From Candidatus Anaeroferrophillacea bacterium (lineage in GTDB: Bacteria > Desulfobacterota > Anaeroferrophillalia > Anaeroferrophillales > Anaeroferrophillaceae): a DNA stretch of 64,000 bases. The notes below the pieces were generated by a model. The model ran no database searches, had not been told where the DNA came from, and saw nothing but the letters and a program-made list of their open reading frames with translations. Position 1 is the first letter of the stretch; the number at the start of each line of letters is the position of its first letter. The DNA is taken from the NCBI GenBank assembly GCA_016933675.1, contig JAFGAM010000014.1, positions 47,727 through 111,726 on the forward strand, read 5' to 3'. Position numbers and translations under genes: made by a program. Below, in pieces: positions 1-64,000 of this stretch.

Positions 1-1163
1 AGGGAGGCGAGACGCTCGTAGCGCTTGCACTCGTCCTTGAGGTCGCGGGCCAGTTCCGGGTGGCGCTCCACCCGGTCCTCCAGTCCCTCCTTGATGTCGA
101 CGATGCGCGAGGTTTCGTAAACCAGCGCCCGGCCGGCCTCGATGGCCACCCGCATGTCGGTGAGCATCTCCCCGATGACGGTGAACTCACGAACGGGCTT
201 TTTGAACTGCACTCGGTCGCCGGCGTAGGCATAGGCCTCGCGGTAGGCCGCCTCGGCGATACCCACGGCCTGGGCCGCCACTGCCAGACGGGCGCCGTTC
301 ATCAGGTAGATGGTGTATTTGACCAGGCCGAACTTGCGCCGGCCCAGCAGCTCCGCCGGGGCGTCGTTGAACTGCAACTCGCAGGTGGGCGAGCCGGTAA
401 TGCCGAGCTTATGCTCGATGCGGCGGATCTTCATGTGTTCATCGCGCTCGTAGATGAACAGTGACAGGCCGCGGCCGCCGGAACTGCCATCCTCGGAACG
501 CGCCATCACCAGCGAGATCCGGCCGCAGCCGTTGGTGATGAAACGCTTGACCCCGTTGAGCCGCCAGACGCCGTTCCCGTCCTGGGCGGCGCGCATCATC
601 ACCGACTGCAGGTCGGAGCCGGAATCGGGCTCGGTGAGAGCCATGGACCCCACCACCTCACCGCGGGCGAAGCGCGGCAGATGGCGCCGCTTCTGATCCT
701 CGGTACCGAACTTGGAGATGGTTTCCCCCAGTCCCTGAAGACCGAAGACCAGCATCAGCGAGGCATCGGCACGGGAGATGATCTCGATGGCGGCGGAAAA
801 TACGGTGGTCGGCATGTTGATGCCGCCATATTTCCGCGGCAGGGTGAAACCGGCGAGATCAGCCTGGTTGAGCCGCTCCACCGCCGCACGGATGCCTTCG
901 GGATAGGTCACTTCGCCGGCGGCGAAGGTCGCCCCGGTTTCGTCCACCTCCCGCGCCCGGGGAGCGACGAACCCGCCGGCAATCTCGCCGACGATCTCCA
1001 GCACCCGGTCGTAGCTATCGACGGCATCGTCCACATCGCGGGGGGCGTAGGGAAATTCGTCCCGCTCGGCGAAACCGTCCTCCTTGAGCTCCACCACCCG
1101 CGACAGGTCGAGGGTTTTGAGCATGAAACCGATGTCACTGTTGTCCCGATAGAAATTCGCCAT
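1..1163 (-). CDS. acyl-CoA dehydrogenase (N-terminal ~387 codons; gene runs off the window start)
   Basis: Absent from the ORF track because it has no stop in the window. The minus frame opens at ATG 1163-1161 (MANFYRDNSDIGFMLKTLDLSRVVELK), 7 nt after TAAGGAG, and stays open to nt 1. It contains the ACAD motif MALTEPDSGSDL (about 605-645). The plus-strand ORFs 60..464 and 681..1193 are its antisense shadows. Confidence 0.85.
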   Translation of the reverse strand, partial: MANFYRDNSDIGFMLKTLDLSRVVELKEDGFAERDEFPYAPRDVDDAVDSYDRVLEIVGEIAGGFVAPRAREVDETGATFAAGEVTYPEGIRAAVERLNQADLAGFTLPRKYGGINMPTTVFSAAIEIISRADASLMLVFGLQGLGETISKFGTEDQKRRHLPRFARGEVVGSMALTEPDSGSDLQSVMMRAAQDGNGVWRLNGVKRFITNGCGRISLVMARSEDGSSGGRGLSLFIYERDEHMKIRRIEHKLGITGSPTCELQFNDAPAELLGRRKFGLVKYTIYLMNGARLAVAAQAVGIAEAAYREAYAYAGDRVQFKKPVREFTVIGEMLTDMRVAIEAGRALVYETSRIVDIKEGLEDRVERHPELARDLKDECKRYERLAS

Positions 1164-1174
1164 TGCCGGGCTCC

Positions 1175-2194
1175 TTACGCTTTCGTCTTGTAGGCTTTGA
1201 TCATCCGGCCGAGTACCTCGCGGACGTCGCCGACAATGCCGTAGTGGGCGATGGAGAATATCGGCGCCTGGGGGTCGCGGTTGACGGCGATGATGCGCTT
1301 GGCCTCGGCCATCCCGGCACGGTGCTGGATCTGGCCCGAGATGCCGCAGGCGATATAGAGGTTGGGCCGCACGGTGATCCCCGTCTGGCCCACCTGGTGC
1401 TCCTTGGGCAACACCCCGGCGTCGACCACCGGCCGCGAGCAGCCTACCTGGCCACCAAGGGTTTTCGCCAGCTCACGCACCAGGGAGAGGCTGTCGGGAT
1501 CGCCGGCGCCCATGCCGGCGGCGACGATAATCTGCGCCGCCGGCAGGTTCACCGCCTTCTCCTGCCGCACCACCTCCAGCACCTCGGTGAGAAAGGCATC
1601 ATCTTCGAGGACGCAGGGTTCCGTCATCACCGTGGCCGGCGGCAGGAAGTCGTCGGGAGCGTCGAGTTGCATCACCCCCTCGCGCACCGTCGCCATGGAC
1701 GGCCGGCTCTCGGGGGAAACGATGGTGGCGATGATATTGCCGCCGAACGCCGGGCGGATCTGCATGAGCGTCCGCGAGAAGGTCACGTCCTTAATCGCGT
1801 GGTCACCGATCTCGAGAGCGGTACAGTCGGCGGTGAGACCGCAGCGCAGTTCCGAGGCCACCCGCGGGGCGACATCGCGCCCCATGGTGGTGGCGCCGAA
1901 GAGAACGATCTGCGGATCGTATTTCCGGATCAGCCGCGCCGTCTCCCGGGCATAGGGCACCGAGGAGAAATGCGCCAGTCGCGAATCGTCAATATAGTAA
2001 ACCCGGCGGCAGCCATGGCACCCGAGTTCGGTGAGGGCAGCGCCGAGACCGTGGCCCAGGGCCACCGCCTCCACCTCGCCGTCCAGTTCCGTCGCCAGCC
2101 GGCGGGCAGCGGACAGCAACTCACGGCTGACATCGGCGATTTCGCCGTGCCGCGCCTCGATGAAGACCATGACATTGCGTGATGGTGTCTCCAT
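1175..2194 (-). CDS. etfA: electron transfer flavoprotein alpha subunit
   Basis: 339-aa ORF with the C-terminal FAD-binding signature PNLYIACGISGQIQHRAGM. It lies 8 nt downstream of etfB and 11 nt upstream of the acyl-CoA dehydrogenase start. Confidence 0.9.
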   Translation of the reverse strand: METPSRNVMVFIEARHGEIADVSRELLSAARRLATELDGEVEAVALGHGLGAALTELGCHGCRRVYYIDDSRLAHFSSVPYARETARLIRKYDPQIVLFGATTMGRDVAPRVASELRCGLTADCTALEIGDHAIKDVTFSRTLMQIRPAFGGNIIATIVSPESRPSMATVREGVMQLDAPDDFLPPATVMTEPCVLEDDAFLTEVLEVVRQEKAVNLPAAQIIVAAGMGAGDPDSLSLVRELAKTLGGQVGCSRPVVDAGVLPKEHQVGQTGITVRPNLYIACGISGQIQHRAGMAEAKRIIAVNRDPQAPIFSIAHYGIVGDVREVLGRMIKAYKTKA

Positions 2195-2202
2195 GATCTC
2201 TC

Positions 2203-3072
2203 CTATCCAACAATATTTTCTTCGACCAGTTCGCGCATCAGCCCGGCGATGCCGGCGTCGGTGTTGGGCACCTGCTGACTTTCACCGGCGGTGAGCACCA
2301 CGCTCTGGATCTTCTTGACCTTGGTGGGCGAACCGGAGAGACCGCAGGCCGCCGGATCGGCGCCGATGGACTCCACGTTCCATTCACGGATATGGGATAC
2401 GGCGCTGCAGACGCCGGGTTCCAGCCAGGCCTCCTCGTAGGCGCCCTCACATGCCTGCTTGCCGATGTTCTTGTAGGTCATCACCAACTTGGCGCTGGCG
2501 GTCCGCGGCTCGTTGGCGCTGCCGGTCACCGTCACCAACACCGGGTAACGGCTGCGTACCACCTCGATGCCGTCCTCCACCGTACGCTCGACGGTAATCG
2601 ATTCATCATCGGCGTGACGTACCTTCGCGACCCCGGTAAGCTGATTGATCTCCAGCTTTTCGGCGATCTGCGGCCCCACCTGGGCGGTGTCACCGTCGAT
2701 GGCCTGGCGGCCGCAGAAGATGAGATCGTAATTCCCCACGGTACGGATGGCACAGGCCAGGGCATAGGATGTTGCCAGGGTATCGGCGCCGGCGAAGCGG
2801 CGGTCGGACACCAGCATAACGTCGTCGGCACCGCGATAGAGGCACTCCTTGAGTACCGCCGTTGCCTGGGGCGGCCCCATGGAGATGCAGGTCACCGTCC
2901 CGCCGACACTCTCCTTCAAGGCGAGGGCGGCCTCCAGGGCGTTGAGATCCTCGGGATTGAAGATCGCCGGCAGCGCCGCGCGATTCACCGTCCCGTCCTC
3001 TTTCATGGCCTCGCCGGTCACGTTGTGGGTGTCCGGCACCTGTTTCACCGTGACGATCATGCGCAGTCCCAT
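2203..3072 (-). CDS. etfB: electron transfer flavoprotein beta subunit
   Basis: The ORF track gives 370 aa, but the first 81 codons read through an intergenic repeat. Start moved to ATG 3072 (MGLRMIVTVKQVPDTHNV...), 8 nt after AAGGAG. Confidence 0.9.
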   Translation of the reverse strand: MGLRMIVTVKQVPDTHNVTGEAMKEDGTVNRAALPAIFNPEDLNALEAALALKESVGGTVTCISMGPPQATAVLKECLYRGADDVMLVSDRRFAGADTLATSYALACAIRTVGNYDLIFCGRQAIDGDTAQVGPQIAEKLEINQLTGVAKVRHADDESITVERTVEDGIEVVRSRYPVLVTVTGSANEPRTASAKLVMTYKNIGKQACEGAYEEAWLEPGVCSAVSHIREWNVESIGADPAACGLSGSPTKVKKIQSVVLTAGESQQVPNTDAGIAGLMRELVEENIVG

Positions 3073-3134
3073 GATTCCGTCTCCTTGGCGCTGCCTGCGG
3101 CCGCACCGGCGGCCGGTTGTTGGTTGTCGGTTGG

Positions 3135-3295
3135 CAATTTTGATGGCTTCGCAACAACTCCATCGTCTTCGTGGCGCTGCAAGTCGAGTCGATCGACGTA
3201 CTACGGGGCGTAACGCCGCATCGAAGCGCCGCGAATCCGGAGCGGTTACGGTGCCATCCCTTTTCGGCGTATCTGGGCAGTGGTTACGGTTGGCG
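3135..3295 (+). repeat. intergenic element family, copy R1
   Basis: Head TTGATGGCTTCGCAACAAC at about 3140-3158. Block GCGCCGCGAATCCGGAGCGGTTACGGTGCCATCCC at about 3226-3260. Second GGTTACGGT at 3282-3290. Aligns block by block with the other copies listed in findings. Confidence 0.7.
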
Positions 3296-3635
3296 ATCTT
3301 GCGGCCTGCGGCCACAAACGGCGGTACCGATCGCCGTCACGCACCCCCGTTAACAACAATTTTTCATGGCGAAAGCGAGTACTTAGCAGATAACATCCGG
3401 GAATACAAGTACTTCAGACAAGCTGGCGGTACGCTCGGAAAACGCTTCCGGGCGGGTCGAGAACGGCGACCGGGCAACCCCGCCCGCAGCATCATTCAGA
3501 ACCAAAATCGCCACTTTGCTTTTCTCCCCACAGCGGGTATGATGAGCCGTAACCAGCGCCACATACGCCGAATAGGGGTGGCACAACCGTGCATCCCCGC
3601 CGGCAGAACAGCGAATCATTGAAAGGAGCTCCGGC

Positions 3636-4727
3636 ATGGAAAACATGAGCCCGGATACCACCACCAATGAAGACATCTACCGCCGCCTCGCCCGCCATCT
3701 CGACAGCCTGCCGGCAGGGTTTCCGCCCACCGAAACCGGCGTCGAACGGCGTATTCTGCGCCGCCTTTTCACCCCGGAAGAAGCGCGGATCGCCGTCGCC
3801 CTCCACCTGTGGCCCGAAACGGCGGAGGAAATCGGCGCCCGCCTGCCCGCCGGACTGACCGACGACCCGGCGGCAACACTGGAATCCATGGCCCGCCGGG
3901 GGCTGATCTTCCGCCTCGCCAAAGACGGGACGAACCACTACATGGCGGCCCAGTTCGTCATCGGCATCTGGGAGTTCCACGTCAACGACCTGGACGAGGG
4001 GCTGATCAACGACGTGAACGAATACGTCCCGTTCCTGATGGAACACACCTGGGCACAAATGAAGACCAAACAGCTCCGGGTCATCCCGGTGACCGAAAGC
4101 GTCGAGTCCGGGGCGGCGGTAATGGCCTACGACGAAGCGGGACGGATCATCGCCGCCCAGGAACTCATCGCCGTGGCGCCGTGCATCTGCCGCCGCGAGC
4201 AGCAGATGGTCGGCAAGGGCTGCGACAACCCCGTGGAGGTGTGCCTCTCCTTCGGCAACTCGGCCGCCTTCTATATCGAGAACGGCCTCGGCCGGGAGAT
4301 CGACCGGGACGAAGCGATGAAAATCCTTGCCACCGGTCTCGAGGCCGGACTGGTACTGCAGCCGACCAACGCGAAAAAACCTGTCAACATCTGCATGTGC
4401 TGCGGCTGCTGCTGCCAGGTGCTGAAAAACATCAAGCGCATGGAACACCCCGCAGCACTGATCGATTCCAACTACTTCGCCGCGGTGGATGCCGACCGCT
4501 GCACCGCCTGCGGCGCCTGCGCCGAACGCTGCCATATGGAGGCGATCACGGTCGAAGACACCGCGGTCATCGACCGCATCCGCTGCATCGGCTGCGGCGT
4601 CTGCGTCCCGGCCTGCAATTTCGACGCTCTCACCCTGAAGCCGAAGACCGAAGCGGAACGCATTGAACCGCCGCGGACAATGGTGGAAACGCTGATGAGC
4701 ATGGCCCGCGAGCGCGGCAGAATCTGA
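3636..4727 (+). CDS. 4Fe-4S dicluster domain protein with Cys-rich middle region (function unknown)
   Basis: 363-aa ORF 7 nt after AAGGAG. Two ferredoxin motifs (CTACGACAERC, CIGCGVCVPAC) plus CICRREQQMVGKGC and CMCCGCCCQV clusters. N-terminal 130 aa are non-Fe-S. Confidence 0.8.
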   Translation: MENMSPDTTTNEDIYRRLARHLDSLPAGFPPTETGVERRILRRLFTPEEARIAVALHLWPETAEEIGARLPAGLTDDPAATLESMARRGLIFRLAKDGTNHYMAAQFVIGIWEFHVNDLDEGLINDVNEYVPFLMEHTWAQMKTKQLRVIPVTESVESGAAVMAYDEAGRIIAAQELIAVAPCICRREQQMVGKGCDNPVEVCLSFGNSAAFYIENGLGREIDRDEAMKILATGLEAGLVLQPTNAKKPVNICMCCGCCCQVLKNIKRMEHPAALIDSNYFAAVDADRCTACGACAERCHMEAITVEDTAVIDRIRCIGCGVCVPACNFDALTLKPKTEAERIEPPRTMVETLMSMARERGRI

Positions 4728-4730
4728 AAA

Positions 4731-5081
4731 ATGCATGAATTGCCGGTGATCGAAGAAATCCTCGCGGTGGTCCTGACCCACGCCCACCGCCACGGGGTGA
4801 GCCGGGTGGTAACCATCAACCTGGAGGTAGGATCGTTCAGCGATCTCGAGGATGCATGGCTGCAGCGCTATTTCGACCACTGCAGCCGGGGCTCGGTGGC
4901 GGAAAACGCCCGCCTGGAACTCATCCGGGTGCCGGCAACGGGTACCTGCCGGCGGTGCAACCACGTTTTCACCCTCGCCGCCCCCGGCACCGACAAAACC
5001 GGCTGTCCCCTTTGCGGCGCCGTCGACATCGTCCTGGACGGCCGACGGGGTTACCACATCGCCAGCCTGGAGGCATTATGA
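4731..5081 (+). CDS. hypA: nickel-insertion metallochaperone HypA
   Basis: 116 aa. MHELPVIEEIL N-terminus and the C-terminal zinc knuckle CRRC...CPLCG are typical of HypA. Confidence 0.85.
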   Translation: MHELPVIEEILAVVLTHAHRHGVSRVVTINLEVGSFSDLEDAWLQRYFDHCSRGSVAENARLELIRVPATGTCRRCNHVFTLAAPGTDKTGCPLCGAVDIVLDGRRGYHIASLEAL

Positions 5082-5749
5082 AGCCCGGGATCAAGCTTAT
5101 CGAAGTGAAAGAGGATCTGTTTGCCGACAACCGCCGGGCGGCTGAAACGCTGCGCGCCCGGCTGCGCGCATCGCGTACCTTCCTGCTCAACCTCATGGCC
5201 TCGCCGGGAGCGGGCAAGACCAGCCTGATCATGCAGACCGTCGCTGCGCTGGCGGGAGAGCTGCGGCTCGGGGTCATCGAGGCGGATATCGACTCCATGA
5301 TCGATGCCGAAACAGTGGCCGCCGGCGGCATCCCGGCGCTGCAACTGCGCACCGGCGGCTTCTGTCACGTGGACGCGGTGATGGTGGGGAAGGCGCTGGC
5401 GGAGCTGCCGCTGAAGGATCTCGATCTGGTCATCCTGGAAAACGTCGGCAATCTGGTCTGTCCGGCGGAATTCGATACGGGTGCTTCGCGGAGCGCGATG
5501 ATCCTCAGCGTCCCGGAAGGGGACGACAAGCCGCTGAAGTACCCGCTGATGTTCTCGGTCTGCAACGCCCTGGTGGTCAACAAAACGGACTGGCTGGAGC
5601 TCTCCGACTTCAGCGTCGAACGGCTGACGGAACGGGTGCGGCGGCTGAACCCGGGGATGGAGTTATTTCCACTTTCCTGCCGCACGGGGGAAGGTATCGA
5701 GGCCTGGACCGACTGGCTGCGGCGGGAAGTAGCAGCGTTTCTCAATTGA
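5078..5749 (+). CDS. hypB: nickel-dependent GTPase HypB
   Basis: Start set at ATG 5078 (MKPGIKLIEVKEDL), which forms an ATGA overlap with the hypA stop. GAGKTS P-loop and ENVGNLVCPA motif. The ORF-track 5' extension (4856) overlaps hypA out of frame. Confidence 0.9.
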   Translation: MKPGIKLIEVKEDLFADNRRAAETLRARLRASRTFLLNLMASPGAGKTSLIMQTVAALAGELRLGVIEADIDSMIDAETVAAGGIPALQLRTGGFCHVDAVMVGKALAELPLKDLDLVILENVGNLVCPAEFDTGASRSAMILSVPEGDDKPLKYPLMFSVCNALVVNKTDWLELSDFSVERLTERVRRLNPGMELFPLSCRTGEGIEAWTDWLRREVAAFLN

Positions 5750-5756
5750 GGTCTGC

Positions 5757-5905
5757 GATGGCTTCGCCACCGCTCCTCTTTCTTCGTTGCGCTGCAAGCT
5801 GAGTTATTCGACGTACCCCTTTTCCTCAGTCAGGAGGCGCCGCGAACCTGGAGCGGTTACGATGCGCCGCCCCCTTTCAGCGCGTGCTGGCAGAGGTTAC
5901 GGTTT
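5757..5905 (+). repeat. intergenic element family, copy R2
   Basis: GATGGCTTCGCC starts 7 nt after the hypB stop. CTTCGTTGCGCTGCAAG, GCGCCGCGAACCTGGAGCGGTTACGAT and a second GGTTACGGT (about 5895-5903) follow in the same order as R1. Confidence 0.7.
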
Positions 5906-5917
5906 CACCAATAATAG

Positions 5918-6604
5918 CTACTCTTTAAAGCGGTAGCCGACCCCCCGCACCGTCTCGATAAGACCGCCGGCATCGCCGAGCTTGCGGCGCAGACCGACGA
6001 TGGTGACGTCCACCGAGCGATCGGTGACCGGATAGTCCTCACCCTTTACGGCATCGACGATCTGGTAGCGGGAAAAGACCCAGCCCGGCCGGCCGGCGAG
6101 AAAATGGAGGACCCTGAACTCCGTCAGGGTGAGAGAAACCGGCTGCTCACCGATAAGCACTTCGTGGCGGCCGGGGTGGATCACCAGGCCGTGGATGCGG
6201 ATGACCTCCGAATCTCCGGGCGGCTGGAAATCACGGCGCCGGAGCACCGCCCGCACCCGGGCGATGAGTACCCGGGGACTGAAAGGTTTGGTGATATAAT
6301 CGTCGGCACCCATTTCCAGGCCGGCGACGATATCCGCCTCCTCGCCCTTGGCGGTCAGCATGACGACGGGGATCCCGGCACCGGCCGGATCATCCTTCAC
6401 CCGCCGGCAGACCTCCAGCCCGTCGACCCCCGGCAACATGAGATCCAGCACAATAAGCGCCGGCGGATCCTTCTTCACCTTGCGCAGGGCGGCTTCACCA
6501 GAGGTGACCCCGGTCACCGCGAAGCCTTCCGTGCGCAGGTTGTATTCCACCAGTTGGAGGATGTCCTCCTCGTCCTCGACCACCAGAATCCGTTCTCTGG
6601 TCAT
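5918..6604 (-). CDS. OmpR/PhoB-family response regulator (no adjacent histidine kinase)
   Basis: 228 aa. Receiver domain (ILVVEDEEDI...LDLMLPGVDG...KPF) plus a winged-helix C-terminus (VRGVGYRF). GGGAGG lies upstream of the ATG. Confidence 0.9.
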   Translation of the reverse strand: MTRERILVVEDEEDILQLVEYNLRTEGFAVTGVTSGEAALRKVKKDPPALIVLDLMLPGVDGLEVCRRVKDDPAGAGIPVVMLTAKGEEADIVAGLEMGADDYITKPFSPRVLIARVRAVLRRRDFQPPGDSEVIRIHGLVIHPGRHEVLIGEQPVSLTLTEFRVLHFLAGRPGWVFSRYQIVDAVKGEDYPVTDRSVDVTIVGLRRKLGDAGGLIETVRGVGYRFKE

Positions 6605-6831
6605 GGTTCCCTACCTCCCGCTGCGCCCCGCGCCGGCGGCCGAATACCACCGAACCGCCTGCCGGTACCAGCCTCCCGTTGCCGGCGGGCGACATCCCGG
6701 TTTTGAGCGTATGGGTTTTCCGGTACCTGGCGTCCCCATGTTGAAAGTCCGAAGTTCGCCGTCAGCAGTATGCCGTTTCACGGCAAAAGTCAAGGATCTG
6801 AACGGTCCCTGGGAAGGCGACCGCCGCGCCG

Positions 6832-9102
6832 TTACCCCTCCCGCCTTTCCGGCAGTTCGGCCTTGTAGCCACAGCCTTTGCGCGGACATCGGAGGTAGCC
6901 GGCGCGATTGCGGGATGCTTTTTCCACCAGGAACGGGTGACCGCAGAGCGGGCAGGTCAGCGGATAGGGCCTGTCCCACAGGGCGTAGTTACACGTGGGA
7001 TAACGGGAGCAGGCGTAGAAGGTTTTGCCCTTTTTCGAGGTTTTCTGAACAATTTCCCCATCGCACCCCTCCTCGGGGCAGGGAATGCCGGTACCGATGG
7101 AACGGGTATAGCGGCATTCAGGATAGCGGGAGCAGGCGATGAAGCGCCCGAACCGGCCGGTACGCACGGTCAGCGGGCTGCCGCATTCGGGACACACCCC
7201 CAGCTTATCCCGCTCTTCGGCGGTCAACTCGTCCGTCGGCGCCGGCTGACCGTTTTCGTCCAGGTTGCGGGTATTGCGGCATTCAGGATAGTTCGGACAG
7301 GCAAGGAACTTGCCGTTGCGACCCCACTTGATGACCATCCGGGCGCCACACTTCTCACATATCTCTTCGGTTTCCTGCTCCTGGCGTTTGGCCTCCCGCA
7401 TCGCCGGCAGAGCCTCTTCGACCCGTTGCATAAACGGGCCGTAGAAATCCCGCAGCAGCGTCTGCCAATCCTGTTTTCCCTCCTCGACCCGGTCAAGCTT
7501 CTCTTCCATCTGCGCGGTGAAGGAAACATCGAGGATATCGGCAAAACTTTTTACCAGCATCCCGGTCACCAGTTCGCCGAGATCGGTGGGATAAAATTTG
7601 CGCTCCCGCAGTTCGGCATAGCCGCGGTCCTGGATGGTCGACAGGATGGCGGCGTAGGTCGACGGCCGGCCGATGCCCTTCTCCTCCAGCTCCTTGACCA
7701 GACTGCTTTCGGTAAAGCGCGGCGGCGGCTGGGTAAAGTGCTGCTTCTGGTCGAGGGATTCGAGTTTGAGGATGTCACCTTCCTCGAGGGGCGGCAAAAT
7801 GGTGTCCTTGTCGTCGGCGGCGGCACCGTCAACCCCCTCTTCGTAAAGGGCGAGGAAACCGTCGAACAGGAGCCGGCGACCGACGGCACGATAGGTGTAG
7901 CGCGGTCCGGCGGCGATGTCCACGGTGGTCTGATAGTAGCGTGCCGGGGTCATCTGACTGGCGACGAAACGGCTCCAGATCAGCCGGTAGAGCCGGAGCT
8001 GGTCACGATCAAGGTAGTTTGCCAGGCCGTCCGGCTCGAGGTCCATGGAGGTCGGACGGATGGCCTCGTGGGCGTCCTGGGCGGCGTTCTTGTTGCGGTA
8101 GCGGGCCGCCTTCGCCGGCACGTATTCGGCCCCGAAACGCCGGTCGATATAGGCCCGGCAATCATCCAGTGCCACGTCCGCCACCCGCACCGAGTCGGTA
8201 CGCATGTAGGTGATCAAACCGGTGGGGCCGGCATCGCCCAGTTCCACCCCCTCGTAGAGCTGCTGGGCGATGAGCATCGTCTTTCTGGCGCTGAACCCGA
8301 GCTTGCGGGCCGCCTCCTGCTGCAGTTTGCTGGTGATGAACGGCGGCTGCGGTCGCCGCTGGCGCTTCTTCTGCTCGCAGGCGGCAACGGTGAAACACTC
8401 ACCGGCACTCTCGTCGGCGATGATTCGCGCCTCCTCTGCGTTCTTCACCTCGGCCTTCTTCCCCTCCACGGCGTGCAGGCGGGCAGTGAACAGCGGCGGC
8501 TCACCGGCGGCAAGGAGGGCCTCGATGCTCCAGTATTCCTGCGGCTCGAAAGCCCGGATTTCGGCCTCACGATCGCAGATCAGCCGCACCGCCACCGACT
8601 GCACCCGGCCGGCGGAAAGCCCCCGGCGCACCGTCTGCCAGAGCAGCGGGCTGATCTTGTAGCCCACCAGGCGGTCGAGGATACGACGGGTCTGCTGGGC
8701 GTTGACCTTGTCTTCGTCGATGGACAGGGGATGTTCGATGGCGGTCCGGATCGCCTGGGGGGTGATCTCGTGAAACAGCACCCGGTACACCTCGTTCGAA
8801 CGCCCCAGCTCGGCGGCGATATGCCAGGCAATGGCCTCCCCCTCACGGTCAGGGTCGGGGGCAAGATAGACGACATCGGCATACTGCGCCGCCTTCTTCA
8901 GCTCACCCAGCACCTTCCCCTTACCGCGGATGGTAACGTAGTGGGGCTCGAAGCGTTCGCCGTCGAAATCGATGCCCAGTTCCTTCTTGGGCAGATCCTT
9001 GACATGGCCGACGGAGGCCTTGACATCAAAGCGGGCACCGAGATACTTCTTGATGGTTCGGGCCTTGGCGGGTGACTCGACGATCAGCAGCGATTTCGAC
9101 AT
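6832..9102 (-). CDS. topA: DNA topoisomerase I
   Basis: 756 aa. Toprim N-terminus MSKSLLIVESPAKARTIKKYLG and C-terminal CxxC zinc-ribbon repeats. Confidence 0.95.
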   Translation of the reverse strand: MSKSLLIVESPAKARTIKKYLGARFDVKASVGHVKDLPKKELGIDFDGERFEPHYVTIRGKGKVLGELKKAAQYADVVYLAPDPDREGEAIAWHIAAELGRSNEVYRVLFHEITPQAIRTAIEHPLSIDEDKVNAQQTRRILDRLVGYKISPLLWQTVRRGLSAGRVQSVAVRLICDREAEIRAFEPQEYWSIEALLAAGEPPLFTARLHAVEGKKAEVKNAEEARIIADESAGECFTVAACEQKKRQRRPQPPFITSKLQQEAARKLGFSARKTMLIAQQLYEGVELGDAGPTGLITYMRTDSVRVADVALDDCRAYIDRRFGAEYVPAKAARYRNKNAAQDAHEAIRPTSMDLEPDGLANYLDRDQLRLYRLIWSRFVASQMTPARYYQTTVDIAAGPRYTYRAVGRRLLFDGFLALYEEGVDGAAADDKDTILPPLEEGDILKLESLDQKQHFTQPPPRFTESSLVKELEEKGIGRPSTYAAILSTIQDRGYAELRERKFYPTDLGELVTGMLVKSFADILDVSFTAQMEEKLDRVEEGKQDWQTLLRDFYGPFMQRVEEALPAMREAKRQEQETEEICEKCGARMVIKWGRNGKFLACPNYPECRNTRNLDENGQPAPTDELTAEERDKLGVCPECGSPLTVRTGRFGRFIACSRYPECRYTRSIGTGIPCPEEGCDGEIVQKTSKKGKTFYACSRYPTCNYALWDRPYPLTCPLCGHPFLVEKASRNRAGYLRCPRKGCGYKAELPERREG

Positions 9103-9146
9103 GGATTCTCACTCGGGCAGGGGGAAGGCTGGGGGCATCGACAGCA

Positions 9147-9183
9147 CGAAAAACGACAAAGGCAAGAAGACCTCCTTCTTGCC
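9147..9183 (-). terminator. hairpin plus T-tract between smg and topA
   Basis: Perfect 9-bp stem GGCAAGAAG/CTTCTTGCC (9161-9183). On the minus strand it is followed by TTTGTCGTTTTTCG. Confidence 0.5.
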
Positions 9184-9214
9184 CGCCGGGTTCCAGTCCA
9201 GATCACAACACGTT

Positions 9215-9697
9215 CTAATGGTACAACATGTCCGTATCGGTTTCAAGATAGTGCAGCAGGCGCTGCCGGTCCTCCTGCTCCGCCGGGCTGAACATCGCCA
9301 CCATGGCGGAAATCATCTTGATGTCATCCACGTCGACACCGTGGGTGTCCAGCAGCATGGTCTGGTCGATGATCTCCTCCAGCATCGGCGCATCCACCAA
9401 GTCGAGGTTGTAGAGCCGCAGCAGATAGCCCCGGGCGGCGTTGCTGAGCATTTGCTTCTCTTCGGCGGTAAAGATGCGGACATAGTCGCCGTGCATCTGG
9501 CTGAGCAGCGGCTGGTGGCTTGGCCGCCCACTGCCGGAAAGGTTCGCCAGCCAGGTGAAAGCGGCCTCGATCTCCCCGGGCTCGAACCCGAGCGACATGA
9601 GATCCTCGCCGATCTCCTCTTCGCTGTCGAAAACGTCAATCTCCTCGAGAATATACTGGGAAATGATCCCGATGATGGTCAACATGCGCTGAAACAT
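9215..9697 (-). CDS. smg: Smg (DUF494) protein
   Basis: Start moved to ATG 9697 (MFQRMLTIIGIISQYILEE), 5 nt after GGAGG. Sits in the conserved dprA-smg-topA neighbourhood. Confidence 0.8.
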   Translation of the reverse strand: MFQRMLTIIGIISQYILEEIDVFDSEEEIGEDLMSLGFEPGEIEAAFTWLANLSGSGRPSHQPLLSQMHGDYVRIFTAEEKQMLSNAARGYLLRLYNLDLVDAPMLEEIIDQTMLLDTHGVDVDDIKMISAMVAMFSPAEQEDRQRLLHYLETDTDMLYH

Positions 9698-9772
9698 CAA
9701 AACCTCCATGCAAATTGGTCGGCAGCCGCTTTTCGAGGGACGAAACAACGCCCAAAACGCCCTCACCGCAGT

Positions 9773-10888
9773 TCAGGACCGCAACCAGGCCTGATCCACG
9801 TTATATCTGCCGCTGTCATCGCGAAACACCCCGCCGCCAAGTTCCATCTCCAGCAGGCGGGCACTCAGGGTGGCATGATCCCAGTCCAGCACCTCGATCA
9901 GGTCATCGACACTGCGCGGCCCGTCGGCCAGGATCGCCGCCAGGCGGCACTGCTCCGGGGTCGGCGCCGGCCGGCCACCGGCCGGCGGCACGGAAGCCGG
10001 CGCCGATGTCGACCAGCGGGGAAAGGCGGCGAAGATATCGTCGGCACGTTCCACCAGTTGCGCCCCTTCCTTCAGGAGCCAGTGGGTGCCCTGCACCGAC
10101 GGACTGCCGGGCAGCCCCGGGACGGCGAAGACCTCGCGTCCCTGATCGAGGGCGCAACGGGCGGTGATCAGGGTGCCACTTTTCCGCGACGCCTCCACCA
10201 CCACCACCCCGTCGGCCAGACCGCTGATGAGGCGGTTGCGCCGGGGAAAGTTGCCGGGTTCGGGCCGGGTGCCGAGGGGCAGTTCGCTGAGCACGGCGCC
10301 ATCGCGGGCGATATCATCCGCCAACCGGTGATGGCGGGCAGGATAGACGACATCGAGGCCCGAACCCATTACCGCCACGGTCAGACCGTTTTCCGCCAAG
10401 CAGCCGGCGTGGGCTTCGGCATCGATGCCGAGCGCCATGCCGCTGACCACCGCGACCCCGCGGCGCGCCAGTTCCCCGGCCAGACGAAAGGCGAACCGGC
10501 GACCGTGGGCAGTGGCCCGGCGGGAGCCGACCACCGCGATCACCGGCCGGTCGTCGGTCGGCAGGCGGCCTCTACAGTAAAGTATCGGCGGCGGATCGTA
10601 GATGTTGAACAGCCTTTCAGGATAGCGCTCATCCCCGAGGGGGATGAGTTCGAACCCCAGCCGAGTCGCCGTTTCACGTTCCCGGGCCACCGCGTCCCAG
10701 GCGGAGAACCCGGCAATCTCCCGGGCCACGGGCAGGCGAATGCCGGCCTTCTGGCACAGATCCTCGGGGGCGGCGGTCAATACCGTCCGCGGATCGGCAT
10801 ATGCCCGGCACAGGCGGGCACAGCCACGGGCACCCAGACCGGGTACCAGGGTCAGGGCCAACCAGATTTCAAGTAACGTCAGCGACAT
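9773..10888 (-). CDS. dprA: DNA processing protein DprA
   Basis: The ORF track gives 437 aa, but the first 66 codons lie in repeat copy R3. Start set at ATG 10888 (MSLTLLEIWLALTLVPGLG). Rossmann-like core GMALGIDAEAH...VVYPARH. Confidence 0.85.
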   Translation of the reverse strand: MSLTLLEIWLALTLVPGLGARGCARLCRAYADPRTVLTAAPEDLCQKAGIRLPVAREIAGFSAWDAVARERETATRLGFELIPLGDERYPERLFNIYDPPPILYCRGRLPTDDRPVIAVVGSRRATAHGRRFAFRLAGELARRGVAVVSGMALGIDAEAHAGCLAENGLTVAVMGSGLDVVYPARHHRLADDIARDGAVLSELPLGTRPEPGNFPRRNRLISGLADGVVVVEASRKSGTLITARCALDQGREVFAVPGLPGSPSVQGTHWLLKEGAQLVERADDIFAAFPRWSTSAPASVPPAGGRPAPTPEQCRLAAILADGPRSVDDLIEVLDWDHATLSARLLEMELGGGVFRDDSGRYNVDQAWLRS

Positions 10889-10939
10889 GGATAACCACGA
10901 TGGTATCAAAGAGACCGGGGAACCCCGACACGAAAAACG

Positions 10940-11112
10940 CCAATCCGGTAAAACCGTTGCCACCGCCGACACGCGGCAAAACGGGATGGCACCGAAACCA
11001 ATCCAGGTCAACGGCACGCAGAACCTGAAGAATGAGGCGTACATGGAAGTACGCCGCAATGATTCGGGAGCAGCGTAACGAAGCACATGGCGTTGTTATG
11101 AAGCCATCAAAT
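10940..11112 (-). repeat. intergenic element family, copy R3 (diverged)
   Basis: Minus strand reads TTGATGGCTTCATAACAAC (11092-11110) ... CTTCGTTACGCTGC ... GGTTTCGGTGCCATCCCG ... GGCAACGGTTTTACCGG. Confidence 0.6.
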
Positions 11113-11168
11113 TTGAGCCGTACTAAACTGAATAGTTTTTGTTAGTCAAGTTATTTTTTTATCATCTC

Positions 11169-11202
11169 AACATTTCCGCTGAACATTCCGCTGAACATTC
11201 CG
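11169..11202. repeat. three tandem AACATT(T)CCG units with 12-bp period
   Basis: aacatttccg ctg aacattccg ctg aacattccg, lying 40-70 bp upstream of the -24 element. Confidence 0.6.
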
Positions 11203-11240
11203 ATAGTCAGGGTAAGTACACCGGCACGCCGCAAGGCATA

Positions 11241-11256
11241 TGGCATATATTTTGCG
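11241..11256 (+). promoter_or_regulatory. candidate sigma54 (-24/-12) promoter of the minor-pilin operon
   Basis: TGGCATATATTTTGCG. GG and GC are spaced exactly as in the TGGCAC-N5-TTGC consensus. Lies 92 nt upstream of ATG 11348 in an AT-rich gap. Confidence 0.55.
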
Positions 11257-11347
11257 TTCATCAGCGATAAACAGTTCCCCGCGGCGAATTCATGCCCCGG
11301 ACAGGTGCCGCCGGTGTAACCTCGGTTACAAGGATGCAATTACCGTC

Positions 11348-11998
11348 ATGACCTCCCCGCAGTTCACCACCGGGACCACCGTGCCGACCGCCGCCCGACC
11401 CGATGCCGGGTTCACCATCGTCGAGCTCATGGTCACGGTGGCGGTGATCGCCATCATCGCCGGCTTCACCTTCGGCAACATGAATACCGCCAGCTACAAA
11501 CTCAGAACCGCCGCCCGGACGCTGAAGGCGAACATGCAGAAGGCCCGCCTGCTGGCGGTCAAGGAGAACTGTCCGGTATACCTGGATTTCGACTTCAATG
11601 ACGACTCGACCCTCGACCGCGGCTATACCCTGTGGCGGGACATCAACGGTAACGGCGCCTATGATGATGCCACTACTGACAACAACGGCGATGGCGTGAC
11701 CAACGCGGATGATGAAGAACTCGTTGAAACCGTCACTATTCAGGACACGATTGGATACGGTCATGTCGCTGCCGCCGACGGCGGACCCGCGCCGATCGGG
11801 GCGTCTTTCGATGACGGAGTCACCTACGGCAGCGATCAGGTTCGTTTTTCTCCTTCCGGGACGAGTTCCAGCGGCTTTATCTACGTGCATATACCACAAA
11901 ACGATGAAGCCGGCACCCACGCGGTCGGCACCAACAATATCGGTCGGGTGCGTTCGGCCTACAAGGCCACCGGTACCGATCCGGATGATTGGCGATGA
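11348..11998 (+). CDS. type IV minor pilin, GspH/FimT-like
   Basis: Prepilin motif G/FTIVELMVTVAVIAIIAG. The ATG at 11348 gives a 21-aa leader. A GTG about 33 nt downstream would give a 10-aa leader. Confidence 0.8.
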   Translation: MTSPQFTTGTTVPTAARPDAGFTIVELMVTVAVIAIIAGFTFGNMNTASYKLRTAARTLKANMQKARLLAVKENCPVYLDFDFNDDSTLDRGYTLWRDINGNGAYDDATTDNNGDGVTNADDEELVETVTIQDTIGYGHVAAADGGPAPIGASFDDGVTYGSDQVRFSPSGTSSSGFIYVHIPQNDEAGTHAVGTNNIGRVRSAYKATGTDPDDWR

Positions 11999-12957
11999 AA
12001 TCAATCAAACGAAAGGCGGGCTTCACCCTGGTTGAACTGATGGTGGTTCTGGCCATCCTCGGCATCGTGGTCGCCGGCGTACTGGGCCTCATGACTCGGC
12101 AAAACAAGGCCTACCACAGCGAAGAAGCAATTATCGACTTACAGATGAACGGGCGGGTGGCCATGGACCGCATATCGCGCATCCTGCGTATGGCCGGTTT
12201 CGGCTGTGCCGGCAACATTGGGGCGGGAAATCCCGTCAGCGGATTCACCACCATACTTACAGCGACCAATTCGAATTCTTCGCCCGACAGCTTGACGCTT
12301 ATCAGCGGTCTGCGACAGGTCGCCATTGTCGATGACGGCGACGGAACCCCCGGAGAAACCTTCGTCGCCTCCACCATTCCCATTGCCATGATCGACAATC
12401 TTTCCATCGGTGACTGCTTCGATGATGCCGCTGTTTACAAGCGCTACTTCTTCATCACTCCCCGACAGGAAAACACTTTCCGCGATATCGTCGCCGGCGG
12501 CGTCGGCGCCGGCACCATAACGACAAATACATCCCTTACGACTACCGAGGGGGACAACGTCTACACCGTCAGGCCATACACCATCGGCATCTACACCGAC
12601 AGTAACAACGTCGACTGCCTGGGCATCAACGACGGCAGCGGCAATGATGCCATCGCCGAGCACATTGAGAATCTCCAGTTCGAATACGGCTGGGATGCCG
12701 ACGACAACGGCATGATCGATGCCGCCGAATGGGTCGACGATCCCGCCGGCAATGAGGCCGATGTCCGCGCCGTCAGAGTCCTCCTGCTGTTCCGCTCGGC
12801 GCATCCTGATCGTGAGTTCGAGGACCGGAACGATGATGACCCGATTACCGTCGGCAGGCAATACACCCTGGCTGACCATGTCATCACGGACCCCGACGTA
12901 CATTTTCATCGTCACCTGATTCAAACGACCGTTTTCCTGCGGAACATGAACTTGTAG
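11995..12957 (+). CDS. pilW: type IV pilus minor pilin PilW
   Basis: MKSIKRKAGFTLVELMVVLAILGIV...LQMNGRVAMDRISRILRMAGFG. ATGA overlap with the upstream stop. Confidence 0.8.
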   Translation: MKSIKRKAGFTLVELMVVLAILGIVVAGVLGLMTRQNKAYHSEEAIIDLQMNGRVAMDRISRILRMAGFGCAGNIGAGNPVSGFTTILTATNSNSSPDSLTLISGLRQVAIVDDGDGTPGETFVASTIPIAMIDNLSIGDCFDDAAVYKRYFFITPRQENTFRDIVAGGVGAGTITTNTSLTTTEGDNVYTVRPYTIGIYTDSNNVDCLGINDGSGNDAIAEHIENLQFEYGWDADDNGMIDAAEWVDDPAGNEADVRAVRVLLLFRSAHPDREFEDRNDDDPITVGRQYTLADHVITDPDVHFHRHLIQTTVFLRNMNL

Positions 12958-12964
12958 GCATGAC

Positions 12965-13456
12965 ATGGCATTATCTCCTGGCATGAAAGCCATCCGTCCC
13001 AAATGCAGCCGCGGATTCACCCTCATCGAGCTGATGGTTTCGCTGGCGATTCTCGCCTTCGGCATTCTCGGCTTTCTGTTTCTCCAGGGGCGGGCCATCG
13101 AGGGGCGGGTTTTCGGGCGCGAGATGAGCCGGGCAACATTCGTCGCCGAAGGCTGTCTGGAAGGACTGCTCGCCCTCGATTACCATCACGGCCGGTTGTC
13201 AACCGAAGCCAACGGTGCCCCCCGCGCCCATCCCACTGCCGCGGAAGGCGGTACCGATGCCTTGGGCACCGGCACCCTGGTGGAGACCCATCCTCACGGC
13301 AATTTCGACTATTTCAGCAACTGGATCGTCACCGAACCGGTAGCCAATGCGGCCAAGGCGATGCAACTCACCGTCACCTGGCGCTTCAAGGATCCCGACA
13401 AGGGAATCCAGGAAAAAACCCTGGTAATGAACACCGTCAAAGCCATCGGACAATGA
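12965..13456 (+). CDS. pilV: type IV pilus minor pilin PilV
   Basis: RGFTLIELMVSLAILAFGILGFLFLQ. An alternative start at ATG 12983 (MKAIRPKCSRG/F) is equally plausible. Confidence 0.8.
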   Translation: MALSPGMKAIRPKCSRGFTLIELMVSLAILAFGILGFLFLQGRAIEGRVFGREMSRATFVAEGCLEGLLALDYHHGRLSTEANGAPRAHPTAAEGGTDALGTGTLVETHPHGNFDYFSNWIVTEPVANAAKAMQLTVTWRFKDPDKGIQEKTLVMNTVKAIGQ

Positions 13457-14058
13457 GACGCAAACGAATCAATCTACCCGACAAAAGGGGCATGGCCCTC
13501 GTGGTCTGCATGCTGATCATGGCGGTGATGGCCATGATCGGCGTCGGCATCGCCACCAACTCGACGGTGGAGATCAAGATCGCCGGCAACCAGCGCACCA
13601 AGGCCATCTCCTTCGGCAATGCCGATGCCGGCACGGAGGGCACCCCGGAAATCATCGAACAGAACATCGAGGCCGGCGACTGGCGCAGCGGACAAGACGG
13701 CACCTGGGATGCTGCCGGATACATCTTTCTGCAGACCGATTATAACGGTGACGGCACCAACGACCTGACGATTCACGTCAAGGATCATGGCGGCGGCAAG
13801 ATCGCTTTCGCCACCATCACCAGTGAAATCGATGATGCCGTGACCCTTTCGGACGGGGCTGCGGCTGAGGTTACCGTCGCCAAGGACGGCAACCTCGCCG
13901 CCGGCAGTGCCATCCAGATGGCCGCGGGATACGAAGGCATCGGCAAGGGCGCCGGTTCCGGCGGCTACCACGCCTACTACCTGTGCCGCAGCCGCGGTAC
14001 CGCAGGAAGCAACACCGCCACCACCACCGAGTACTATTACCGTCACGTCAGCAAGTAG
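13453..14058 (+). CDS. pilX: PilX-like pilus assembly protein
   Basis: Start at ATG 13453 forms an ATGA overlap with the pilV stop. PilX N-terminal pattern RGMALVVCMLIMAVMAMIGVGIATNSTVEIKIAGNQ. Confidence 0.75.
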   Translation: MRRKRINLPDKRGMALVVCMLIMAVMAMIGVGIATNSTVEIKIAGNQRTKAISFGNADAGTEGTPEIIEQNIEAGDWRSGQDGTWDAAGYIFLQTDYNGDGTNDLTIHVKDHGGGKIAFATITSEIDDAVTLSDGAAAEVTVAKDGNLAAGSAIQMAAGYEGIGKGAGSGGYHAYYLCRSRGTAGSNTATTTEYYYRHVSK

Positions 14059-14131
14059 GTGAGCGGGAATTCAGACGTCCGGCGTCCGGCGTCATAATTC
14101 GGGAGTCAGAATAAGGAACGGAAATCTTATC

Positions 14132-14485
14132 ATGAAGCAACAATCTGGCATTTTCCGCCGTCGCTTGCCGCTGGTGGTCGTTATCGCCCTTTTCCTGATT
14201 ACCCTGCCGGGCCTTGCCGCCCCGGTCGCCGCCCAGGGCATCTGGCGCGGCGGCATCATCACCCGTGTACCCTGGCTGGACAAGTACCGCTACATCGAGG
14301 TCGACGGCAAACGCTACACCTTCATGCCGGATACGGCCCTGCACCGGCAGGAACGGGACGCAAACGGCATGTATCACGAGATCCCCATTACCTTTCGCAA
14401 CATCCTGATCGGCCAGCAGGTGAAAATCAGTATCCAGGGTCGCCGAATTTATCAACTGCTGGTCGTCGGCCTTCCCGACCGGTAG
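14132..14485 (+). CDS. small secreted protein, unknown function
   Basis: 117 aa with signal peptide MKQQSGIFRRRLPLVVVIALFLITLPGLAAPVAAQG. Wedged between pilX and pilY1 on the same strand. Confidence 0.6.
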   Translation: MKQQSGIFRRRLPLVVVIALFLITLPGLAAPVAAQGIWRGGIITRVPWLDKYRYIEVDGKRYTFMPDTALHRQERDANGMYHEIPITFRNILIGQQVKISIQGRRIYQLLVVGLPDR

Positions 14486-14519
14486 CCACCTTGCGCAACA
14501 CCGGTTAAGGAGCAGAACC

Positions 14520-17500
14520 ATGCACCGCAAAATCATCATCCTGCTGGGTTGCCTGACGACCGTCCTGACCGTGGCGGCCGGCTTCCGGCCGCTCCCCGCC
14601 GGTGCCGTGAGCAAGGTTGACTACTCCCTGGTGCCGCCCTTCGTCTCCGCCGGGGTGCCGCCACTGGTAATGCTGGTCCTGGGCCGTGACCACAAACTCT
14701 ATTACGAGGCTTACAACGATGCCTCCGACCTGGACGGCGACGGCACCCTGGATGTGGGCTACAACCCCGCCATCGACTACTACGGCTATTTCGATTCCTA
14801 TAAGGAATACGTTTACGATTCCGCTGACAACCGCTTCGAACCGGTGGCCGAAACCGCCGACAAGAAGGTCAGCGCTGCGGGGCTCTGGAGCGGCGACTAC
14901 CTCAACTATCTCACCATGTCGCGTATGGACTGCCTGCGCAAGGTACTCTACGGCGGCTACCGGGAGACCGATACCGCCGGCGAGACCGTCCTGCGCCGGG
15001 CCTACATCCCCCAGGACGCCCACAGCTGGGGGAAGGAGTACGCCAGCATTGCCCGTGACGGCTACGACATCACCCAATACACCCCGCTGAGCCTGCCCGA
15101 CGCCGGCACCTACCATCTGTTTGCCTGCACCACCCTGGCGGACAACGGCGACTCCCTGCTCCGGGTGTTGCCCGACAACACCCACCGGATCTGGGAGTGG
15201 GTCGCCAAGGAGCGGCCGGTTTGCGACAGTTCCCTGGAAAGCGCCGGCGGCACCTATTCCGGCTATCCCGCCGACCATAGCGCATACGAAGACATGGTGA
15301 TGCAGTTTGCCACCGCCGCCCACCTGCAGGGCTCGGGCGTACCAGCCAACGGTCAGATCAACGGCAGCGGCAACCCCTACGGCGGCGATGACTACTACCT
15401 GAATATCTTCACCGGCGAACTGAGCATCAGCACCGGCGGAACCTACCAGTTCGCCGTCGACGGTGACGACGCGGTGGAGGTGGTCATCGACGGCACCGTG
15501 GTCGCCGGCTGGTACAACGGTCACGGCGCATGTGGCTGCACAACCTATTCCGGCAACATCTCCCTTGACGCCGGCAGCCACGACATCGAGTTCCGCCACC
15601 AGGAGAGAACCGGCAGCGATTCTTATTACCTTCGCTGGAGCGGGCCGGACAGCGGCGGCACCTGGGAACTGGTCCCGGCAGCGGCGTTCTCCAGCCTGAT
15701 CCAGACGACCTATGACGTTCAGGTTCCGTCCTCGACCATTACCGATTACAAGGTACGGGTGCTGGTGGGCGACGCATCGATGCCCGAAGCCAACTGCAAG
15801 CTGTATCCCAATGGATCATATAAGCCTATCGGCCTGTTGCAGCGCAACGGCGAGTCGGAGCGGATGTACTTCGGCCTGATCACCGGCTCCTATGCTAGGA
15901 ACACCTCCGGCGGCGTACTGCGCAAGAATATCGGCCCGATCACCGACGAGATCGACCCCGACACCGGCCAGTTCACCGCGGTCAACGGCATCATCAGCAC
16001 GATCAACAAACTCCGGGTGGTCTGCTACGATTACGGCAGCAAATCCTACAACTGCAGCTGCGGCTGGATCACCTCCCGCGCCATCAACGAAGGCGAATGC
16101 CGCATGTGGGGCAACCCCGTGGGCGAGATGATGTACGAGGGGCTGCGTTATTTCGCCGGCAAGAGCGGCGGCACATCGGCCTTCCTTTACAGCGGCATCA
16201 CCGACGACGACACCCTCGGCCTGCCGCTGGCCACCTGGAATGATCCGTATAATGCGACCACCGGCTACGACTACTGCGCCAAGCCCTTCATGCTCGTTTT
16301 AAGCGACATCAACCCGTCCTACGACTCCGACCAGCTTCCCGGCAGCTATTTCAGCTCCTTCACCGGCGACGTCTCCGGCCTCGATGTCAGCTCCGAAGCC
16401 GCGGTGATCTCCTCCAACGAGGGCATCAGCGGCACCTATTACATCGGCCAGGTGGGCGCCACCTACGACGGCTCGCCGACCCCGAAAACCATTTCCAGCC
16501 TCGCCAACATCCGCGGCCTCTGCCCCGAGGAGCCCACCAAGCAGGGCAGCTACTATGCCGCCGCAGTGGCCTATTACGGCCGCACCACCGACGTCAGCAG
16601 CGCCACCGGTGAGCAGAATCTCGTGACCTACACCGTCGGTTTGGCCTCGCCCCTGCCCCGCATCGAGATCCCGGTGGCCGGCACGACCGTCACTCTGGTA
16701 CCGTTCGGCAAAACCGTGCAAGCCGGCGGCATGAGCCGGGCCGAAGGTGATTTTCAACCCACCAATACCATCGTCGACTTCTTCGTCGAAGCCATCACCC
16801 CGACCTACGGCAAGTTCCGTATCAATTTCGAGGACGTGGAACAGGGCGCCGATCACGACATGGACGCCATCGTCGAATACGAATACGTGGTCAATGCGGA
16901 CGATACGGTCACCGTTTCGCTTAATTGCCCGTATTCCTCGGCCGGTTACGTGCTGCACATGGGCTACGTCATCTCCGGCACCACCGCCGACGGCACCTAT
17001 CTTGAGGTGCTGGATTACGACAGCACAGGTGGTGACGTCGACTACTTCCTCGACACCCCGCCAGGGCAATCCCCCGGCGGTACCTGGAACGACGGTGCCG
17101 AACTGCCGCTGACCGCCACCCGGACCTTCACCCCCGGCGCCGCCGCCGGCGCCGGCCTGCTGGAGAACCCCCTGTGGTTCGCGGCCAAATACGGCGGCTT
17201 CGAAGAAAAGGAGGATATCGCCAACAACCTGCCCGACAGCAGCGACGAGTGGGACAAGGACAGCGACGGCACCCCCGATACCTATTTTTACGTCACCAAC
17301 CCGCTCAAACTGGAGGAACAGCTCAACAAGTCCTTCGCCGATATCCTGCGGCGCACCGCTTCGGGTACCGCGGCATCGGTCATCTCCAGCTCCCGTTCAG
17401 GTGAGGGCGCCATCTACCAGGCGATCTTCTACCCCGAGTTCAAGGGACCGCTGGGCAACACCGTTCACTGGGTCGGCAACATCAACTCCCTGTTCGTCGA

Positions 17501-19901
17501 CGGCTACGGCAACATGCGCGAGGACACCAACGGCAATCGCACCCTCGACATCGACGACGACCGGGTCATCGTCTTCGACGGCACCACGGTATACAAATAC
17601 ACCGACGGCAACGCCGACGGCAAACTGGAAGCCAGCGAAGCCGTGTCACCGGTGGCGGTCACCGACATTACCGGCATCGAATTCCTCTGGACCGCCAACG
17701 ATTGGCTCGGCGACATCAGCGACGGGGCGATAAACTCCCAGCGCGGCTACGGTTCTACCGCCCAGCAGCGTTTCATCTTCACCTTCGTCGACAACGACGG
17801 CGACATGGTGGTGGATGACAGCACCATCGACGGCACCGGCGAACTGCTCGAGTTCACCCCCGGCCAGTCGGGGATTTATCAATATCTACATGTCACCCCG
17901 AACGTCTTCGACGCTGACAGCCCGGCCTTTCTTGCCGGCATCTTCGAAAACGGTATTGTTCTCGATAGCTCCGCTTTTCAATCCTACGCCGACACCCAGG
18001 CGGAACGGATCATCAAGTTCACCCGCGGCGAAGACCAGGCGGAAGACAATACCGGCAGCTACACAATTCCGGCCATGCGCAGCCGCCAGGTGGATTATGA
18101 TGACGACGGCACGGTGGAAACCTGGCGTCTCGGCGACATCGTCTACTCCACCCCAACCATCGTCGGCGCCCCGGCGGAATCCTACGACCTGCTCTACGAG
18201 GACGGCAGCTACACCGATTTCCGCCGCCGCTACCGCTTCCGCCGTCAGGTGGTCTACGCCGGCGCCAACGACGGCATGCTGCACGCCTTCAACGGCGGCT
18301 TCTTCAACCCCGCCGACAACAAGTTCTACCTCGGCTGCAGCGCCACCGGAACCTTCAACGACAGCGGGCTGCCCCTGGGCGCCGAGCTGTGGGCTTACGT
18401 CCCCTGGAACCTGCTGCCACACCTGGAATGGCTCACCGAGGCGGACTACGGTACCGACTACCACGTTCCCTGCATCGACCTGAAGCCCCGGATCTTCGAC
18501 GCCAAGATATTTTCCGCCGATGCCGACCATCCCAACGGCTGGGGTACGGTGATGGTGGTGGGAATGCGCTTCGGCGGCGGGGCGATTACCGCCGACACCG
18601 ACCGTGACAACGTCGTCGACGCCGGTGAACCGGTGATGCGTTCGGCCTATCTCATCTTCGATATCAGCAACCCCGAGGAGGAGCCCAAGCCCCTGGCGGA
18701 ACTGGCCTTCAGCGACCTCGGCTTCACCACCTGCTACCCGACGGTAATCCCGATGAAGGATCGCGATCCGGCCATAGACAACAACAAGTGGCTCCTTGTC
18801 CTGGGATCGGGTCCGGCGCCGGCGGCACCCGCCAGCCTTGGCGATGCCCTCCCCGAAGCGAAAAGCACCCAGACGGGAAAGGTCTTCCTCGTCGACCTCA
18901 CCAAGCTGGTCAACAGCAACGAGGTCTGGACCTACAACAGCAGCGGTACCCTCGTGGTCGGCGCGTCGCCCTATGCCGAACTGGACGGTAACGCCTTCAT
19001 CTCCGACCCGGTGACCATCGACTACGACCTCGACTACAAGGCCGACGTCGTCTATTTCGGCACCGTATCCGGCAGCTTCGCCACCGGTTGGGGCGGCAAG
19101 CTCCGGCGGCTGTTGATCGACAACGACGACAATCCGGCGAACTGGACGCCGGACTCGGTGCTCATCGATCTGGGCGGCACCCACAGCGGTCAGCCCATCG
19201 TCTCCGCGCCGTCCGTAACCCTGGACGTAGAGGGGCACCGCTGGCTCTTCTTCGGTACCGGGCGCTTCTTCAACCGCCTCGACGTCACCAGCGGAACCGC
19301 CACCGATCAGCAAAGCTATTACGGCATTCGGGAACCGCGAACCAACCCGACCACCTGGAGCTGGGCAACGGTCACCACCGGCGATCTGCTGGACGTGAGC
19401 GGGGTAACGGTCATGCAGGCGGCCGACGGAACGATCAGCGTAGTGGATTCCAGCGGCACGGTTTCGGCAGCAAGCTTTCGCGATCTCGTTACCGAGGTAA
19501 CGGCCGAAGACGGCTGGCGGATCGATTTCCCCACCAGCATGGAACGGAATCTGGGGCAGGCGGCATTGCTGGGCGATATCCTGACCTTCACGTCTTATGT
19601 ACCGTACAACGACCCTTGCGTCATGGAAGGTTACAGCTATCTTTATGCCCTGTACTACAAGACCGGCACCGCCTATCAGCAATCGGTCATCGGCCTCAAC
19701 GCCGTCGGCGCCGATGATGAGGTGCTGAAGAAAACCTCCCTCGGTCTCGGGCTGACCATCACCCCCAACATCCACGTCGGCAAGGAAGGCGGTTCCAAGG
19801 CCTTCGTCCAGACCAGTACCGGGGCCATCGTCGGTATCGAACAGGCCAACCCCGGCGCCACCAAGAGCGGCGGGGTCTACTGGCGGGAGGTTTTCCAGTA
19901 A
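14520..19901 (+). CDS. pilY1: PilY1-family pilus tip adhesin, 1793 aa, with embedded PA14 domain
   Basis: AAGGAG RBS and a signal peptide. PilY1 hallmarks NPLWFAAKYGGFEE...EWDKDSDGTPDTYFYVTNP and VYAGANDGMLHAFNGG. PA14-like block GDDYYLNIFTGELSISTGGTYQFAVDGDDAVEVVIDG...YYLRW at nt about 15330-15695. Several Dx[DN]xDG calcium-loop-like motifs. Confidence 0.9.
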   Translation: MHRKIIILLGCLTTVLTVAAGFRPLPAGAVSKVDYSLVPPFVSAGVPPLVMLVLGRDHKLYYEAYNDASDLDGDGTLDVGYNPAIDYYGYFDSYKEYVYDSADNRFEPVAETADKKVSAAGLWSGDYLNYLTMSRMDCLRKVLYGGYRETDTAGETVLRRAYIPQDAHSWGKEYASIARDGYDITQYTPLSLPDAGTYHLFACTTLADNGDSLLRVLPDNTHRIWEWVAKERPVCDSSLESAGGTYSGYPADHSAYEDMVMQFATAAHLQGSGVPANGQINGSGNPYGGDDYYLNIFTGELSISTGGTYQFAVDGDDAVEVVIDGTVVAGWYNGHGACGCTTYSGNISLDAGSHDIEFRHQERTGSDSYYLRWSGPDSGGTWELVPAAAFSSLIQTTYDVQVPSSTITDYKVRVLVGDASMPEANCKLYPNGSYKPIGLLQRNGESERMYFGLITGSYARNTSGGVLRKNIGPITDEIDPDTGQFTAVNGIISTINKLRVVCYDYGSKSYNCSCGWITSRAINEGECRMWGNPVGEMMYEGLRYFAGKSGGTSAFLYSGITDDDTLGLPLATWNDPYNATTGYDYCAKPFMLVLSDINPSYDSDQLPGSYFSSFTGDVSGLDVSSEAAVISSNEGISGTYYIGQVGATYDGSPTPKTISSLANIRGLCPEEPTKQGSYYAAAVAYYGRTTDVSSATGEQNLVTYTVGLASPLPRIEIPVAGTTVTLVPFGKTVQAGGMSRAEGDFQPTNTIVDFFVEAITPTYGKFRINFEDVEQGADHDMDAIVEYEYVVNADDTVTVSLNCPYSSAGYVLHMGYVISGTTADGTYLEVLDYDSTGGDVDYFLDTPPGQSPGGTWNDGAELPLTATRTFTPGAAAGAGLLENPLWFAAKYGGFEEKEDIANNLPDSSDEWDKDSDGTPDTYFYVTNPLKLEEQLNKSFADILRRTASGTAASVISSSRSGEGAIYQAIFYPEFKGPLGNTVHWVGNINSLFVDGYGNMREDTNGNRTLDIDDDRVIVFDGTTVYKYTDGNADGKLEASEAVSPVAVTDITGIEFLWTANDWLGDISDGAINSQRGYGSTAQQRFIFTFVDNDGDMVVDDSTIDGTGELLEFTPGQSGIYQYLHVTPNVFDADSPAFLAGIFENGIVLDSSAFQSYADTQAERIIKFTRGEDQAEDNTGSYTIPAMRSRQVDYDDDGTVETWRLGDIVYSTPTIVGAPAESYDLLYEDGSYTDFRRRYRFRRQVVYAGANDGMLHAFNGGFFNPADNKFYLGCSATGTFNDSGLPLGAELWAYVPWNLLPHLEWLTEADYGTDYHVPCIDLKPRIFDAKIFSADADHPNGWGTVMVVGMRFGGGAITADTDRDNVVDAGEPVMRSAYLIFDISNPEEEPKPLAELAFSDLGFTTCYPTVIPMKDRDPAIDNNKWLLVLGSGPAPAAPASLGDALPEAKSTQTGKVFLVDLTKLVNSNEVWTYNSSGTLVVGASPYAELDGNAFISDPVTIDYDLDYKADVVYFGTVSGSFATGWGGKLRRLLIDNDDNPANWTPDSVLIDLGGTHSGQPIVSAPSVTLDVEGHRWLFFGTGRFFNRLDVTSGTATDQQSYYGIREPRTNPTTWSWATVTTGDLLDVSGVTVMQAADGTISVVDSSGTVSAASFRDLVTEVTAEDGWRIDFPTSMERNLGQAALLGDILTFTSYVPYNDPCVMEGYSYLYALYYKTGTAYQQSVIGLNAVGADDEVLKKTSLGLGLTITPNIHVGKEGGSKAFVQTSTGAIVGIEQANPGATKSGGVYWREVFQ

Positions 19902-19945
19902 CCCCACCGGCACCAGCAAGGCCTCTCTTCCTTCCCCACCCCATG

Positions 19946-19987
19946 CATGCCCATGGCCCCCGCCGATATCGGCGGGGGCCATGGGCA
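19946..19987. repeat. perfect 42-bp palindrome directly after pilY1 (possible terminator hairpin)
   Basis: ATGCCCATGGCCCCCGCCGAT|ATCGGCGGGGGCCATGGGCAT. No T-tract follows on either strand. Confidence 0.8.
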
Positions 19988-19989
19988 TT

Positions 19990-21566
19990 GTCAGCCTTTC
20001 CGGCCAGGCTCAATCACCCGCATGGAAATCGTCGCCTCCGGGGGCACCTCCTTTTCATGTGTGCCATTTCGAACCCTGGAACTGGCTCATCTGTGCGTCA
20101 TCGTACCGCAGCGAGTTTTTGTCGCTGATCAATATGGATTTTTGCAACAGAAACTTCGCACCATCAAGATCGGTGAAACCGGTATTTCTCCCGGACCGGG
20201 AGGGAAAGGTCATCTACCACCCTACACTGAAACTGGTCAGCTCATTGTGGAAACTGGAAGATGCCGACGGCAATTTTATCGTCCAACAGATGCTTGAACG
20301 GCAACGGGGAGTACTGGCCTATTGCTGGCAGAGTCCACAGGAGAACCGCCCTCGGCAAATACTTTCCTGCTTCTCCACCATCGCCGGGCTGGACTGGCTG
20401 GTCGCCTCTTCCAGCTATACAAAGAAGTTCATGGGCCACCTCAGTTCCTTGAAGCGTATTTTCACGATGGTTTTTTCGTCGCGCTGCCGGTTTTTGTTCT
20501 GGTGGGATTTGTGCTGCTGAAAAGGCTTGTGGTACGGCCGCTCACCCTGACAACCACCGCCCTGCGAAAGATTTCCGCCGGCGAGGGTGATTTGACGGCG
20601 CGACTGTGGATCGCAAGGGACGATGAAATCGGTCTTCTGGCGCACCATTTCAACAACTTTATCGCCAAGTTGCAGCACCTGATAGCCGATATCGCATCCA
20701 ACACTGCGACTCTGGCAGCAACCAGTGAAAACCTTTCCACCAATGCCGACGAGATGAAGTCAGGGGCGGAATTGATGGACCAGCAGACGCTCATGGCCGC
20801 CGCCGGAGTGGAACACATGGCGACCAATTTGGAGAATATCTCCTCGGGGGCCGATAATCTGTCCTCCACGGTGAACAGCGTGGCCACAGCTCTGGATCAG
20901 ATGCGGGCCTCGTTGTTCGAAGCCGCCGTGAATTGCGCTGCGGGAGCCCGGACGTCGGCCAAAGCAGATGATCAGGTGCGGAGCGCAGGCGCGGCGATGG
21001 ACTCCCTCACCAGTTCGGCCGGCGCCATCGGCAAGGTAGTGGAGACCATCAGCAACATTGCCGAACAAACAAACCTGCTGGCGCTGAACGCCACCATCGA
21101 AGCGGCCAGAGCCGGGGATGCCGGGAGAGGATTTGCCGTAGTGGCCGGAGAAGTGAAGGAACTCGCCAACCAGACTGGCCAAGCCACGGAGGAGATCGGT
21201 CGCCTGATTGGCGAGATGCAGAAGAAGACGGATGCCGCCGTAAGGGCTACGGACGCCATTTCAGCGGTCGTTGCCAGCTTGAATGAAACGGTACAGACCC
21301 TTGCCGGTGCCGTGGAGGAACAGTCGACAACCACCCGGGAGACTGCCGACAACATGAACAGCGTTTCCCGGAATGCTGCGGATATTTCCGGGACCATCCA
21401 GGAAGCTTCCGCCGGTTCCACGAAGGTCAGCCGGAACATCCAGGGGCTGTCCGCGGCGTCGGCAGCGGTCAAAACCGGTGCCGACCAGACCAGCACGGAA
21501 AGCGGTAATTTGGCACGGATGACGGCGCGCCTGAAGCAACTGGTCGAACAATTCAAGATAGGGTAA
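19990..21566 (+). pseudogene. methyl-accepting chemotaxis protein, 5'-truncated and frameshifted
   Basis: Cache-like sensor motifs ([35 protein letters not shown]...[13 protein letters not shown]) sit in the frame of ORF 19981..20520. TM2-HAMP-signalling domain ([51 protein letters not shown]) sits in the frame of ORF 20322..21566, which opens only with TTG. The two frames meet near 20417-20430. There is no TM1 and no start codon. Confidence 0.7.
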
Positions 21567-21594
21567 GGGGGGCTGCCGGCGTGAAATCAGAACG

Positions 21595-21746
21595 CAGGGG
21601 AAACCACGTTCTTTGATCTCCTGCTCGATATCAGCCGGGTTGACGTAAACTCCAAGCAACTCAGGCCGGAGCACAGATTTGATCATGCTTTTACCGGAGC
21701 CGTTGGGACCGGCATACATACGCACCCGCGCTGGGGTATCAATCAT
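21595..21746 (-). pseudogene. P-loop NTPase N-terminal stub (zeta-toxin/COG4185-like)
   Basis: MIDTPARVRMYAGPNGSGKSMIKSVLRPELLGVYVNPADIEQEIKERG. After about 50 codons the frame continues antisense into the MCP 3' end, so the C-terminal body is missing. Confidence 0.5.
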
Positions 21747-21942
21747 TTCAGCGCCCGCGTTTCTCCGACACCTAAAGCGGGTATTGCCGGTGAGCTTTTC
21801 CTGCGTCATCGCCTGGCTAATAGCAATCGAAAATTGCGTAATACGCCATAACGTTTAGTCGGGGGGGGGCAGATTGTCAAAAGCTTTCATCCGAATCACG
21901 ATCCTGCACGAAACCGGTTAGAAACTCTGGGGGGGCCGTAGC

Positions 21943-21991
21943 GTAGACGACGACAACGGGGCCGCAATGCGGCCCCGTTGTCGTCGTCTAC
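21943..21991. repeat. perfect inverted repeat, 23-bp arms with a 3-nt loop
   Basis: GTAGACGACGACAACGGGGCCGC AAT GCGGCCCCGTTGTCGTCGTCTAC, lying 120 bp downstream of the bamA stop. No T-tract. Confidence 0.8.
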
Positions 21992-22112
21992 GAATAGTGT
22001 TGAATCTGGTGATTATGAATTCGCTCGCCCCTGGAAGCTACGACCGCTTCTCCCGCCGCAGCTCGATCTTCACCCGCGTACCCAGGATCAGGTCACTCCC
22101 ACACCTGGCCCT

Positions 22113-23249
22113 TTATTCCTGCGGGGTGCCGAAAACCTGGGTATACAGCGCCTCACCCAGTTCCTGGCCCTCGGCGATGAGCTGCCGGTAGCGGATGAAG
22201 TCGATGGTGTCCGTGCCGGTGATCTTCTTGGTGTTGAAGGCGTTGAAGCCCATGAAGGCCTCGAAGTTCATGTTCGCGGCGAGCCAGTGCCGGTTGGGCA
22301 GCTTCATCTGATCCCAGAAGTATTTCTTCTTCGCCCGGATGCCGTCGATGGACTTCATCAGGCAGTGGGGCATCAGGTTGGCGTAGCGCCAGACGATATC
22401 GTCGACCGCCTCGTCCAGCAGGGTGAAGTCGGTCTTCGCGTTCTTGACATACTCCCGCGCCGCCTTCGCCGCCGCGCCGGCCTTGAACTCGCCGTAGACG
22501 ATCTCGCCGTCATCAACCCAGCGGTCGGTGATCACCAGGGGGTTGCGCACCCATTTGTCGCCGTCTTTGATCACCGGCACCGTCTTGGTGATCAGCCCGA
22601 GGCGCTGCATCTTGTAGGCACTCCACATCTCGCAGGAAACACAGTTCCACATCGCCTGCTCGATGCCGAGGTACCAGGGCAGGAAGTCGGTGGAACCACC
22701 GTCGGGTGCCGAGCCGTGTTTCGGCCCCGCCTGACCGAGGATCGCCAGGTCGGAGGAGATGGCCAGGTCGGCGGCCATACCGATCTCCTGGCCGCCGGCG
22801 ACGCGCATGCCGTTGATCCGGCAGATGGTGGGCTTCTTGCAGTTGAGGATCGCGTCCACCATGCCGTTGAACAGATCCATGTAATCGCCGTATTCCTGCG
22901 GCCGCTTGCTGTAGTACTCGGCGTACTCCTTGGTGTTGCCGCCGGTGCAGAAGGCCTTGTCACCCACCGCGGTGAAGATCGCCGCGACGATGGACGGGTC
23001 GGCGGAGGCCCGCTGGAAAGCGGCGATCACCCCCTTCACCATCTCGGTGGTGTAGGAGTTGTACTGCTTCGGGTTGTTGAGAATGATCCAGGCGGTATGG
23101 AGACCGTCAACCACCTTGCCGTCAGGGGCGATCAGCGGCCGCTTGTCGTAGATCGTGCAGGGCGCGTCGGCCTCGGTGCCGAAGTGGGCGTCCTGCCACA
23201 TGCCGTGATCCTTCTTGCCGTGTTCACGAGGTATCCATTCGAGACCCAT
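22113..23249 (-). CDS. bamA: 6-oxocyclohex-1-ene-1-carbonyl-CoA hydrolase (ring-cleaving; Oah/BamA)
   Basis: 378-aa long crotonase-fold protein (FCTGGNTKEYAEYY, GMRVAGGQEIGMAADL). It is the last gene after the dch- and had-type genes, which is the dch-had-oah arrangement. Confidence 0.8.
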   Translation of the reverse strand: MGLEWIPREHGKKDHGMWQDAHFGTEADAPCTIYDKRPLIAPDGKVVDGLHTAWIILNNPKQYNSYTTEMVKGVIAAFQRASADPSIVAAIFTAVGDKAFCTGGNTKEYAEYYSKRPQEYGDYMDLFNGMVDAILNCKKPTICRINGMRVAGGQEIGMAADLAISSDLAILGQAGPKHGSAPDGGSTDFLPWYLGIEQAMWNCVSCEMWSAYKMQRLGLITKTVPVIKDGDKWVRNPLVITDRWVDDGEIVYGEFKAGAAAKAAREYVKNAKTDFTLLDEAVDDIVWRYANLMPHCLMKSIDGIRAKKKYFWDQMKLPNRHWLAANMNFEAFMGFNAFNTKKITGTDTIDFIRYRQLIAEGQELGEALYTQVFGTPQE

Positions 23250-23454
23250 GCTTCACTCCTTCATCCGCAACTGTGTCTTTGTCGTTATGGTTGTTGTTGA
23301 TCATACCGCTGAAAACCTGGCATGGACTACCGCCATCCGCCACCACATCCCGGTGGCAGGCGGAAAGCTGCCAATACATCCAGCGGCTTTACTGCTTTCA
23401 TCCGGGTTCGATCGACGTGGTGCGTCCCAACCCGCGCCGGACTCGGAACCGGGG

Positions 23455-24552
23455 TCAGAAGCCGGGTTCCAGGACGATGCGCCGCATGAGGGGCTTTTCG
23501 TGCACCTCGGCGAAGGACTCGCGGATGCTGCTCATGGGACGGGTTTCGACAAAGGGCTCGATGGCCACCTTGCCGCTCTGCACCAATTTGAGCACCGCCG
23601 GGTAGTATTTCGGATGACAGCCCCAGGTGCCGATGATCTCGGCGTCGAAGGCCATCAGGCGCGAGAGCATGAACTCATGCTTCGCCATGGTGTAGCCCAC
23701 CACCATGAGCTTGCCGATGAACGACAGCAGGCTCAAGCCCAGTGCCTGGCCCGGCTTGCTGCCGGAACATTCGAAGATCTTCCAGCCGTAGTTGGGCGGC
23801 AGACCCTCGGCCTTGCAAAAGGCCTTGAGTTCCGCCTTGACCTCCTTGTCGCTCTTGCCCATGGGATTGATCGCCAAGTCGGCGCCGTATTGCCGCGCCC
23901 GCTCCAGCTTGGCGTCGTCCACGTCGACGGCGACCACCGCCCGGCTGCCCAAGGCCTTGGCGATCTGGGTCATGTAGGTGCCCACCCCGCCGCCGGCGCC
24001 GAGCACCACCACCAGGTCGCCGTCGGGGAAGTAGGGTTTGTCCAGTTCGGCACGTACCGCCGCCTGATAGGGCGTGGTGCCGGCATCGGCGACCACGGCA
24101 TAATGGGACAGAGGCATGCCCTTGAGATCGTCAATAACGCACAGGCCGGCGGCGGGTACGACGATATGGCTGGAAAAACCACCGTAGATGCCGAGACTGT
24201 TGCCGGGCATTTTCTGATTCAGGCAGCGGTTGCCGCGGCCGGCCTTGCAGATCGGACACTCGTTGCAGGGCATCACCGCCGGGATGATCACCTGTTTGCC
24301 GACCAGTTCCGTCTTGCCGCCGATCACCGTGCCGCTGATCTCGTGCCCCAGGGTCAGAGGCGGTTCGTTGACCGTCGGGACGCCGTCGTAAAAATACCCC
24401 AGATCGGTGTGGCAGATACCGCAACCGGCGATCTCGACACAGGCCTCGTCGGCACCGATGTCGGGCATGGGAATCTCGACCAACTGCATCTCGCCGGGTT
24501 TTTGCATCTGCCAGGTCTTGATGCTCGCGGGAATGTTCGCCATAATTTTCAT
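23455..24552 (-). CDS. had: 6-hydroxycyclohex-1-ene-1-carbonyl-CoA dehydrogenase (Zn-dependent ADH family)
   Basis: 365 aa with CGICHTDLGYF, GHEISGTV and GAGGGVG motifs. Lies between dch and bamA. Confidence 0.75.
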   Translation of the reverse strand: MKIMANIPASIKTWQMQKPGEMQLVEIPMPDIGADEACVEIAGCGICHTDLGYFYDGVPTVNEPPLTLGHEISGTVIGGKTELVGKQVIIPAVMPCNECPICKAGRGNRCLNQKMPGNSLGIYGGFSSHIVVPAAGLCVIDDLKGMPLSHYAVVADAGTTPYQAAVRAELDKPYFPDGDLVVVLGAGGGVGTYMTQIAKALGSRAVVAVDVDDAKLERARQYGADLAINPMGKSDKEVKAELKAFCKAEGLPPNYGWKIFECSGSKPGQALGLSLLSFIGKLMVVGYTMAKHEFMLSRLMAFDAEIIGTWGCHPKYYPAVLKLVQSGKVAIEPFVETRPMSSIRESFAEVHEKPLMRRIVLEPGF

Positions 24553-24574
24553 CTCCTCTTCGCCGACGCGCGGC

Positions 24575-25351
24575 CTAGCGGTTTTTCCACTCCGGACGAC
24601 GCTTTTCGAGGAACGAGGTCAATCCCTCACGGGCGTCCTCCAGCGCCATGCATTCCTTCAGGTAGCAATGCTCCACCGCCGCCAGAGCCTCGACAAAAGG
24701 CTTGCCGGCGGCCGCCCGCATGGCCCGCTTGGTGGACCGCAGGGCGGAACCGCTGAGAGCGGTGAAGGTGGCGACGAAGGCTTCGACCTCCTGATCGAAA
24801 TCGGCCGCAGAGACCACCTTGTTCACCAGACCGCAGGCCTGGGCCTCGGCGGCCCGGATGGACTCGCCGCCGAGAATCAGCTCAAAGGCCTTCTTCGGCC
24901 CGACCATCACCGGCAGGAATGCGGCGGCGATGGGCGGGAAAACCGCTAATTTGATCTCCGGCTGGCCGATCCTGAGGTTGTCGGCGGCAAGCACCATGTC
25001 GCAGAACAGCACCACCTCGCAGCCGCCGCCCAGCGCCGCGCCCTTGACCGCCGCCAGGGTGGGAATCTCCAGTTTGTCGAGTCGGCGGAAGATGCCGTGG
25101 AAGACCTCGATCATGCGCTCCACCTTGTCGGCGGTATGATCGGCGACATCGACACCGACGGAGAAGGCCTTCTCCCCCGCCGCGCGGATCACCAGCAGCT
25201 TGATTTCCGGACCCGCCACCAGCACCTCGTCGAGGGCGGCATTCATCTCTTCCATGGTGACGATGTCGAGCCAGTTGAGCGGCGGCCGGTTGATCGTCAG
25301 CCAGGCTGCACCGTCCCGGGTTTCATAGGTAACAAACTTATAATCCGCCAT
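24575..25351 (-). CDS. dch: cyclohexa-1,5-diene-1-carbonyl-CoA hydratase (enoyl-CoA hydratase family)
   Basis: Start moved to ATG 25351 (MADYKFVTYETRDGAAWLTINRPPLN), 9 nt after GGAAGGA. 258 aa. The ORF-track 5' extension lies in repeat R4. Confidence 0.75.
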   Translation of the reverse strand: MADYKFVTYETRDGAAWLTINRPPLNWLDIVTMEEMNAALDEVLVAGPEIKLLVIRAAGEKAFSVGVDVADHTADKVERMIEVFHGIFRRLDKLEIPTLAAVKGAALGGGCEVVLFCDMVLAADNLRIGQPEIKLAVFPPIAAAFLPVMVGPKKAFELILGGESIRAAEAQACGLVNKVVSAADFDQEVEAFVATFTALSGSALRSTKRAMRAAAGKPFVEALAAVEHCYLKECMALEDAREGLTSFLEKRRPEWKNR

Positions 25352-25384
25352 AATCATATCCTTCCTACGGTCATCGACAACAGC

Positions 25385-25540
25385 CTCCTGAATTGTTTTA
25401 CGATATCGCGTTACCCCTGACGGCACCGCAGCAGCTCCGGATTCGCGGGGCGCAAAACCCGAGGCGGGCGACGTCACCGGACGCTGAACGACTCGGGTGG
25501 CGACACAACGAAGAAGATGAAGTTGTTACGAGGCCATCAT
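25385..25540 (-). repeat. intergenic element family, copy R4 (intercistronic)
   Basis: Minus strand reads TGA TGATGGCCTCGTAACAAC immediately after the SDR stop, then CTTCTTCGTTGTG ... GCGCCCCGCGAATCCGGAGC ... GGTAACGCG. Confidence 0.65.
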
Positions 25541-26292
25541 CAGATGTACTGGCCGCCGTCCACCTTGATTACTTCCCCGGTAATGTGCCCGGCGGCCTCG
25601 GAAGCAAGGAAGGCCACCAGGGCAGCGACGTCCTCGGGCTTGCCGGCCTTCTTGAGCACCCCCTCGTCGATGGCGATCTGCTTGAACTCGTCGGGCATCG
25701 ACTCGCCCATCTCGGTGAGGATGAAACCCGGCGCCACCGAGTTGCAGGTCACCTGAGCCTTGCCGAGATCCTTGGCCGCGGCCTTGGTCATACCGATCAC
25801 CCCGCCCTTGGCGGCGGCGTAGTTGACCTGGCCGAATTTGCCGCGCAGGCCGTTGATGGAGGTGATGGTGATGACGCGGCCGAACCTCTTCTCCCGCATC
25901 CCCGGCGCCACCGCCCGGATGAAGTTGAAGGTACCGGTGAGATCGACGTCGATGACCCGCTGCCACTGTTCCGGGGTCATCTTCCAGATCACCCCGTCCC
26001 AGTTCATTCCGGCGCTGGTGACGAGGACGTCGACGGTACCCCAGCGTTCACCGGCGGCGGCCACCATGCGCTCGGCATCGGCGTAGGACGAGACATCCGC
26101 CTGGCAGGCCATGGCGTCGCTGCCGGCGGCCTTGATGGCCTCGACCACCGCTTCCGCCTGATCGGCACTCTTGTTGTAATTGACCGCCACCTTCGCCCCG
26201 AGGCTGCCCAACAGCCGGGCGATGGCCGCGCCGATGCCCCGGCTGCCGCCGGTGACGATGGCCACGCGATTCTTCAGATCGAACATTTCCAT
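25540..26292 (-). CDS. short-chain dehydrogenase/reductase (FabG-like; candidate 3-hydroxyacyl-CoA dehydrogenase)
   Basis: TGGSRGIGAAIA, NYAAAKGG (YxxxK) and SVAPGFI motifs. Start is ATG 26292 (MEMFDLK) or 26286. Confidence 0.85.
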   Translation of the reverse strand: MEMFDLKNRVAIVTGGSRGIGAAIARLLGSLGAKVAVNYNKSADQAEAVVEAIKAAGSDAMACQADVSSYADAERMVAAAGERWGTVDVLVTSAGMNWDGVIWKMTPEQWQRVIDVDLTGTFNFIRAVAPGMREKRFGRVITITSINGLRGKFGQVNYAAAKGGVIGMTKAAAKDLGKAQVTCNSVAPGFILTEMGESMPDEFKQIAIDEGVLKKAGKPEDVAALVAFLASEAAGHITGEVIKVDGGQYI

Positions 26293-26524
26293 ATTCCCCC
26301 ACTGTGTCATTGAAATTTTATAAACCTTCATCCCGCCGGGAAGGATGAGGAACGATTTAGCTCTGCTTTCGTTGCATTTCTCGGCACATGGCTCGCGAGC
26401 ATTGGCCCTGTTTGAGCCCCAGCAGGGGTATTTCTGCCAATTTCAGCAGCACGACCACAATGCAGATATCGGAATGCCAGCTACTGAATCCGCCCTGGCG
26501 AAAGGCACAGCTTACATCATCAGG

Positions 26525-26668
26525 CCATGGATGCGGTTATTGGATCCAAATTGGCACAGTAACAAATTCGGATTCGAGTCGCGCAAAAGCAGAGGCGTGC
26601 GGCGTCACCGTACGTCGAATGACTCAACGTGCAGCGCAACGAAGAAGATGGCGTTGTTACGAGCCATC
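26525..26668 (-). repeat. intergenic element family, copy R5 (intercistronic)
   Basis: Minus strand reads TGA GGATGGCTCGTAACAAC starting 1 nt after the thiolase stop, then CTTCTTCGTTGCGCTGCACGTTGAGTCATTCGACGTACGG ... CGACTCGAATCCGAA. Confidence 0.65.
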
Positions 26669-26669
26669 C

Positions 26670-27863
26670 TCACGACTCGCGCTTGATAATCACCGCCATG
26701 GTCGCTCCGCCGCCACCGCAGATGGAGGCCACGCCCATCTCCTTGTCCAACCGCTTGAGGGCGTGGTAGAGGGTGACGATGATGCGCGCGCCGCTGCAGC
26801 CGGTGGGGTGGCCGAGGGCGATGGCGCCGCCGTGGACGTTGAGCCGGTCCATGTCCAGATTGAGCATCCGCACGTTGCCGAGCACCTGGGAGGCGAAGGC
26901 CTCGTTGATCTCGAACAGGTCGATGTCGCTCACCTCCATGCCGGCACGCTTGAGCACTTTGGGAATGGCCACTCCGGGCCCCTCGCCCATGTAGGTGCCG
27001 TCCACCGCCGCCTGGGTAAAATCAACCATCGAAAAAAGCGGCTTGACACCGCGCTTGGCGGCCTCTTCGCGGGTCATGGCCACCAGCATCGCCGAGCCGT
27101 CGGTAAGCCCGCAGGCGTTGCCGGCGGTCACCTTGCCGTCCTTCTTGAAGGCGGTACGCAGCTTCGCCAGTCCTGCCATGTCGGTCTTGGGCTTGATCGA
27201 TTCATCGGCCTTGAATTCATATTCCGGCTGCTTGCTGGTGGCGGGAATGGTGATCGGCGTCACCTCCCCATCGAACCAGCCGTTCTGCTGCGCCTGGTAG
27301 GCCAGCCGGTGGGAGCGGACGGCATATTCGTCCATCTCCTCGCGGGTAACCCCGTACTTCTCGGCGACGTTCTCCGCCGTCATCCCCATACTCACCCGGG
27401 CGATGGGGTCGAAGCTGTCGCCCCAGCCGTCCTCCAGGGCACGGTCGCCCATCTTGAAGCCGCCGAAGCGGGCGCCCTTGAGCAGATAGGGAATGGTGCT
27501 CATGGACTCCATCCCGCCGGCCAGCACGATATTGTCCTGCTCCATGACGATCTGTTGGACGGCCATGGTCACCGCCTTCATCCCCGCCGGGCAGGCCTTG
27601 TTGATCGTCACCCCGGGAATATGCTGGGCGCAACCGCCCTTGAGGGCCACGGTGCGTCCGGGATTGACGTGGTTCCCCGCCTGGCGGCAGCAGCCGATGA
27701 TCGCCTCGTCGACCTCCTCCCCGGCCACCCCGGCGCGACTGAGCGCCTCGCGCACCGGGAAGGACGCCATATCGTACACCATCATATCCCTCAGGGTACC
27801 GCCGAAACTCCCCATGGGGGTCCGGACGGCGCTGACAAACACCACATCACTCATCGCTCGCAT
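26670..27863 (-). CDS. acetyl-CoA C-acyltransferase (thiolase)
   Basis: INKACPAGMKA active-site Cys, GNACGLTDG, and C-terminal HPTGCSG...CGGGG. Start is ATG 27863 (MRAMSDVVFVSAVRTP) or 27854. Confidence 0.9.
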   Translation of the reverse strand: MRAMSDVVFVSAVRTPMGSFGGTLRDMMVYDMASFPVREALSRAGVAGEEVDEAIIGCCRQAGNHVNPGRTVALKGGCAQHIPGVTINKACPAGMKAVTMAVQQIVMEQDNIVLAGGMESMSTIPYLLKGARFGGFKMGDRALEDGWGDSFDPIARVSMGMTAENVAEKYGVTREEMDEYAVRSHRLAYQAQQNGWFDGEVTPITIPATSKQPEYEFKADESIKPKTDMAGLAKLRTAFKKDGKVTAGNACGLTDGSAMLVAMTREEAAKRGVKPLFSMVDFTQAAVDGTYMGEGPGVAIPKVLKRAGMEVSDIDLFEINEAFASQVLGNVRMLNLDMDRLNVHGGAIALGHPTGCSGARIIVTLYHALKRLDKEMGVASICGGGGATMAVIIKRES

Positions 27864-27944
27864 CGTAATTCGTCTCCCTCCGTATGCCCCGCGGCCGCCA
27901 CCGGCGACTTCGCCCTGACTTACGACCGCCGCGGAATGCACGTT

Positions 27945-28169
27945 TCAAGTTACCTTACGGGTAAAAATCGTTTGCAATCCGGGGATATCCACCGCGCCGC
28001 AACCGGTGCAGGGGCCATCCCCGGCACCGGGCACATCATCCGCCGGCGCGACCAGCACGACCTCCTGCCCCATCTCGGCAAACGCCTCGATTGCCATCTG
28101 CAGGCGCTCGCCGGCGGCGCTGAACTGCCGGTGCCAACCATCCTGGACAAGCCTTTCTCCCCTGGTCAT
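27945..28169 (-). CDS. small hypothetical CxxC protein (74 aa)
   Basis: MTRGERLVQDGWHRQFSAAGERLQMAIEAFAEMGQEVVLV...CTGCG...IFTRKVT. GC-rich third codon positions. Sits between the sigma54 promoter and the thiolase. The 167-aa ORF-track version is implausible. Confidence 0.45.
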   Translation of the reverse strand: MTRGERLVQDGWHRQFSAAGERLQMAIEAFAEMGQEVVLVAPADDVPGAGDGPCTGCGAVDIPGLQTIFTRKVT

Positions 28170-28282
28170 TGCCCCGGCCACTATCCCCCACCGCGGGAAC
28201 CCCCTCCCGGGCCAATCACCGATTCGGCCCGGGGTGAATCGGCATGTCCGTCCCCTACGGGGCCGCACTGGTCGTGGAAAAT

Positions 28283-28298
28283 TGCAATTAGCATGCCA
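28283..28298 (-). promoter_or_regulatory. candidate sigma54 (-24/-12) promoter of the benzoyl-CoA lower-pathway operon
   Basis: Minus strand reads TGGCATGCTAATTGCA, a full match to TGGCAC-N5-TTGCA spacing. Lies 114 nt upstream of ATG 28169. Confidence 0.6.
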
Positions 28299-28472
28299 TG
28301 CTCCGACGTACCGAACGGCTGCGACCCCGTCCGCCGCCAACCGCCCAGGAAAATCCGGCCGCATCCCTGTCACCCGCCGGGAACCGCCATCCGCGCCGCC
28401 CCGGCCGCCGGCCGGGGCGGCGGCAAATAACCTTTCAGCCGCTACCACCGACCGGGCCGCGGCGATAATTTT

Positions 28473-29912
28473 TCACCTGTCAAGGTGAATTTCATCGGCG
28501 GCAACCGCCGCGATCCGGGTATAGAGACCGTCGAAATCCCCGGTGCTCATGAGTACCGCCAGCCGCGGCCCGGCACTGACGGACAACAGCTCCCGACGAA
28601 TCTCGGCGACCGCGGCACAGGCCCGGGCGGGGATGCCGCGGGCGCGGATGTCGGCCGCGAGGCGGGCGGTATCGAGGCGGTCTTCCGGAGCCAGGCGCTC
28701 GCCGCGGTAGACCGGGGCGACGAGCACCTCGTCGGCGGCAGCGAAGGCCGTTGCAAGCTCCGCCTGGAACAAATTCCGGCGGCTGGTGGCGGTCCGGGGC
28801 TCGAACACCGCCATCAGCCGGCGACCGGGCCAGTGGTCCCGCAGGGCCTCCAGGGTCAGACGGACAGCGGTGGGATGATGGGCAAAATCACTGATGTAGA
28901 CGGTATCGCCGCGTTCGGCGATGACCTCCTGGCGGCGTTTGACGCCGCCGAAGGTGGACAGGGCGGCGGCGCAGGCCTCCCGGCCGAGTCCCAGCTCCCG
29001 CGCCAAGGCGAGGACGCCGACGGCGTTCACAGCGTTGTGGCGGCCGATGGCGGCGCATTCCAGGCGCCATTCGTCGCCGTCCGGCAGCCGCACCGCGAGG
29101 CGCGAAACCCGGCCCGCCGGCTCCCGGGCGAGCAGCCGGCAGCACGCTTCGGGCTCCTCGCCGTAGGTCACCACCCGGCAGGGTGCCGCTGTCAGCAGCG
29201 GCGCGAGACGCTCGGCGCCGGCGGCGGCGACCACCACGCCGGCGGCCGGCATGGCGGCGATAAGATCGCGGAACTCGCGCTCGATTGCACCGACATCGGC
29301 AAAGATATCGACATGATCCATCTCCAGGCTGGTAAGCAGCAGATGGGTCGGACGGTAATGGTGGAACTTCGCCCGGCGGTCGAAGAAAGCGGTATTGTAC
29401 TCGTCGCCCTCGAGAACGAAATCGCCCCCGCCCCCGAGGCGGTAGTTGGCGCCGAAATCCCGCACCAGGCCGCCGATGAGAAACGACGGATCGCGGCCGG
29501 CGGCATGGAGCAGCCAGGCAGCGAGGGAAGCGGTGGTGGTCTTGCCGTGGGTACCGGCGACCACCAGCCGCCGGGGGGAGGCGGCGAGAAACTCGCGCCA
29601 CAAGGTCTCCGGCAGTGACGCCAGGCGCAGGCCACGGGCTTCGGCGGCAATCACCTCGGGGTTGTCGCGGGCGGCGACGTTGCCCACCACCACCAAATCC
29701 GGCGCGGCGGGCAGGTGTTCCGGCCGGTAACCGATTTTCACCGTGATGCCGTGGGCGGCGAGAATATCGCTCATGGGCGGATAGGCGGCAGCATCGGAGC
29801 CGCCGACACGCCAGCCCCGCTCCCGCAGCATGCAGGCCAGTGCCGCCATGGCAGTGCCGCAGACGCCGATGAAATGGGCTTCACCGGCGAAAGGATTTTC
29901 TTTCGTACCCAT
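28473..29912 (-). CDS. mpl: UDP-N-acetylmuramate:L-alanyl-gamma-D-glutamyl-meso-DAP ligase
   Basis: Start at ATG 29912 (MGTKENPFAGEAHFIGVCGTAMAALA), 8 nt after GGAGG. GTHGKTTT P-loop. Confidence 0.85.
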   Translation of the reverse strand: MGTKENPFAGEAHFIGVCGTAMAALACMLRERGWRVGGSDAAAYPPMSDILAAHGITVKIGYRPEHLPAAPDLVVVGNVAARDNPEVIAAEARGLRLASLPETLWREFLAASPRRLVVAGTHGKTTTASLAAWLLHAAGRDPSFLIGGLVRDFGANYRLGGGGDFVLEGDEYNTAFFDRRAKFHHYRPTHLLLTSLEMDHVDIFADVGAIEREFRDLIAAMPAAGVVVAAAGAERLAPLLTAAPCRVVTYGEEPEACCRLLAREPAGRVSRLAVRLPDGDEWRLECAAIGRHNAVNAVGVLALARELGLGREACAAALSTFGGVKRRQEVIAERGDTVYISDFAHHPTAVRLTLEALRDHWPGRRLMAVFEPRTATSRRNLFQAELATAFAAADEVLVAPVYRGERLAPEDRLDTARLAADIRARGIPARACAAVAEIRRELLSVSAGPRLAVLMSTGDFDGLYTRIAAVAADEIHLDR

Positions 29913-30004
29913 GGTTCGTACCTCCACGATTGCCGCTCATGCCGCTATCGGGTCGAAATCGGTATCGGATTCGGGATCGCTGGTGCCATGCATACCGCTT
30001 CCGA

Positions 30005-30190
30005 TCCCGATTACGGAATAACGAAACAGATGGAAACCCCTAACAACTGCCTAAATGCGCCACAAAAAAATGGCGCCGTGACGGCTCCAGATTCGAGGCG
30101 CGCAATAATTTGAGGAGTGCGGCGTCGCCGTACGTCGAATGACTCAACTTGCAGCACAACGAATCAAGATGGGTTGTTACGAAGCCATCA
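30005..30190 (-). repeat. intergenic element family, copy R6
   Basis: Minus strand reads TTGATGGCTTCGTAACAAC 18 nt after the priA stop, then TTCGTTGTGCTGCAAGTTGAGTCATTCGACGTACGG ... GCGCCTCGAATCTGGAGCCGTCACGG. Confidence 0.7.
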
Positions 30191-30208
30191 AGTATTACGG
30201 TGCCATAT

Positions 30209-32692
30209 TCACCCCAGTGACAGCGGATCGATATCCACGGTCAACTGCACCGCGCGGGGCGTCGTCAGCGCGGCGCGGGCGCGGCGCACCACATCATGCA
30301 GCAGTGCCCGATCGACACTTTTGCACAGCAGGTTCCAGCGGAAGCGGCGGCGCACCCGGACCACCGGGTGGGGCACCGGCCCCCATATCTCGACCATGCC
30401 ACCGTCCCCGGCCTCCCGTCGCAGTTCCCCGCGGAGCTCCGTCAGCACCGCCTTCACCTGTTCCTCGTCCTCCCCCTGGGCCCGGCACAGCACCAGGTAA
30501 GCCCATGGCGGCAGCCCCAGCTCCCGGCGCTCCTTCAGCTCACGAACGGCAAAGCCGACATAATCGTGACCAACCGCATGGCCGATGCTGTAGTGTTGCG
30601 GCAGCAGGGTCTGGATGATCACCCGACCGGCGTCTCCCCCCCGGCCGGCACGTCCGGCAACCTGGGTCAGGAGCTGGAAGGTACGCTCGGCGGCGATGTA
30701 CTCGGGAATGCTCAGCCCCATGTCGGCACAGATCACCCCGACGAGATCGACGCCGGGGAAATGCAGTCCCTTGGCCAGCATCTGGGTGCCGATGAGGAGC
30801 TGGTGCTCGCCACGGGCGAAGGCGGTCACCAACCGCGCCAGGGATCCCTTGCGACGGGTGGAGTCGCGATCCAGGCGCACCGGTTCGACCCCCGGGAAAT
30901 GCTCCCGCACGGTTTCCTCCAACTGCTGCACCCCGACACCGATGGGCTCGACTTCGGCCGCGCCGCAGGCCGGACAGGCCGTCGGCAGCCGTACCGCATG
31001 GCCGCAGTAGTGACACACCAGGCGGTTCCAGCCCTTGTAGAAGGTCAGACGCACGGAACAGTGAGGGCAGGGCGGCATGTGGCCGCAGGCACGGCAGAAG
31101 AGGGTATGCGAAAACCCCCGCCGATTGAGGAAGAGCATCACCTGGCGGCCGGACGCGAGGGTCTCGGCGATGGCCCGCTCCAGCGGCGGCGTGAGTCCGT
31201 TCCAGCGCCAGAGGTTTCTCCGATGCTCCTGCAAATCGACGATATCGATGCGCGGCAGCCGCGCCGGACCCACCCGTTCCGGCAGCTGCAGCAGCCGGCA
31301 ATGGCCGCGGCGGGCGCGGTAGTAGGTGGTCACCGCCGGCGTCGCCGAGCCCATGACCACCGGGCAGCCGGCCAGTTTACCGCGCAGCAGGGCCATGTCG
31401 CGGCCGTGATAGGGAAAGGCGGTCTCCTGCTTATAGGACGGCTCGTGCTCCTCGTCGACGATGATCAAGCCGAGATTTTTCACCGGGGCAAAGACCGCCG
31501 AACGGGCGCCGAGAACCACCGTCGCCGTCCCGGCCGCCACCCGCCGCCACTGGTCGTAACGTTCGCCGGCGCCCAGGCCGCTGTGCAGCACCGCCAGGCG
31601 ATCGCCGAAGGGCCGCAGAAGCTGGTCGAGTAGCTGCACCGTGAGAGCGATCTCGGGCACCAGACAGATCACCCCGAAACCGCATTCCAGCGCCGCGGCC
31701 ATGGCCCGGAGGTAGATCTCGGTCTTGCCGCTGCCAGTCACTCCGTGAAGCAGAAAGGGAGCAAAACCGCCGCCGTCCAGCGCTCCGCAGACGGCCTCCA
31801 GCGCCTGCCGCTGGGCGTCGCTGAGCACCAGTTCGGGCCGCGGTTCGGCCGCCGCGGCGGCCGCGGCGGCGGGATCGATCACCTGCCGCAAGCTGGGAAT
31901 GTGGCCCGCGGCCAGCCAGCCGGCACCAACCCAGCGGGCGAGCAGCTCCCCCCGGCCCGGGAAGCGGTCGAGGAAATCCCGCCGGCGGAAAGATACCGCG
32001 CCGCGCAGAAACTCCGCCAGCGCCATTTTACGGGCCGCCGCCATGTGCGAGGCGGTGACGGCAGCCCGTAGCGCCGCTTCATCGGCCACCCGGTAAACCA
32101 CATCCCAGCGGGCCGCGGCGCGAGGCAACGACCGCCGGGTTTCCGCCGCCAGCCAGCCGTCGGCGACCCCCCGGCGCAACACCGGATTGAGACGGGCGGC
32201 AGTCACCTCGACGGCCGCGGCGATATTCACCGGCGGCAACACCTCACCGTCCACCGCCGCCAGCACCCCGGCGACGGCGGCGGCAATGCCGCGCTCCGGT
32301 ACCGCGGCCCCCGTCAGACGGTAGAAACGCCGGCTGGAAACCGTGAGCCCTCCCGGCAACAACTGCTGCAGCGCAACCCCCAGGGGGGTCTGGTAGTAGG
32401 CCGCCGCCCGGCGGTAGAAGTCCAGATCGGCGGCACCGAACAACGGTTCCGGATCAAGGACATCGACTACCTCCTGGAGGTTGGCGGCAGCGATCCCGGG
32501 CGGCGGCGCGGAGTTCACGGCAACGACGAAACCGCTCAGCTCGCGCCCGCCGAACGGTACCACCACCCGGCGGCCGACCGCCGGTGAGGGAACATCCACG
32601 CCGGTCGGCCAGGCATAGGTAAACACCCCGTCCCCCCGCGGAACGTTGAGGGCGATATCCACCCCGGCTGCCGGCGCACTGGTTTCTTGCAT
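30209..32692 (-). CDS. priA: primosomal protein N' (PriA helicase)
   Basis: 827 aa with GVTGSGKTEIY Walker A, IIVDEEHE, and Cys4 zinc motifs CRACGH...CPHC / CHYCGH...CPACG. Confidence 0.95.
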   Translation of the reverse strand: MQETSAPAAGVDIALNVPRGDGVFTYAWPTGVDVPSPAVGRRVVVPFGGRELSGFVVAVNSAPPPGIAAANLQEVVDVLDPEPLFGAADLDFYRRAAAYYQTPLGVALQQLLPGGLTVSSRRFYRLTGAAVPERGIAAAVAGVLAAVDGEVLPPVNIAAAVEVTAARLNPVLRRGVADGWLAAETRRSLPRAAARWDVVYRVADEAALRAAVTASHMAAARKMALAEFLRGAVSFRRRDFLDRFPGRGELLARWVGAGWLAAGHIPSLRQVIDPAAAAAAAAEPRPELVLSDAQRQALEAVCGALDGGGFAPFLLHGVTGSGKTEIYLRAMAAALECGFGVICLVPEIALTVQLLDQLLRPFGDRLAVLHSGLGAGERYDQWRRVAAGTATVVLGARSAVFAPVKNLGLIIVDEEHEPSYKQETAFPYHGRDMALLRGKLAGCPVVMGSATPAVTTYYRARRGHCRLLQLPERVGPARLPRIDIVDLQEHRRNLWRWNGLTPPLERAIAETLASGRQVMLFLNRRGFSHTLFCRACGHMPPCPHCSVRLTFYKGWNRLVCHYCGHAVRLPTACPACGAAEVEPIGVGVQQLEETVREHFPGVEPVRLDRDSTRRKGSLARLVTAFARGEHQLLIGTQMLAKGLHFPGVDLVGVICADMGLSIPEYIAAERTFQLLTQVAGRAGRGGDAGRVIIQTLLPQHYSIGHAVGHDYVGFAVRELKERRELGLPPWAYLVLCRAQGEDEEQVKAVLTELRGELRREAGDGGMVEIWGPVPHPVVRVRRRFRWNLLCKSVDRALLHDVVRRARAALTTPRAVQLTVDIDPLSLG

Positions 32693-32704
32693 TTCACCTG
32701 CTGA

Positions 32705-32895
32705 TCGGTTATGAAGCCATCAATGGATGACGGCTTCGCAACAGCTCCGTCTTTTTCGTTGCGCTTCAGCCTCAATCACCGCGGCGTACGTCCATGTCCG
32801 CCGCCTTTCCTCAGCACGGAAGCGCCGCGAATCCGACGCCGTTACGGTCCGTCCATTTTCGTCGCTTTTTGGCAATAGTTACGGTTCGATCAAAT
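32705..32895 (+). repeat. intergenic element family, copy R7
   Basis: GATGACGGCTTCGCAACAGC (32726-32745), TTTTTCGTTGCGCTTCAG, GAAGCGCCGCGAATCCGACGCCGTTACGGT, and a second GTTACGGT at about 32879-32886. Confidence 0.7.
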
Positions 32896-32965
32896 TTGAC
32901 AAATCCCGACCGGAACGTTATCGTATCAGAATCGCTCCACCATAATAAAGGAGAAAACGGATTGT

Positions 32966-33724
32966 ATGGCTGAAATCGAACATACCCTGGCGGTGTTCAT
33001 CGACTTCGAAAACCTCGCCCTGGGGTTCAAGGGCAAGAAAAAGAACGGTTTCAAGGTTGAGACCATTCTCGCCCGTCTGCTGGAAAAAGGCAAGGTCATC
33101 GCCAAAAAGGCCTACGCCGACTGGGCCGTCTATTCCCATTACAAGACCCAGCTTCACGCCGCCGCCATCGAGATGGTGGAGATCCCCAAACGCGGCATGA
33201 GCGGCAAGAATTCCGCCGATATCCGGCTGTGCGTCGATGCCATGGACATGTCCTATTCCAAGGAACATATCGACACCTTCGTCATCGTCTCCGGGGACAG
33301 CGACTTCTCCCCCCTGGTTTCCAAACTCAAGGAGAACAACAAGCGGGTTATCGGCATCGGCATGCGGGAGAGCACCTCGCCGCTCTTGTCCGACAACTGC
33401 GACGAGTTCATCTTCTACGAGGATCTGGTCGAGGCGGCGGAGTTGACCCCGCCGAAGATCGTCGACGACCTGCCTGAGGAACGCCACGCCGCCTTCCAGC
33501 TGCTGTTCGAGGCGATCACCGCGCTGATGCGCGAGAACAAGGAGATCCTGTGGTCGTCGATGATCAAACAGACGATGCAGCGCAAGCGGCCGTCATTCAA
33601 TGAATCCACCCTCGGCTACCGCTCCTTCAGCGAGATGCTCAAGGATGCGGAGAAACGGGGATATCTCCAGCTGCGCAAGGACACCAAGAGCGGTACCCTG
33701 GTGGTGGAGGGATTCGCCCGCTAG
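32966..33724 (+). CDS. NYN (LabA-like) nuclease domain protein with C-terminal OST-HTH/LOTUS domain
   Basis: LAVFIDFENL...FVIVSGDSDFSPLV is the NYN core. The C-terminal roughly 70 aa (ILWSSMIKQTMQRKRPSFNESTLGYRSFSEMLKDAEKRGYL) fit the OST-HTH pattern. Confidence 0.8.
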   Translation: MAEIEHTLAVFIDFENLALGFKGKKKNGFKVETILARLLEKGKVIAKKAYADWAVYSHYKTQLHAAAIEMVEIPKRGMSGKNSADIRLCVDAMDMSYSKEHIDTFVIVSGDSDFSPLVSKLKENNKRVIGIGMRESTSPLLSDNCDEFIFYEDLVEAAELTPPKIVDDLPEERHAAFQLLFEAITALMRENKEILWSSMIKQTMQRKRPSFNESTLGYRSFSEMLKDAEKRGYLQLRKDTKSGTLVVEGFAR

Positions 33725-33808
33725 CATTTCGGCCTCCCGACCACCCCGATTTCCGAGACCAGCCGGAGCCGGCCGAGGGCATCTTCAGCTTCGCAGGGAG
33801 GATGAATC

Positions 33809-35053
33809 ATGGCCCCACACCGTACGGTCAAACAACTCTTTCACGCCTTCACCGACCGGTGCGCAACGGTGCCACTGGCGGTCGAGTACTGGGATGGTGA
33901 CCGGCGCCAGTACGGCCCCCCATCAGCCGGCCGGGGACCCTGCTGCACCCTGCGGCTGAAAACCCCCGATGCCGCCAAGGCGGCGCTCACCGGTGGCTCG
34001 CTGGGGTTCGGCGAGGCCTATGCCGCCGGCGAGATCGACATCGGCGGCAGCCTCCAGGAACTCATCCGTGTCTGCATGAACCCCGCGTGGGAGCGGCGGC
34101 GCGGCGCCCTGCACCAGCGTTTCCAGCATCTGTGGGAACGCTTTCACCGCCGCTGGAACACTCCTTCCGGCGCGCGCCGGGCGATTGCCCACCATTACGA
34201 CCGCGGCAACGAATTCTACCGCCACTGGCTCGATGACAGCATGACCTATTCCTGCGCCTACTTCCGGAATCCGGAGATGTCGCTGGAAATGGCTCAGCAG
34301 GCGAAGTACGAGCATCTGTGCCGCAAGCTGCGGCTCACCTCCGGCGACCGGCTGGTGGACATCGGCTGCGGCTGGGGCGGGATGCTGATTTACGCCGCCC
34401 GCCGCCACGGCATCACCGGCGTCGGCTACACTCTCGCCCGCAATCAATACGATTACGCCCGCGAACAGGCGCGGAATACCGGGGTTGACGACCGGGTAAG
34501 TTTCGTCCTCGAGGACTACCGCAGCGCCCGGGGATCCTTCGACAAGTTCATCTCCATCGGCATGTTCGAGCATGTCGGCAAACGCTACCACCCGGTCTTT
34601 TTCGACACCGTCCGCAAGTTGCTGAAACCCGGCGGTATCGGCGTGCTGCACACCATCGGCAAGGACCACGAGGCCCCCACTGACCCGTGGATCACCACCT
34701 ACATCTTCCCCGGCGGCGACCTGCCCAGTCTCGCCGGCATGTGTGGTGAGATGGGCCTGCGGGCGCTCAAGGTCATCGACGTGGAAAATCTCCGGCACCA
34801 CTACCATCTCACCCTGCAACACTGGATCCGTCGCTTCGAGGCCCACCTCGACGACATCCGTACCACCCTGGCCGACAGCGGCCTCACCGCCGCGGCCCGG
34901 GAAACCTTCCTGCGCCGCTGGCGTCTCTACCTCAACGGCAGCGCGGCAAATTTCCTCCACGGCGATCTCAACCTTTACCAGTTGACTTTTACCCGGGGAT
35001 TGGTTAATGACCTGCCCTTGACGCGGGAACATCTGTACGCCGGTCACAACTGA
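33809..35053 (+). CDS. cfa: cyclopropane-fatty-acyl-phospholipid synthase family methyltransferase
   Basis: HYDRGNEFYRHWLDDSMTYSCAYF and SAM motif LVDIGCGWGG. Confidence 0.85.
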   Translation: MAPHRTVKQLFHAFTDRCATVPLAVEYWDGDRRQYGPPSAGRGPCCTLRLKTPDAAKAALTGGSLGFGEAYAAGEIDIGGSLQELIRVCMNPAWERRRGALHQRFQHLWERFHRRWNTPSGARRAIAHHYDRGNEFYRHWLDDSMTYSCAYFRNPEMSLEMAQQAKYEHLCRKLRLTSGDRLVDIGCGWGGMLIYAARRHGITGVGYTLARNQYDYAREQARNTGVDDRVSFVLEDYRSARGSFDKFISIGMFEHVGKRYHPVFFDTVRKLLKPGGIGVLHTIGKDHEAPTDPWITTYIFPGGDLPSLAGMCGEMGLRALKVIDVENLRHHYHLTLQHWIRRFEAHLDDIRTTLADSGLTAAARETFLRRWRLYLNGSAANFLHGDLNLYQLTFTRGLVNDLPLTREHLYAGHN

Positions 35054-35290
35054 TTGAGCCGTAACCACGGCCGGACGGTGCCGAAAACCCGACAGCACCG
35101 CAACCGCGCCGGATTCACCCCATGCAAGAGCCGAGGAGTGAGGCGTCCCCCGGGGGGGGGGTTCGGTCGTCTCTGCCTGATTGACAATCACTTTTCAGCA
35201 GGAGTGAGGCGTACCTGGGGGTACGCCGCCGGCCTCTACGATCTCGAGTCTACCGGAGTGAGACGTACCTGGGGGGGTACGTCTTCGTGG
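35054..35290 (-). repeat. intergenic element family, variant copy R8 with a triplicated hairpin module
   Basis: The tail block, read on the minus strand, is GAATCCGGCGCGGTTGCGGTGC...GGCCGTGGTTACGGCTC (35056-35120). There are three GGAGTGAGRCGT(ACC TGGG GGT)ACGYC units at 35135, 35201 and 35255. Confidence 0.6.
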
Positions 35291-35437
35291 GACAATGCAT
35301 GAACCGTCTTTGCCGGCCGCGGAACCTTATCCGGGGACACTGCGCCCGGACGACAATGCCGGTGGCGGCGCCGTGGTGAAACCGAACGCGACCGGTAGGC
35401 GCAGCCGGCCCGAAGGCCGGGAGGAGACGATCCGGCC

Positions 35438-36013
35438 ATGCTGGTGATGATCGACAATTATGATTCCTTTACCTATAATATCGTGCAGTACTTCGGCATC
35501 CTCGGCGAAACCGTGCGCGTCTTCCGCAACGACGAACTCGATGTCGCCGGGATTGCCGCCCTCGCCCCCACCCGACTGGTGATCTCACCCGGTCCCTGCA
35601 CCCCGACAGAGGCCGGCATCTCGGTAGCCGCCGTCCGGGAGCTGGCCGGCCGGATCCCGATACTCGGCATCTGCCTCGGCCACCAAGCCATCGGCGCCGC
35701 CTTCGGCGGCGAGGTGGTGCGTGCCGGCCGGGTGATGCACGGCAAGACCTCCATGGTAGAACACGACGGCAACGGTCTTTTCGCCGGCATCGCCAACCCG
35801 TTCGAGGCCACCCGTTACCACTCCCTGGTCATCGGAGAGGAAACCTTCCCGGCCGTCCTGCGGGTCATCGCCCGGGCCCGGGACGACGGCGAAATCATGG
35901 CCATCGAGCACCGGGTACTACCGGTTTGGGGCATCCAGTTCCACCCGGAATCGATTCTCACCACCGCCGGGATGGCAATCCTCGACAACTTTCTCCGCCT
36001 TACCGCCGCCTGA
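35438..36013 (+). CDS. glutamine amidotransferase, anthranilate/aminodeoxychorismate synthase component II (TrpG/PabA)
   Basis: MLVMIDNYDSFTYNIVQYF, GICLGHQ catalytic Cys, and GIQFHPES. Confidence 0.9.
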   Translation: MLVMIDNYDSFTYNIVQYFGILGETVRVFRNDELDVAGIAALAPTRLVISPGPCTPTEAGISVAAVRELAGRIPILGICLGHQAIGAAFGGEVVRAGRVMHGKTSMVEHDGNGLFAGIANPFEATRYHSLVIGEETFPAVLRVIARARDDGEIMAIEHRVLPVWGIQFHPESILTTAGMAILDNFLRLTAA

Positions 36014-36046
36014 TCCGGCGGCCGGCATGCAGCATCCGCTCGGTTC

Positions 36047-37462
36047 ATGATGACTATAACCTCGACGACAACCACAACCGATACCGACTTCCTGCAGCTC
36101 CTGACCGCTGGCCTGCCCGCGGCGCTCGACCTTGCGACGGCGACCGGCAGTACCGGGCCGGACCTGTATCTGGTCGGCGGCAGCGTTCGTGACCTGCTGT
36201 TACGGCGGCCGCTGGCAGATCTCGACTTCAGTTGCCGGGCGCAGGATATCGCCGCCTGGGAAACCTTCATGCTCCGGCACTTCAGCGGCCGCTTCATCAC
36301 CCTCGGCCAGGGGGACCGTACGACCCGGCGGCTCGTGGCCGGCGACTTCACGGTGGATATCACCCCCCTGGAAGGACCCGACATCATCACCGACCTCGGG
36401 CGCCGCGATTTCACCGTCAACGCCATGGCGTGGGATTTCCGTGCCGGCCGGCTGATTGACCCGCACCACGGCCGGGAGGCACTTGCCGGGCACCGCATCA
36501 TCGCCGTCTCCCCCCGGAGCCTGCACGAAGACCCGGTGCGCATTCTGCGGGCGGCACGTTTCGCCCTCGAACTCGACGCCGTCATCGATATCCCCACCCG
36601 GGAACAGATGCGGGCCGCCGCCCCGGGCCTGCCGACAGCTCCCGGTGAGCGCCGGGGTCATGAACTGCGCACCATCCTCACCCGGCGCGACGGCGCCCGG
36701 GGCATCAACCTGCTGGCTGAAAATGGTGCCATTTTCCACCTTTTTCCCGCCCTGCGGCCGCTCGCCGGACTGGCGCAGGGGAACTACCACCATCTCGATG
36801 CCTGGGAACACACCCTGTCGTTGCTGGCCCACCTCGACCCCCTGCTCACCGACAACCCTTTCCAACTGCCGCCTCCGGACGCCGAGGGGCAGCTCGCCCT
36901 GCACCTCGCCGGCCTGCTGCACGACACCGGCAAAGCGCAGACGCGAACGGTTGACCCGGAAACCGGCGCGGTCCACTTTTACGGCCACGAGCGCTTCTCC
37001 GCCCATCTTGCCGCCGCGGTCATGAAGCCCCTGGCATTGGGACGAAGGATCCGCACGCAGGTCATCGAATTGATCGAACACCACCTGGAGGTGCTTCTGC
37101 TTGCCCGTGCCCCGGCGAAGGCGAAGACCTTCCGCAAGCTGGTCTTCCGCATCGGCGAACCACTGCCGCTGCTGCTCTTGCTCACCCTGGCCGACAGCGA
37201 AGCCACCCGCGGCCGCCGTCACCCCGAACGGCACCAGGCGGTTATCCGCTGCGGCCGAGAACTGCTGGAGATCTACCGCGCGGAACGCCAGGCGTTGATC
37301 ACTCCGCTGATCTCGGGGCAGGACCTCATCGCCCTCGGTCTGCCCCCGGGACCCCGCTTCGGCGAGATCATCCATGCGGTACGCGAACACCAGCTGGAAG
37401 GAGAAATCGAGGACCGCAAAACAGCCCTTGCCTGGGTGCGCCGGACAATTACGACAGAATAA
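36047..37462 (+). CDS. cca: CCA-adding tRNA nucleotidyltransferase / poly(A) polymerase family with HD domain
   Basis: LYLVGGSVRDLLLRRPLADLDF, RDFTVNAMA, and LLHDTGK (HD). Confidence 0.8.
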   Translation: MMTITSTTTTTDTDFLQLLTAGLPAALDLATATGSTGPDLYLVGGSVRDLLLRRPLADLDFSCRAQDIAAWETFMLRHFSGRFITLGQGDRTTRRLVAGDFTVDITPLEGPDIITDLGRRDFTVNAMAWDFRAGRLIDPHHGREALAGHRIIAVSPRSLHEDPVRILRAARFALELDAVIDIPTREQMRAAAPGLPTAPGERRGHELRTILTRRDGARGINLLAENGAIFHLFPALRPLAGLAQGNYHHLDAWEHTLSLLAHLDPLLTDNPFQLPPPDAEGQLALHLAGLLHDTGKAQTRTVDPETGAVHFYGHERFSAHLAAAVMKPLALGRRIRTQVIELIEHHLEVLLLARAPAKAKTFRKLVFRIGEPLPLLLLLTLADSEATRGRRHPERHQAVIRCGRELLEIYRAERQALITPLISGQDLIALGLPPGPRFGEIIHAVREHQLEGEIEDRKTALAWVRRTITTE

Positions 37463-37503
37463 TGCATGCAAAAACCAATCGCCGTTTTCGGGCGCCTTTT
37501 TCC

Positions 37504-37532
37504 TTGACAAAGGCCGGACGTTGTGGTTATGT
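37504..37532 (+). promoter_or_regulatory. candidate sigma70 promoter of the fhs leader
   Basis: TTGACA (37504-37509), 17-nt spacer, TTATGT (37527-37532). Confidence 0.4.
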
Positions 37533-37653
37533 GTGCCCCTGCCGCAGGGCGGACCCGAGCAACTAAGGAGAGGCATATTGCATTCGGCGGCCACACAGTA
37601 CAGCGGACATCCCGGTGCCATGGCGGCGGCGATGATCAGCGGTAGGAAAGCGG

Positions 37654-37696
37654 GAGGGCATAACGGCGGAACGGGCTGTCAGTGCCCTCTTTTTTG
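37654..37696 (+). terminator. intrinsic terminator inside the fhs 5' leader
   Basis: GAGGGCA (37654-37660) pairs with TGCCCTC (37683-37689). Inner CGGC/GCTG pairing. Followed by TTTTTTGTGTTTG. Lies 65 nt before the fhs ATG. Confidence 0.55.
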
Positions 37697-37760
37697 TGTT
37701 TGAAACCCCGGTTTAACAAACACTGTCAACGTTTCAACCAATTCTGAGGAGGAAGACGAG

Positions 37761-39542
37761 ATGGGCCTGGATTTCACGAAATTTGACGCCCCCAACATGA
37801 AGGACTGGCAGTTGGCGGCCCTGGCGGAAGAAACCCACATGAAGCCGATTCAGCAGGTTTCCGACGAGCTCGGCCTCGTTGGCGACGAGCTGATCCCGAT
37901 GGGCAAGTACGTCGCCAAGGTCGACTACATGAAGGTACTCGAGCGCCTCGGCGACCGGCCAGACGGCAAGTATGTCAACGTCACCGCCATCACCCCGACG
38001 CCGCTGGGCGAGGGGAAAACCACCACCTCGCTGGGTCTCGTCCAGGGTCTCGGCCTGATGGGCAAGAAGGTTGTTGGCGCCATTCGTCAACCCTCCGGCG
38101 GTCCGACCTTCAACATCAAGGGTTCCGCGGCCGGCGGCGGACTCGCTCAGACCATCCCGCTGACCCCGTTCTCGCTCGGCCTCACCGGTGACATTGACAA
38201 CATCATGAACGCCCACAACCTCATGATGGTCGCTCTCACCTCGCGCATGCAGCACGAGCAGAACAACACCGACGAGTTTCTCGCCAAGAAGGGGCTGAAG
38301 CGTCTCGACATCGACCCCAACCAGATCGAAGTCCGCTGGATCATGGACTTCTGCGCCCAGGCGCTGCGCAACATCGTCATCGGCCTTGGCGGCCGGCTCG
38401 ACGGCATGGTGATGGAATCCGGCTTCGCCATCGCGGTCTCCTCCGAGATCATGGCGATCCTGGCGGTGGCCAAGGACCTGAAAGACCTGCGTGAACGGAT
38501 GGGCAGGATCATCGTCGCCTACTCCAAATCCGGCAAGCCGGTAACCACCGAGGATCTCGATGTCGCCGGCGCCATGACCGCGTGGATGGTCAAGGCCCTG
38601 AACCCGAATCTGCTGCAGTCCCTCGAAGGCCAGCCGATGTTCGTCCATGCCGGCCCCTTCGCCAACATCGCCATCGGCCAGTCCTCCATCATCGCCGACC
38701 GCATCGGCCTGAAGCTGAGCGACTACCTGGTCACCGAGTCCGGCTTCGGCGCCGATATCGGCTTCGAGAAATTCTGGAACCTCAAGTGCCGCTTCTCCGG
38801 TCTGACCCCCAACTGCTCGGTCATCGTCGCCACTGTCCGTGCTCTGAAGATGCACGGCGGCGGCCCCGAGGTGGTACCCGGCCGGCCGCTGGCCGCCGAA
38901 TATACCCAGAAGAATGTCGGCCTGGTGGAAGCCGGCTGCTCCAACCTCATCGCTCACATCGAGACGGTGAAAAAGGCCGGCACCAATCCGGTGGTCTGCA
39001 TCAACAGCTTCTTCACCGATACCGATGAAGAAATTGCCAAGGTCAAGGAACTGGCCGAGGCCGCTGGCGCCCGCTGCGCCGTCTCCAAGCATTGGCAGTA
39101 CGGCGGTGAAGGAGCCCAGGAACTGTGCCATGCGGTCATCGAGGCGTGCGAGGAACCGACCAACTTCAAGTTCCTCTACGAGGACAGCACGCCGTTGAAG
39201 AAGCGCATCGAATTGCTGGCCACCGAGGTCTACGGTGCCGACGGTGCTTCCTTCAGCCCCGAAGCGATGAAGAAGATCGAGATGATCGATAACGATCCCG
39301 AGCTCTCCAAGCTCGGTACCTGCATGGTCAAGACGCACCTGTCCCTGTCCCACGACCCGACCCTCAAGGGCCGGCCCAAGGGCTTCATCTTCCCGGTGCG
39401 CGATGTCCTCATCTACCAGGGCGCCGGCTTCTGCGTACCGTTGGGCGGCACCATCAAACTGATGCCCGGTACGGCATCCGACCCGGCCTACCGCCGCATC
39501 GACGTCGATACGGCAACCGGCCAGGTGAAGGGCCTGTTCTAA
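37761..39542 (+). CDS. fhs: formate-tetrahydrofolate ligase
   Basis: 593 aa with [18 protein letters not shown]-loop and a GAGGAGG RBS. Confidence 0.95.
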
Positions 39543-39759
39543 GCTGTTCAGGGAGACAGAAGATAGAATTCAGGAGTCAGAATGTGATACGATGGAGGAT
39601 TACGAGGGTGACCGCTCCGATCTCCTGGCGACTGGATGCTTCCGGCAATGCGGAAGGTGGTTACGATTCCCGGACAACTATCATGATATTCTTGTAGTCG
39701 TTACACTCTTTTCAATCCCCACCCGGGGGGGGGCGTTATCCCCCCGGGTGGATTCTCGC

Positions 39760-39813
39760 CCAAAATGAAAACTCTGAAGCGGCATCGCGCCCCTTCAGGT
39801 TTTTCATTTTTGG
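39760..39813 (+). terminator. hairpin with U-rich 3' arm downstream of fhs
   Basis: CCAAAATGAAAACTCTGAAG ... CTTCAGGTTTTTCATTTTTGG. A GC-rich hairpin CCACCCGGGGGG/CCCCCCGGGTGG lies just upstream at 39719-39751. Confidence 0.5.
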
Positions 39814-39860
39814 CAAAAGCCGCTTAAAACATTATTTCACCATTTTGAGATTTATTTCCC

Positions 39861-41846
39861 ATGCCGGAACCGGTCCACCGCGTTACCTTCATGCCCGATG
39901 ACATCACCGTCGACGTCTTCCGTCACGGGGAGACGCTGCTGCGGGTGGCGATGGCCGCCGGGGTGCATATCAACGCCTCCTGCGGCGGCAACGGCACCTG
40001 TGGCAAGTGCAAAGTAATCGTCGACCGCGGCCTGGTGGAGAGCAAGCCGTCGGCAAAGCTGTCCGACGAGCAGTGGGAGCAGGGCTACCGCCTCGCCTGT
40101 CTGACGAAGGTCATGGGCGATCTGGTGGTCACCATTCCGCCGGAATCCCGGATCGACAATGCCGCCCTCAAGGCGCGCACCGGCGGCAAACGCCATATCC
40201 TCAAGGCGAGGGATCTGAACACCCTGGTCCAGGGGCTGACGGTGGACCCGGCGGTGTGGAAACTCTACCTCGAATTGCCGCCGCCCACCCCCGATGACAA
40301 CCTCAGCGACCTCGGCCGCCTGATGCGGGAATTGAAGCGCCGGCACGGGCTCGACGGCATCTCCACCGACTTCCGCCTGCTGACCCGGATCGCCCGACTG
40401 CTGCGTGACGCCGACTGGCAGGTCACCGTCACCCTGGTCTACAATCCCAAGGGACTCAAACTCATCGACGTCGAACCCGGCGACACCACCGAACGCAATT
40501 TCTCCATCATCATCGATGTCGGCACCACCACCGTCAAAGGGCAGTTGCTGGACCTTCGGGAGTGCCGGGTAGCGGCGGCCGGAAAAGACTGCGATGATGA
40601 TGAAGAGGCCAACCTGCTGGCCGAGGACGCGCGCTACAACTCCCAGGTACGTTTCGGCGAGGACGTTATCAGCCGCATCGTCCATTCCCAGAAAGGCGAT
40701 GGTCTCCGGGAGCTGCAGCAGGCCGTGGTCGGCGATATCAACGAGATCATTCGCGCCCTGCTCGGGCAGTCAGGCATCGACCGGGAGAACCTCTCCCACA
40801 TGGTGGTAGCCGGCAACACCACCATGACACAGTTGCTGCTGGGCATCGACCCGAAGTACATCCGCGAGGATCCCTACGTTCCAACGGCCAACTTCTTCCC
40901 GCCGGTGCGGGGCATCGATATCGGTCTGAACCTGCCCGAGCATGTCCACCTGTACACCTTCCCGCTGGTCTCCTCCTACGTCGGCGGCGACATCGTCGCC
41001 GGCATCCTCGGCTCGGGCATCTTCCAGCGCGAGGACCTGACCCTGTTCATCGACGTCGGCACCAACGGCGAGATCGTTCTGGGCAACTGCGACTGGCTGG
41101 TGTGTACCTCCTGCTCCGCCGGCCCGGCCTTCGAAGGCGGCGGCGTCAAGCACGGCATGCGCGCCACCCGCGGCGCCATCGAGCAGGTACGCATCAACCC
41201 CGAGACCTTCGAGCCGATGGTGATCACCATCGGCAACCGCAAACCGCTCGGCATCTGCGGCTCCGGTCTGATCGACGCGGTGGCGGAGATGCTGATCACC
41301 GGAATCGTCGAACCCAACGGCAAGTTCAATCGCGGGCTCGGCACCGACCGGATTCGCGAGACCGAAGGCGCCTGGGAATATCTCCTGGTACCGGCGGCGG
41401 AAGCCGACGGCGTCGGCGATATCGTCATCACCGAAGGCGACCTGGACAACCTTATCCGCACCAAGGGTGCGATCTATGCCGGTTGCCGCATCCTGCTGGA
41501 AAGTGTCGGCATGACCTTCGCGGAGTTGGATCGGCTGATCATCGCCGGCGGTTTCGGCCAGTTCATCAACCTGGAGCGGGCGGTCACCATCGGCCTGCTG
41601 CCGGAGATACCGGTAGATAAATTCATGTTCGTCGGCAACGGCGCCCTGTTGGGCGCCCGCCTGGTTTCATTCTCGCGGGAGATGATGAGGGACGCACGCC
41701 GGGTATCCGACATGATGACCAATATCGAACTGGCTAACAACATGCGTTTCATGGACGAATACGTGGCGGCGCTGTTCCTGCCCCATACCGATACCAACGC
41801 GTTTCCCGAAGTGATGAAGCTGATCCACCCGGATCCGGCAACCTGA
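39861..41846 (+). CDS. acsV: corrinoid activation/regeneration protein (RACo/AcsV; 2Fe-2S ferredoxin plus ASKHA ATPase)
   Basis: 661 aa. N-terminal plant-type ferredoxin CGGNGTCGKCKV with HRVTFMPDDITVDV. Large ASKHA-like body (IIDVGTTTV, FIDVGTNGE). No Shine-Dalgarno is visible before the ATG. Confidence 0.85.
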   Translation: MPEPVHRVTFMPDDITVDVFRHGETLLRVAMAAGVHINASCGGNGTCGKCKVIVDRGLVESKPSAKLSDEQWEQGYRLACLTKVMGDLVVTIPPESRIDNAALKARTGGKRHILKARDLNTLVQGLTVDPAVWKLYLELPPPTPDDNLSDLGRLMRELKRRHGLDGISTDFRLLTRIARLLRDADWQVTVTLVYNPKGLKLIDVEPGDTTERNFSIIIDVGTTTVKGQLLDLRECRVAAAGKDCDDDEEANLLAEDARYNSQVRFGEDVISRIVHSQKGDGLRELQQAVVGDINEIIRALLGQSGIDRENLSHMVVAGNTTMTQLLLGIDPKYIREDPYVPTANFFPPVRGIDIGLNLPEHVHLYTFPLVSSYVGGDIVAGILGSGIFQREDLTLFIDVGTNGEIVLGNCDWLVCTSCSAGPAFEGGGVKHGMRATRGAIEQVRINPETFEPMVITIGNRKPLGICGSGLIDAVAEMLITGIVEPNGKFNRGLGTDRIRETEGAWEYLLVPAAEADGVGDIVITEGDLDNLIRTKGAIYAGCRILLESVGMTFAELDRLIIAGGFGQFINLERAVTIGLLPEIPVDKFMFVGNGALLGARLVSFSREMMRDARRVSDMMTNIELANNMRFMDEYVAALFLPHTDTNAFPEVMKLIHPDPAT

Positions 41847-42006
41847 ACGAACATCGGCCCGGGCAGCGCCCACATGTCCGCTGGTCGGAAAACCACGCGG
41901 AACACGGCCGCCACCGGCAGAGACCACCAATTCGCACCGCGCCACGCGGGACGCGGCGCCCGCCGGGGAAACCGGTGGACGGCAGGAGAAGGAGTTGTGC
42001 GGAAAC

Positions 42007-42768
42007 ATGGGTAAATCAATCGCAGTGGCCGGCAAGGGAGGAACAGGCAAAACCACCCTCACCGGCATGGTGCTCCGCTACCTGGCGGAGAAAGTAGAAC
42101 GGCCGGTGCTGGCGGTTGACGCCGACGCCAACGCCAACCTCAGCGAGGTCCTCGGGGTCGAGGTGCCGGGCACCATCGGCGACCTGCGCGAAGGAATGAA
42201 AACCGAAGTGCCGGCGGGGATGACCAAGGAAGCCTACATGGAATACCACATCCAGCAGATCCTGGTCGAGACCGGAACCTGGGATCTGCTGGTCATGGGC
42301 CGCCCCGAAGGCGCCGGCTGCTACTGCTACGCCAACGCTCTGTGTAAAAAGTTCATCGACTTCCTGATCAAGGAGTACGATTACGTCGTGGTCGACAACG
42401 AGGCCGGGATGGAACACCTCAGCCGCTTGCTGACCAAGGATCTCGACCTGCTGCTGGTGGTCTCCGACCCGAGCCTCAGGGGTATCCGTACCGCCGGCCG
42501 CATCCGCGACCTAATCGATGAGTTGAAGCTGAACATCAAAAAGGTCTTGCTGCTGATCAACCGCGTGCCCGGCGGCAAACTGGAGCCCGAGGCCGCACGG
42601 CTGATCACCGAACTGGGGCTCGAACTCGGCGGCGTTATCCCCGAGGATCCGGATATCGCCCGTTTCGATCGGGAGGGAAAACCGACCGTGCAGGTGCCGG
42701 CGGAGGCGGTTTCCTACCACGCTCTCCGGCAGCTTATGGAAGCCATTTTTCCCTTGTATTTGGCCTGA
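42007..42768 (+). CDS. cooC: CooC/AcsF-type nickel-insertion ATPase
   Basis: Start at ATG 42007 (MGKSIAVAGKGGTGKTT, deviant Walker A) after AGGAGAAGGAG. CYC motif GAGCYCYAN. Confidence 0.9.
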   Translation: MGKSIAVAGKGGTGKTTLTGMVLRYLAEKVERPVLAVDADANANLSEVLGVEVPGTIGDLREGMKTEVPAGMTKEAYMEYHIQQILVETGTWDLLVMGRPEGAGCYCYANALCKKFIDFLIKEYDYVVVDNEAGMEHLSRLLTKDLDLLLVVSDPSLRGIRTAGRIRDLIDELKLNIKKVLLLINRVPGGKLEPEAARLITELGLELGGVIPEDPDIARFDREGKPTVQVPAEAVSYHALRQLMEAIFPLYLA

Positions 42769-42878
42769 AAATCAACTATAAGCCAGCGGTGAACGTTATG
42801 CAGTATACAATCCCCCGTACGTTCCGTTTCAGTAACAGATAACCGAGAAACAAACCCCACGGAAAGGAGAGAGCGAAC

Positions 42879-43823
42879 ATGGCATTTTCAGCAGTGTCGG
42901 AAAAATACTCCGGCAAAATGAGGGCGTTGGAAATCGGTGTCGGGGACAAGAAGGCAGTCGTCGGCGGCCAGGCGAGCATGCCGTTCTGCAGCTTCGACAG
43001 CGACCTGCCCAACAAACCAATAATCGCCATGGAGGTGTACGATGTGGTCGATCCGGAGTGGCCGGCGGCAGTCGTCGATCCCTTCAAGGATGTCATCAGC
43101 GATCCGGTGGCCTGGGCGAAGAAGAATGTCGAGGAATACGGCGCGAAAATGATCTGCCTGCAGTTGGCCTCTACCGATCCCAACGGTGAGAACCGGGACG
43201 CGGCCTACGCCGCCGACCTGACCAAAAAGGTCGCGGCTGCCATCTCCGTACCGCTGATGGTCTGGGGCAGCGGCAACGTCGAGAAAGACGCCGAAGTTCT
43301 GCCGAAGATCTGCGAGGCCTGTGAGGGCATGAACCTGCTCATCGGCCCGGCGGTGGAGGAAAACTACAAGAAGATCGCCGCCGCCGCCCTGGGTTACGGT
43401 CACGCCGTCGTCTCCCAGAGCCCCATCGACGTCAACATGGCCAAGCAGATGAACATCCTCATCAGCAACCTCGGCCTGCCCCTGGAAAAGATCATCATGG
43501 AACCCTCTACCGGTGCCCTGGGCTATGGCGTCGAGTACACCTATTCGGTGATGGAGCGCATCTCCCTGGCCGCCCTGTCGCAGAACGACGACAAGATGCA
43601 GTGCCCGATTATCAGCGATCTCGGCAAGGAATGCTGGAAGGCCCGCGAGGTCAAGCTCACCGACAAGGAAGAGCCCTCCTTCGGCCCTGACATGGAGAAG
43701 CGCGGCGTCCTGTGGGAAGCCATGACCGCCGTCGACATGCTGCTGAGCGGCACCAACCTGCTCATCATGCGCAACCCGCATGCCGTCAAGCTCACTGAAG
43801 AGATCATTGACGAGATGATGTAA
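42879..43823 (+). CDS. acsD: corrinoid iron-sulfur protein small subunit (AcsD/CdhD)
   Basis: 314 aa TIM-barrel-type sequence in acs context, with a GGAGAG RBS. Confidence 0.85.
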   Translation: MAFSAVSEKYSGKMRALEIGVGDKKAVVGGQASMPFCSFDSDLPNKPIIAMEVYDVVDPEWPAAVVDPFKDVISDPVAWAKKNVEEYGAKMICLQLASTDPNGENRDAAYAADLTKKVAAAISVPLMVWGSGNVEKDAEVLPKICEACEGMNLLIGPAVEENYKKIAAAALGYGHAVVSQSPIDVNMAKQMNILISNLGLPLEKIIMEPSTGALGYGVEYTYSVMERISLAALSQNDDKMQCPIISDLGKECWKAREVKLTDKEEPSFGPDMEKRGVLWEAMTAVDMLLSGTNLLIMRNPHAVKLTEEIIDEMM

Positions 43824-43888
43824 TCAGCGGTATCCAGTCACACCTATTCATATTGGAGACACGAAGTCTCCCGGATGGAGGTAACAGA

Positions 43889-46105
43889 ATGTCCAAGCTT
43901 ATTATCAGTTCCGCTATCCGCGGTGCCCATGCAATCGTCGATCGCGTCGAGGGCAAGCTCAACGCCGCGCTGGAAAAGTACGGTTACGACAAGGAAGTCA
44001 AACTGCCCAATACCGGTTATTACCTGCCGGTGATCTACGGCATGAGCGGCTTCAAGGTCGAGAAGCTCGGCGACATGCCGCACGTCATCAAGATGTGCCG
44101 CGACCTGCTGCCGGAAGTGCCGGCCGAGAACGCTTGGTTGCCTTATCTTGGCCCGGGGCTCGATGCCGGTATGGCCACCTGTTTCGCCTACGACCTCGAA
44201 GAGGCGATGAAGTATCTCGATGATCCCTGCCCCTACCTGCCGATGAAGGAAGACCCGGAAGACACCGATACCGACATCTGGCTGGGTGCCGCCGACGACA
44301 TCATTCTGCGCAAGCGCGGGGTTGAATTCGTTGACGGTTCCGCGCCCGGTTTCGCCGCCATCGTCGGCGCCGCCAAGGATGTGGAAACCGCTGTTGCCAT
44401 CGCCAAGGAGCTGCAGGAAAAAAGCATCTACGTCTTCATGGCCGGCGCCAACGACAAGGGCGTCAGCTTCGCCGAGCAGTTGAAGGAAGCCGGCGTGCAG
44501 CTGGGCTGGAACACCCGCCTGGTGCCGTTCGGCAAGGACACCTCAGCCGCCATCCACGCCCTGGGCTTCGCCACCCGTGCCGCCCTGACCTTCGGTGGCA
44601 TCAAACCCGGAGACTTCTCCGGCAACCTGATGTACAACAAAAACCGCGTGTTCGCCTTCGTGCTGGCGCTCGATACGGTTGACGACGAGAAATACGCCGC
44701 CGCCGCCGGGGCCATCAACTGGGGCTTCCCGACCATCGCCGATACCGATATTCCCGAGGTACTGCCCACCGGTATCTGTACCTACGAGCACGTGGTCTCC
44801 AACATTCCGCAGGAAGAGATCGTCACCAAGGCCATCGAGGTCCGCGGCCTGAAGATTCAGATTACCAAGATCGATATTCCGGGATCCTACGGTCCGGCCT
44901 TCGAGGGTGAGCGGATCAAGAAGGACGCCATGCATGTCGAGCTCGGCGGGCCGAAGTCGATGGGCTTCGAGTTCGCCTATTCCAAGCCCCTTGACCAGGT
45001 CGAGGACGGCAAGTTCACCGTTATCGGCCCGGATCTGGATGACGTCGAAGCCGGCGGTCTGCTGCCCGTCGGTATCTGGATCGAGCTGGCTGGCCGCAAG
45101 TTCCAGGAAGACTTCGAACCGATCCTCGAGCGCCAGTGCCACCACCTGCTGAACGGCGCCGAGGGTGTGCTGCACATCGGTCAGCGCGACATTGTCTGGA
45201 TGCGTATTTCCAAAAAAGCGTACGAGTCAGGCTTCCGGCTGAAGCATTTCGGCACCATCCTGCACGCCAAGATGCACAATGAGTTCGGCGCCATCGTCGA
45301 CAAGGTCCAGGTGACCGTGTTCACCAATCAGGCCGATGTCGAGAAGCACCTGGCCGTCGCCCGCAAGACCTGGTCGGAGCGAGACAACCGCCTCGCCGAC
45401 ATGATCGACGAAACCACCGATACCTACTATTCCTGCACCCTGTGCCAGTCCTTCGCCCCGACCCACGTCTGCGTGGTCACCCCGGAGCGGCCGGGCCTGT
45501 GCGGAGCTTACAACTGGCTTGACTGCCGGGCATCCTACGAGATCAACCCGACGGGTCCGAACCAGCCGATCCCCAAGGGTGACGTCATCGACGAACGCCT
45601 TGGTCAGTGGAAGGGCGTCGACGCCTTCGTCGGGCCGGCTTCCGGCAACGCCTTCGAAGCCTTTTCGGCGTACTCCATCATGGAAAGCCCGATGACTTCC
45701 TGCGGTTGCTTCGAGGCGATCGTTTCCTGCCTCTTCGGCGCCAATGCCATCATGGTGGTCGACCGCGACTACACCGGCGAAACCCCCTGCGGGATGCCCT
45801 TTTCGACCCTCGCCGGCACCGTCGGCGGCGGGTTACAGACCCCCGGATTCGTTGGTATTTCCAAGTTCTACATCGGCAGCAAGAAGTTCGTCTCCGCCGA
45901 AGGCGGCATCAAGCGCCTGGCCTGGCTGCCGAAGGCGCTGAAAGAGCAGCTGAAGGATATGATCGACAAGCGCGGCGAAGAGATCGGCGTGCCGGATCTC
46001 TATAGCAAGATCGCCACCGAAGAAAACGCGACCACCGAAGAAGAGGTCATCGCGTTCATGAGTGAAGTAGGACATCCGGCGCTTGAAATGCCGCCGCTGA
46101 TGTAG
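43889..46105 (+). CDS. acsB: acetyl-CoA synthase catalytic subunit (AcsB)
   Basis: Start at ATG 43889 (MSKLIISSAIRGAH) after GGAGG. A-cluster ligands CTLCQSFAPTHVCVVTPERPGLCG and the Cys-Gly-Cys motif SCGCFE. Confidence 0.95.
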   Translation: MSKLIISSAIRGAHAIVDRVEGKLNAALEKYGYDKEVKLPNTGYYLPVIYGMSGFKVEKLGDMPHVIKMCRDLLPEVPAENAWLPYLGPGLDAGMATCFAYDLEEAMKYLDDPCPYLPMKEDPEDTDTDIWLGAADDIILRKRGVEFVDGSAPGFAAIVGAAKDVETAVAIAKELQEKSIYVFMAGANDKGVSFAEQLKEAGVQLGWNTRLVPFGKDTSAAIHALGFATRAALTFGGIKPGDFSGNLMYNKNRVFAFVLALDTVDDEKYAAAAGAINWGFPTIADTDIPEVLPTGICTYEHVVSNIPQEEIVTKAIEVRGLKIQITKIDIPGSYGPAFEGERIKKDAMHVELGGPKSMGFEFAYSKPLDQVEDGKFTVIGPDLDDVEAGGLLPVGIWIELAGRKFQEDFEPILERQCHHLLNGAEGVLHIGQRDIVWMRISKKAYESGFRLKHFGTILHAKMHNEFGAIVDKVQVTVFTNQADVEKHLAVARKTWSERDNRLADMIDETTDTYYSCTLCQSFAPTHVCVVTPERPGLCGAYNWLDCRASYEINPTGPNQPIPKGDVIDERLGQWKGVDAFVGPASGNAFEAFSAYSIMESPMTSCGCFEAIVSCLFGANAIMVVDRDYTGETPCGMPFSTLAGTVGGGLQTPGFVGISKFYIGSKKFVSAEGGIKRLAWLPKALKEQLKDMIDKRGEEIGVPDLYSKIATEENATTEEEVIAFMSEVGHPALEMPPLM

Positions 46106-46145
46106 CAACGTATATATACGGTACAACCTGGGATAAGCATACGTA

Positions 46146-46290
46146 GTCTGGTACAAGGGAATCCCGTGGAAATCGGGAGCGGACCCGCCGCTGTGATCGG
46201 GGACGAAAGCCGCATGCAGGCCACTGAATGGAGCCATTCGGGAAGGCGCGGCCGGTAGGACGATCCGTCAGCCAGAAGACCTGACCAGAC
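46146..46290 (+). promoter_or_regulatory. cobalamin (B12) riboswitch aptamer
   Basis: P1 GTCTGGT (46146-46152) pairs with ACCAGAC (46284-46290). AAGGGAA at 46155-46161, GTGGAAATCGGG, CCCGCCGCTGT at 46184-46194, GCCACTG at 46220-46226, GGGAAGGC at 46240-46247, and B12 box AGCCAGAAGACCTG at 46270-46283. Confidence 0.85.
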
Positions 46291-46365
46291 ACAGAAACCT
46301 CTTCTCTCTTCGCGGTTTTCAGGGGAGTGGGGGGCAGCAATGATTTCCTGAAAGGAGATAGGTGA

Positions 46366-47712
46366 ATGGGACTCACTGGTATCCAGATTTTCAAATTGCT
46401 CCCCAAGACCAACTGTAAGGAGTGCGGACAGCCGACATGTCTGGCTTTTGCCATGCAGCTGGCGGCGGGTAAAGCCGAACTGAGCAAGTGCCCGTACGTC
46501 TCTGATGAAGCCAAGGCGCAGCTGAGTGAAGCTTCCGCACCCCCGATCCGCGGGGTGGTTATCGGCACCGGTGACAATGCGGTCAAGGTGGGTGAAGAGC
46601 TGGTCATGTACCGGCATGAAAAGACCTTCATCAACCCCACCGCCATTGCCGTCGCGATTACCGACGCCATGGACGATGCCGAGGTCGATGCCAAGATCAA
46701 CAACCTGAACACCGTGACCTTCGAGCGCGTGGGTCTCACCCTCGAGCCGAACCTGCTCGCGGTAGTCAATGCCAGCGGCGACGCCGGCAAATTCGAAGCC
46801 CTGGTGAAGAAGGCCATGGGCGCCACCGAGAAGGGCCTCATCCTCTGCAGTGACAACCTCGACGCTCTGGAAGCCGGCGCCAAGGCCGCCAAGGGCCGAA
46901 AAGCATTACTCTACGCCGCCACCGCCGACAACGCCGACAAGGTGGCCACCATCGCCGCCGCCAACGAGGCTTCCGTGGTCGCCAAAGGCGCTTCCATCGA
47001 AGAGGTGTCAAATTTCACCAAGACCATCGCCGATGCCGGCGTGAAGGAAATCGTTCTCGATACCGGCGCCCGGAGCATCAAGCAGGTCTTCTACGACAAC
47101 ACCATGGTTCGTCGTGCGGCCCTGAAGTCCAAGAACCGCGAAGTCGGCTATCCGACCATCAACCTGGTCTTCGAGATGACCGACGATCCGTACAAGGAAG
47201 CCATGTACGCCGCCATCGCCATCGCCAAGTACGGCGGCATCGTGGTAATGAGCGACGTCGACAAGGAGCGGATGCTCCCGCTGCTCGTCCAGCGCCTGAA
47301 CATCTATACCGACCCGCAGCGGCCGATGGTCGTTGACCAGGGCATCTACCCGATCAACAACCCGGGTCCGGATTCGCCGGTGATCATCACCACCAACTTT
47401 GCCCTGACCTACTTCATCGTCAGTGCCGAGGTCGAAGCCAGTCGTGTTCCCACCTGGTTGCTGATCATGGACGTCGAGGGTATGTCCGTTCTGACCGCGT
47501 GGTCCGCCGGCAAGTTCGTCGCCGACGCCATGGCGCCGTTCGTCGTCAAGTCGGGCATCACCGACAAGGTCAACCACAAGAAGATCATCATTCCGGGTTA
47601 CGTGGCCCAGCTCTCCGGTGAATTCCAGGAAGAGCTCGGTGACGAGTGGGAGGTCATCATCGGTACCCGCGAGGCATCCGACCTGCCGGCCTTCCTGAAG
47701 GAATACAAATAA
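46366..47712 (+). CDS. acsC: corrinoid iron-sulfur protein large subunit (AcsC/CdhE)
   Basis: N-terminal 4Fe-4S motif CKECGQPTCLAFAMQLAAGKAELSKCP. 448 aa with an AAGGAG RBS. Confidence 0.9.
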   Translation: MGLTGIQIFKLLPKTNCKECGQPTCLAFAMQLAAGKAELSKCPYVSDEAKAQLSEASAPPIRGVVIGTGDNAVKVGEELVMYRHEKTFINPTAIAVAITDAMDDAEVDAKINNLNTVTFERVGLTLEPNLLAVVNASGDAGKFEALVKKAMGATEKGLILCSDNLDALEAGAKAAKGRKALLYAATADNADKVATIAAANEASVVAKGASIEEVSNFTKTIADAGVKEIVLDTGARSIKQVFYDNTMVRRAALKSKNREVGYPTINLVFEMTDDPYKEAMYAAIAIAKYGGIVVMSDVDKERMLPLLVQRLNIYTDPQRPMVVDQGIYPINNPGPDSPVIITTNFALTYFIVSAEVEASRVPTWLLIMDVEGMSVLTAWSAGKFVADAMAPFVVKSGITDKVNHKKIIIPGYVAQLSGEFQEELGDEWEVIIGTREASDLPAFLKEYK

Positions 47713-47729
47713 CCGCGACGAGTAGTGTT

Positions 47730-47766
47730 GACAGGAGCAGGCGACCCGCCGGCTCCTGTCTTTTTA
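47730..47766 (+). terminator. intrinsic terminator between acsC and acsE
   Basis: GACAGGAGC ... GCTCCTGTC followed by TTTTT. Confidence 0.6.
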
Positions 47767-47818
47767 CCATCTCAATTGTGTAAAAAGAGGTTATACCTCG
47801 TAGATTGGAGGGATAAAG

Positions 47819-48748
47819 ATGGCAAAGGTACTTACCATCGCTGAAAGCATCAACATCATGTCCAAGACCATCGGACCGGCAATCAAGGAACGTGATCCGA
47901 AGCCGGTGCAGAAGATGGCCAGGGAGCAGGAGGAACTTGGCGCCGATTACCAGGATCTCAACCTCGGACCGGCGCGCAAGGCCGGCGACGAGATGATGGC
48001 CTGGCTGGTGAAGACAATCAACGAGGTTTCCAAACTGCCCCTGGCGCTGGACTCCACCAATCACGTCGCCATCGAGGCCGGCCTCAAGGCCGCCCGCGAT
48101 CCGGAGAGCTGCATCGTCAACTCCATCTCCGCCCAGCCCGAAAGCCTGAACACCCGCATGCCGATGGTCAAGAAGTACGGCTGTGAGTTCGTCGCCCTGA
48201 CCCTGAGCGAGGAAGGCATTCCCCGGGACGTAAACGAGCGTGGCATGTGTGCCGCCGAGATCTACAACAAGGCGCTGGAGTTTGATGTTCCGGCCGAGAA
48301 GATGTGGATTGACCCCATCGTCCTGCCGGTCAGCGTGGACCCCGGCCAGGTGGCCTCCTTTCTTGAGTTCCTGCCGCTTATTCCCGACTTCGCGCCGGGC
48401 GCCAAGTCAACCTGCGGTCTGTCCAACATCTCCAACGGCTCCCCGAACGAGCTGCGCCACTACCTGAACCGCGGCTACCAGGCGATGCACAAGTATCTGG
48501 GCATCTACTCCTCCATCGTTGACGCCTACGATGCCGAGATGATCGCCCTGTGTAATGGGAAGATTCCCGCGGTAGATGAGCTGACCAAGAAGATGATGGA
48601 AGATCAGGACGTCGACGAGTCCTCCCTCTCCACCGAGCTGAAGGTCTACTACCGCAGCATCAAGTGCCTCAAGGGCGAAGTCCTCTACTCCCACTCCTGG
48701 ATCGATGATCTGGTGGGTGATTACGACAAGAGCTGGTACAAGAAGTAA
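47819..48748 (+). CDS. acsE: methyltetrahydrofolate:corrinoid/iron-sulfur protein methyltransferase
   Basis: 309 aa pterin-binding (DHPS-like) sequence IAESINIMSKTI...LNLGP...LALDSTN, with a GGAGGG RBS. Confidence 0.9.
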   Translation: MAKVLTIAESINIMSKTIGPAIKERDPKPVQKMAREQEELGADYQDLNLGPARKAGDEMMAWLVKTINEVSKLPLALDSTNHVAIEAGLKAARDPESCIVNSISAQPESLNTRMPMVKKYGCEFVALTLSEEGIPRDVNERGMCAAEIYNKALEFDVPAEKMWIDPIVLPVSVDPGQVASFLEFLPLIPDFAPGAKSTCGLSNISNGSPNELRHYLNRGYQAMHKYLGIYSSIVDAYDAEMIALCNGKIPAVDELTKKMMEDQDVDESSLSTELKVYYRSIKCLKGEVLYSHSWIDDLVGDYDKSWYKK

Positions 48749-48786
48749 GCTGCACGCACATAGGCTCACTACCAGCTGATCAATCA

Positions 48787-48824
48787 AAAAAGGCCGCACG
48801 GTACACCGTGCGGCCTTTTGTTTA
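48787..48824 (+). terminator. intrinsic terminator after acsE
   Basis: AAAAGGCCGCACGGT ACA CCGTGCGGCCTTTTGTTT. Confidence 0.85.
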
Positions 48825-48945
48825 GCAACTGTTTTTCAAGGGGAAGGGATCCTCATCCGCATCATCCTCGTTACCGCCACGGCGACGCCATGCGTTGATA
48901 GCGACTCGCCCAATCGAATGGAGCCCCCACCAAGACGCGGCCAGC

Positions 48946-49137
48946 TCATGCCTCGGCCAACTGGTTCTCCCTGATCCACCGGGTGATGGTCCGACGGTTG
49001 AAGCGCCAGAACTTGCTCACCTTGTAACCCGGCAAAATACCCTTGCGAGCCATGTAATTGACGTTGTCGGGGCTGGTGTCCAGCAGCTTGGCCACCTCGA
49101 CGCTGTCGATTTCGCGCTCTGACTTGACGATTTTCAT
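48946..49137 (-). CDS. small helix-turn-helix DNA-binding protein (excisionase/MerR-like HTH)
   Basis: Start moved to ATG 49137 (MKIVKSEREIDSVEVAKLLDTSPDNVNYMARKGILPGYKVSKFWRF), 9 nt after AGGAGG. Confidence 0.7.
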   Translation of the reverse strand: MKIVKSEREIDSVEVAKLLDTSPDNVNYMARKGILPGYKVSKFWRFNRRTITRWIRENQLAEA

Positions 49138-49333
49138 GACTACATACCTCCTGTACTGCTTTTCTCCATCCCCCTCTCGTTGCAATTCGGCGGACATGGC
49201 GAATACTTTAGCTGTTTCCTACGATTAAAAGTAGTGAAGCACCATTGGTTTGTCAACCGCGACCCGGATTAAAACATTTTCATATTACCTCGCCGCCTGA
49301 CATGCCCGCGCCGGCGCTGAATTCAGGACAATA

Positions 49334-49786
49334 TCACAAACTTCGTTCCAGATTGATGGTCCTTGAAGGGCTGAACCGGTTGGCACTGAAAAAATGGATC
49401 AGCCGCGAATCGTTCCAGTCGACCAGGGTGTTCACCTTCTGCACCCCGAGACTCTTCAGGTGATCCATGAATTCATCGATCAGGCGCCGGCCCACACCGT
49501 GATGGTGGTAAGCGGGATCGACGCCGATGGTATCCAGCCGCGCCTCTTCCTGGAAGATGCCGTACTCGCCAAGGTAGATTTCCCCCATGACAAACCCCAC
49601 CACCTTACCATCAACGTTTTGGGCCACCAGTGACGCGGGCAGGTAATCGTTGGATTCGAACAGCTTCCCGAATTTCACCCGATAATAGTCGGTCCGGGGA
49701 TTGGTAAGGATTTTCCGGTCGATCGCCACTACGGCATCGAAGTCGTCCGCCTTCATGAGCCTGATAGTGATGGTATTGGCGCTCAT
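49334..49786 (-). CDS. GNAT family N-acetyltransferase
   Basis: Start at ATG 49786 (MSANTITIRLMKADD), 5 nt after AGGAG. Acetyl-CoA motif IGVDPAYHHHGVGRRLI. Confidence 0.85.
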   Translation of the reverse strand: MSANTITIRLMKADDFDAVVAIDRKILTNPRTDYYRVKFGKLFESNDYLPASLVAQNVDGKVVGFVMGEIYLGEYGIFQEEARLDTIGVDPAYHHHGVGRRLIDEFMDHLKSLGVQKVNTLVDWNDSRLIHFFSANRFSPSRTINLERSL

Positions 49787-49925
49787 AGCATCTCCTAGCA
49801 TCTCCTTCAGTACATCGTTTTCATTACCCCCAAATCTGCCCGGTTACCGGACAATTGTCAATGTTCGACCTGCCGCAATACCCGGGCACACCACCGACGA
49901 CCACCGGTGTTGATGGCGACTGAAA

Positions 49926-50000
49926 AGTGTACCAATTTCGGAAATTGAATAGTGTACCACCTGGAGATGGCACACTATTCATTGCCATTTTTGGCACACT
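49926..50000. repeat. four copies of a 9-mer in symmetric arrangement
   Basis: AGTGTACCA at 49926 and 49951. The inverted form TGGCACACT at 49968 and 49992. Confidence 0.7.
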
Positions 50001-50188
50001 TCAAGATTATCATTGATACCCGGCACCCTTTGAAGCCCGGAAACACCGCTGCGAAAGATCCCGCCGATGTTGCTCGAAACCATCGCGTTGCGTTGCAGTA
50101 TGCCCCTCCGGGCGCCGGTGCCGACGCGGTCGGTCGCCGGCGCAAAAGTCAGCCGAAGGGATAAACCGCGAAGAACGTACTGGGGAAT

Positions 50189-50260
50189 AAATTGCGGCGA
50201 AAATTACAGGGTAAATTGTAAGTTAATTTGCGGGGGAAATTGCAATGTACATTGTGGAAC
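50189..50260. repeat. six tandem 12-bp units with an AAATTGY core
   Basis: AAATTGCGGCGA AAATTACAGGGT AAATTGTAAGTT AATTTGCGGGGG AAATTGCAATGT ACATTGTGGAAC. Cores fall at 50189, 50201, 50213, 50225, 50237 and 50249. Confidence 0.75.
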
Positions 50261-50273
50261 GCGAAGAATCTGA

Positions 50274-50307
50274 CAAAAAAGGCACCTGCAAATGACTTGC
50301 AAGTGCC
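50274..50307 (-). terminator. intrinsic terminator of tRNA-Ala
   Basis: Minus strand reads GGCACTTGCAA GTCAT TTGCAGGTGCC followed by TTTTTTGTCA. Confidence 0.75.
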
Positions 50308-50317
50308 TGTATTTACT

Positions 50318-50393
50318 TGGTGGAGCTGAGGGGGATCGAACCCCTGACCTCATGACTGCCAGTCATGCGCTCTCCCAGCTGAGCTACAGCCCC
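50318..50393 (-). tRNA. tRNA-Ala (anticodon GGC)
   Basis: The reverse complement GGGGCTGTAGCTCAGCTGGGAGAGCGCATGACTGGCAGTCATGAGGTCAGGGGTTCGATCCCCCTCAGCTCCACCA folds as a cloverleaf. G3:U70 identity pair, anticodon loop CTGGCAG, and an encoded CCA end. Confidence 0.95.
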
Positions 50394-50537
50394 GAATCAC
50401 TCGTCGTTTCCGCGAGGATGGTTACTAGCATAGTGGCGGCGGCATGTCAACGATTTTACCGCAGCACTCCCTTAAACATCAAGATAATTCCCGCAGCCGC
50501 CCATCTGGATGACGGCGGGATCTGAATTCCCACCGAC

Positions 50538-52445
50538 TCAGGATTCGAAAAGGTCTGGCGAGATGTCGATCTCGGCCCCTTGACGCAGCCAGTTGCCGAA
50601 CTCCTCCAGCCGCTGGTAACGGCGATAACCGGCGGCCTGACCGCCGGCGCGTTCTTCCACTTCGGCGCCAGCATTGGATTCATCGAACTCCCGCTTTTCA
50701 AGCCGGGCAACGAGAAAAATATTCTGGTACTCGATGGGCTCGGGATAGACCGGGTCGTCACCTTCGAGAACGAACAGCCGCCGGCTCAGGTCCGCATCGG
50801 CACCAAGTCTGGGGACAAAGCCGCCCCCGCGTGCGAAAAGCGGCGTCTCCTCGACCTTCAAATGGTTTTCCTGCGCCACCTCGGTAAGCATCTTCCCGGC
50901 CTCGAGGGCGGCAATCATATCGCTGCCCTTCTGACGGGCCAGAATGCGTGCCTCACGCAGCTTATAAGCCGCAGCAACCTGCGGCTGCAACGATTCATCA
51001 AACGGCGGAATATGGGATTCCTTGACATCGGTCACCATAAACAGGTAACTCGGGCCCTGGGGATTGACCATCCGCCGCAGCGTACCGGCCGCGGTGGAGA
51101 ATACCGTTTCAGCCAGTTTGCGGTCCCTGCCGATACCGCCGATCTCCTCGTCACGGGCGAACCATTCACTCTCCACCAGTTTCTCCGGCCGGGATCCGGC
51201 CTTTTCAACAAAGCTATCGCGATTAACCTCACCGATTTCCGCCTGTATCACGTCGAGCCGATCATTAACCAAACCGGGAAGTTGCTCGTTGGTCAGCGCG
51301 GTGACAATCTCTTCACGCACCTCGGCCATTTCCATGGTCCGGGGCTGGCGATGGTCTACCACCCGGATCAGGTGGTACCCGAACGGTGTCCGCACCGGTT
51401 CACTGGTCACCGCACCCGGCTCCAGAGCAAAGGCCACATCCTCGAAGGATTTGACCATCATGCCGCGTTTGAACCAGCCCAGGTCGCCACCGCGGACGGC
51501 CGAGGGGCAATTCGAATGCGCTTTCGCCAGCGCGGCGAAATCCTCTCCCTGGCCGATACGAACCAACAGCGCCGCGGCTTCTCCACGCGCCTGCTCCCAC
51601 ACCTCCGGGGGATCCTTCTCCTCCGCCTTGATCAGGATGTGGCTCGCCTGCACCTCTTCGGGGACAAAATAGTCCCCCAGGTGATCATCGTAATATGCCT
51701 GGATATCCGCATCCGCAACCGTTACGTCGGCCTTGAGGTCGGCGGCATCAACTACCATCGCCGCGATCCGCCGCCGCTCGGGCACACGGAAGGTCTCCTG
51801 GTTCTCGGCATAGAACGTATCCAGCACCCCATCGGCCACCGTGACCTCGCCGGTGAACGTTTCCGGCTCGATCCTGATGAAGGATATCGCAATCTTCTCC
51901 CCGGCACGCCGAACCGCGGCGGCAATTTCCGCCGTCGGCGCCATGCCGCCGATGGTAATGATCCGGTTCAATCGCTCGAGCATGAGGTCGGTACGCACAT
52001 CCGCCTCGAATGCTGCCGGGGTGAGCCGGTTCATGCTCAGAAGCTGCCGGTACACCTCCGGGTCGAATGAACCGTTGTGGCGGAAAGCCGCCATACCGGA
52101 AATATGCCGGCGCAACTCGTCATCGCTCACCGCGATACCGTTTTTTTGCGCGTACTCCAGGGCCAGTTGGCGGTCGATGAGGGCACTGACTGCCTGCTCT
52201 TTGATCTGCTTGGCCAATTCGGGGGTAAAACGGTCCTTGAGCTGCTGCTGATAGCGCTCCAGCAACTGCTGATAATACCGGGTAAACTCCTGACGCGTAA
52301 TAACCGACCCATTCACCCGGGCAACTTCGTCGTGCTGCCGGGACTTCATCGTCCCCACGCCCCAGAAGGAAAACACCACGATGATGATAAAAAACGTCAG
52401 TTTGACCACCCATGATTTGGCATTCTGCCGCATTGTTCGTAACAT
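50538..52445 (-). CDS. ppiD: periplasmic chaperone / peptidyl-prolyl isomerase PpiD
   Basis: 635 aa. N-terminal membrane anchor KLTFFIIIVVFSFWGV. Parvulin block ASHILIK...CPSAVRGGDLGWF...FGYHLIRV. Confidence 0.85.
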   Translation of the reverse strand: MLRTMRQNAKSWVVKLTFFIIIVVFSFWGVGTMKSRQHDEVARVNGSVITRQEFTRYYQQLLERYQQQLKDRFTPELAKQIKEQAVSALIDRQLALEYAQKNGIAVSDDELRRHISGMAAFRHNGSFDPEVYRQLLSMNRLTPAAFEADVRTDLMLERLNRIITIGGMAPTAEIAAAVRRAGEKIAISFIRIEPETFTGEVTVADGVLDTFYAENQETFRVPERRRIAAMVVDAADLKADVTVADADIQAYYDDHLGDYFVPEEVQASHILIKAEEKDPPEVWEQARGEAAALLVRIGQGEDFAALAKAHSNCPSAVRGGDLGWFKRGMMVKSFEDVAFALEPGAVTSEPVRTPFGYHLIRVVDHRQPRTMEMAEVREEIVTALTNEQLPGLVNDRLDVIQAEIGEVNRDSFVEKAGSRPEKLVESEWFARDEEIGGIGRDRKLAETVFSTAAGTLRRMVNPQGPSYLFMVTDVKESHIPPFDESLQPQVAAAYKLREARILARQKGSDMIAALEAGKMLTEVAQENHLKVEETPLFARGGGFVPRLGADADLSRRLFVLEGDDPVYPEPIEYQNIFLVARLEKREFDESNAGAEVEERAGGQAAGYRRYQRLEEFGNWLRQGAEIDISPDLFES

Positions 52446-52511
52446 GAAAAAAAGCCTCCCACAGATTGAAAATCAAGCGACTATAGGCAATCCCGAAAAA
52501 AAAAGCAAGAA

Positions 52512-53405
52512 TTAGGACATCGGCGGCAGGTACACCCTCGGCGCCGATATCGCACCGCGGCAACCGGAAAGAAGGGCGATCAGCGGGCGACAGTCAATGT
52601 AGGGAACATGAAGCGGATTGCCAGGGGCATACCAGAGGCGGAAGCAAGGCTCCGGATGAGCCGAAACCGCCAGCAGGGTCGAACTGGTGGTTCCGTATTC
52701 CGCCAGCCGCACATTCACTCCCCGGGGTGGCAGCCACTCATGGGGCAGACCGGTCCGCAGCAGCCGCTGAAAACCGCTCCAGACCCGATCGAGGAAGGCA
52801 TCCTCCGAAGGGCCGGGCCGGGCACCACCGGGCGGGTCAGCACCATTTGCTTCGGCGGCGGGGGGATCGGCTAAATCGCGCTCATCATCATCGCCGGCGC
52901 TCAGACCGGCGAACAAACGCGCCGCCATGGATGCCTTCATGGAGCGGTTGTCATCAATGGGGCCGTTGCCGAGGTAGGTGAATCCGGGCTCCAGGGGGTG
53001 GTACTTCGACGCGGGATGATTGGTGAAGAGAAACCCATCATTACGGTCGGCGACCAGCACATTGAAGGGGTTGAAATCCCGCGGGTCGAGGGCCGACAGC
53101 CGGCGGCGGGCCGCCGCCGGCGTCCTGGACGAAATCAGGTCCAGCACCACCGCGCCGCGGGAACGTTTGGCCGGATCATTATCGAACCCATTCCAGCGGT
53201 TGGTCAGCCAGACCACCATCCCGCGGTCATTGCCGGCCCACCAGGTACCGCCGGCACGGCGGTCACGGGGAGAAACACGGCGCCCGGACCCGCAATGATA
53301 CAGCCGCGGCGGCACCGCGGTGCGGTCCAGGAATTCGTCCCGGTTGTTGCCGGCGATCAGCGGCCAGTGTTCGTCCATGCGCCAAGCCAGCAGCAGAGTG
53401 CACAT
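52512..53405 (-). CDS. NRDE-family (TANGO2-like, DUF833) protein
   Basis: Start set at ATG 53405 (MCTLLLAWRMDEHWPLIAGNNRDEF), which overlaps the thrB stop by 1 nt. The ORF-track 5' extension overlaps thrB. Confidence 0.75.
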   Translation of the reverse strand: MCTLLLAWRMDEHWPLIAGNNRDEFLDRTAVPPRLYHCGSGRRVSPRDRRAGGTWWAGNDRGMVVWLTNRWNGFDNDPAKRSRGAVVLDLISSRTPAAARRRLSALDPRDFNPFNVLVADRNDGFLFTNHPASKYHPLEPGFTYLGNGPIDDNRSMKASMAARLFAGLSAGDDDERDLADPPAAEANGADPPGGARPGPSEDAFLDRVWSGFQRLLRTGLPHEWLPPRGVNVRLAEYGTTSSTLLAVSAHPEPCFRLWYAPGNPLHVPYIDCRPLIALLSGCRGAISAPRVYLPPMS

Positions 53406-54394
53406 CAGCCACTGAGCCCAGCGGTGGGCATGGCGGCAAAGCGGCTGTTCTTCCACGCCATGCCACCCGCCGCCGCGATGTCCGCGGTTTCGATAATGGT
53501 GCCACGATTGTCCGGCGGCAATACCATGAAGCGCGCTGGCTGGCCGAATTCGTCGGCGAGTACGGCGGTCAGCCGACGGCCGAGGTCCTCGCCCCCTTCC
53601 CGCACCAAGCTCACCACCGCCGCCCCGGAGCCGCTGAGAAAAGTGGCACAAGCGCCATGCCGATAGCTGACCTCGATGATCCGATCGAGCCAGGGCAGCA
53701 GCTGCCGGCGCCAGGGCTGATGCAGCCAGTCACGCACCGCCTCGGGAAATACCGACAGCTCTTCGCGCAAAAGCCCTGCCGTCAACAGCGCCGCCCGGGC
53801 GATATTCCTGCTGGCGGCAGCCAGGGAGACGCTATCCGGCAGAACGGCGCGGGATTTCATCGTGGCGAGTTCGGCGTTGGGCACGATCACCACCGCCCGC
53901 CACGCTTCCGAAACTGGCCACGACCAGCAGGCCGCAGGGTTATCCGGCAAATCGATGACAAATCCGCCCATCAGCGCCGGAGCGGCGTTATCGCCGTGGC
54001 CCTCGATCCCCCCGGCGAGCGCCAGAATCTCTGCCGGCGAAACGGCCCGGTCGGCAATGAGCGCCGCACTCACCAGAGCGGCAATAACGCAGGCGCCGCT
54101 GCTGCCCAGCCCGCGAGCCAGGGGGATCTCGTTGTCGATGGTAAAGGACGCGGGGGGCATGGTGCCGGCACCGGCAAAGGCCTCAATCCCCCGGGCCAGG
54201 GTGGTTGAAAAAAGGTTATCGGCGGCGACACTCCAGGCGGAATCGAAGCCTTCACCGGCAAACCTGAAGGTCGGCCCGCCGGCATCCGACTCGACCCGGA
54301 CCCGCATATAACACGGCAGCGCCAAGCCAAAGCAGTCAAAACCCGGGCCAAGATTGGAGGTGGAAGCAGGTACCCGCAGGCAAAATGAAAGCAT
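53405..54394 (-). CDS. thrB: homoserine kinase
   Basis: Start at ATG 54394 (MLSFCLRVPASTSNLGPGFDCFG). GHMP motif GLGSSGA. Confidence 0.85.
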   Translation of the reverse strand: MLSFCLRVPASTSNLGPGFDCFGLALPCYMRVRVESDAGGPTFRFAGEGFDSAWSVAADNLFSTTLARGIEAFAGAGTMPPASFTIDNEIPLARGLGSSGACVIAALVSAALIADRAVSPAEILALAGGIEGHGDNAAPALMGGFVIDLPDNPAACWSWPVSEAWRAVVIVPNAELATMKSRAVLPDSVSLAAASRNIARAALLTAGLLREELSVFPEAVRDWLHQPWRRQLLPWLDRIIEVSYRHGACATFLSGSGAAVVSLVREGGEDLGRRLTAVLADEFGQPARFMVLPPDNRGTIIETADIAAAGGMAWKNSRFAAMPTAGLSG

Positions 54395-54428
54395 CCTTAG
54401 AATACCCCGAGTCCGGCAGCAAATCGGA

Positions 54429-55550
54429 TCAATCAAACAGCTCCTTCACCTTGGCAAAGAAACTCTTGTGCTGCGGCTGACAATCAGCGCCGATCTCGCA
54501 GCTGAGCTCACTGAGCAGTTCCCGCTGGCGCGAGGTCAGGTTGGTGGGGGTTTCCACGACGAGTTGAACGATCTGGTCGCCGCGGCCGTAACCGTTGAGA
54601 AACGGCACCCCCTTGCCGCGCAGCTGAATCAGGTGTCCGGACTGGGTTCCCGGCTCGACGGTGATGGACCGCCTGCCCTCCAGCGTCGGCACCTCGATCT
54701 CGGCACCGAGCGCAGCCTGGGGGAAACCGATGGGTACCCGACAGATGATGTCGTTGCCTTCGCGGGTAAAAATGGGGTGCGACTTGACATTGATGATGAC
54801 GTACAGGTCGCCATGGGGCCCGCCCTTGATGCCGGCGCTGCCCTCGCCCCGGAGTTTCAGCCTGGTGCCGGTTTCGACCCCGGGGGGAATCTTTACGGAG
54901 ATGGTCTTCTCCCCCGTCACCCGGCCCGACCCATTGCAATTCCGACAGGGGTGACTGTTGATGCTACCCTCCCCGTGACAGGTGGGACAGGTCTGGTTGA
55001 TGCTGAAGAATCCCTGTTGAAAACGGACCTGACCGCGGCCGTGGCAGGTAGGACAGACATCCGGCTTCGACCCGGGTTCCGTCCCGCTACCGCCGCATTC
55101 CGTACAGATCTCCTGACGCGGCACCTTAATCCGCGCCTGGGTACCGAAAACGGCCTCCTCGAACCCGATCTCCAGTGAGTAGCGCAGGTCTTCACCGACG
55201 CGACCGCCGGCCCGGCGGCCGGCGCCGCCACCGCCGAACACCTCGCCGAAGAGGTCGTTGAAAATATCGCCGAAGTTGCCGAAACCGGATGAATCAAACC
55301 CGCCAGCGAAACCGCCGCCGCCGTTGCCGCTGACTCCGGCGTGGCCGAATTGGTCATAGGCAGCACGCTTCTGAGAGTCGGAAAGCACCTCGTAGGCTTC
55401 GCTCAGCTCCTTGAATCGTTCTTCCGCTTCCTTGTCCCCGGGGTTCCGGTCCGGATGATACTGGAACGCCAGCTTCCGATAGGCCTTCTTGAGCTCCGCT
55501 TCCGAAGCATTCCGGTTGACTTCCAGAACCTCGTAGTAATCCCGCTTCAC
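54429..55550 (-). CDS. dnaJ: molecular chaperone DnaJ
   Basis: J-domain DYYEVLEV...HPDRN, a G/F region, and four CxxCxGxG repeats. Confidence 0.95.
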
Positions 55551-55574
55551 GCCTGCCCGTCCTCATTCCGCCGC

Positions 55575-55812
55575 GCCGCAGATGGCACCGCTGCTCGTTA
55601 TTCACCGACACATAGACGAGATGGAGCCGTAACCGTTGCCGAACGGCCGGTAAAACCCAATGCTGCCCGGGACGATTGTAGCCGTGTAACTTACCGTTCA
55701 GCAGGGAGAGGGCGATGCGGTCCAGCTCGCATGTCGGCGAAACATTTCCCGGGTCGCATCTATGTGCCGGCGTCCGGCACGCCAGGGGGTGTCTGGTTAC
55801 GAAGCCATCAAA
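55575..55812 (-). repeat. intergenic element family, copy R9 (between dnaK and dnaJ)
   Basis: Minus strand reads TTGATGGCTTCGTAACCAG (55795-55812) ... GGCAACGGTTACGGCTCCATC ... GCGGTGCCATCTG. Confidence 0.6.
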
Positions 55813-55852
55813 CAAGCCATGCCCGGGGCATTGCTTAAACCCCGGGCATGGC
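55808..55852 (-). terminator. hairpin terminator after dnaK
   Basis: 13-bp stem GCCATGCCCGGGG/CCCCGGGCATGGC, followed on the minus strand by TTGTTTG. Confidence 0.6.
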
Positions 55853-55872
55853 GCGCGGACATCTTCCCTCGG

Positions 55873-57786
55873 TTACTTTTTTTCGTCCTTGACTTCCTCA
55901 AAATCGGCATCGACCACTTCCTCGTCAGCGCCACCGGCCCCTGCCGTCGGCGCCTCGCCGCCGGTCTCTTGGCCGGCGGCGGAGGCCTGGGCGTACATCG
56001 CTTCCGCCAGCTTGTGGGACGCGGCGGTCAGACCTTCCATCGCCGAGTTTATCGCGTCGATGTCGCTGCCGTCCTTCACCGACTTGAGCTGATTCGCCGC
56101 CGCTTCGATATTGCCGCGATCCGCGGCACCAACCTTGTCGCCCATCTCCTTGAGTGACTTTTCGGTGGTGTAGATCAGGGTATCGGCCTGGTTACGTACA
56201 TCGATGAGCTCGCGCTTCTTCTTGTCATCGGCGGCGTGGGTCTCGGCGTCCCTGACCATCCGGTCGATCTCCTCCTCACTGAGTCCGCTGGAGGCCTTGA
56301 TCTCGATGGACTGCTCTTTGCCGGTGGCCTTGTCCTTCGCCGCCACGTGGACGATGCCGTTGGCGTCGATATTGAAGGACACCTCGATCTGGGGCACACC
56401 CCGGGGCGCCGGCGGAATGCCGACGAGATCGAAGGTGGCCAGGGTCTTGTTGTCGGCCGCCATCTCGCGCTCACCCTGGAGCACGTGGATGCTCACCGCC
56501 GTCTGGCTGTCGGCGGCGGTGGTAAACACCTGACTCTTTTTGGTGGGAATGGTGGTGTTCTTCTCGATAAGTTTGGTCATCACGCCGCCGAGGGTCTCGA
56601 TCCCCAGGGAGAGGGGGGTGACGTCCAGCAACAGAACGTCCTTGACGTCGCCCTTGAGCACACCACCCTGGATCGCGGCACCGATGGAAACCACTTCGTC
56701 CGGGTTGACCCCCTTGCTGGGATCCTTGCCGAAGATCTCCTTGACCTTCTGCTGCACCCGGGGCATGCGGGTCATGCCGCCGACGAGGATGACATCGTTG
56801 ATGTCGCCCGGGGTCACCCCGGCGTCCTTCATCGCCACCCGGCAGGGCTCAGCCACCCGCTCGATCAGATCCTCCACCAGACGCTCGAGAGTCGCTCGGG
56901 TCAGCCGCTGGCTCAGATGCTTGGGACCGGAGGCATCAGCGGTGATGAAGGGCAGGTTGATATCGGTCTCCATGGAAGAGGAAAGCTCACACTTGGCCTT
57001 TTCCGCCGCTTCCTTGAGCCGCTGCAGGGCCATCTTGTCCCGGCGCAGATCAATCCCCTCAGTTTTGCGGAATTCATCGGCAATGTGGTCGATGATGCGC
57101 TCATCGAAGTCCTCGCCGCCAAGGAAGGTGTCGCCATTGGTGGCCTTGACCTCGAACACGCCATCACCGAGTTCGAGGACGGAAATATCGAAGGTCCCGC
57201 CGCCGAGATCGAAGACGGCAATCTTGCCTTCCTTCTTTTTGTCTTCACCATAGGCCAAAGACGCCGCAGTGGGCTCGTTGATGATCCGCAGCACATTGAG
57301 GCCGGCGATCTTGCCGGCGTCCTTGGTGGCCTGGCGCTGGCTGTCGTTGAAGTAGGCCGGCACGGTGATCACCGCCTCGGTCACCTCCTCGCCGAGGTAG
57401 TCCTCCGCGGTCTGCTTCATCTTCTGCAGGATCATCGCCGACACCTCCGCCGGGCTCTGGTCCTTGCCGCGGATTTGCACCCAGGCGTCGCCGTTGGAAG
57501 CCTTGACGATCTTGAACGGCACCTTGGTCATCATCTGCTGCACCTGCCGGTCCTCGAACCGGCGGCCGATAAGGCGCTTGACGGAAAAGATCGTATGCTC
57601 GGGATTGGTAACCGCCTGACGCTTGGCCAGCTGGCCCGTAAGCCGCTCGCCGGCATCGTTGAACGCCACCATCGACGGCGTCGTGCGGCCGCCCTCGGCG
57701 TTGGTGATCACCTTCGCTTCTCCCCCCTCCATGATGCTGACGCAGGAGTTGGTGGTTCCCAGATCAATACCGATAACCTTGCCCAT
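55873..57786 (-). CDS. dnaK: molecular chaperone DnaK
   Basis: Start at ATG 57786 ([16 protein letters not shown]). 637 aa. Confidence 0.97.
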
Positions 57787-57992
57787 TATTCGTTCCTCCT
57801 CGATATGGCAGTGCAATCACTGCGTAGGTCATCACTTCGCGGATAGTGGTTCAGCAATCACTTCTTCCTTGCCTGCCCGTACCTACCGCACCGGGGCAGA
57901 CCCTGCAACCATGATCACTGCGGCTTACTGACCGCAAAACCTGATGATGGACACTAAAAAAACTCGATCTTCCTTGTGGGGCCGCAAGCCGA

Positions 57993-58628
57993 TCAGTCTC
58001 CGGCGGGAGCCCGGGCAACGGTCACCAGCGCCGGCCGCAGCAGCCGGTCGTGGTAACAGTAGCCCTTCTGATGCTCGCAGATCACCGTATTGGGCGGCAC
58101 TTCGCCGGATTCCTGCTGCAGCATGGCCTCGTGAAATGCCGGATTGAAAGGGTGGTTCAGGGCATCCACCGGGGTCACGCCCATCTTGCCCAGCACCGAG
58201 GCGAACTGGTCGAGAACCATCTTCACCCCGGCATAGATGGCGTCGCAGCGCTCGGCTTCCGAGGTATGCGCCAGCGCCCGCTCGAGATTATCCTTGAGAG
58301 GCAGGATATCGCGGATAAACTCCTCCTTGGCGAAGCGGATCACATCCTCCTTCTCCCGGTTCATCCGCTTGCGAAAGTTCTCCGCATCCGCCTGGACCAG
58401 CAGGATGCGATCCCGCAGTTCAGCGACCTCTCCCCGCAGCCGTTCCACCTCCGCCGCGGCATCGGCCGGCCCCGCAGCGGCCGACTCCGGCGCACCATCG
58501 CCGGCCGCGGTTGCGGTCGCGGCCGTTTCCGCCGCGGTCGATTCTGCGGACGCCGCCGCCGTTTCCGCCGCCGCGGCGGTACTTTCGGCCTGCCGTGTTT
58601 CGTGATTCCGTGTCATAACCTCTTCCAT
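57993..58628 (-). CDS. grpE: nucleotide exchange factor GrpE
   Basis: Ala/Glu-rich N-terminus, then LRDRILLVQADAENFRKRMNREKED. Start is ATG 58628 or 58616. Confidence 0.9.
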   Translation of the reverse strand: MEEVMTRNHETRQAESTAAAAETAAASAESTAAETAATATAAGDGAPESAAAGPADAAAEVERLRGEVAELRDRILLVQADAENFRKRMNREKEDVIRFAKEEFIRDILPLKDNLERALAHTSEAERCDAIYAGVKMVLDQFASVLGKMGVTPVDALNHPFNPAFHEAMLQQESGEVPPNTVICEHQKGYCYHDRLLRPALVTVARAPAGD

Positions 58629-58635
58629 CGCGGGG

Positions 58636-59670
58636 CTAACGCGCCGCCAGCAGTTCATCGATGACCCCGGCGGTGTACTTGACCAGGGGTATAATCCGGG
58701 AATACTCCATGCGCGTGGGACCGATGATCCCGATGCGGCCCATTGCCTGCCCCGAGCGCCCGTAGCCGGCCATGATCAGGGAGCAGCCCTGCAGCTCGGC
58801 ACATTGGTTTTCACTGCCGATGACCACGTGCATCTGCTCCCCCAGCAGGGCGTCATCCAGCAGGCGGATGATGCTGCTCTTCTCCTCGAAGGCGCGGAAA
58901 AGGGCCTTCATGCGGTCGTAATCGGCAAACTCCGGATGATCGAGCAGGTTCAGCTTGCCGTCGATCATCACGTCGGCATTCCGATCATGGTCGAACACCC
59001 GGCGACTGAACTCGACGAAACGGGAGAACAGCGCGTCGTACTCGTTCTTTTCGGCGCGCATCCGGGCAAACAGCTTATCCTTCGCCCCCTGGATCGTCAT
59101 CCCCTGCACCATGCCGTTGAGGAGATTGGAAAAACGGTTGAGATCGTCCTGATCGTAGGCCCCGCCGGATTCGAACATGACGTGCTGCACCATCCCGGAG
59201 ACATCGACGATCACCGCCAAAATCTGCCAATCGTTGAGCCGCACAAAGCGGATATGCATGAGCGCCATTTCCTCGAAATGCGGCAGACTGACGACACTTA
59301 CATAGGGCGTCATGCGGGAGAGAACCTCGATCCCCTCCCGGAGGATATCCTCGATACCGCCGTGACTCCGGGAGCAGGCCCGCCGCACCGCTTCCTGCAT
59401 CTCCACCGTCAGGCCGCTGTCGACGGGGAGCAGATGATCGACGTAATAACGAAAGCCGGTATCCGTCGGTATCCGGCCCGCCGAGGTGTGCGGCTGACAC
59501 AACAGCCCTGCATCCTCGAGATCGGCCATAACGTTGCGGATGGTGGCCGGACTCAGGCTGAAGGCTCCGGAACGCGAAATCGTCCGGGAGCCCACCGGTT
59601 CGGCACTGCGGATATAGCCGCTCACGATGGCTTCGAGGATGCGCTGGTATCGTTCGGGCAACTGGTTCAT
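58636..59670 (-). CDS. hrcA: heat-inducible transcription repressor HrcA
   Basis: MNQLPERYQRILEAIVSGYIRSAEPVGSRTISR. An alternative GTG start at 59685 exists. A CIRCE operator lies upstream. Confidence 0.9.
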   Translation of the reverse strand: MNQLPERYQRILEAIVSGYIRSAEPVGSRTISRSGAFSLSPATIRNVMADLEDAGLLCQPHTSAGRIPTDTGFRYYVDHLLPVDSGLTVEMQEAVRRACSRSHGGIEDILREGIEVLSRMTPYVSVVSLPHFEEMALMHIRFVRLNDWQILAVIVDVSGMVQHVMFESGGAYDQDDLNRFSNLLNGMVQGMTIQGAKDKLFARMRAEKNEYDALFSRFVEFSRRVFDHDRNADVMIDGKLNLLDHPEFADYDRMKALFRAFEEKSSIIRLLDDALLGEQMHVVIGSENQCAELQGCSLIMAGYGRSGQAMGRIGIIGPTRMEYSRIIPLVKYTAGVIDELLAAR

Positions 59671-59697
59671 GGGCCTCTCGCGCACGATATCACCTTG

Positions 59698-59724
59698 TTA
59701 GCACTCATTGCCGGGGAGCGCCAA
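59698..59724. promoter_or_regulatory. CIRCE operator (HrcA binding site), one imperfect arm
   Basis: TTAGCACTC-N9-GAGCGCCAA, compared with the consensus TTAGCACTC-N9-GAGTGCTAA. Confidence 0.8.
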
Positions 59725-59731
59725 CACGGCT

Positions 59732-59760
59732 AAAATAGCAATGGCCCCTCTGTTTGTCAA
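59732..59760 (-). promoter_or_regulatory. candidate sigma70 promoter of hrcA-grpE
   Basis: Minus strand reads TTGACA, 17-nt spacer, TATTTT. CIRCE begins about 8 nt downstream of the -10. Confidence 0.6.
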
Positions 59761-59831
59761 GGCAGATCGACATACCGCCATGAACCTTGGCAGGCAGCCC
59801 GGCAAACCGGCGCCCGCCCTGCCCTACCGGA

Positions 59832-59866
59832 CAAAAAAACTGCCCGGCAAAGATTGCCCGGGCAGT
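59832..59866 (-). terminator. intrinsic terminator after the dodecin gene
   Basis: CTGCCCGG/CCGGGCAG stem, followed on the minus strand by TTTTTTT. Confidence 0.75.
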
Positions 59867-59936
59867 CGATCATCCGCCTCGCGACGCCGGCGTCCGTCCA
59901 CGGCGCAGGTTGATTCACCTCCGGCAGCCGCCGCGG

Positions 59937-60146
59937 TCAGACATTATACTTGAATGAGAGCTTGACCTTGGCCCGGTAGGCCATCACCTGCCCGTTTTCA
60001 ATCTTGACATCCAGTTGGCTCACCTCGGCGACACGCAGGTCATGCAGGCTTCCGGATGCCGTTTCGACCACATTCTTGACCGCATCCTCCCATGATTCCG
60101 TGCTGGTGCCAACCAGTTCCACCACCTTGTAGATGCTCTCGTTCAT
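59937..60146 (-). CDS. dodecin-family flavin-binding protein
   Basis: Start at ATG 60146 after GGGAGGGAG. MNESIYKVVELVGTSTESWEDAVKNVVETASGSLHDLRVAEV...YRAKVKLSF. Confidence 0.8.
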   Translation of the reverse strand: MNESIYKVVELVGTSTESWEDAVKNVVETASGSLHDLRVAEVSQLDVKIENGQVMAYRAKVKLSFKYNV

Positions 60147-60541
60147 GTCTCCCTCCCTTGCCATCTTACGTTACGCCGCCACGGGCCGGTACCGGGTACC
60201 GGGACACAGTCCCGGACGCTCATCCGGGCGGACCAGCACCCTGGCGCCCCGGCGCCGGCGGCGATATGAGAAGCATGAACACACGCGGAAACGATTGTCA
60301 AGTCTGACGGCTGCATAGCGTAACCGATAACCGCCGCCATTGCCAGCTCGACGAATCGATCATCACGACAGCTTCCCCGGGAGGAACGACATACATGCGG
60401 AGACGGGTTTGAAGCTCGCCCCTGCTCCGCCACCACGACCCAGGCGGCGGCGCAACAAACAGGGATGGAACGACTCCGGGGCGATCAATCAACGCCCCGC
60501 CCGGCGAGTTCGGCGGGGATCGAAAAAACGCGCCATCACCA

Positions 60542-61579
60542 TCAAAAGAGCGTCGGCTCCTGGGGTTCCCCGGGCTCCGCCCCGCGGTCGTCGGCCGCCG
60601 GTTCGGGACCGGCGGCGGCTTCGTCCAGGGTCTCGGGACGAACGAGAAAATAGCGGTCATGGAGCCGGTTGTAGGCGGACCAGGGCGCCGCCGACACGGT
60701 CTGCTGCTGAGCGAAGAATTCCGTCAGCGAGCTGACCTTGGCGTCCAGATCGTCGAGCTGGTGCAGCACCACCGCTTCCAGGGTTTTGGGGCGTTTGGGG
60801 GAGCCGAAATTCAGTTCGCCGTGGTGGCTGAGAATCAGGTGTTCGAGCTGCATCGCGAGCCCGGCAGGAAACCCGCGAATGACGGCGATCCGGCGGTTAA
60901 CCATCTCGGCACCGATGAAGATGTGCCCCGCCAGCCGGCCCCGGTCGGTATAGTCGAAATTGCGCTCGCAGCTCAGCTCATCCACCTTGCCGATGTCATG
61001 GAGCAGCGCCCCGGCGAGCAGCAGGTCGGCATCAACCACCGGATAAAGCGGCGCCACCCGACGCGCCAGGCGCGCTACCCCGACGGTATGCTCCAGCAGC
61101 CCGCCCAGGCAGGCATGGTGCACCCCCTTGGCAGCCGGAGCCCGGCAGAAGCGGTCGGCAAACTCCCGGTCAGCGACAAACACCTGCTCCAGCAGCCGCC
61201 GGAGCCAGACGTTCGTCACGTCCTTTAGAACCGCCAGCAACTCGCGCCGCAGGCCCTCGATACCGGCGGCGGTGGTCGGCAGAAAATCGTGCGGATCGAT
61301 CTCGCCGTCATGCTTTTCGAGGTGGTCGATGGTCAACTGCAGGGCCCCCTGGTAGCGGGTGGTACGGCCGCGAACGGCAATGATGTCACCCTCCTCGAAA
61401 CGGCGGGCGTACATCTCCGCCTGCTCCCAGACGAATGCCGGCAGCCTGGCGCTGCGGTCCTGCACCTGCAGCGATATGAACGGCTTGTCGCGGCGCGACC
61501 GGCCTTCGGATTTACGGGCGACGAGTACGAGGGTCGAAACCGGCTGGCCTTCATCAAGGTCAACAAGAAACTGTTTCAT
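60542..61579 (-). CDS. OB-fold plus HD-domain 3'-5' exoribonuclease (YhaM-like)
   Basis: N-terminal OB fold (ISLQVQDRSARLPAFVWE...GDIIAVRG). HD domain (HHACLGGLLEHT...LLHDIGK). Confidence 0.75.
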   Translation of the reverse strand: MKQFLVDLDEGQPVSTLVLVARKSEGRSRRDKPFISLQVQDRSARLPAFVWEQAEMYARRFEEGDIIAVRGRTTRYQGALQLTIDHLEKHDGEIDPHDFLPTTAAGIEGLRRELLAVLKDVTNVWLRRLLEQVFVADREFADRFCRAPAAKGVHHACLGGLLEHTVGVARLARRVAPLYPVVDADLLLAGALLHDIGKVDELSCERNFDYTDRGRLAGHIFIGAEMVNRRIAVIRGFPAGLAMQLEHLILSHHGELNFGSPKRPKTLEAVVLHQLDDLDAKVSSLTEFFAQQQTVSAAPWSAYNRLHDRYFLVRPETLDEAAAGPEPAADDRGAEPGEPQEPTLF

Positions 61580-62664
61580 TCATGCTGCTCCCATGCCGCC
61601 GAAGGACTTCCAGCGGCGGCGAAATGATCGAAACCGCCGATGAGCGGGATAATCTCCCCGCTGCACCGACGCAGCCTGACGCCCGGCCGGTCATCGGCCC
61701 GGCCGACGCGGCGGACCGGAACGCCGACAGCGGCACTGACTTCGCCAACGGCCGCCGCGGCCGCCGGTGGGGCGGTGAACAGCAGCTCGTAATCCTCCCC
61801 GCCGCGAAGAGCAAAATTCCGTCGCCGAGGATCGGCCGGAACCAGGGTTCGACAAAAAGCGGGGGACAACGGCAGCGCCGACTCCTCGATGAGTACCCCC
61901 ACCGCCGGCGGGCCGGCGGTGAGATGGGCGGCATCGCCGGCCAGCCCGTCGGAGAGGTCGATCATCGCCGTCACCAGGCGGTCAGCCGCCAGCCCACAGC
62001 CGAGTCGCACCCGCGGCGTTGGCCGGTTGTGCCGCCGAACGAGAAATTCCCGGTCGGCGGCGGTCACGTGGTCGCAAAAACCACCGGCCGGGCTGAAGCC
62101 ACCGCGGAGCAGTTCCAGGCCCAGGGAACTGTCGCCGATGGTGCCGGAAACGTACACATCGTCACCCGGCCGCGCGCCCCGGCGGCGAACTGCACTCCCG
62201 ACCGTGGCGTAGCCGTGCAGGGTAACGGAAACGATGATTTCCCCGGCGGCCACCGTATCGCCGCCGAGCAGTACCACGCCCTCCGCCGCCGCCGCGGCAA
62301 GGAAACCGGCAAGAAAATCGTCCACCCAGGAACAGGGGCAGGCCGGCGGCAGGCCGAGACCGAGAAACACATGGCGCGGCACCGCGCCCATGGCGGCGGC
62401 ATCACTGAGGTTGACCGCCAGGGACTTGGCACCCAGATCGGCGGCAGTCGTAAACCGGCGGTCAAAATGCCGACCCTCCACCAGCATATCGGTGGTTACC
62501 ACCAGCTCATGTTCCGCCGGACAGGTAATGACGGCGGCATCATCGCCGATGCCGACCCGCACCCCGACCGGCATCGCGCCGGCGTGGGCGGCGATGCGGG
62601 CGATGAGATCGAATTCACCACGTTCACCGACGGCATGAGCGGAGCTCGACGGGACCGACGACAT
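61576..62664 (-). CDS. thiL: thiamine-monophosphate kinase
   Basis: GEFDLIARI...GIGDDAAVI...LVEGRHF motifs. Overlaps both neighbours by 1-4 nt. Confidence 0.85.
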   Translation of the reverse strand: MSSVPSSSAHAVGERGEFDLIARIAAHAGAMPVGVRVGIGDDAAVITCPAEHELVVTTDMLVEGRHFDRRFTTAADLGAKSLAVNLSDAAAMGAVPRHVFLGLGLPPACPCSWVDDFLAGFLAAAAAEGVVLLGGDTVAAGEIIVSVTLHGYATVGSAVRRRGARPGDDVYVSGTIGDSSLGLELLRGGFSPAGGFCDHVTAADREFLVRRHNRPTPRVRLGCGLAADRLVTAMIDLSDGLAGDAAHLTAGPPAVGVLIEESALPLSPAFCRTLVPADPRRRNFALRGGEDYELLFTAPPAAAAAVGEVSAAVGVPVRRVGRADDRPGVRLRRCSGEIIPLIGGFDHFAAAGSPSAAWEQHE

Positions 62665-64000
62665 CAGGGCGCCGGGGACGCAGCCGCGACCGCCTTCTTC
62701 TTCGTCGCCACCCGCCGGCGACGAGGCCGCGGTTCATGCTCCAGCGCGTACTTCAGCACCTCGTCGGCGCTGGACACCGGCACGAGCTCGATTTTGCGGC
62801 GGATGTTTCTGGGGATATCAACCAGATCCTTGGTATTTTCCCCCGGGTACAGAACCGTGCCGGCACCATAACGCACCGCCGCCAACACCTTTTCCTTCAG
62901 TCCGCCGATGGGCATCACCCGGCCGGTGAGGGTGATTTCGCCGGTCATCGCCACCTGGTGCCGCGCCGGAATGCCGGCCAGTGCCGAGGTCAGGGAAACC
63001 AGCAGGGTAATGCCGGCCGACGGCCCATCCTTGGGGATGGCGCCGGCAGGCACATGAATATGAATATCGCTCTCCTTGAAGATGTCGGCATCGAGACCGA
63101 AGTCCGCCGACCGGGCACGGATGATACTGAGTGCCGCATGGGCGGACTCCTTCATCACATCTCCCAGCTGGCCGGTGAGGGTCAGCGCCCCCTTCCCCGG
63201 CATCACCGTGGTCTCCACCTGCAGCACCTCGCCGCCGTAGGCGGTCCAGGCGAGCCCGGTGGCCACCCCCACCTGGTCCTCGTGTTTGCCGGTTTCCGGC
63301 AGGTAGCGCGGGGGACCGAGATATTTGGGCAACAGCCGCGGGGTCAGGCGGATCTTCGCCCTTTTGGGATTTTCGGCCACCCTGGCGGCCACCTTGCGGC
63401 ACAGGGCGCCGATGCGGCGCTCGAGGTTGCGCACCCCGGATTCGCGGGTATAGCGGCTGATAACGTGCAGGATGGCGGCATCGTTGATCTGCAGGTGATC
63501 GGCGGTAATACCGTTCTCCTCCAGTTGCCGGGGCACCAGGTAGCGCCGGGCGATATGCAGCTTCTCCTCGTCGGTGTAACCCGAGAGCTCGATAATCTCC
63601 ATGCGGTCCCGCAGCGCCGCCGGAATCGGGTCGAGCATGTTGGCGGTGGTGATGAACATGACCCCGGAGAGATCGAAGGCCACGTTCAGGTAGTGGTCAC
63701 TGAACTCGGAATTCTGTTCCGGATCGAGCACCTCCAGCAGCGCGGACGACGGATCGCCGCGGAAGTCGCTGCCGATCTTGTCGATCTCGTCCATCATGAA
63801 CACCGGGTTGCGGGTCCCCGCCTGCTTGACGCCCTGGATGATGCGCCCGGGCAGGGCACCGATGTAGGTCCGCCGGTGGCCGCGGATCTCGGCCTCGTCC
63901 TTCATGCCACCCAGTGACAGACGGTAGAACTTGCGCCCCAGCGCCCGGGCGATGGACTTGCCCAGCGAGGTCTTGCCGACCCCGGGAGGGCCGACGAAAC
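62664..64000 (-). CDS. lon: ATP-dependent protease Lon (C-terminal part; gene continues past window end)
   Basis: The frame stays open to nt 64000, where it reads [29 protein letters not shown]. Protease Ser motif [10 protein letters not shown]. The ORF-track start at 63905 is an internal Met. Confidence 0.95.

Follow-up and report, generated by a model that had tools for sequence, protein, structure and literature searches.

What are the short non-coding sequences that recur between the genes of this 64-kb window (the whole stretch of DNA analysed, with a G+C content of 62%), and how did they come to be scattered there? The initial annotation had described them as a dispersed non-coding family with shared blocks in a constant order, and this description was borne out, as the copies differ by indels of any length and have no common reading frame. 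When the window was searched with three of the block patterns, allowing at most three mismatches, each pattern matched three to six times as compared with 0.02–0.47 matches expected, and none of 100 shuffled sequences reached the count.

Copies in the window and their anatomy

An nhmmer profile recovered seven copies in the window at E-values of 1e-40 to 1e-51, which is to be expected since these copies were the profile's own seeds, and gave an extra partial match at 35038–35147. As an independent check, every position of the window was searched, with the filters off, using a covariance model built mostly from the copies of other genomes. The results showed that the whole window contains exactly seven copies detectable by the model, with scores of 57–97 bits and E-values of 1e-12 to 1e-23, spanning 3139–3264 (+), 5754–5877 (+), 10979–11111 (−), 25413–25541 (−), 26544–26671 (−), 30063–30192 (−), and 32726–32859 (+).

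A full unit is approximately 160–175 bp long. Its left arm, L (GAYGGNTTCGTAA...), is followed by a self-pairing core and then by two further arms, the internal R1 and the terminal R2, with approximately 10–25 nt of linker between them. Block 4 (GTTACGGTGCCATC) and the second GGTTACGG arm are both reverse complements of block 1 (GATGGCTTCGTAAC), block 2 pairs with block 3, and CTCC is complementary to GGAG. Each copy is thus bounded by terminal inverted repeats, block 1 being complementary in inverted orientation to blocks 4 and 5, and forms a rod of approximately 60 pairs; the earlier statement that there are no terminal inverted repeats was wrong. L is complementary to both R2 and the internal R1 over 14–20 nt, and pairs with either of them in predicted folds. 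The folding energy was −50 to −65 kcal/mol, with a z-score of −7.0 for one strand and −5.0 for the other. In the window, five units extend from the G of GAYGG through the whole of R2, and the two others stop at R1. The copies and related sequences in the window were as follows:

3142–3298 (+): full copy, with the L arm at 3142, a rod-forming core, R1 at 3245–3259 and R2 at 3283–3298, in the divergent etfB/Fer4 gap
5757–5909 (+): full copy, the most decayed (57 bits), beginning 8 nt past the end (5749) of a cobW-like ORF; convergent genes
10947–11108 (−): full copy with the top score (97 bits), in which the apical hairpin GGCGTAC/GTACGCC is kept; upstream of dprA
25413–25538 (−): copy from L to R1, without R2, the start of which is the TGA stop of the SDR gene; within the thiolase–SDR–hydratase operon
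26548–26668 (−): copy from L to R1, without R2, starting 1 nt past the TGA stop of the thiolase gene
30029–30189 (−): full copy between an 827-aa ORF (30209–32692) and a Mur-ligase gene, co-directional with both
32729–32891 (+): full copy in which the apical hairpin is intact, between divergent genes
32708–32723 (−): isolated L-arm fragment that reads TTGATGGCTTCATAAC on the minus strand and faces the copy at 32729 head to head
35052–35290 (−): variant with three tandem apical 'hairpin + TCACTCC' modules, followed by the 3′ half, R1 and R2; without an L arm
55620–55809 (−): variant in which family L and R2 arms enclose an unrelated interior of approximately 150 nt
39596–39675 (+): possible remnant, uncertain; two arm-like strings, GGATTACGAGGG and GGTTACGATTCC

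Seven of the nine copies listed in the initial annotation were thus found by the covariance model, whereas the remaining two, at 35052–35290 and 55620–55809, are variants; the R2 end of the former overlaps the stop codon of a plus-strand gene ending at 35053. The possible fragments reported at 39590–39680 and 60300–60420 contain nothing but arm-like strings, and the covariance model detected neither of them.

The family also disturbs the calling of genes in the window. ORFs 2203–3315, 9773–11086, and 24575–25477 (ETF beta subunit, DprA, and enoyl-CoA hydratase) cross elements; there are shorter starts at 3072, 10900, and 25360, and the Pfam domains do not begin until well downstream of these, in agreement with the earlier proposal that the N-terminal extensions are artefacts. 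The pseudo-peptide VTAPDSRR was likewise present in both of the ORFs that had been named as carrying it.

Hosts and conservation of the fold

When the exact left arm was used as a query, copies turned up in a few Desulfobacterota MAGs and one metagenome, and a scan of public genomes with the 18-base core motif GTACGCCTCATTCCTCAG yielded at least 120 loci, the architecture being identical in all of them. Hosts among the listed matches were Desulfobacterales, Syntrophales, Smithella, Desulfobulbaceae, Desulfocapsa, a Geobacter MAG (L212), Nitrospirota, and Rokubacteria, and the isolates Desulfosarcina variabilis and D. cetonica were among the hosts of the core motif. The covariance model found 110 copies at E < 1e-12 in 100 sources, with further copies in the remaining loci, and confirmed the presence of the element across Desulfobacterota, Nitrospirota, and Rokubacteria. 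Pattern matches in Gammaproteobacteria, Verrucomicrobiota, Bacillota, and others, none of which the model confirmed, were regarded as chance matches. None of six pattern matches in viral contigs was confirmed by the model, and a blastn search of a plasmid collection with a strong copy gave no match. The thiolase of the window is 85% identical to thiolases of uncultured Thermodesulfobacteriota MAGs.

The occurrence of near-identical copies in different MAGs and of the element in several phyla of sediment and groundwater anaerobes points to horizontal spread. Many of the MAG and metagenome contigs end inside a copy (e.g. L002, L003, L065, L093, L097, L175, L189, and L200), which fits with a high-copy repeat breaking short-read assemblies. 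For annotation, the element is thus a sequence that lengthens ORF calls, gives rise to spurious ORFs in which the same pseudo-peptide recurs, and fragments MAG assemblies. With a model of it, gene starts in Desulfobacterota and Nitrospirota would be corrected and the ends of contigs accounted for.

The fold is conserved between the genomes. In the alignment of the 110 copies, which was fitted to the covariance model and therefore favours the structure, 84% of the cells were paired (standard pairs), as compared with 35–46% when the 3′ partners were slid by 1–3 columns. In the same alignment, 36 of 44 pairs had changed on both sides (495 cells), and none of 500 shuffles reached any of five pairing measures. 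A plain MAFFT alignment of 32 sequences with a hand-set structure gave the same picture. RNAalifold recovered only 12 pairs from a plain MAFFT alignment, and a hand-set structure and a model-based alignment were needed. Covariation between subfamilies involves the entire outer helix, which is GACGGCTTCGTAAAAAG/CTTTTTACGAAGCCGTC in one and CAGGCTGTTGAAAAAC/GTTTTTGAACAGCCTG in another, and the second helix behaves likewise (CCAACTTC/GAATTTGG and CCGATATC/GATCTCGG).

The test for covarying pairs that had been proposed in the initial annotation thus gave a positive result across genomes, but nothing significant among the seven window copies alone, where 72% of the cells were paired as compared with 70.9% after shuffling, and 109 of 500 shuffles equalled the observed value. 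The pairwise identity of the seven copies was 64%, as compared with 95% in a young subfamily. With this low identity and without covariation among themselves, the window copies resemble neutrally decaying relics; the covariation reflects the evolution of the active source copies.

The two strands do not fold equally well. The reverse complement of the orientation chosen in the initial annotation folded better in 91 of 96 copies, by a mean of 7 kcal/mol, with RNA as well as DNA parameters, and the same strand folded better in all six window copies tested. On the originally chosen strand, A·C mismatches and G·U pairs numbered 250 vs 118, a part of this A·C excess coming from the apical helix, whose 3′ half is fixed by the search motif. 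As read from the sequence, a conserved internal loop (5′-GAGGAAUGA and 5′-GCARUGACGA) can close on the better-folding strand, forming two tandem G·A pairs with Watson–Crick pairs between them.

Inspection of the sequences for small-ORF, SECIS-like, and anti-Shine–Dalgarno signals revealed nothing conserved in frame, and these readings were dropped on account of the variable length of the loop and of ORFs ending at the element. A scan for promoter and terminator consensus sequences placed none inside the elements. A T-run after R1 was present in the window-type subfamily only, and the linker of young copies contains a TATAAT, without a usable −35 sequence. A good sigma-70-like promoter match (TTGACA, 17 nt, TATCGT) was seen at 32896–32924 (+), 5 nt past R2 of the copy at 32729–32891 and upstream of the gene at 32966.

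Mobility of the elements

A direct repeat of at least 5 bp, in most cases of exactly 6 bp, flanks 25 of the 51 full copies with a recognizable R2, as compared with 1.5% of shuffled flank pairings. The repeats immediately adjoin the left-hand GAYGG and the right-hand CRTC, and are specific to the individual copy (AATATT, AATGTT, ATCCTT, AACCTT, TTAATT, ATGATT, and others); the 6-bp targets are AT-rich and correspond roughly to A-W-N-N-T-T. There is a second end class, in which the arms begin with CAGGCTG and the flanks are CTAG, CTAA, TTAG, or TTAA, i.e. a 4-bp YTAR sequence. This class displayed five exact 4-bp flank matches and several with one mismatch, in addition to TTAA in L217.

No target duplication could be recognized at any of the seven window copies, and the earlier statement that duplications are absent is therefore correct for the window, but not for the family, as young copies elsewhere have 6-bp or 4-bp duplications. 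From their mutual divergence, the lost target duplications, and the lack of R2 in two of them, we read the window copies as old, decayed relics that are probably immobile. What remains of them would be a long hairpin transcribed together with adjacent genes.

Comparison of orthologous sites revealed both filled and empty states. At the thiolase/SDR junction, both the window and L101 have an element past the stop codon, and the site is empty in L099, L100, L102, and L103, which have short element-free spacers at this position. In a close relative (L105), the thiolase/SDR junction is a run of N at approximately 10997–11095. At the SDR/hydratase junction, L105 has an element as the window does, although one that by its sequence is a member of another subfamily. 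One complete copy lies inside another in L098 and L006.

The arms and the core are combined in more than one way. In L188 (3151–3330), the family L, R1, and R2 arms surround a wholly different interior with C/G-rich hairpins of its own, in the same arrangement as at 55620–55809 of the window, suggesting that the arms are a reusable mobilization module. The same core is found between the two arm classes with their different duplication lengths. The two classes may be diverged relatives rather than unrelated sequences, since GGCT and an A-run are common to both. The arms occur in inverted as well as direct orientation. Conservation is higher in the core than in the ends, contrary to the usual MITE pattern, although the comparison is biased because the loci were mostly selected by the core motif. 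A second, small type of GC-rich hairpin (e.g. CCCCGGC TTTC GCCGGGG and CCCGGATCAGGTCCGGG) is inserted within copies in L217 (4205–4345), L126, and L235, and looks like a separate family of short palindromic repeats nesting in the element.

On the strength of the target duplications, the second end class with its YTAR flanks, the filled and empty sites, and the nested copy, we consider it likely that the elements are copies of a transposable element of the miniature inverted-repeat type (MITE), i.e. of a non-autonomous DNA transposon. Further features that the family has in common with MITEs are a length below approximately 300 bp, the lack of coding capacity, terminal inverted repeats, and dispersed copies. 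The arms would be bound by a transposase encoded elsewhere, and the unit would be inserted at a staggered cut with duplication of a 6-bp AT-rich target, whereas the sister class with CAGGCTG ends would duplicate 4 bp of the YTAR type.

No autonomous parent element, and no transposase with matching ends, was found in the approximately 2 Mb of loci compared. Three kinds of candidates were considered and rejected: pairs of arms 0.6–3.5 kb apart, which either enclosed ordinary genes or represented two separate copies; ORF families recurring across the loci, which turned out to be housekeeping genes; and a partial match in L046, which adjoins toxin–antitoxin-like ORFs with no transposase evident.

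We could not find a published description of this MITE family or superfamily, which is widespread in anaerobic Desulfobacterota and Nitrospirota; the literature was searched for the core sequence and for MITE or REP elements in sulfate reducers. Rfam 15 gave no match on the elements at the gathering score in the window, and none at E-values up to 1 in four loci with strong copies. The initial annotation, which could not place the copies in any named family, was right in this respect. It had also named membership of a described IS, MITE, or REP family as an outcome that would speak against its proposal; on our reading the elements do fall into the MITE class, but no match to a described MITE family was found. 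As a class, the element is ordinary. Its three-arm layout, the core shared by exchangeable ends, the strand-biased fold, and the enrichment at stop codons are the features worth attention, and with the exchangeable ends and interiors one could ask which properties other than transposase sites make a miniature transposon succeed.

The ERIC elements of enterobacteria and the Correia elements of Neisseria are scattered between genes, often within operons, are co-transcribed and can form long RNA hairpins, and have a TA target duplication. The element studied here is likewise small, non-coding, imperfectly palindromic, and intergenic, with terminal inverted repeats. It differs from them in duplicating 6 bp or 4-bp YTAR instead of TA, in having a third, internal copy of the arm and a core shared by two end types, and in being hosted by several phyla of anaerobes. 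We know of no sequence similarity between it and the ERIC or Correia consensus. ERIC (also IRU or MITEEc1) and Correia (NEMIS) elements are listed as MITEs in PMC3184786.

In a related lineage, Geobacter uraniireducens Rf4, the MITE Chunjie (Chen et al. 2008) has been described in PMC10969869 and PMC3184786 as a sequence of approximately 0.2 kb with a stable fold, located inside an operon without breaking it. The latter gives 21-bp inverted repeats, 9-bp direct repeats, a length of 178–235 bp, and folding energies of −98 to −130 kcal/mol. The element described here also occurs in a Geobacter MAG (L212), but its duplications of 6 or 4 bp, its length of 160–175 bp, and its energy of −50 to −65 kcal/mol set it apart from Chunjie, as far as these published features go.

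Transposons of the IS5 type, which have DDE transposases, are known for a 4-bp YTAR target duplication, and the copies with CAGGCTG ends resemble them in being flanked by CTAG, CTAA, TTAG, or TTAA. Unlike this type, the window's own end class goes with 6-bp AT-rich duplications, and no transposase gene was found in the loci. For the 6-bp class, IS1634 and ISDol1, for which duplications of 5–7 bp are listed, are a lead only; in the literature, we found ISDol1 only in lists.

Placement at stop codons and alternative readings

In 52 of 84 copies, the L end is entered by an ORF of 100 codons or more whose stop lies between −40 and +30 nt of that end; the stop codon overlaps the T/GA boundary in 30 of these 52. 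The same arrangement was found at the R end in only 24 of 84 copies, and the discordant cases numbered 38 vs 10. Both ends read T/GA...CGTAA and thus contain TGA and TAA in two frames, so that an incoming frame is stopped at once in two of three frames. Copies at or on stop codons inside operons are therefore tolerated without the genes being destroyed. Since both ends stop translation, the ability to stop it cannot explain the asymmetry between L and R.

In copies with intact duplications, there was no L/R bias (5 vs 7), while the bias was concentrated in copies without R2 (17 vs 3). We infer that it arises from preferential retention or decay of one orientation, and not from targeted insertion. 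Between co-directional gene pairs, the orientation of the element was mildly skewed (26 vs 14). A stable hairpin exactly at the stop codons in operons, such as the thiolase–dehydrogenase–hydratase operon of the window, could alter the relative expression of the neighbouring genes.

A purely selfish element of double-stranded DNA predicts neither the strand-biased fold nor the stop bias at the L end. The possibility exists that the conserved core is a functional folded module, acting in the form of RNA or single-stranded DNA of the opposite strand to that originally chosen, and that it is the cargo of at least two transposition systems, one making 6-bp and the other 4-bp duplications. On that strand, the large internal loop closes into the tandem G·A pairs described above, and A·C mismatches become G·U pairs. 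We regard this as rather unlikely on present evidence. If true, the core would persist either by promoting its own spread or through hosts having adopted the copies at stop codons as control elements at 3′ ends or between cistrons.

It is still less likely that the family is mainly a functional structured RNA of 3′-UTRs or intercistronic regions, which would act on mRNA stability, processing, or termination, and be kept by selection at each site rather than transposed. The strong covariation across genomes, the excess of L ends over R ends at the stop of a co-directional gene, its prominence among copies without R2, and the conservation of the internal-loop sequence across phyla all speak for such an RNA. 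Mobility, however, is evident from the target duplications, the filled and empty sites, and the nested copy, and the young copies with intact duplications are unbiased in orientation. In addition, the window copies do not co-vary among themselves, the strand transcribed together with the upstream gene is usually the one that folds less well, no Rfam family matched, and most subfamilies are devoid of a terminator-like tail.

The MITE reading also has to be weighed against the REP/BIME or REPIN type of palindrome, which a RAYT transposase (tyrosine, HUH-type) spreads in the form of single-stranded DNA. These sequences are 20–40 nt long, have a conserved head and no target duplication, depend on RAYT, and can stabilize upstream mRNA. 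The element resembles them as an abundant, multi-copy extragenic palindrome with a fold that is stronger on one strand, with both RNA and DNA parameters, and with arms that alternate in orientation, being both inverted and direct. It is, however, four to five times longer (160–175 bp), lacks the conserved GTAG-type head, and makes 6-bp and 4-bp target duplications; to our knowledge, HUH transposases (IS200/IS605 and RAYTs) make no such duplications. No RAYT-like gene was noticed incidentally, and we find this origin very improbable. A folded single-strand recombination site of the integron attC kind is the least credible alternative, since the imperfect palindrome, the conservation of structure over sequence, the strand-specific fold, and the GTTAC/GTAAC boxes that recall such a site are accompanied by housekeeping neighbours instead of cassette arrays, by both orientations, by target duplications, and by a GTTACGG that misfits the GTTRRRY consensus.

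Some further features of the window were observed. A near-perfect long palindrome lies between genes at 21937–21997 (GTAGACGACGACAACGGGGCCGC AATG GCGGCCCCGTTGTCGTCGTCTAC); it gave a weak covariance-model match on both strands, is not a member of the family, and may be a bidirectional terminator. Hairpins on C/G homopolymer runs are located at 39718–39752 and 35150–35290 (CCCACCCGGGGGGGGG...CCCCCCGGGTGG; CCCCCCCCCCGGGGG). A tRNA gene was identified at 50321–50393 (−) with the Rfam tRNA model (66.5 bits), and an ORF of 1793 aa at 14520–19901 (+) displays a strong third-position G+C bias. A cobalamin riboswitch aptamer (98.5 bits) is present at 46132–46303 (+), just upstream of the ORF at 46366–47712.

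Follow-up and report, generated by a model that had tools for sequence, protein, structure and literature searches.

A cobalamin riboswitch lies between acsB and acsC in the 64-kb stretch of DNA analysed here (the window), directly upstream of the gene for AcsC, which alone among the subunits of the acetyl-CoA synthase machinery binds a corrinoid. In the Wood-Ljungdahl pathway, methyl groups are carried by the corrinoid iron-sulfur protein, and cells that run this pathway probably have no larger sink for cobamide. The location of the element raises the question of how an RNA that senses free cobamide would act on the synthesis of a protein that binds cobamide, and whether the cofactor lowers or raises that synthesis. 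On balance, the evidence leans towards a functional long-type corrinoid riboswitch that couples AcsC synthesis to the free cobamide pool, with repression by the ligand (OFF) as its most likely sign.

Identity of the riboswitch and its genomic context

The Rfam cmscan search returns an RF00174 match on the + strand at positions 46132-46303, which scores 98.5 bits where the gathering score is 31.5 (E = 2.3e-23), far beyond chance. The alignment covers model positions 1-189 of 189, the P6 accessory region included, and this is the sole riboswitch match within the 64-kb window. The conserved core blocks, among them the B12 box and GCCACUG, can all be read from the sequence and aligned to the RF00174 consensus (Table 1). 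By every feature testable here, the element is a member of RF00174. An earlier note on this DNA had recognised a cobalamin riboswitch from its motifs, had placed it inside the acs cluster directly 5′ of the corrinoid-protein gene acsC, and had proposed a cmscan with RF00174. All the motifs that it listed are in place, the full-model match bears out the class, and profile matches confirm the flanking genes. Long cobalamin aptamers with a P6 accessory region go with adenosyl-cobamide-responsive switches. The determinants of lower-ligand selectivity are spread across the aptamer, and sequence does not reveal them (Kennedy et al., 2022, PMC9600662). The earlier note had offered three readings, an ON-type switch, tuning of the AcsC:AcsB stoichiometry and sensing of a particular corrinoid form; for the last of these, the sequence speaks neither for nor against.

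The riboswitch is compact (~235 nt), sits between two cistrons and is found with two diverged versions of its expression platform. The gap that holds it measures 260 nt, from the acsB stop codon (46103-46105) to the acsC ATG (46366). The acsE gene follows acsC on the same strand, and polar regulation would probably extend to it. No cobamide synthesis or uptake genes are found within the 64-kb window. Its other genes include those for an electron-transfer flavoprotein, a thiolase, type IV pili and chaperones, a neighbourhood that would fit a fatty-acid degrader running the acetyl-CoA pathway oxidatively.

Table 1. Genes of the acs cluster and elements of the acsB-acsC gap, in positions of the window. 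P13 and L13 are comparative assignments.
Feature	Position	Strand	Remarks
fhs	37761-39542	+	
acsV/RACo	39861-41846	+	
cooC	41995-42768	+	
acsD	42879-43823	+	
acsB, acetyl-CoA synthase alpha/beta subunit	43853-46105	+	NF040764, 1028 bits; Pfam CODH_A_N, CdhC, ACS_CODH_B_C; exact start codon uncertain
Cobalamin riboswitch aptamer, full Rfam extent	46132-46303	+	RF00174; long form with P6 accessory region
P1 5′ strand GUCUGGU (DNA GTCTGGT)	46146-46152	+	Pairs with 46284-46290
Block AAGGGAA	46155-46161	+	Sequence inspection
Block GTGGAAATCGGG	46166-46177	+	Sequence inspection
L5 loop ACCCG	46183-46187	+	Aptamer half of the proposed kissing loop; Rfam alignment
Block CCCGCCGCTGT	46184-46194	+	Sequence inspection
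Block GCCACTG	46220-46226	+	Sequence inspection
Block GGGAAGGC	46240-46247	+	Sequence inspection
B12 box AGCCAGAAGACCTG (RNA AGCCAGAAGACCUG)	46270-46283	+	Sequence and Rfam alignment
P1 3′ strand ACCAGAC	46284-46290	+	Pairs with 46146-46152
P13 5′ strand, pyrimidine tract CCUCUUCUCUCUU	46298-46310	+	CCUC invariant in 13/13 aligned members
L13 loop CGCGGUUUUC	46311-46320	+	Proposed kissing nucleotides CGGU, 46313-46316
P13 3′ strand, G-rich tract AGGGGAGUGGGGG	46321-46333	+	GGGG invariant in all members
Three-codon mini-ORF AUG AUU UCC UGA	46340-46351	+	6 nt past the G tract; window and L161 only; probably outside the platform core
SD-hiding local hairpin AUUUCCU-GAA-AGGAGAU	46343-46359	+	Centroid fold; predicted with P13 formed
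Shine-Dalgarno (SD) region AAAGGAGA	46351-46358	+	GGAG at 46354-46357, 8 nt 5′ of ATG; invariant in all members
acsC, gene downstream of the riboswitch	46366-47712	+	PRK04165, 600 bits; Pfam FeS and CdhD
acsE, methyltetrahydrofolate:corrinoid protein methyltransferase	47819-48748	+	PRK07535, 213 bits; Pfam Pterin_bind

Distribution and conservation

Three sets of acsC loci were surveyed: 80 loci with one genome per species, 80 loci from metagenomes, and 13 contigs along an identity gradient, taken from a protein search. In nearly all of them acsB lies directly 5′ of acsC. The median acsB-acsC gap among the first 156 loci surveyed is 104 nt, and the gaps that carry the riboswitch span about 240-370 nt. 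The survey of related gaps, which the earlier note had suggested, places the same element in the same gap on 13 further contigs, all of them encoding an AcsC at least 79% identical to that of the window. The relatives with an RF00174 match (61-100 bits) are L001, L002, L003, L081, L161, L162, L163, L164, L165, L166, L168 and L169, a tally that covers every locus with at least 79% AcsC identity and available upstream sequence. Locus L173 was assigned to the clade from its near-identity to L162 and its motifs, and not from an Rfam scan. The lowest RF00174 score in the clade (61 bits) belongs to a truncated copy; the copy of L165 is truncated.

Rfam scans in full were run on 72 loci, with positives confined to this clade and RF00174 absent from the 58 other acsC loci so scanned. 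Loci L170-L172, whose AcsC is 66-70% identical to that of the window, have gaps of 21-62 nt and no RF00174 match. The AcsC relatives at or below 70% identity that lack the element are Rfam-negative, or have gaps that are too short or without the motifs. Among the loci surveyed, the acsC riboswitch is confined to a narrow uncultured clade. Its carrier L002 belongs to Candidatus Tharpella aukensis, a member of the candidate phylum Tharpellota, which is described as a lineage of mesophilic degraders of fatty acids and aromatic compounds from hydrothermal sediments (PMC9213671).

The G+C content is 59% in the window versus 46-50% in its relatives, and the element is kept throughout. In the RNAalifold alignment of 13 members, 14 of the 41 predicted pairs show compensatory changes on both sides; these are located in P1, P4 and the P6 extension. 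The P1 columns of the same alignment vary among CG, UG and UA, and between GC and AU. These substitutions show selection on the structure of the aptamer.

Level of control

No terminator-like site is found on the + strand between positions 45600 and 46700 of the window or in the corresponding gaps of L002, L003 and L162, and the scans found no terminator after acsB. The gaps of the window, L002, L003 and L162 likewise contain no promoter-like site on the + strand, as searched with a sigma-70 consensus that may not fit this lineage. An internal promoter was considered and dropped because no sigma-70-like site was found. In most members, P1 starts only about 20-45 nt past the acsB stop codon. 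Given the lack of a terminator, the element is most simply, and most probably, read as a riboswitch between cistrons of one polycistronic mRNA, with its effect on translation.

Expression platform

The platforms fall into subgroup A (the window, L161, L162, L173 and L163) and subgroup B (the eight remaining members). The order of elements is the same in both: the P1 3′ strand is followed by a short linker, a pyrimidine tract with CCUC, a loop containing CGYGG, a G tract with GGGG, a variable linker, AAAGGAGA, a spacer of 8-10 nt and the AUG. A hairpin that pairs the pyrimidine tract with the G tract is found in every member, and in the window it joins 46298-46310 to 46321-46333 over 12 bp. Its core is also predicted independently by RNAalifold across 13 members. 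On comparative grounds, the hairpin at 46298-46333 is identified as P13 and its loop at 46311-46320 as L13, because it lies directly 3′ of P1 as in characterised riboswitches, because the proposed pairing of this loop with L5 matches the validated pattern of Alkalihalobacillus halodurans, and because two terminator-type riboswitches share the pyrimidine 5′ strand, the YGG-containing loop and the purine 3′ strand. One riboswitch of this P13 design is located 3′ of acsE in L165, and the other is mutA-1 of Desulfobulbus propionicus. The second riboswitch of L165 ends in a terminator.

The earlier note had proposed a different platform, a stem between TTTTCAGG (46316-46323) and CCTGAAAG (46347-46354), and had not seen the P13 hairpin and L13, which form the conserved platform. 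That stem is indeed present in the window, but it recurs only in the closest relative, L161, is absent from the other 11 members, and does not stand out from composition-matched shuffles (p = 0.20). It was dropped as the conserved platform and kept as a possible anti-sequestor specific to the window.

Several other candidates were rejected. The G tract was considered as L13 (UGGGG with CCCG), but it is the 3′ strand of the hairpin conserved in all members; the CGYGG loop was chosen because only a loop nucleotide co-varies with position 1 of L5. The B12 box could pair with the pyrimidine tract (UCUUCU with AGAAGA), but sequence inspection showed this in the window and L161 only. A model based on coupling through the mini-ORF was dropped, as the mini-ORF is missing from 11 of the 13 platforms compared. 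The hairpin around the start codon was not retained as a part of the riboswitch, since AUG-enclosing hairpins occur in 70% of 158 acsC loci that have no riboswitch; in the clade its median energy is somewhat lower (-4.6 versus -1.9 kcal/mol).

The proposed L5-L13 kissing loop

The published L5 consensus is UCCCG, and the mutationally validated kissing loop of A. halodurans joins L5 GCCCG to L13 UGGC with one bulged C (PMC10653944). In the acsC riboswitches, L5 reads ACCCG in subgroup A and GCCCG in subgroup B. The ACCCG form is accompanied by an L13 of YGGU in five sequences and the GCCCG form by YGGC in nine, with L13 reading UGGGU in L162 and L173 of subgroup A. The two loops are complementary in 14 of 14 sequences, and the closing pair is swapped once, A-U for G-C, between the subgroups. 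The pairing in register is satisfied in 95.8% of cells, compared with at most 62.5% in slid registers, a result matched by 69 of 500 shuffles and based on only four distinct rows. The covariation amounts to a single event, which counts against the proposal. A kiss between L5 (46183-46187) and the CGGU of L13 (46313-46316) is thus well motivated but not proven.

Sign of regulation

Repression of acsC is somewhat favoured here over activation, which is given clearly less weight, and outputs of another kind appear improbable. The preference for OFF follows from the prior, from the mutA precedent described below and from the SD hairpin of the window, weighed against the functional appeal of an ON switch. 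In the OFF mechanism, the aptamer (46146-46290) would bind an adenosyl-type cobamide, and the bound aptamer would let L5 (46183-46187) kiss L13 (46313-46316), holding P13 (46298-46333) in place. The output would be translation initiation at the SD sequence (46354-46357) and the AUG at 46366. The locked P13 would keep its G-rich 3′ strand off the linker, so that AUUUCCU (46343-46349) could fold onto AGGAGAU (46353-46359) and turn initiation off, as in Escherichia coli btuB. In the btuB paradigm, as outlined in PMC10653944, the kissing loop stabilises P13 and thereby promotes the hairpin at the ribosome-binding site (RBS). In the ligand-free state, the P13 3′ strand (46317-46326) would pair with 46344-46353 as an anti-sequestor, an extension of the stem proposed in the earlier note.

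Physiologically, scarce cobamide would lead to more apoprotein, with the amount of loaded protein staying level. Loaded enzyme would be expected to scale with total apoprotein times free cofactor, so that making more apoprotein at low cofactor could hold it constant. The same cofactor-scarcity logic may apply to the repressing riboswitches 5′ of methylmalonyl-CoA mutase genes. Repression also implies that, at high cobamide, acetyl-CoA synthase would be produced but not its corrinoid partner, which is awkward unless repression is partial.

The choice of target is not in itself unusual. The earlier note had started from the classical view that B12 riboswitches switch off genes of cobalamin synthesis or uptake, or of B12-independent isozymes. 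As a full range of targets this is outdated, since Table S1 of PMC9600662 lists targets classed as ‘Corrinoid-dependent isoenzyme’. Four riboswitches are entered in that table 5′ of meaB-mutB-mutA, two in D. propionicus and one each in Selenomonas sputigena and Veillonella parvula (Kennedy et al., 2022), and both of the D. propionicus mutA riboswitches are annotated there as transcriptional, with terminators. These genes encode the AdoCbl-dependent methylmalonyl-CoA mutase, and the V. parvula riboswitch is presented as repressing in a reporter and as a model of a repressing ‘promiscuous’ switch (PMC9600662). According to a 2023 paper from the laboratory that made this survey, the known corrinoid riboswitches are all repressors apart from an activating one 5′ of cobT (PMC10653944). 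The mutA cases therefore provide a precedent for OFF logic on a cofactor-using enzyme, and the choice of target is no evidence for ON.

Folding predictions give the OFF mechanism uneven support across the clade. With P13 enforced, the SD sequence of the window is about 92-95% paired (probability unpaired 0.05-0.08). The anti-sequestor of the window joins 46316-46326 to 46344-46354, and is weaker in L161. The combination of SD hairpin and anti-sequestor is clear only in the window and, more weakly, in L161, which counts against OFF. Loci L162 and L173 carry a different SD hairpin (AUUUACC with GGUGAAU), and neither the SD-hiding hairpin nor the anti-sequestor is found in L163 or any of the eight subgroup B members. 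Pairing between the P13 3′ strand and the linker is no better than in composition-matched shuffles (p = 0.07-0.87; 0.20 in the window). Nearest-neighbour energies put the P13 duplex at -11 to -17 kcal/mol, stable without ligand and in many registers. They consequently do not bear out a simple two-state switch of P13 between formed and unformed, and competition between secondary structures may be an incomplete mechanism. SD accessibility showed no consistent change when single P13 strands were masked or when soft penalties were combined with Boltzmann sampling. Slipped registers of the low-complexity P13 helix evade the soft penalty.

Alternative readings

The opposite sign is a possible but rather doubtful alternative, in which cobamide would lock the pyrimidine tract (46298-46310) into P13, and the ligand-free tract would pair with the SD region (UCUCU/GGAGA and ACCU/AGGU), blocking initiation. 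Synthesis of AcsC would then be restricted to conditions in which its cofactor is present, and the element could tentatively be seen as a translational counterpart of the activating A. halodurans cobT riboswitch. Of the four subgroup A members folded, three have this anti-SD:SD helix as the unconstrained minimum-energy fold of the platform, with the P13 fold almost equal in energy (helix versus P13, -24.9 versus -24.7 kcal/mol in the window, -26.1 versus -24.2 in L161 and -23.5 versus -22.5 in L162; L173 was left out). However, the P13 5′ strand matches the initiation region no better than composition-matched shuffles do in 13 of 13 sequences (p = 0.14-0.65). In subgroup B the match spans a mere 5 bp or so, and every alternative is far less stable than P13; the G46361A change of L163 and L173 breaks the ACCU:AGGU part, with a different local hairpin kept instead. 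Activation requires exactly the parts that are conserved in all members (CCUC, L13, GGGG and the SD), whereas the linker required for OFF is the least conserved; yet a pyrimidine-rich P13 5′ strand is generic and also occurs in terminator-type OFF switches, and the SD of the window would still be hidden by its local hairpin with P13 formed. The position of the riboswitch, in front of the one corrinoid-binding subunit and not at the head of the operon, would fit a matching of apoprotein to cofactor, and activation has parallels in the B12-dependent pathways eut and pdu, which are B12-induced via other mechanisms. The kissing-loop geometry also equals that of the sole known activator, but the measured precedents 5′ of corrinoid-dependent enzymes are repressing and a single natural activating corrinoid switch is known (PMC10653944).

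It is improbable that a real aptamer would be coupled here to an output other than ligand-gated SD access, be it cobamide-dependent Rho termination or RNase processing within the gap, a largely constitutive structured spacer that sets the AcsC:AcsB ratio, or an independent acsC-acsE leader with an unrecognised promoter. Such outputs would accommodate the finding that no alternative pairing is statistically supported, with P13 predicted to form in either ligand state, and the pyrimidine-rich, G-poor tract may resemble a Rho loading site. Room for a promoter is present in L002 and L003, which have 70-130 extra nt between the acsB stop and the aptamer, and scans with the sigma-70 consensus may not suit the lineage. 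Points against such outputs are the short distance from the acsB stop to P1 in most members, the lack of a terminator after acsB, and the invariant SD, found 8-10 nt 5′ of the AUG and, in subgroup B, near P13, an arrangement that fits translational control. The binding core, L5 and L13 are under purifying selection down to 79% AcsC identity and across a 10-point shift in G+C content, which argues for a ligand-dependent function. Translational repression is retained as the preferred reading.

Novelty and implications

The riboswitch class itself is well known, and a cobalamin riboswitch 5′ of a cobamide-dependent enzyme has already been catalogued. What is new is the target, the corrinoid-binding subunit of the Wood-Ljungdahl corrinoid iron-sulfur protein, together with an intercistronic position and a platform without a terminator. 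An incomplete search of the searchable literature found no report of direct riboswitch control of this subunit. If the proposed coupling is true, flux through an ancient carbon pathway would be tied to vitamin availability in an uncultured, deep-branching lineage, and acsC would be the second enzyme family, beside mutA, in which a cobalamin riboswitch controls the user of the cofactor instead of its supply. The element could also serve as a convenient test case for the way in which kissing-loop docking leads to translational control. As a simply repressing switch, it would be an incremental extension of the regulon. Interest would be clearly higher for an activating switch. A translational ON switch that frees the acsC RBS on cobamide binding, which we consider unlikely, would be the first activating corrinoid riboswitch acting on translation and the first case of a corrinoid-dependent enzyme shown to be turned on in cis by such a switch, and the Wood-Ljungdahl pathway, a central carbon pathway, would be under direct RNA control by vitamin supply.

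Comparison with known riboswitches

The translational RF00174 riboswitch of E. coli btuB shares with the acsC element the full aptamer consensus, the B12 box, the P6 accessory region and an L5 of the UCCCG type. In both, P13 directly follows P1 and has a loop that could kiss L5, a terminator is absent, and there is an SD hairpin (for acsC, predicted in the window). Unlike the btuB riboswitch, the acsC element lies between two cistrons and not in a 5′ leader, and it precedes a corrinoid-dependent protein and not a transporter. Its SD hairpin and anti-sequestor are, moreover, not conserved among its own relatives.

The mutA riboswitches resemble the acsC element in that the product of the target gene needs the cofactor, and one of their hosts is from the same broad Desulfobacterota-like group. 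D. propionicus mutA-1 has an L5 of GCCCG and a P13, with a pyrimidine 5′ and a purine 3′ strand, that is very similar to the one of the acsC element. As annotated in Table S1 of PMC9600662, the mutA riboswitches are 5′ leaders that act on transcription through intrinsic terminators, whereas the acsC element is intercistronic and has no terminator. Their target is an AdoCbl-dependent mutase, in contrast to the methyl-transfer corrinoid protein of the Wood-Ljungdahl pathway. Repression by the V. parvula mutA switch was measured, whereas the sign proposed for acsC is a prediction from sequence.

[quoted passage not shown] The L5 GCCCG and L13 UGGC of cobT, with a bulged C (PMC10653944), correspond to GCCCG and YGGC in subgroup B and to ACCCG and CGGU in the window, and stabilisation of P13 is the transmitted signal in cobT and the one proposed for acsC. 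The cobT riboswitch, however, works by anti-termination, responds to cobinamide and controls a biosynthesis gene, whereas the acsC element has no terminator and no demonstrable mutually exclusive structure. In regulatory logic, the acsC element can also be compared with the Moco riboswitch, a coenzyme riboswitch that is found 5′ of coenzyme-using enzymes as well as synthesis and transport genes (PMC2408646). The fold and the ligand of that RNA are unrelated, and the likeness is one of regulatory logic only.

Sequence elements around acsC and its riboswitch

The acs cluster of the window is flanked by unrelated genes: the upstream one resembles genes for CCA-adding enzymes or poly(A) polymerases, and the downstream one encodes a GNAT acetyltransferase. 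cooS/acsA, which encodes the catalytic subunit of CO dehydrogenase, does not adjoin the cluster. Downstream of the operon, the tRNA-Ala gene is followed by a strong terminator-like hairpin (50308–50280, minus strand), and a tRNA occupies the same position in the relative locus L162 (9733–9805). The acs machinery is nickel- and cobalt-dependent, and the window also encodes a GTPase of the CobW/HypB/UreG family, some members of which are nickel and cobalt metal chaperones.

The palindrome that precedes the riboswitch in the window was found in none of the relatives, and could be a protein-binding site or a chance occurrence. In two relative loci, L002 and L003, the stretch from the acsB stop codon to the riboswitch is longer by 70–130 nt, giving acsB-acsC gaps of 370 and 320 nt, respectively, compared with about 240–260 nt in other members; neither a promoter nor a terminator was detected on the plus strand of these extra stretches. 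The stop codon of the mini-ORF stands immediately 5′ of the acsC Shine-Dalgarno region. Its counterpart in L161 reads AUG AAU UCC UGA, while the remaining members of the riboswitch clade (AcsC at least 79% identical to that of the window) lack it. This mini-ORF may be a remnant of the start of a gene formerly under the control of the ancestral riboswitch.

Small hairpins enclosing the start codon, in which varied spacer sequences pair with codons 2–4, were present in 70% of the 158 riboswitch-less acsC loci analysed. Those of the riboswitch clade are somewhat stronger (median −4.6 vs. −1.9 kcal/mol in the riboswitch-less loci). Start-codon hairpins may be a general feature that tunes acsC translation.

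Coordinates of features in the window and in relative loci (L-numbers)
Feature	Location	Strand	Remarks
acs cluster, fhs-acsV-cooC-acsD-acsB-acsC-acsE	window 37761–48748		
Palindrome CGTATATATACG	window 46109–46120		perfect, 12 nt; 4 nt past acsB stop, 5′ of aptamer closing stem P1
Mini-ORF AUG AUU UCC UGA	window 46340–46351		three codons; 6 nt past G tract of platform hairpin P13
Hairpin enclosing acsC start codon	window 46361–46377		
tRNA-Ala	window 50318–50393	−	anticodon GGC; downstream of acs operon
CobW/HypB/UreG-family GTPase	window 4856–5749	+	
Extra stretch	L002 about 1996–2130; L003 about 2681–2760		
Second cobalamin riboswitch	L164 3982–4168; L165 2667–2853		121 and 116 bits
Surroundings of second riboswitch	L165 2590–3035		

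A second cobalamin riboswitch in the clade

One clade member carries a second cobalamin riboswitch directly 3′ of acsE (L164/L165). There, acsE is followed by an intrinsic terminator and then by the riboswitch, which has a TTGACA-like promoter and is closed by a terminator of its own, CCCCGGGUCGAAUUAUUUUCGAUACCGGGGAUUUUUUU. The next gene is small, encoding about 100 aa with the N-terminus MKEGYI. The platform of this second riboswitch is much like that of the terminator-type mutA-1 cobalamin riboswitch located upstream of meaB-mutB-mutA in Desulfobulbus propionicus.
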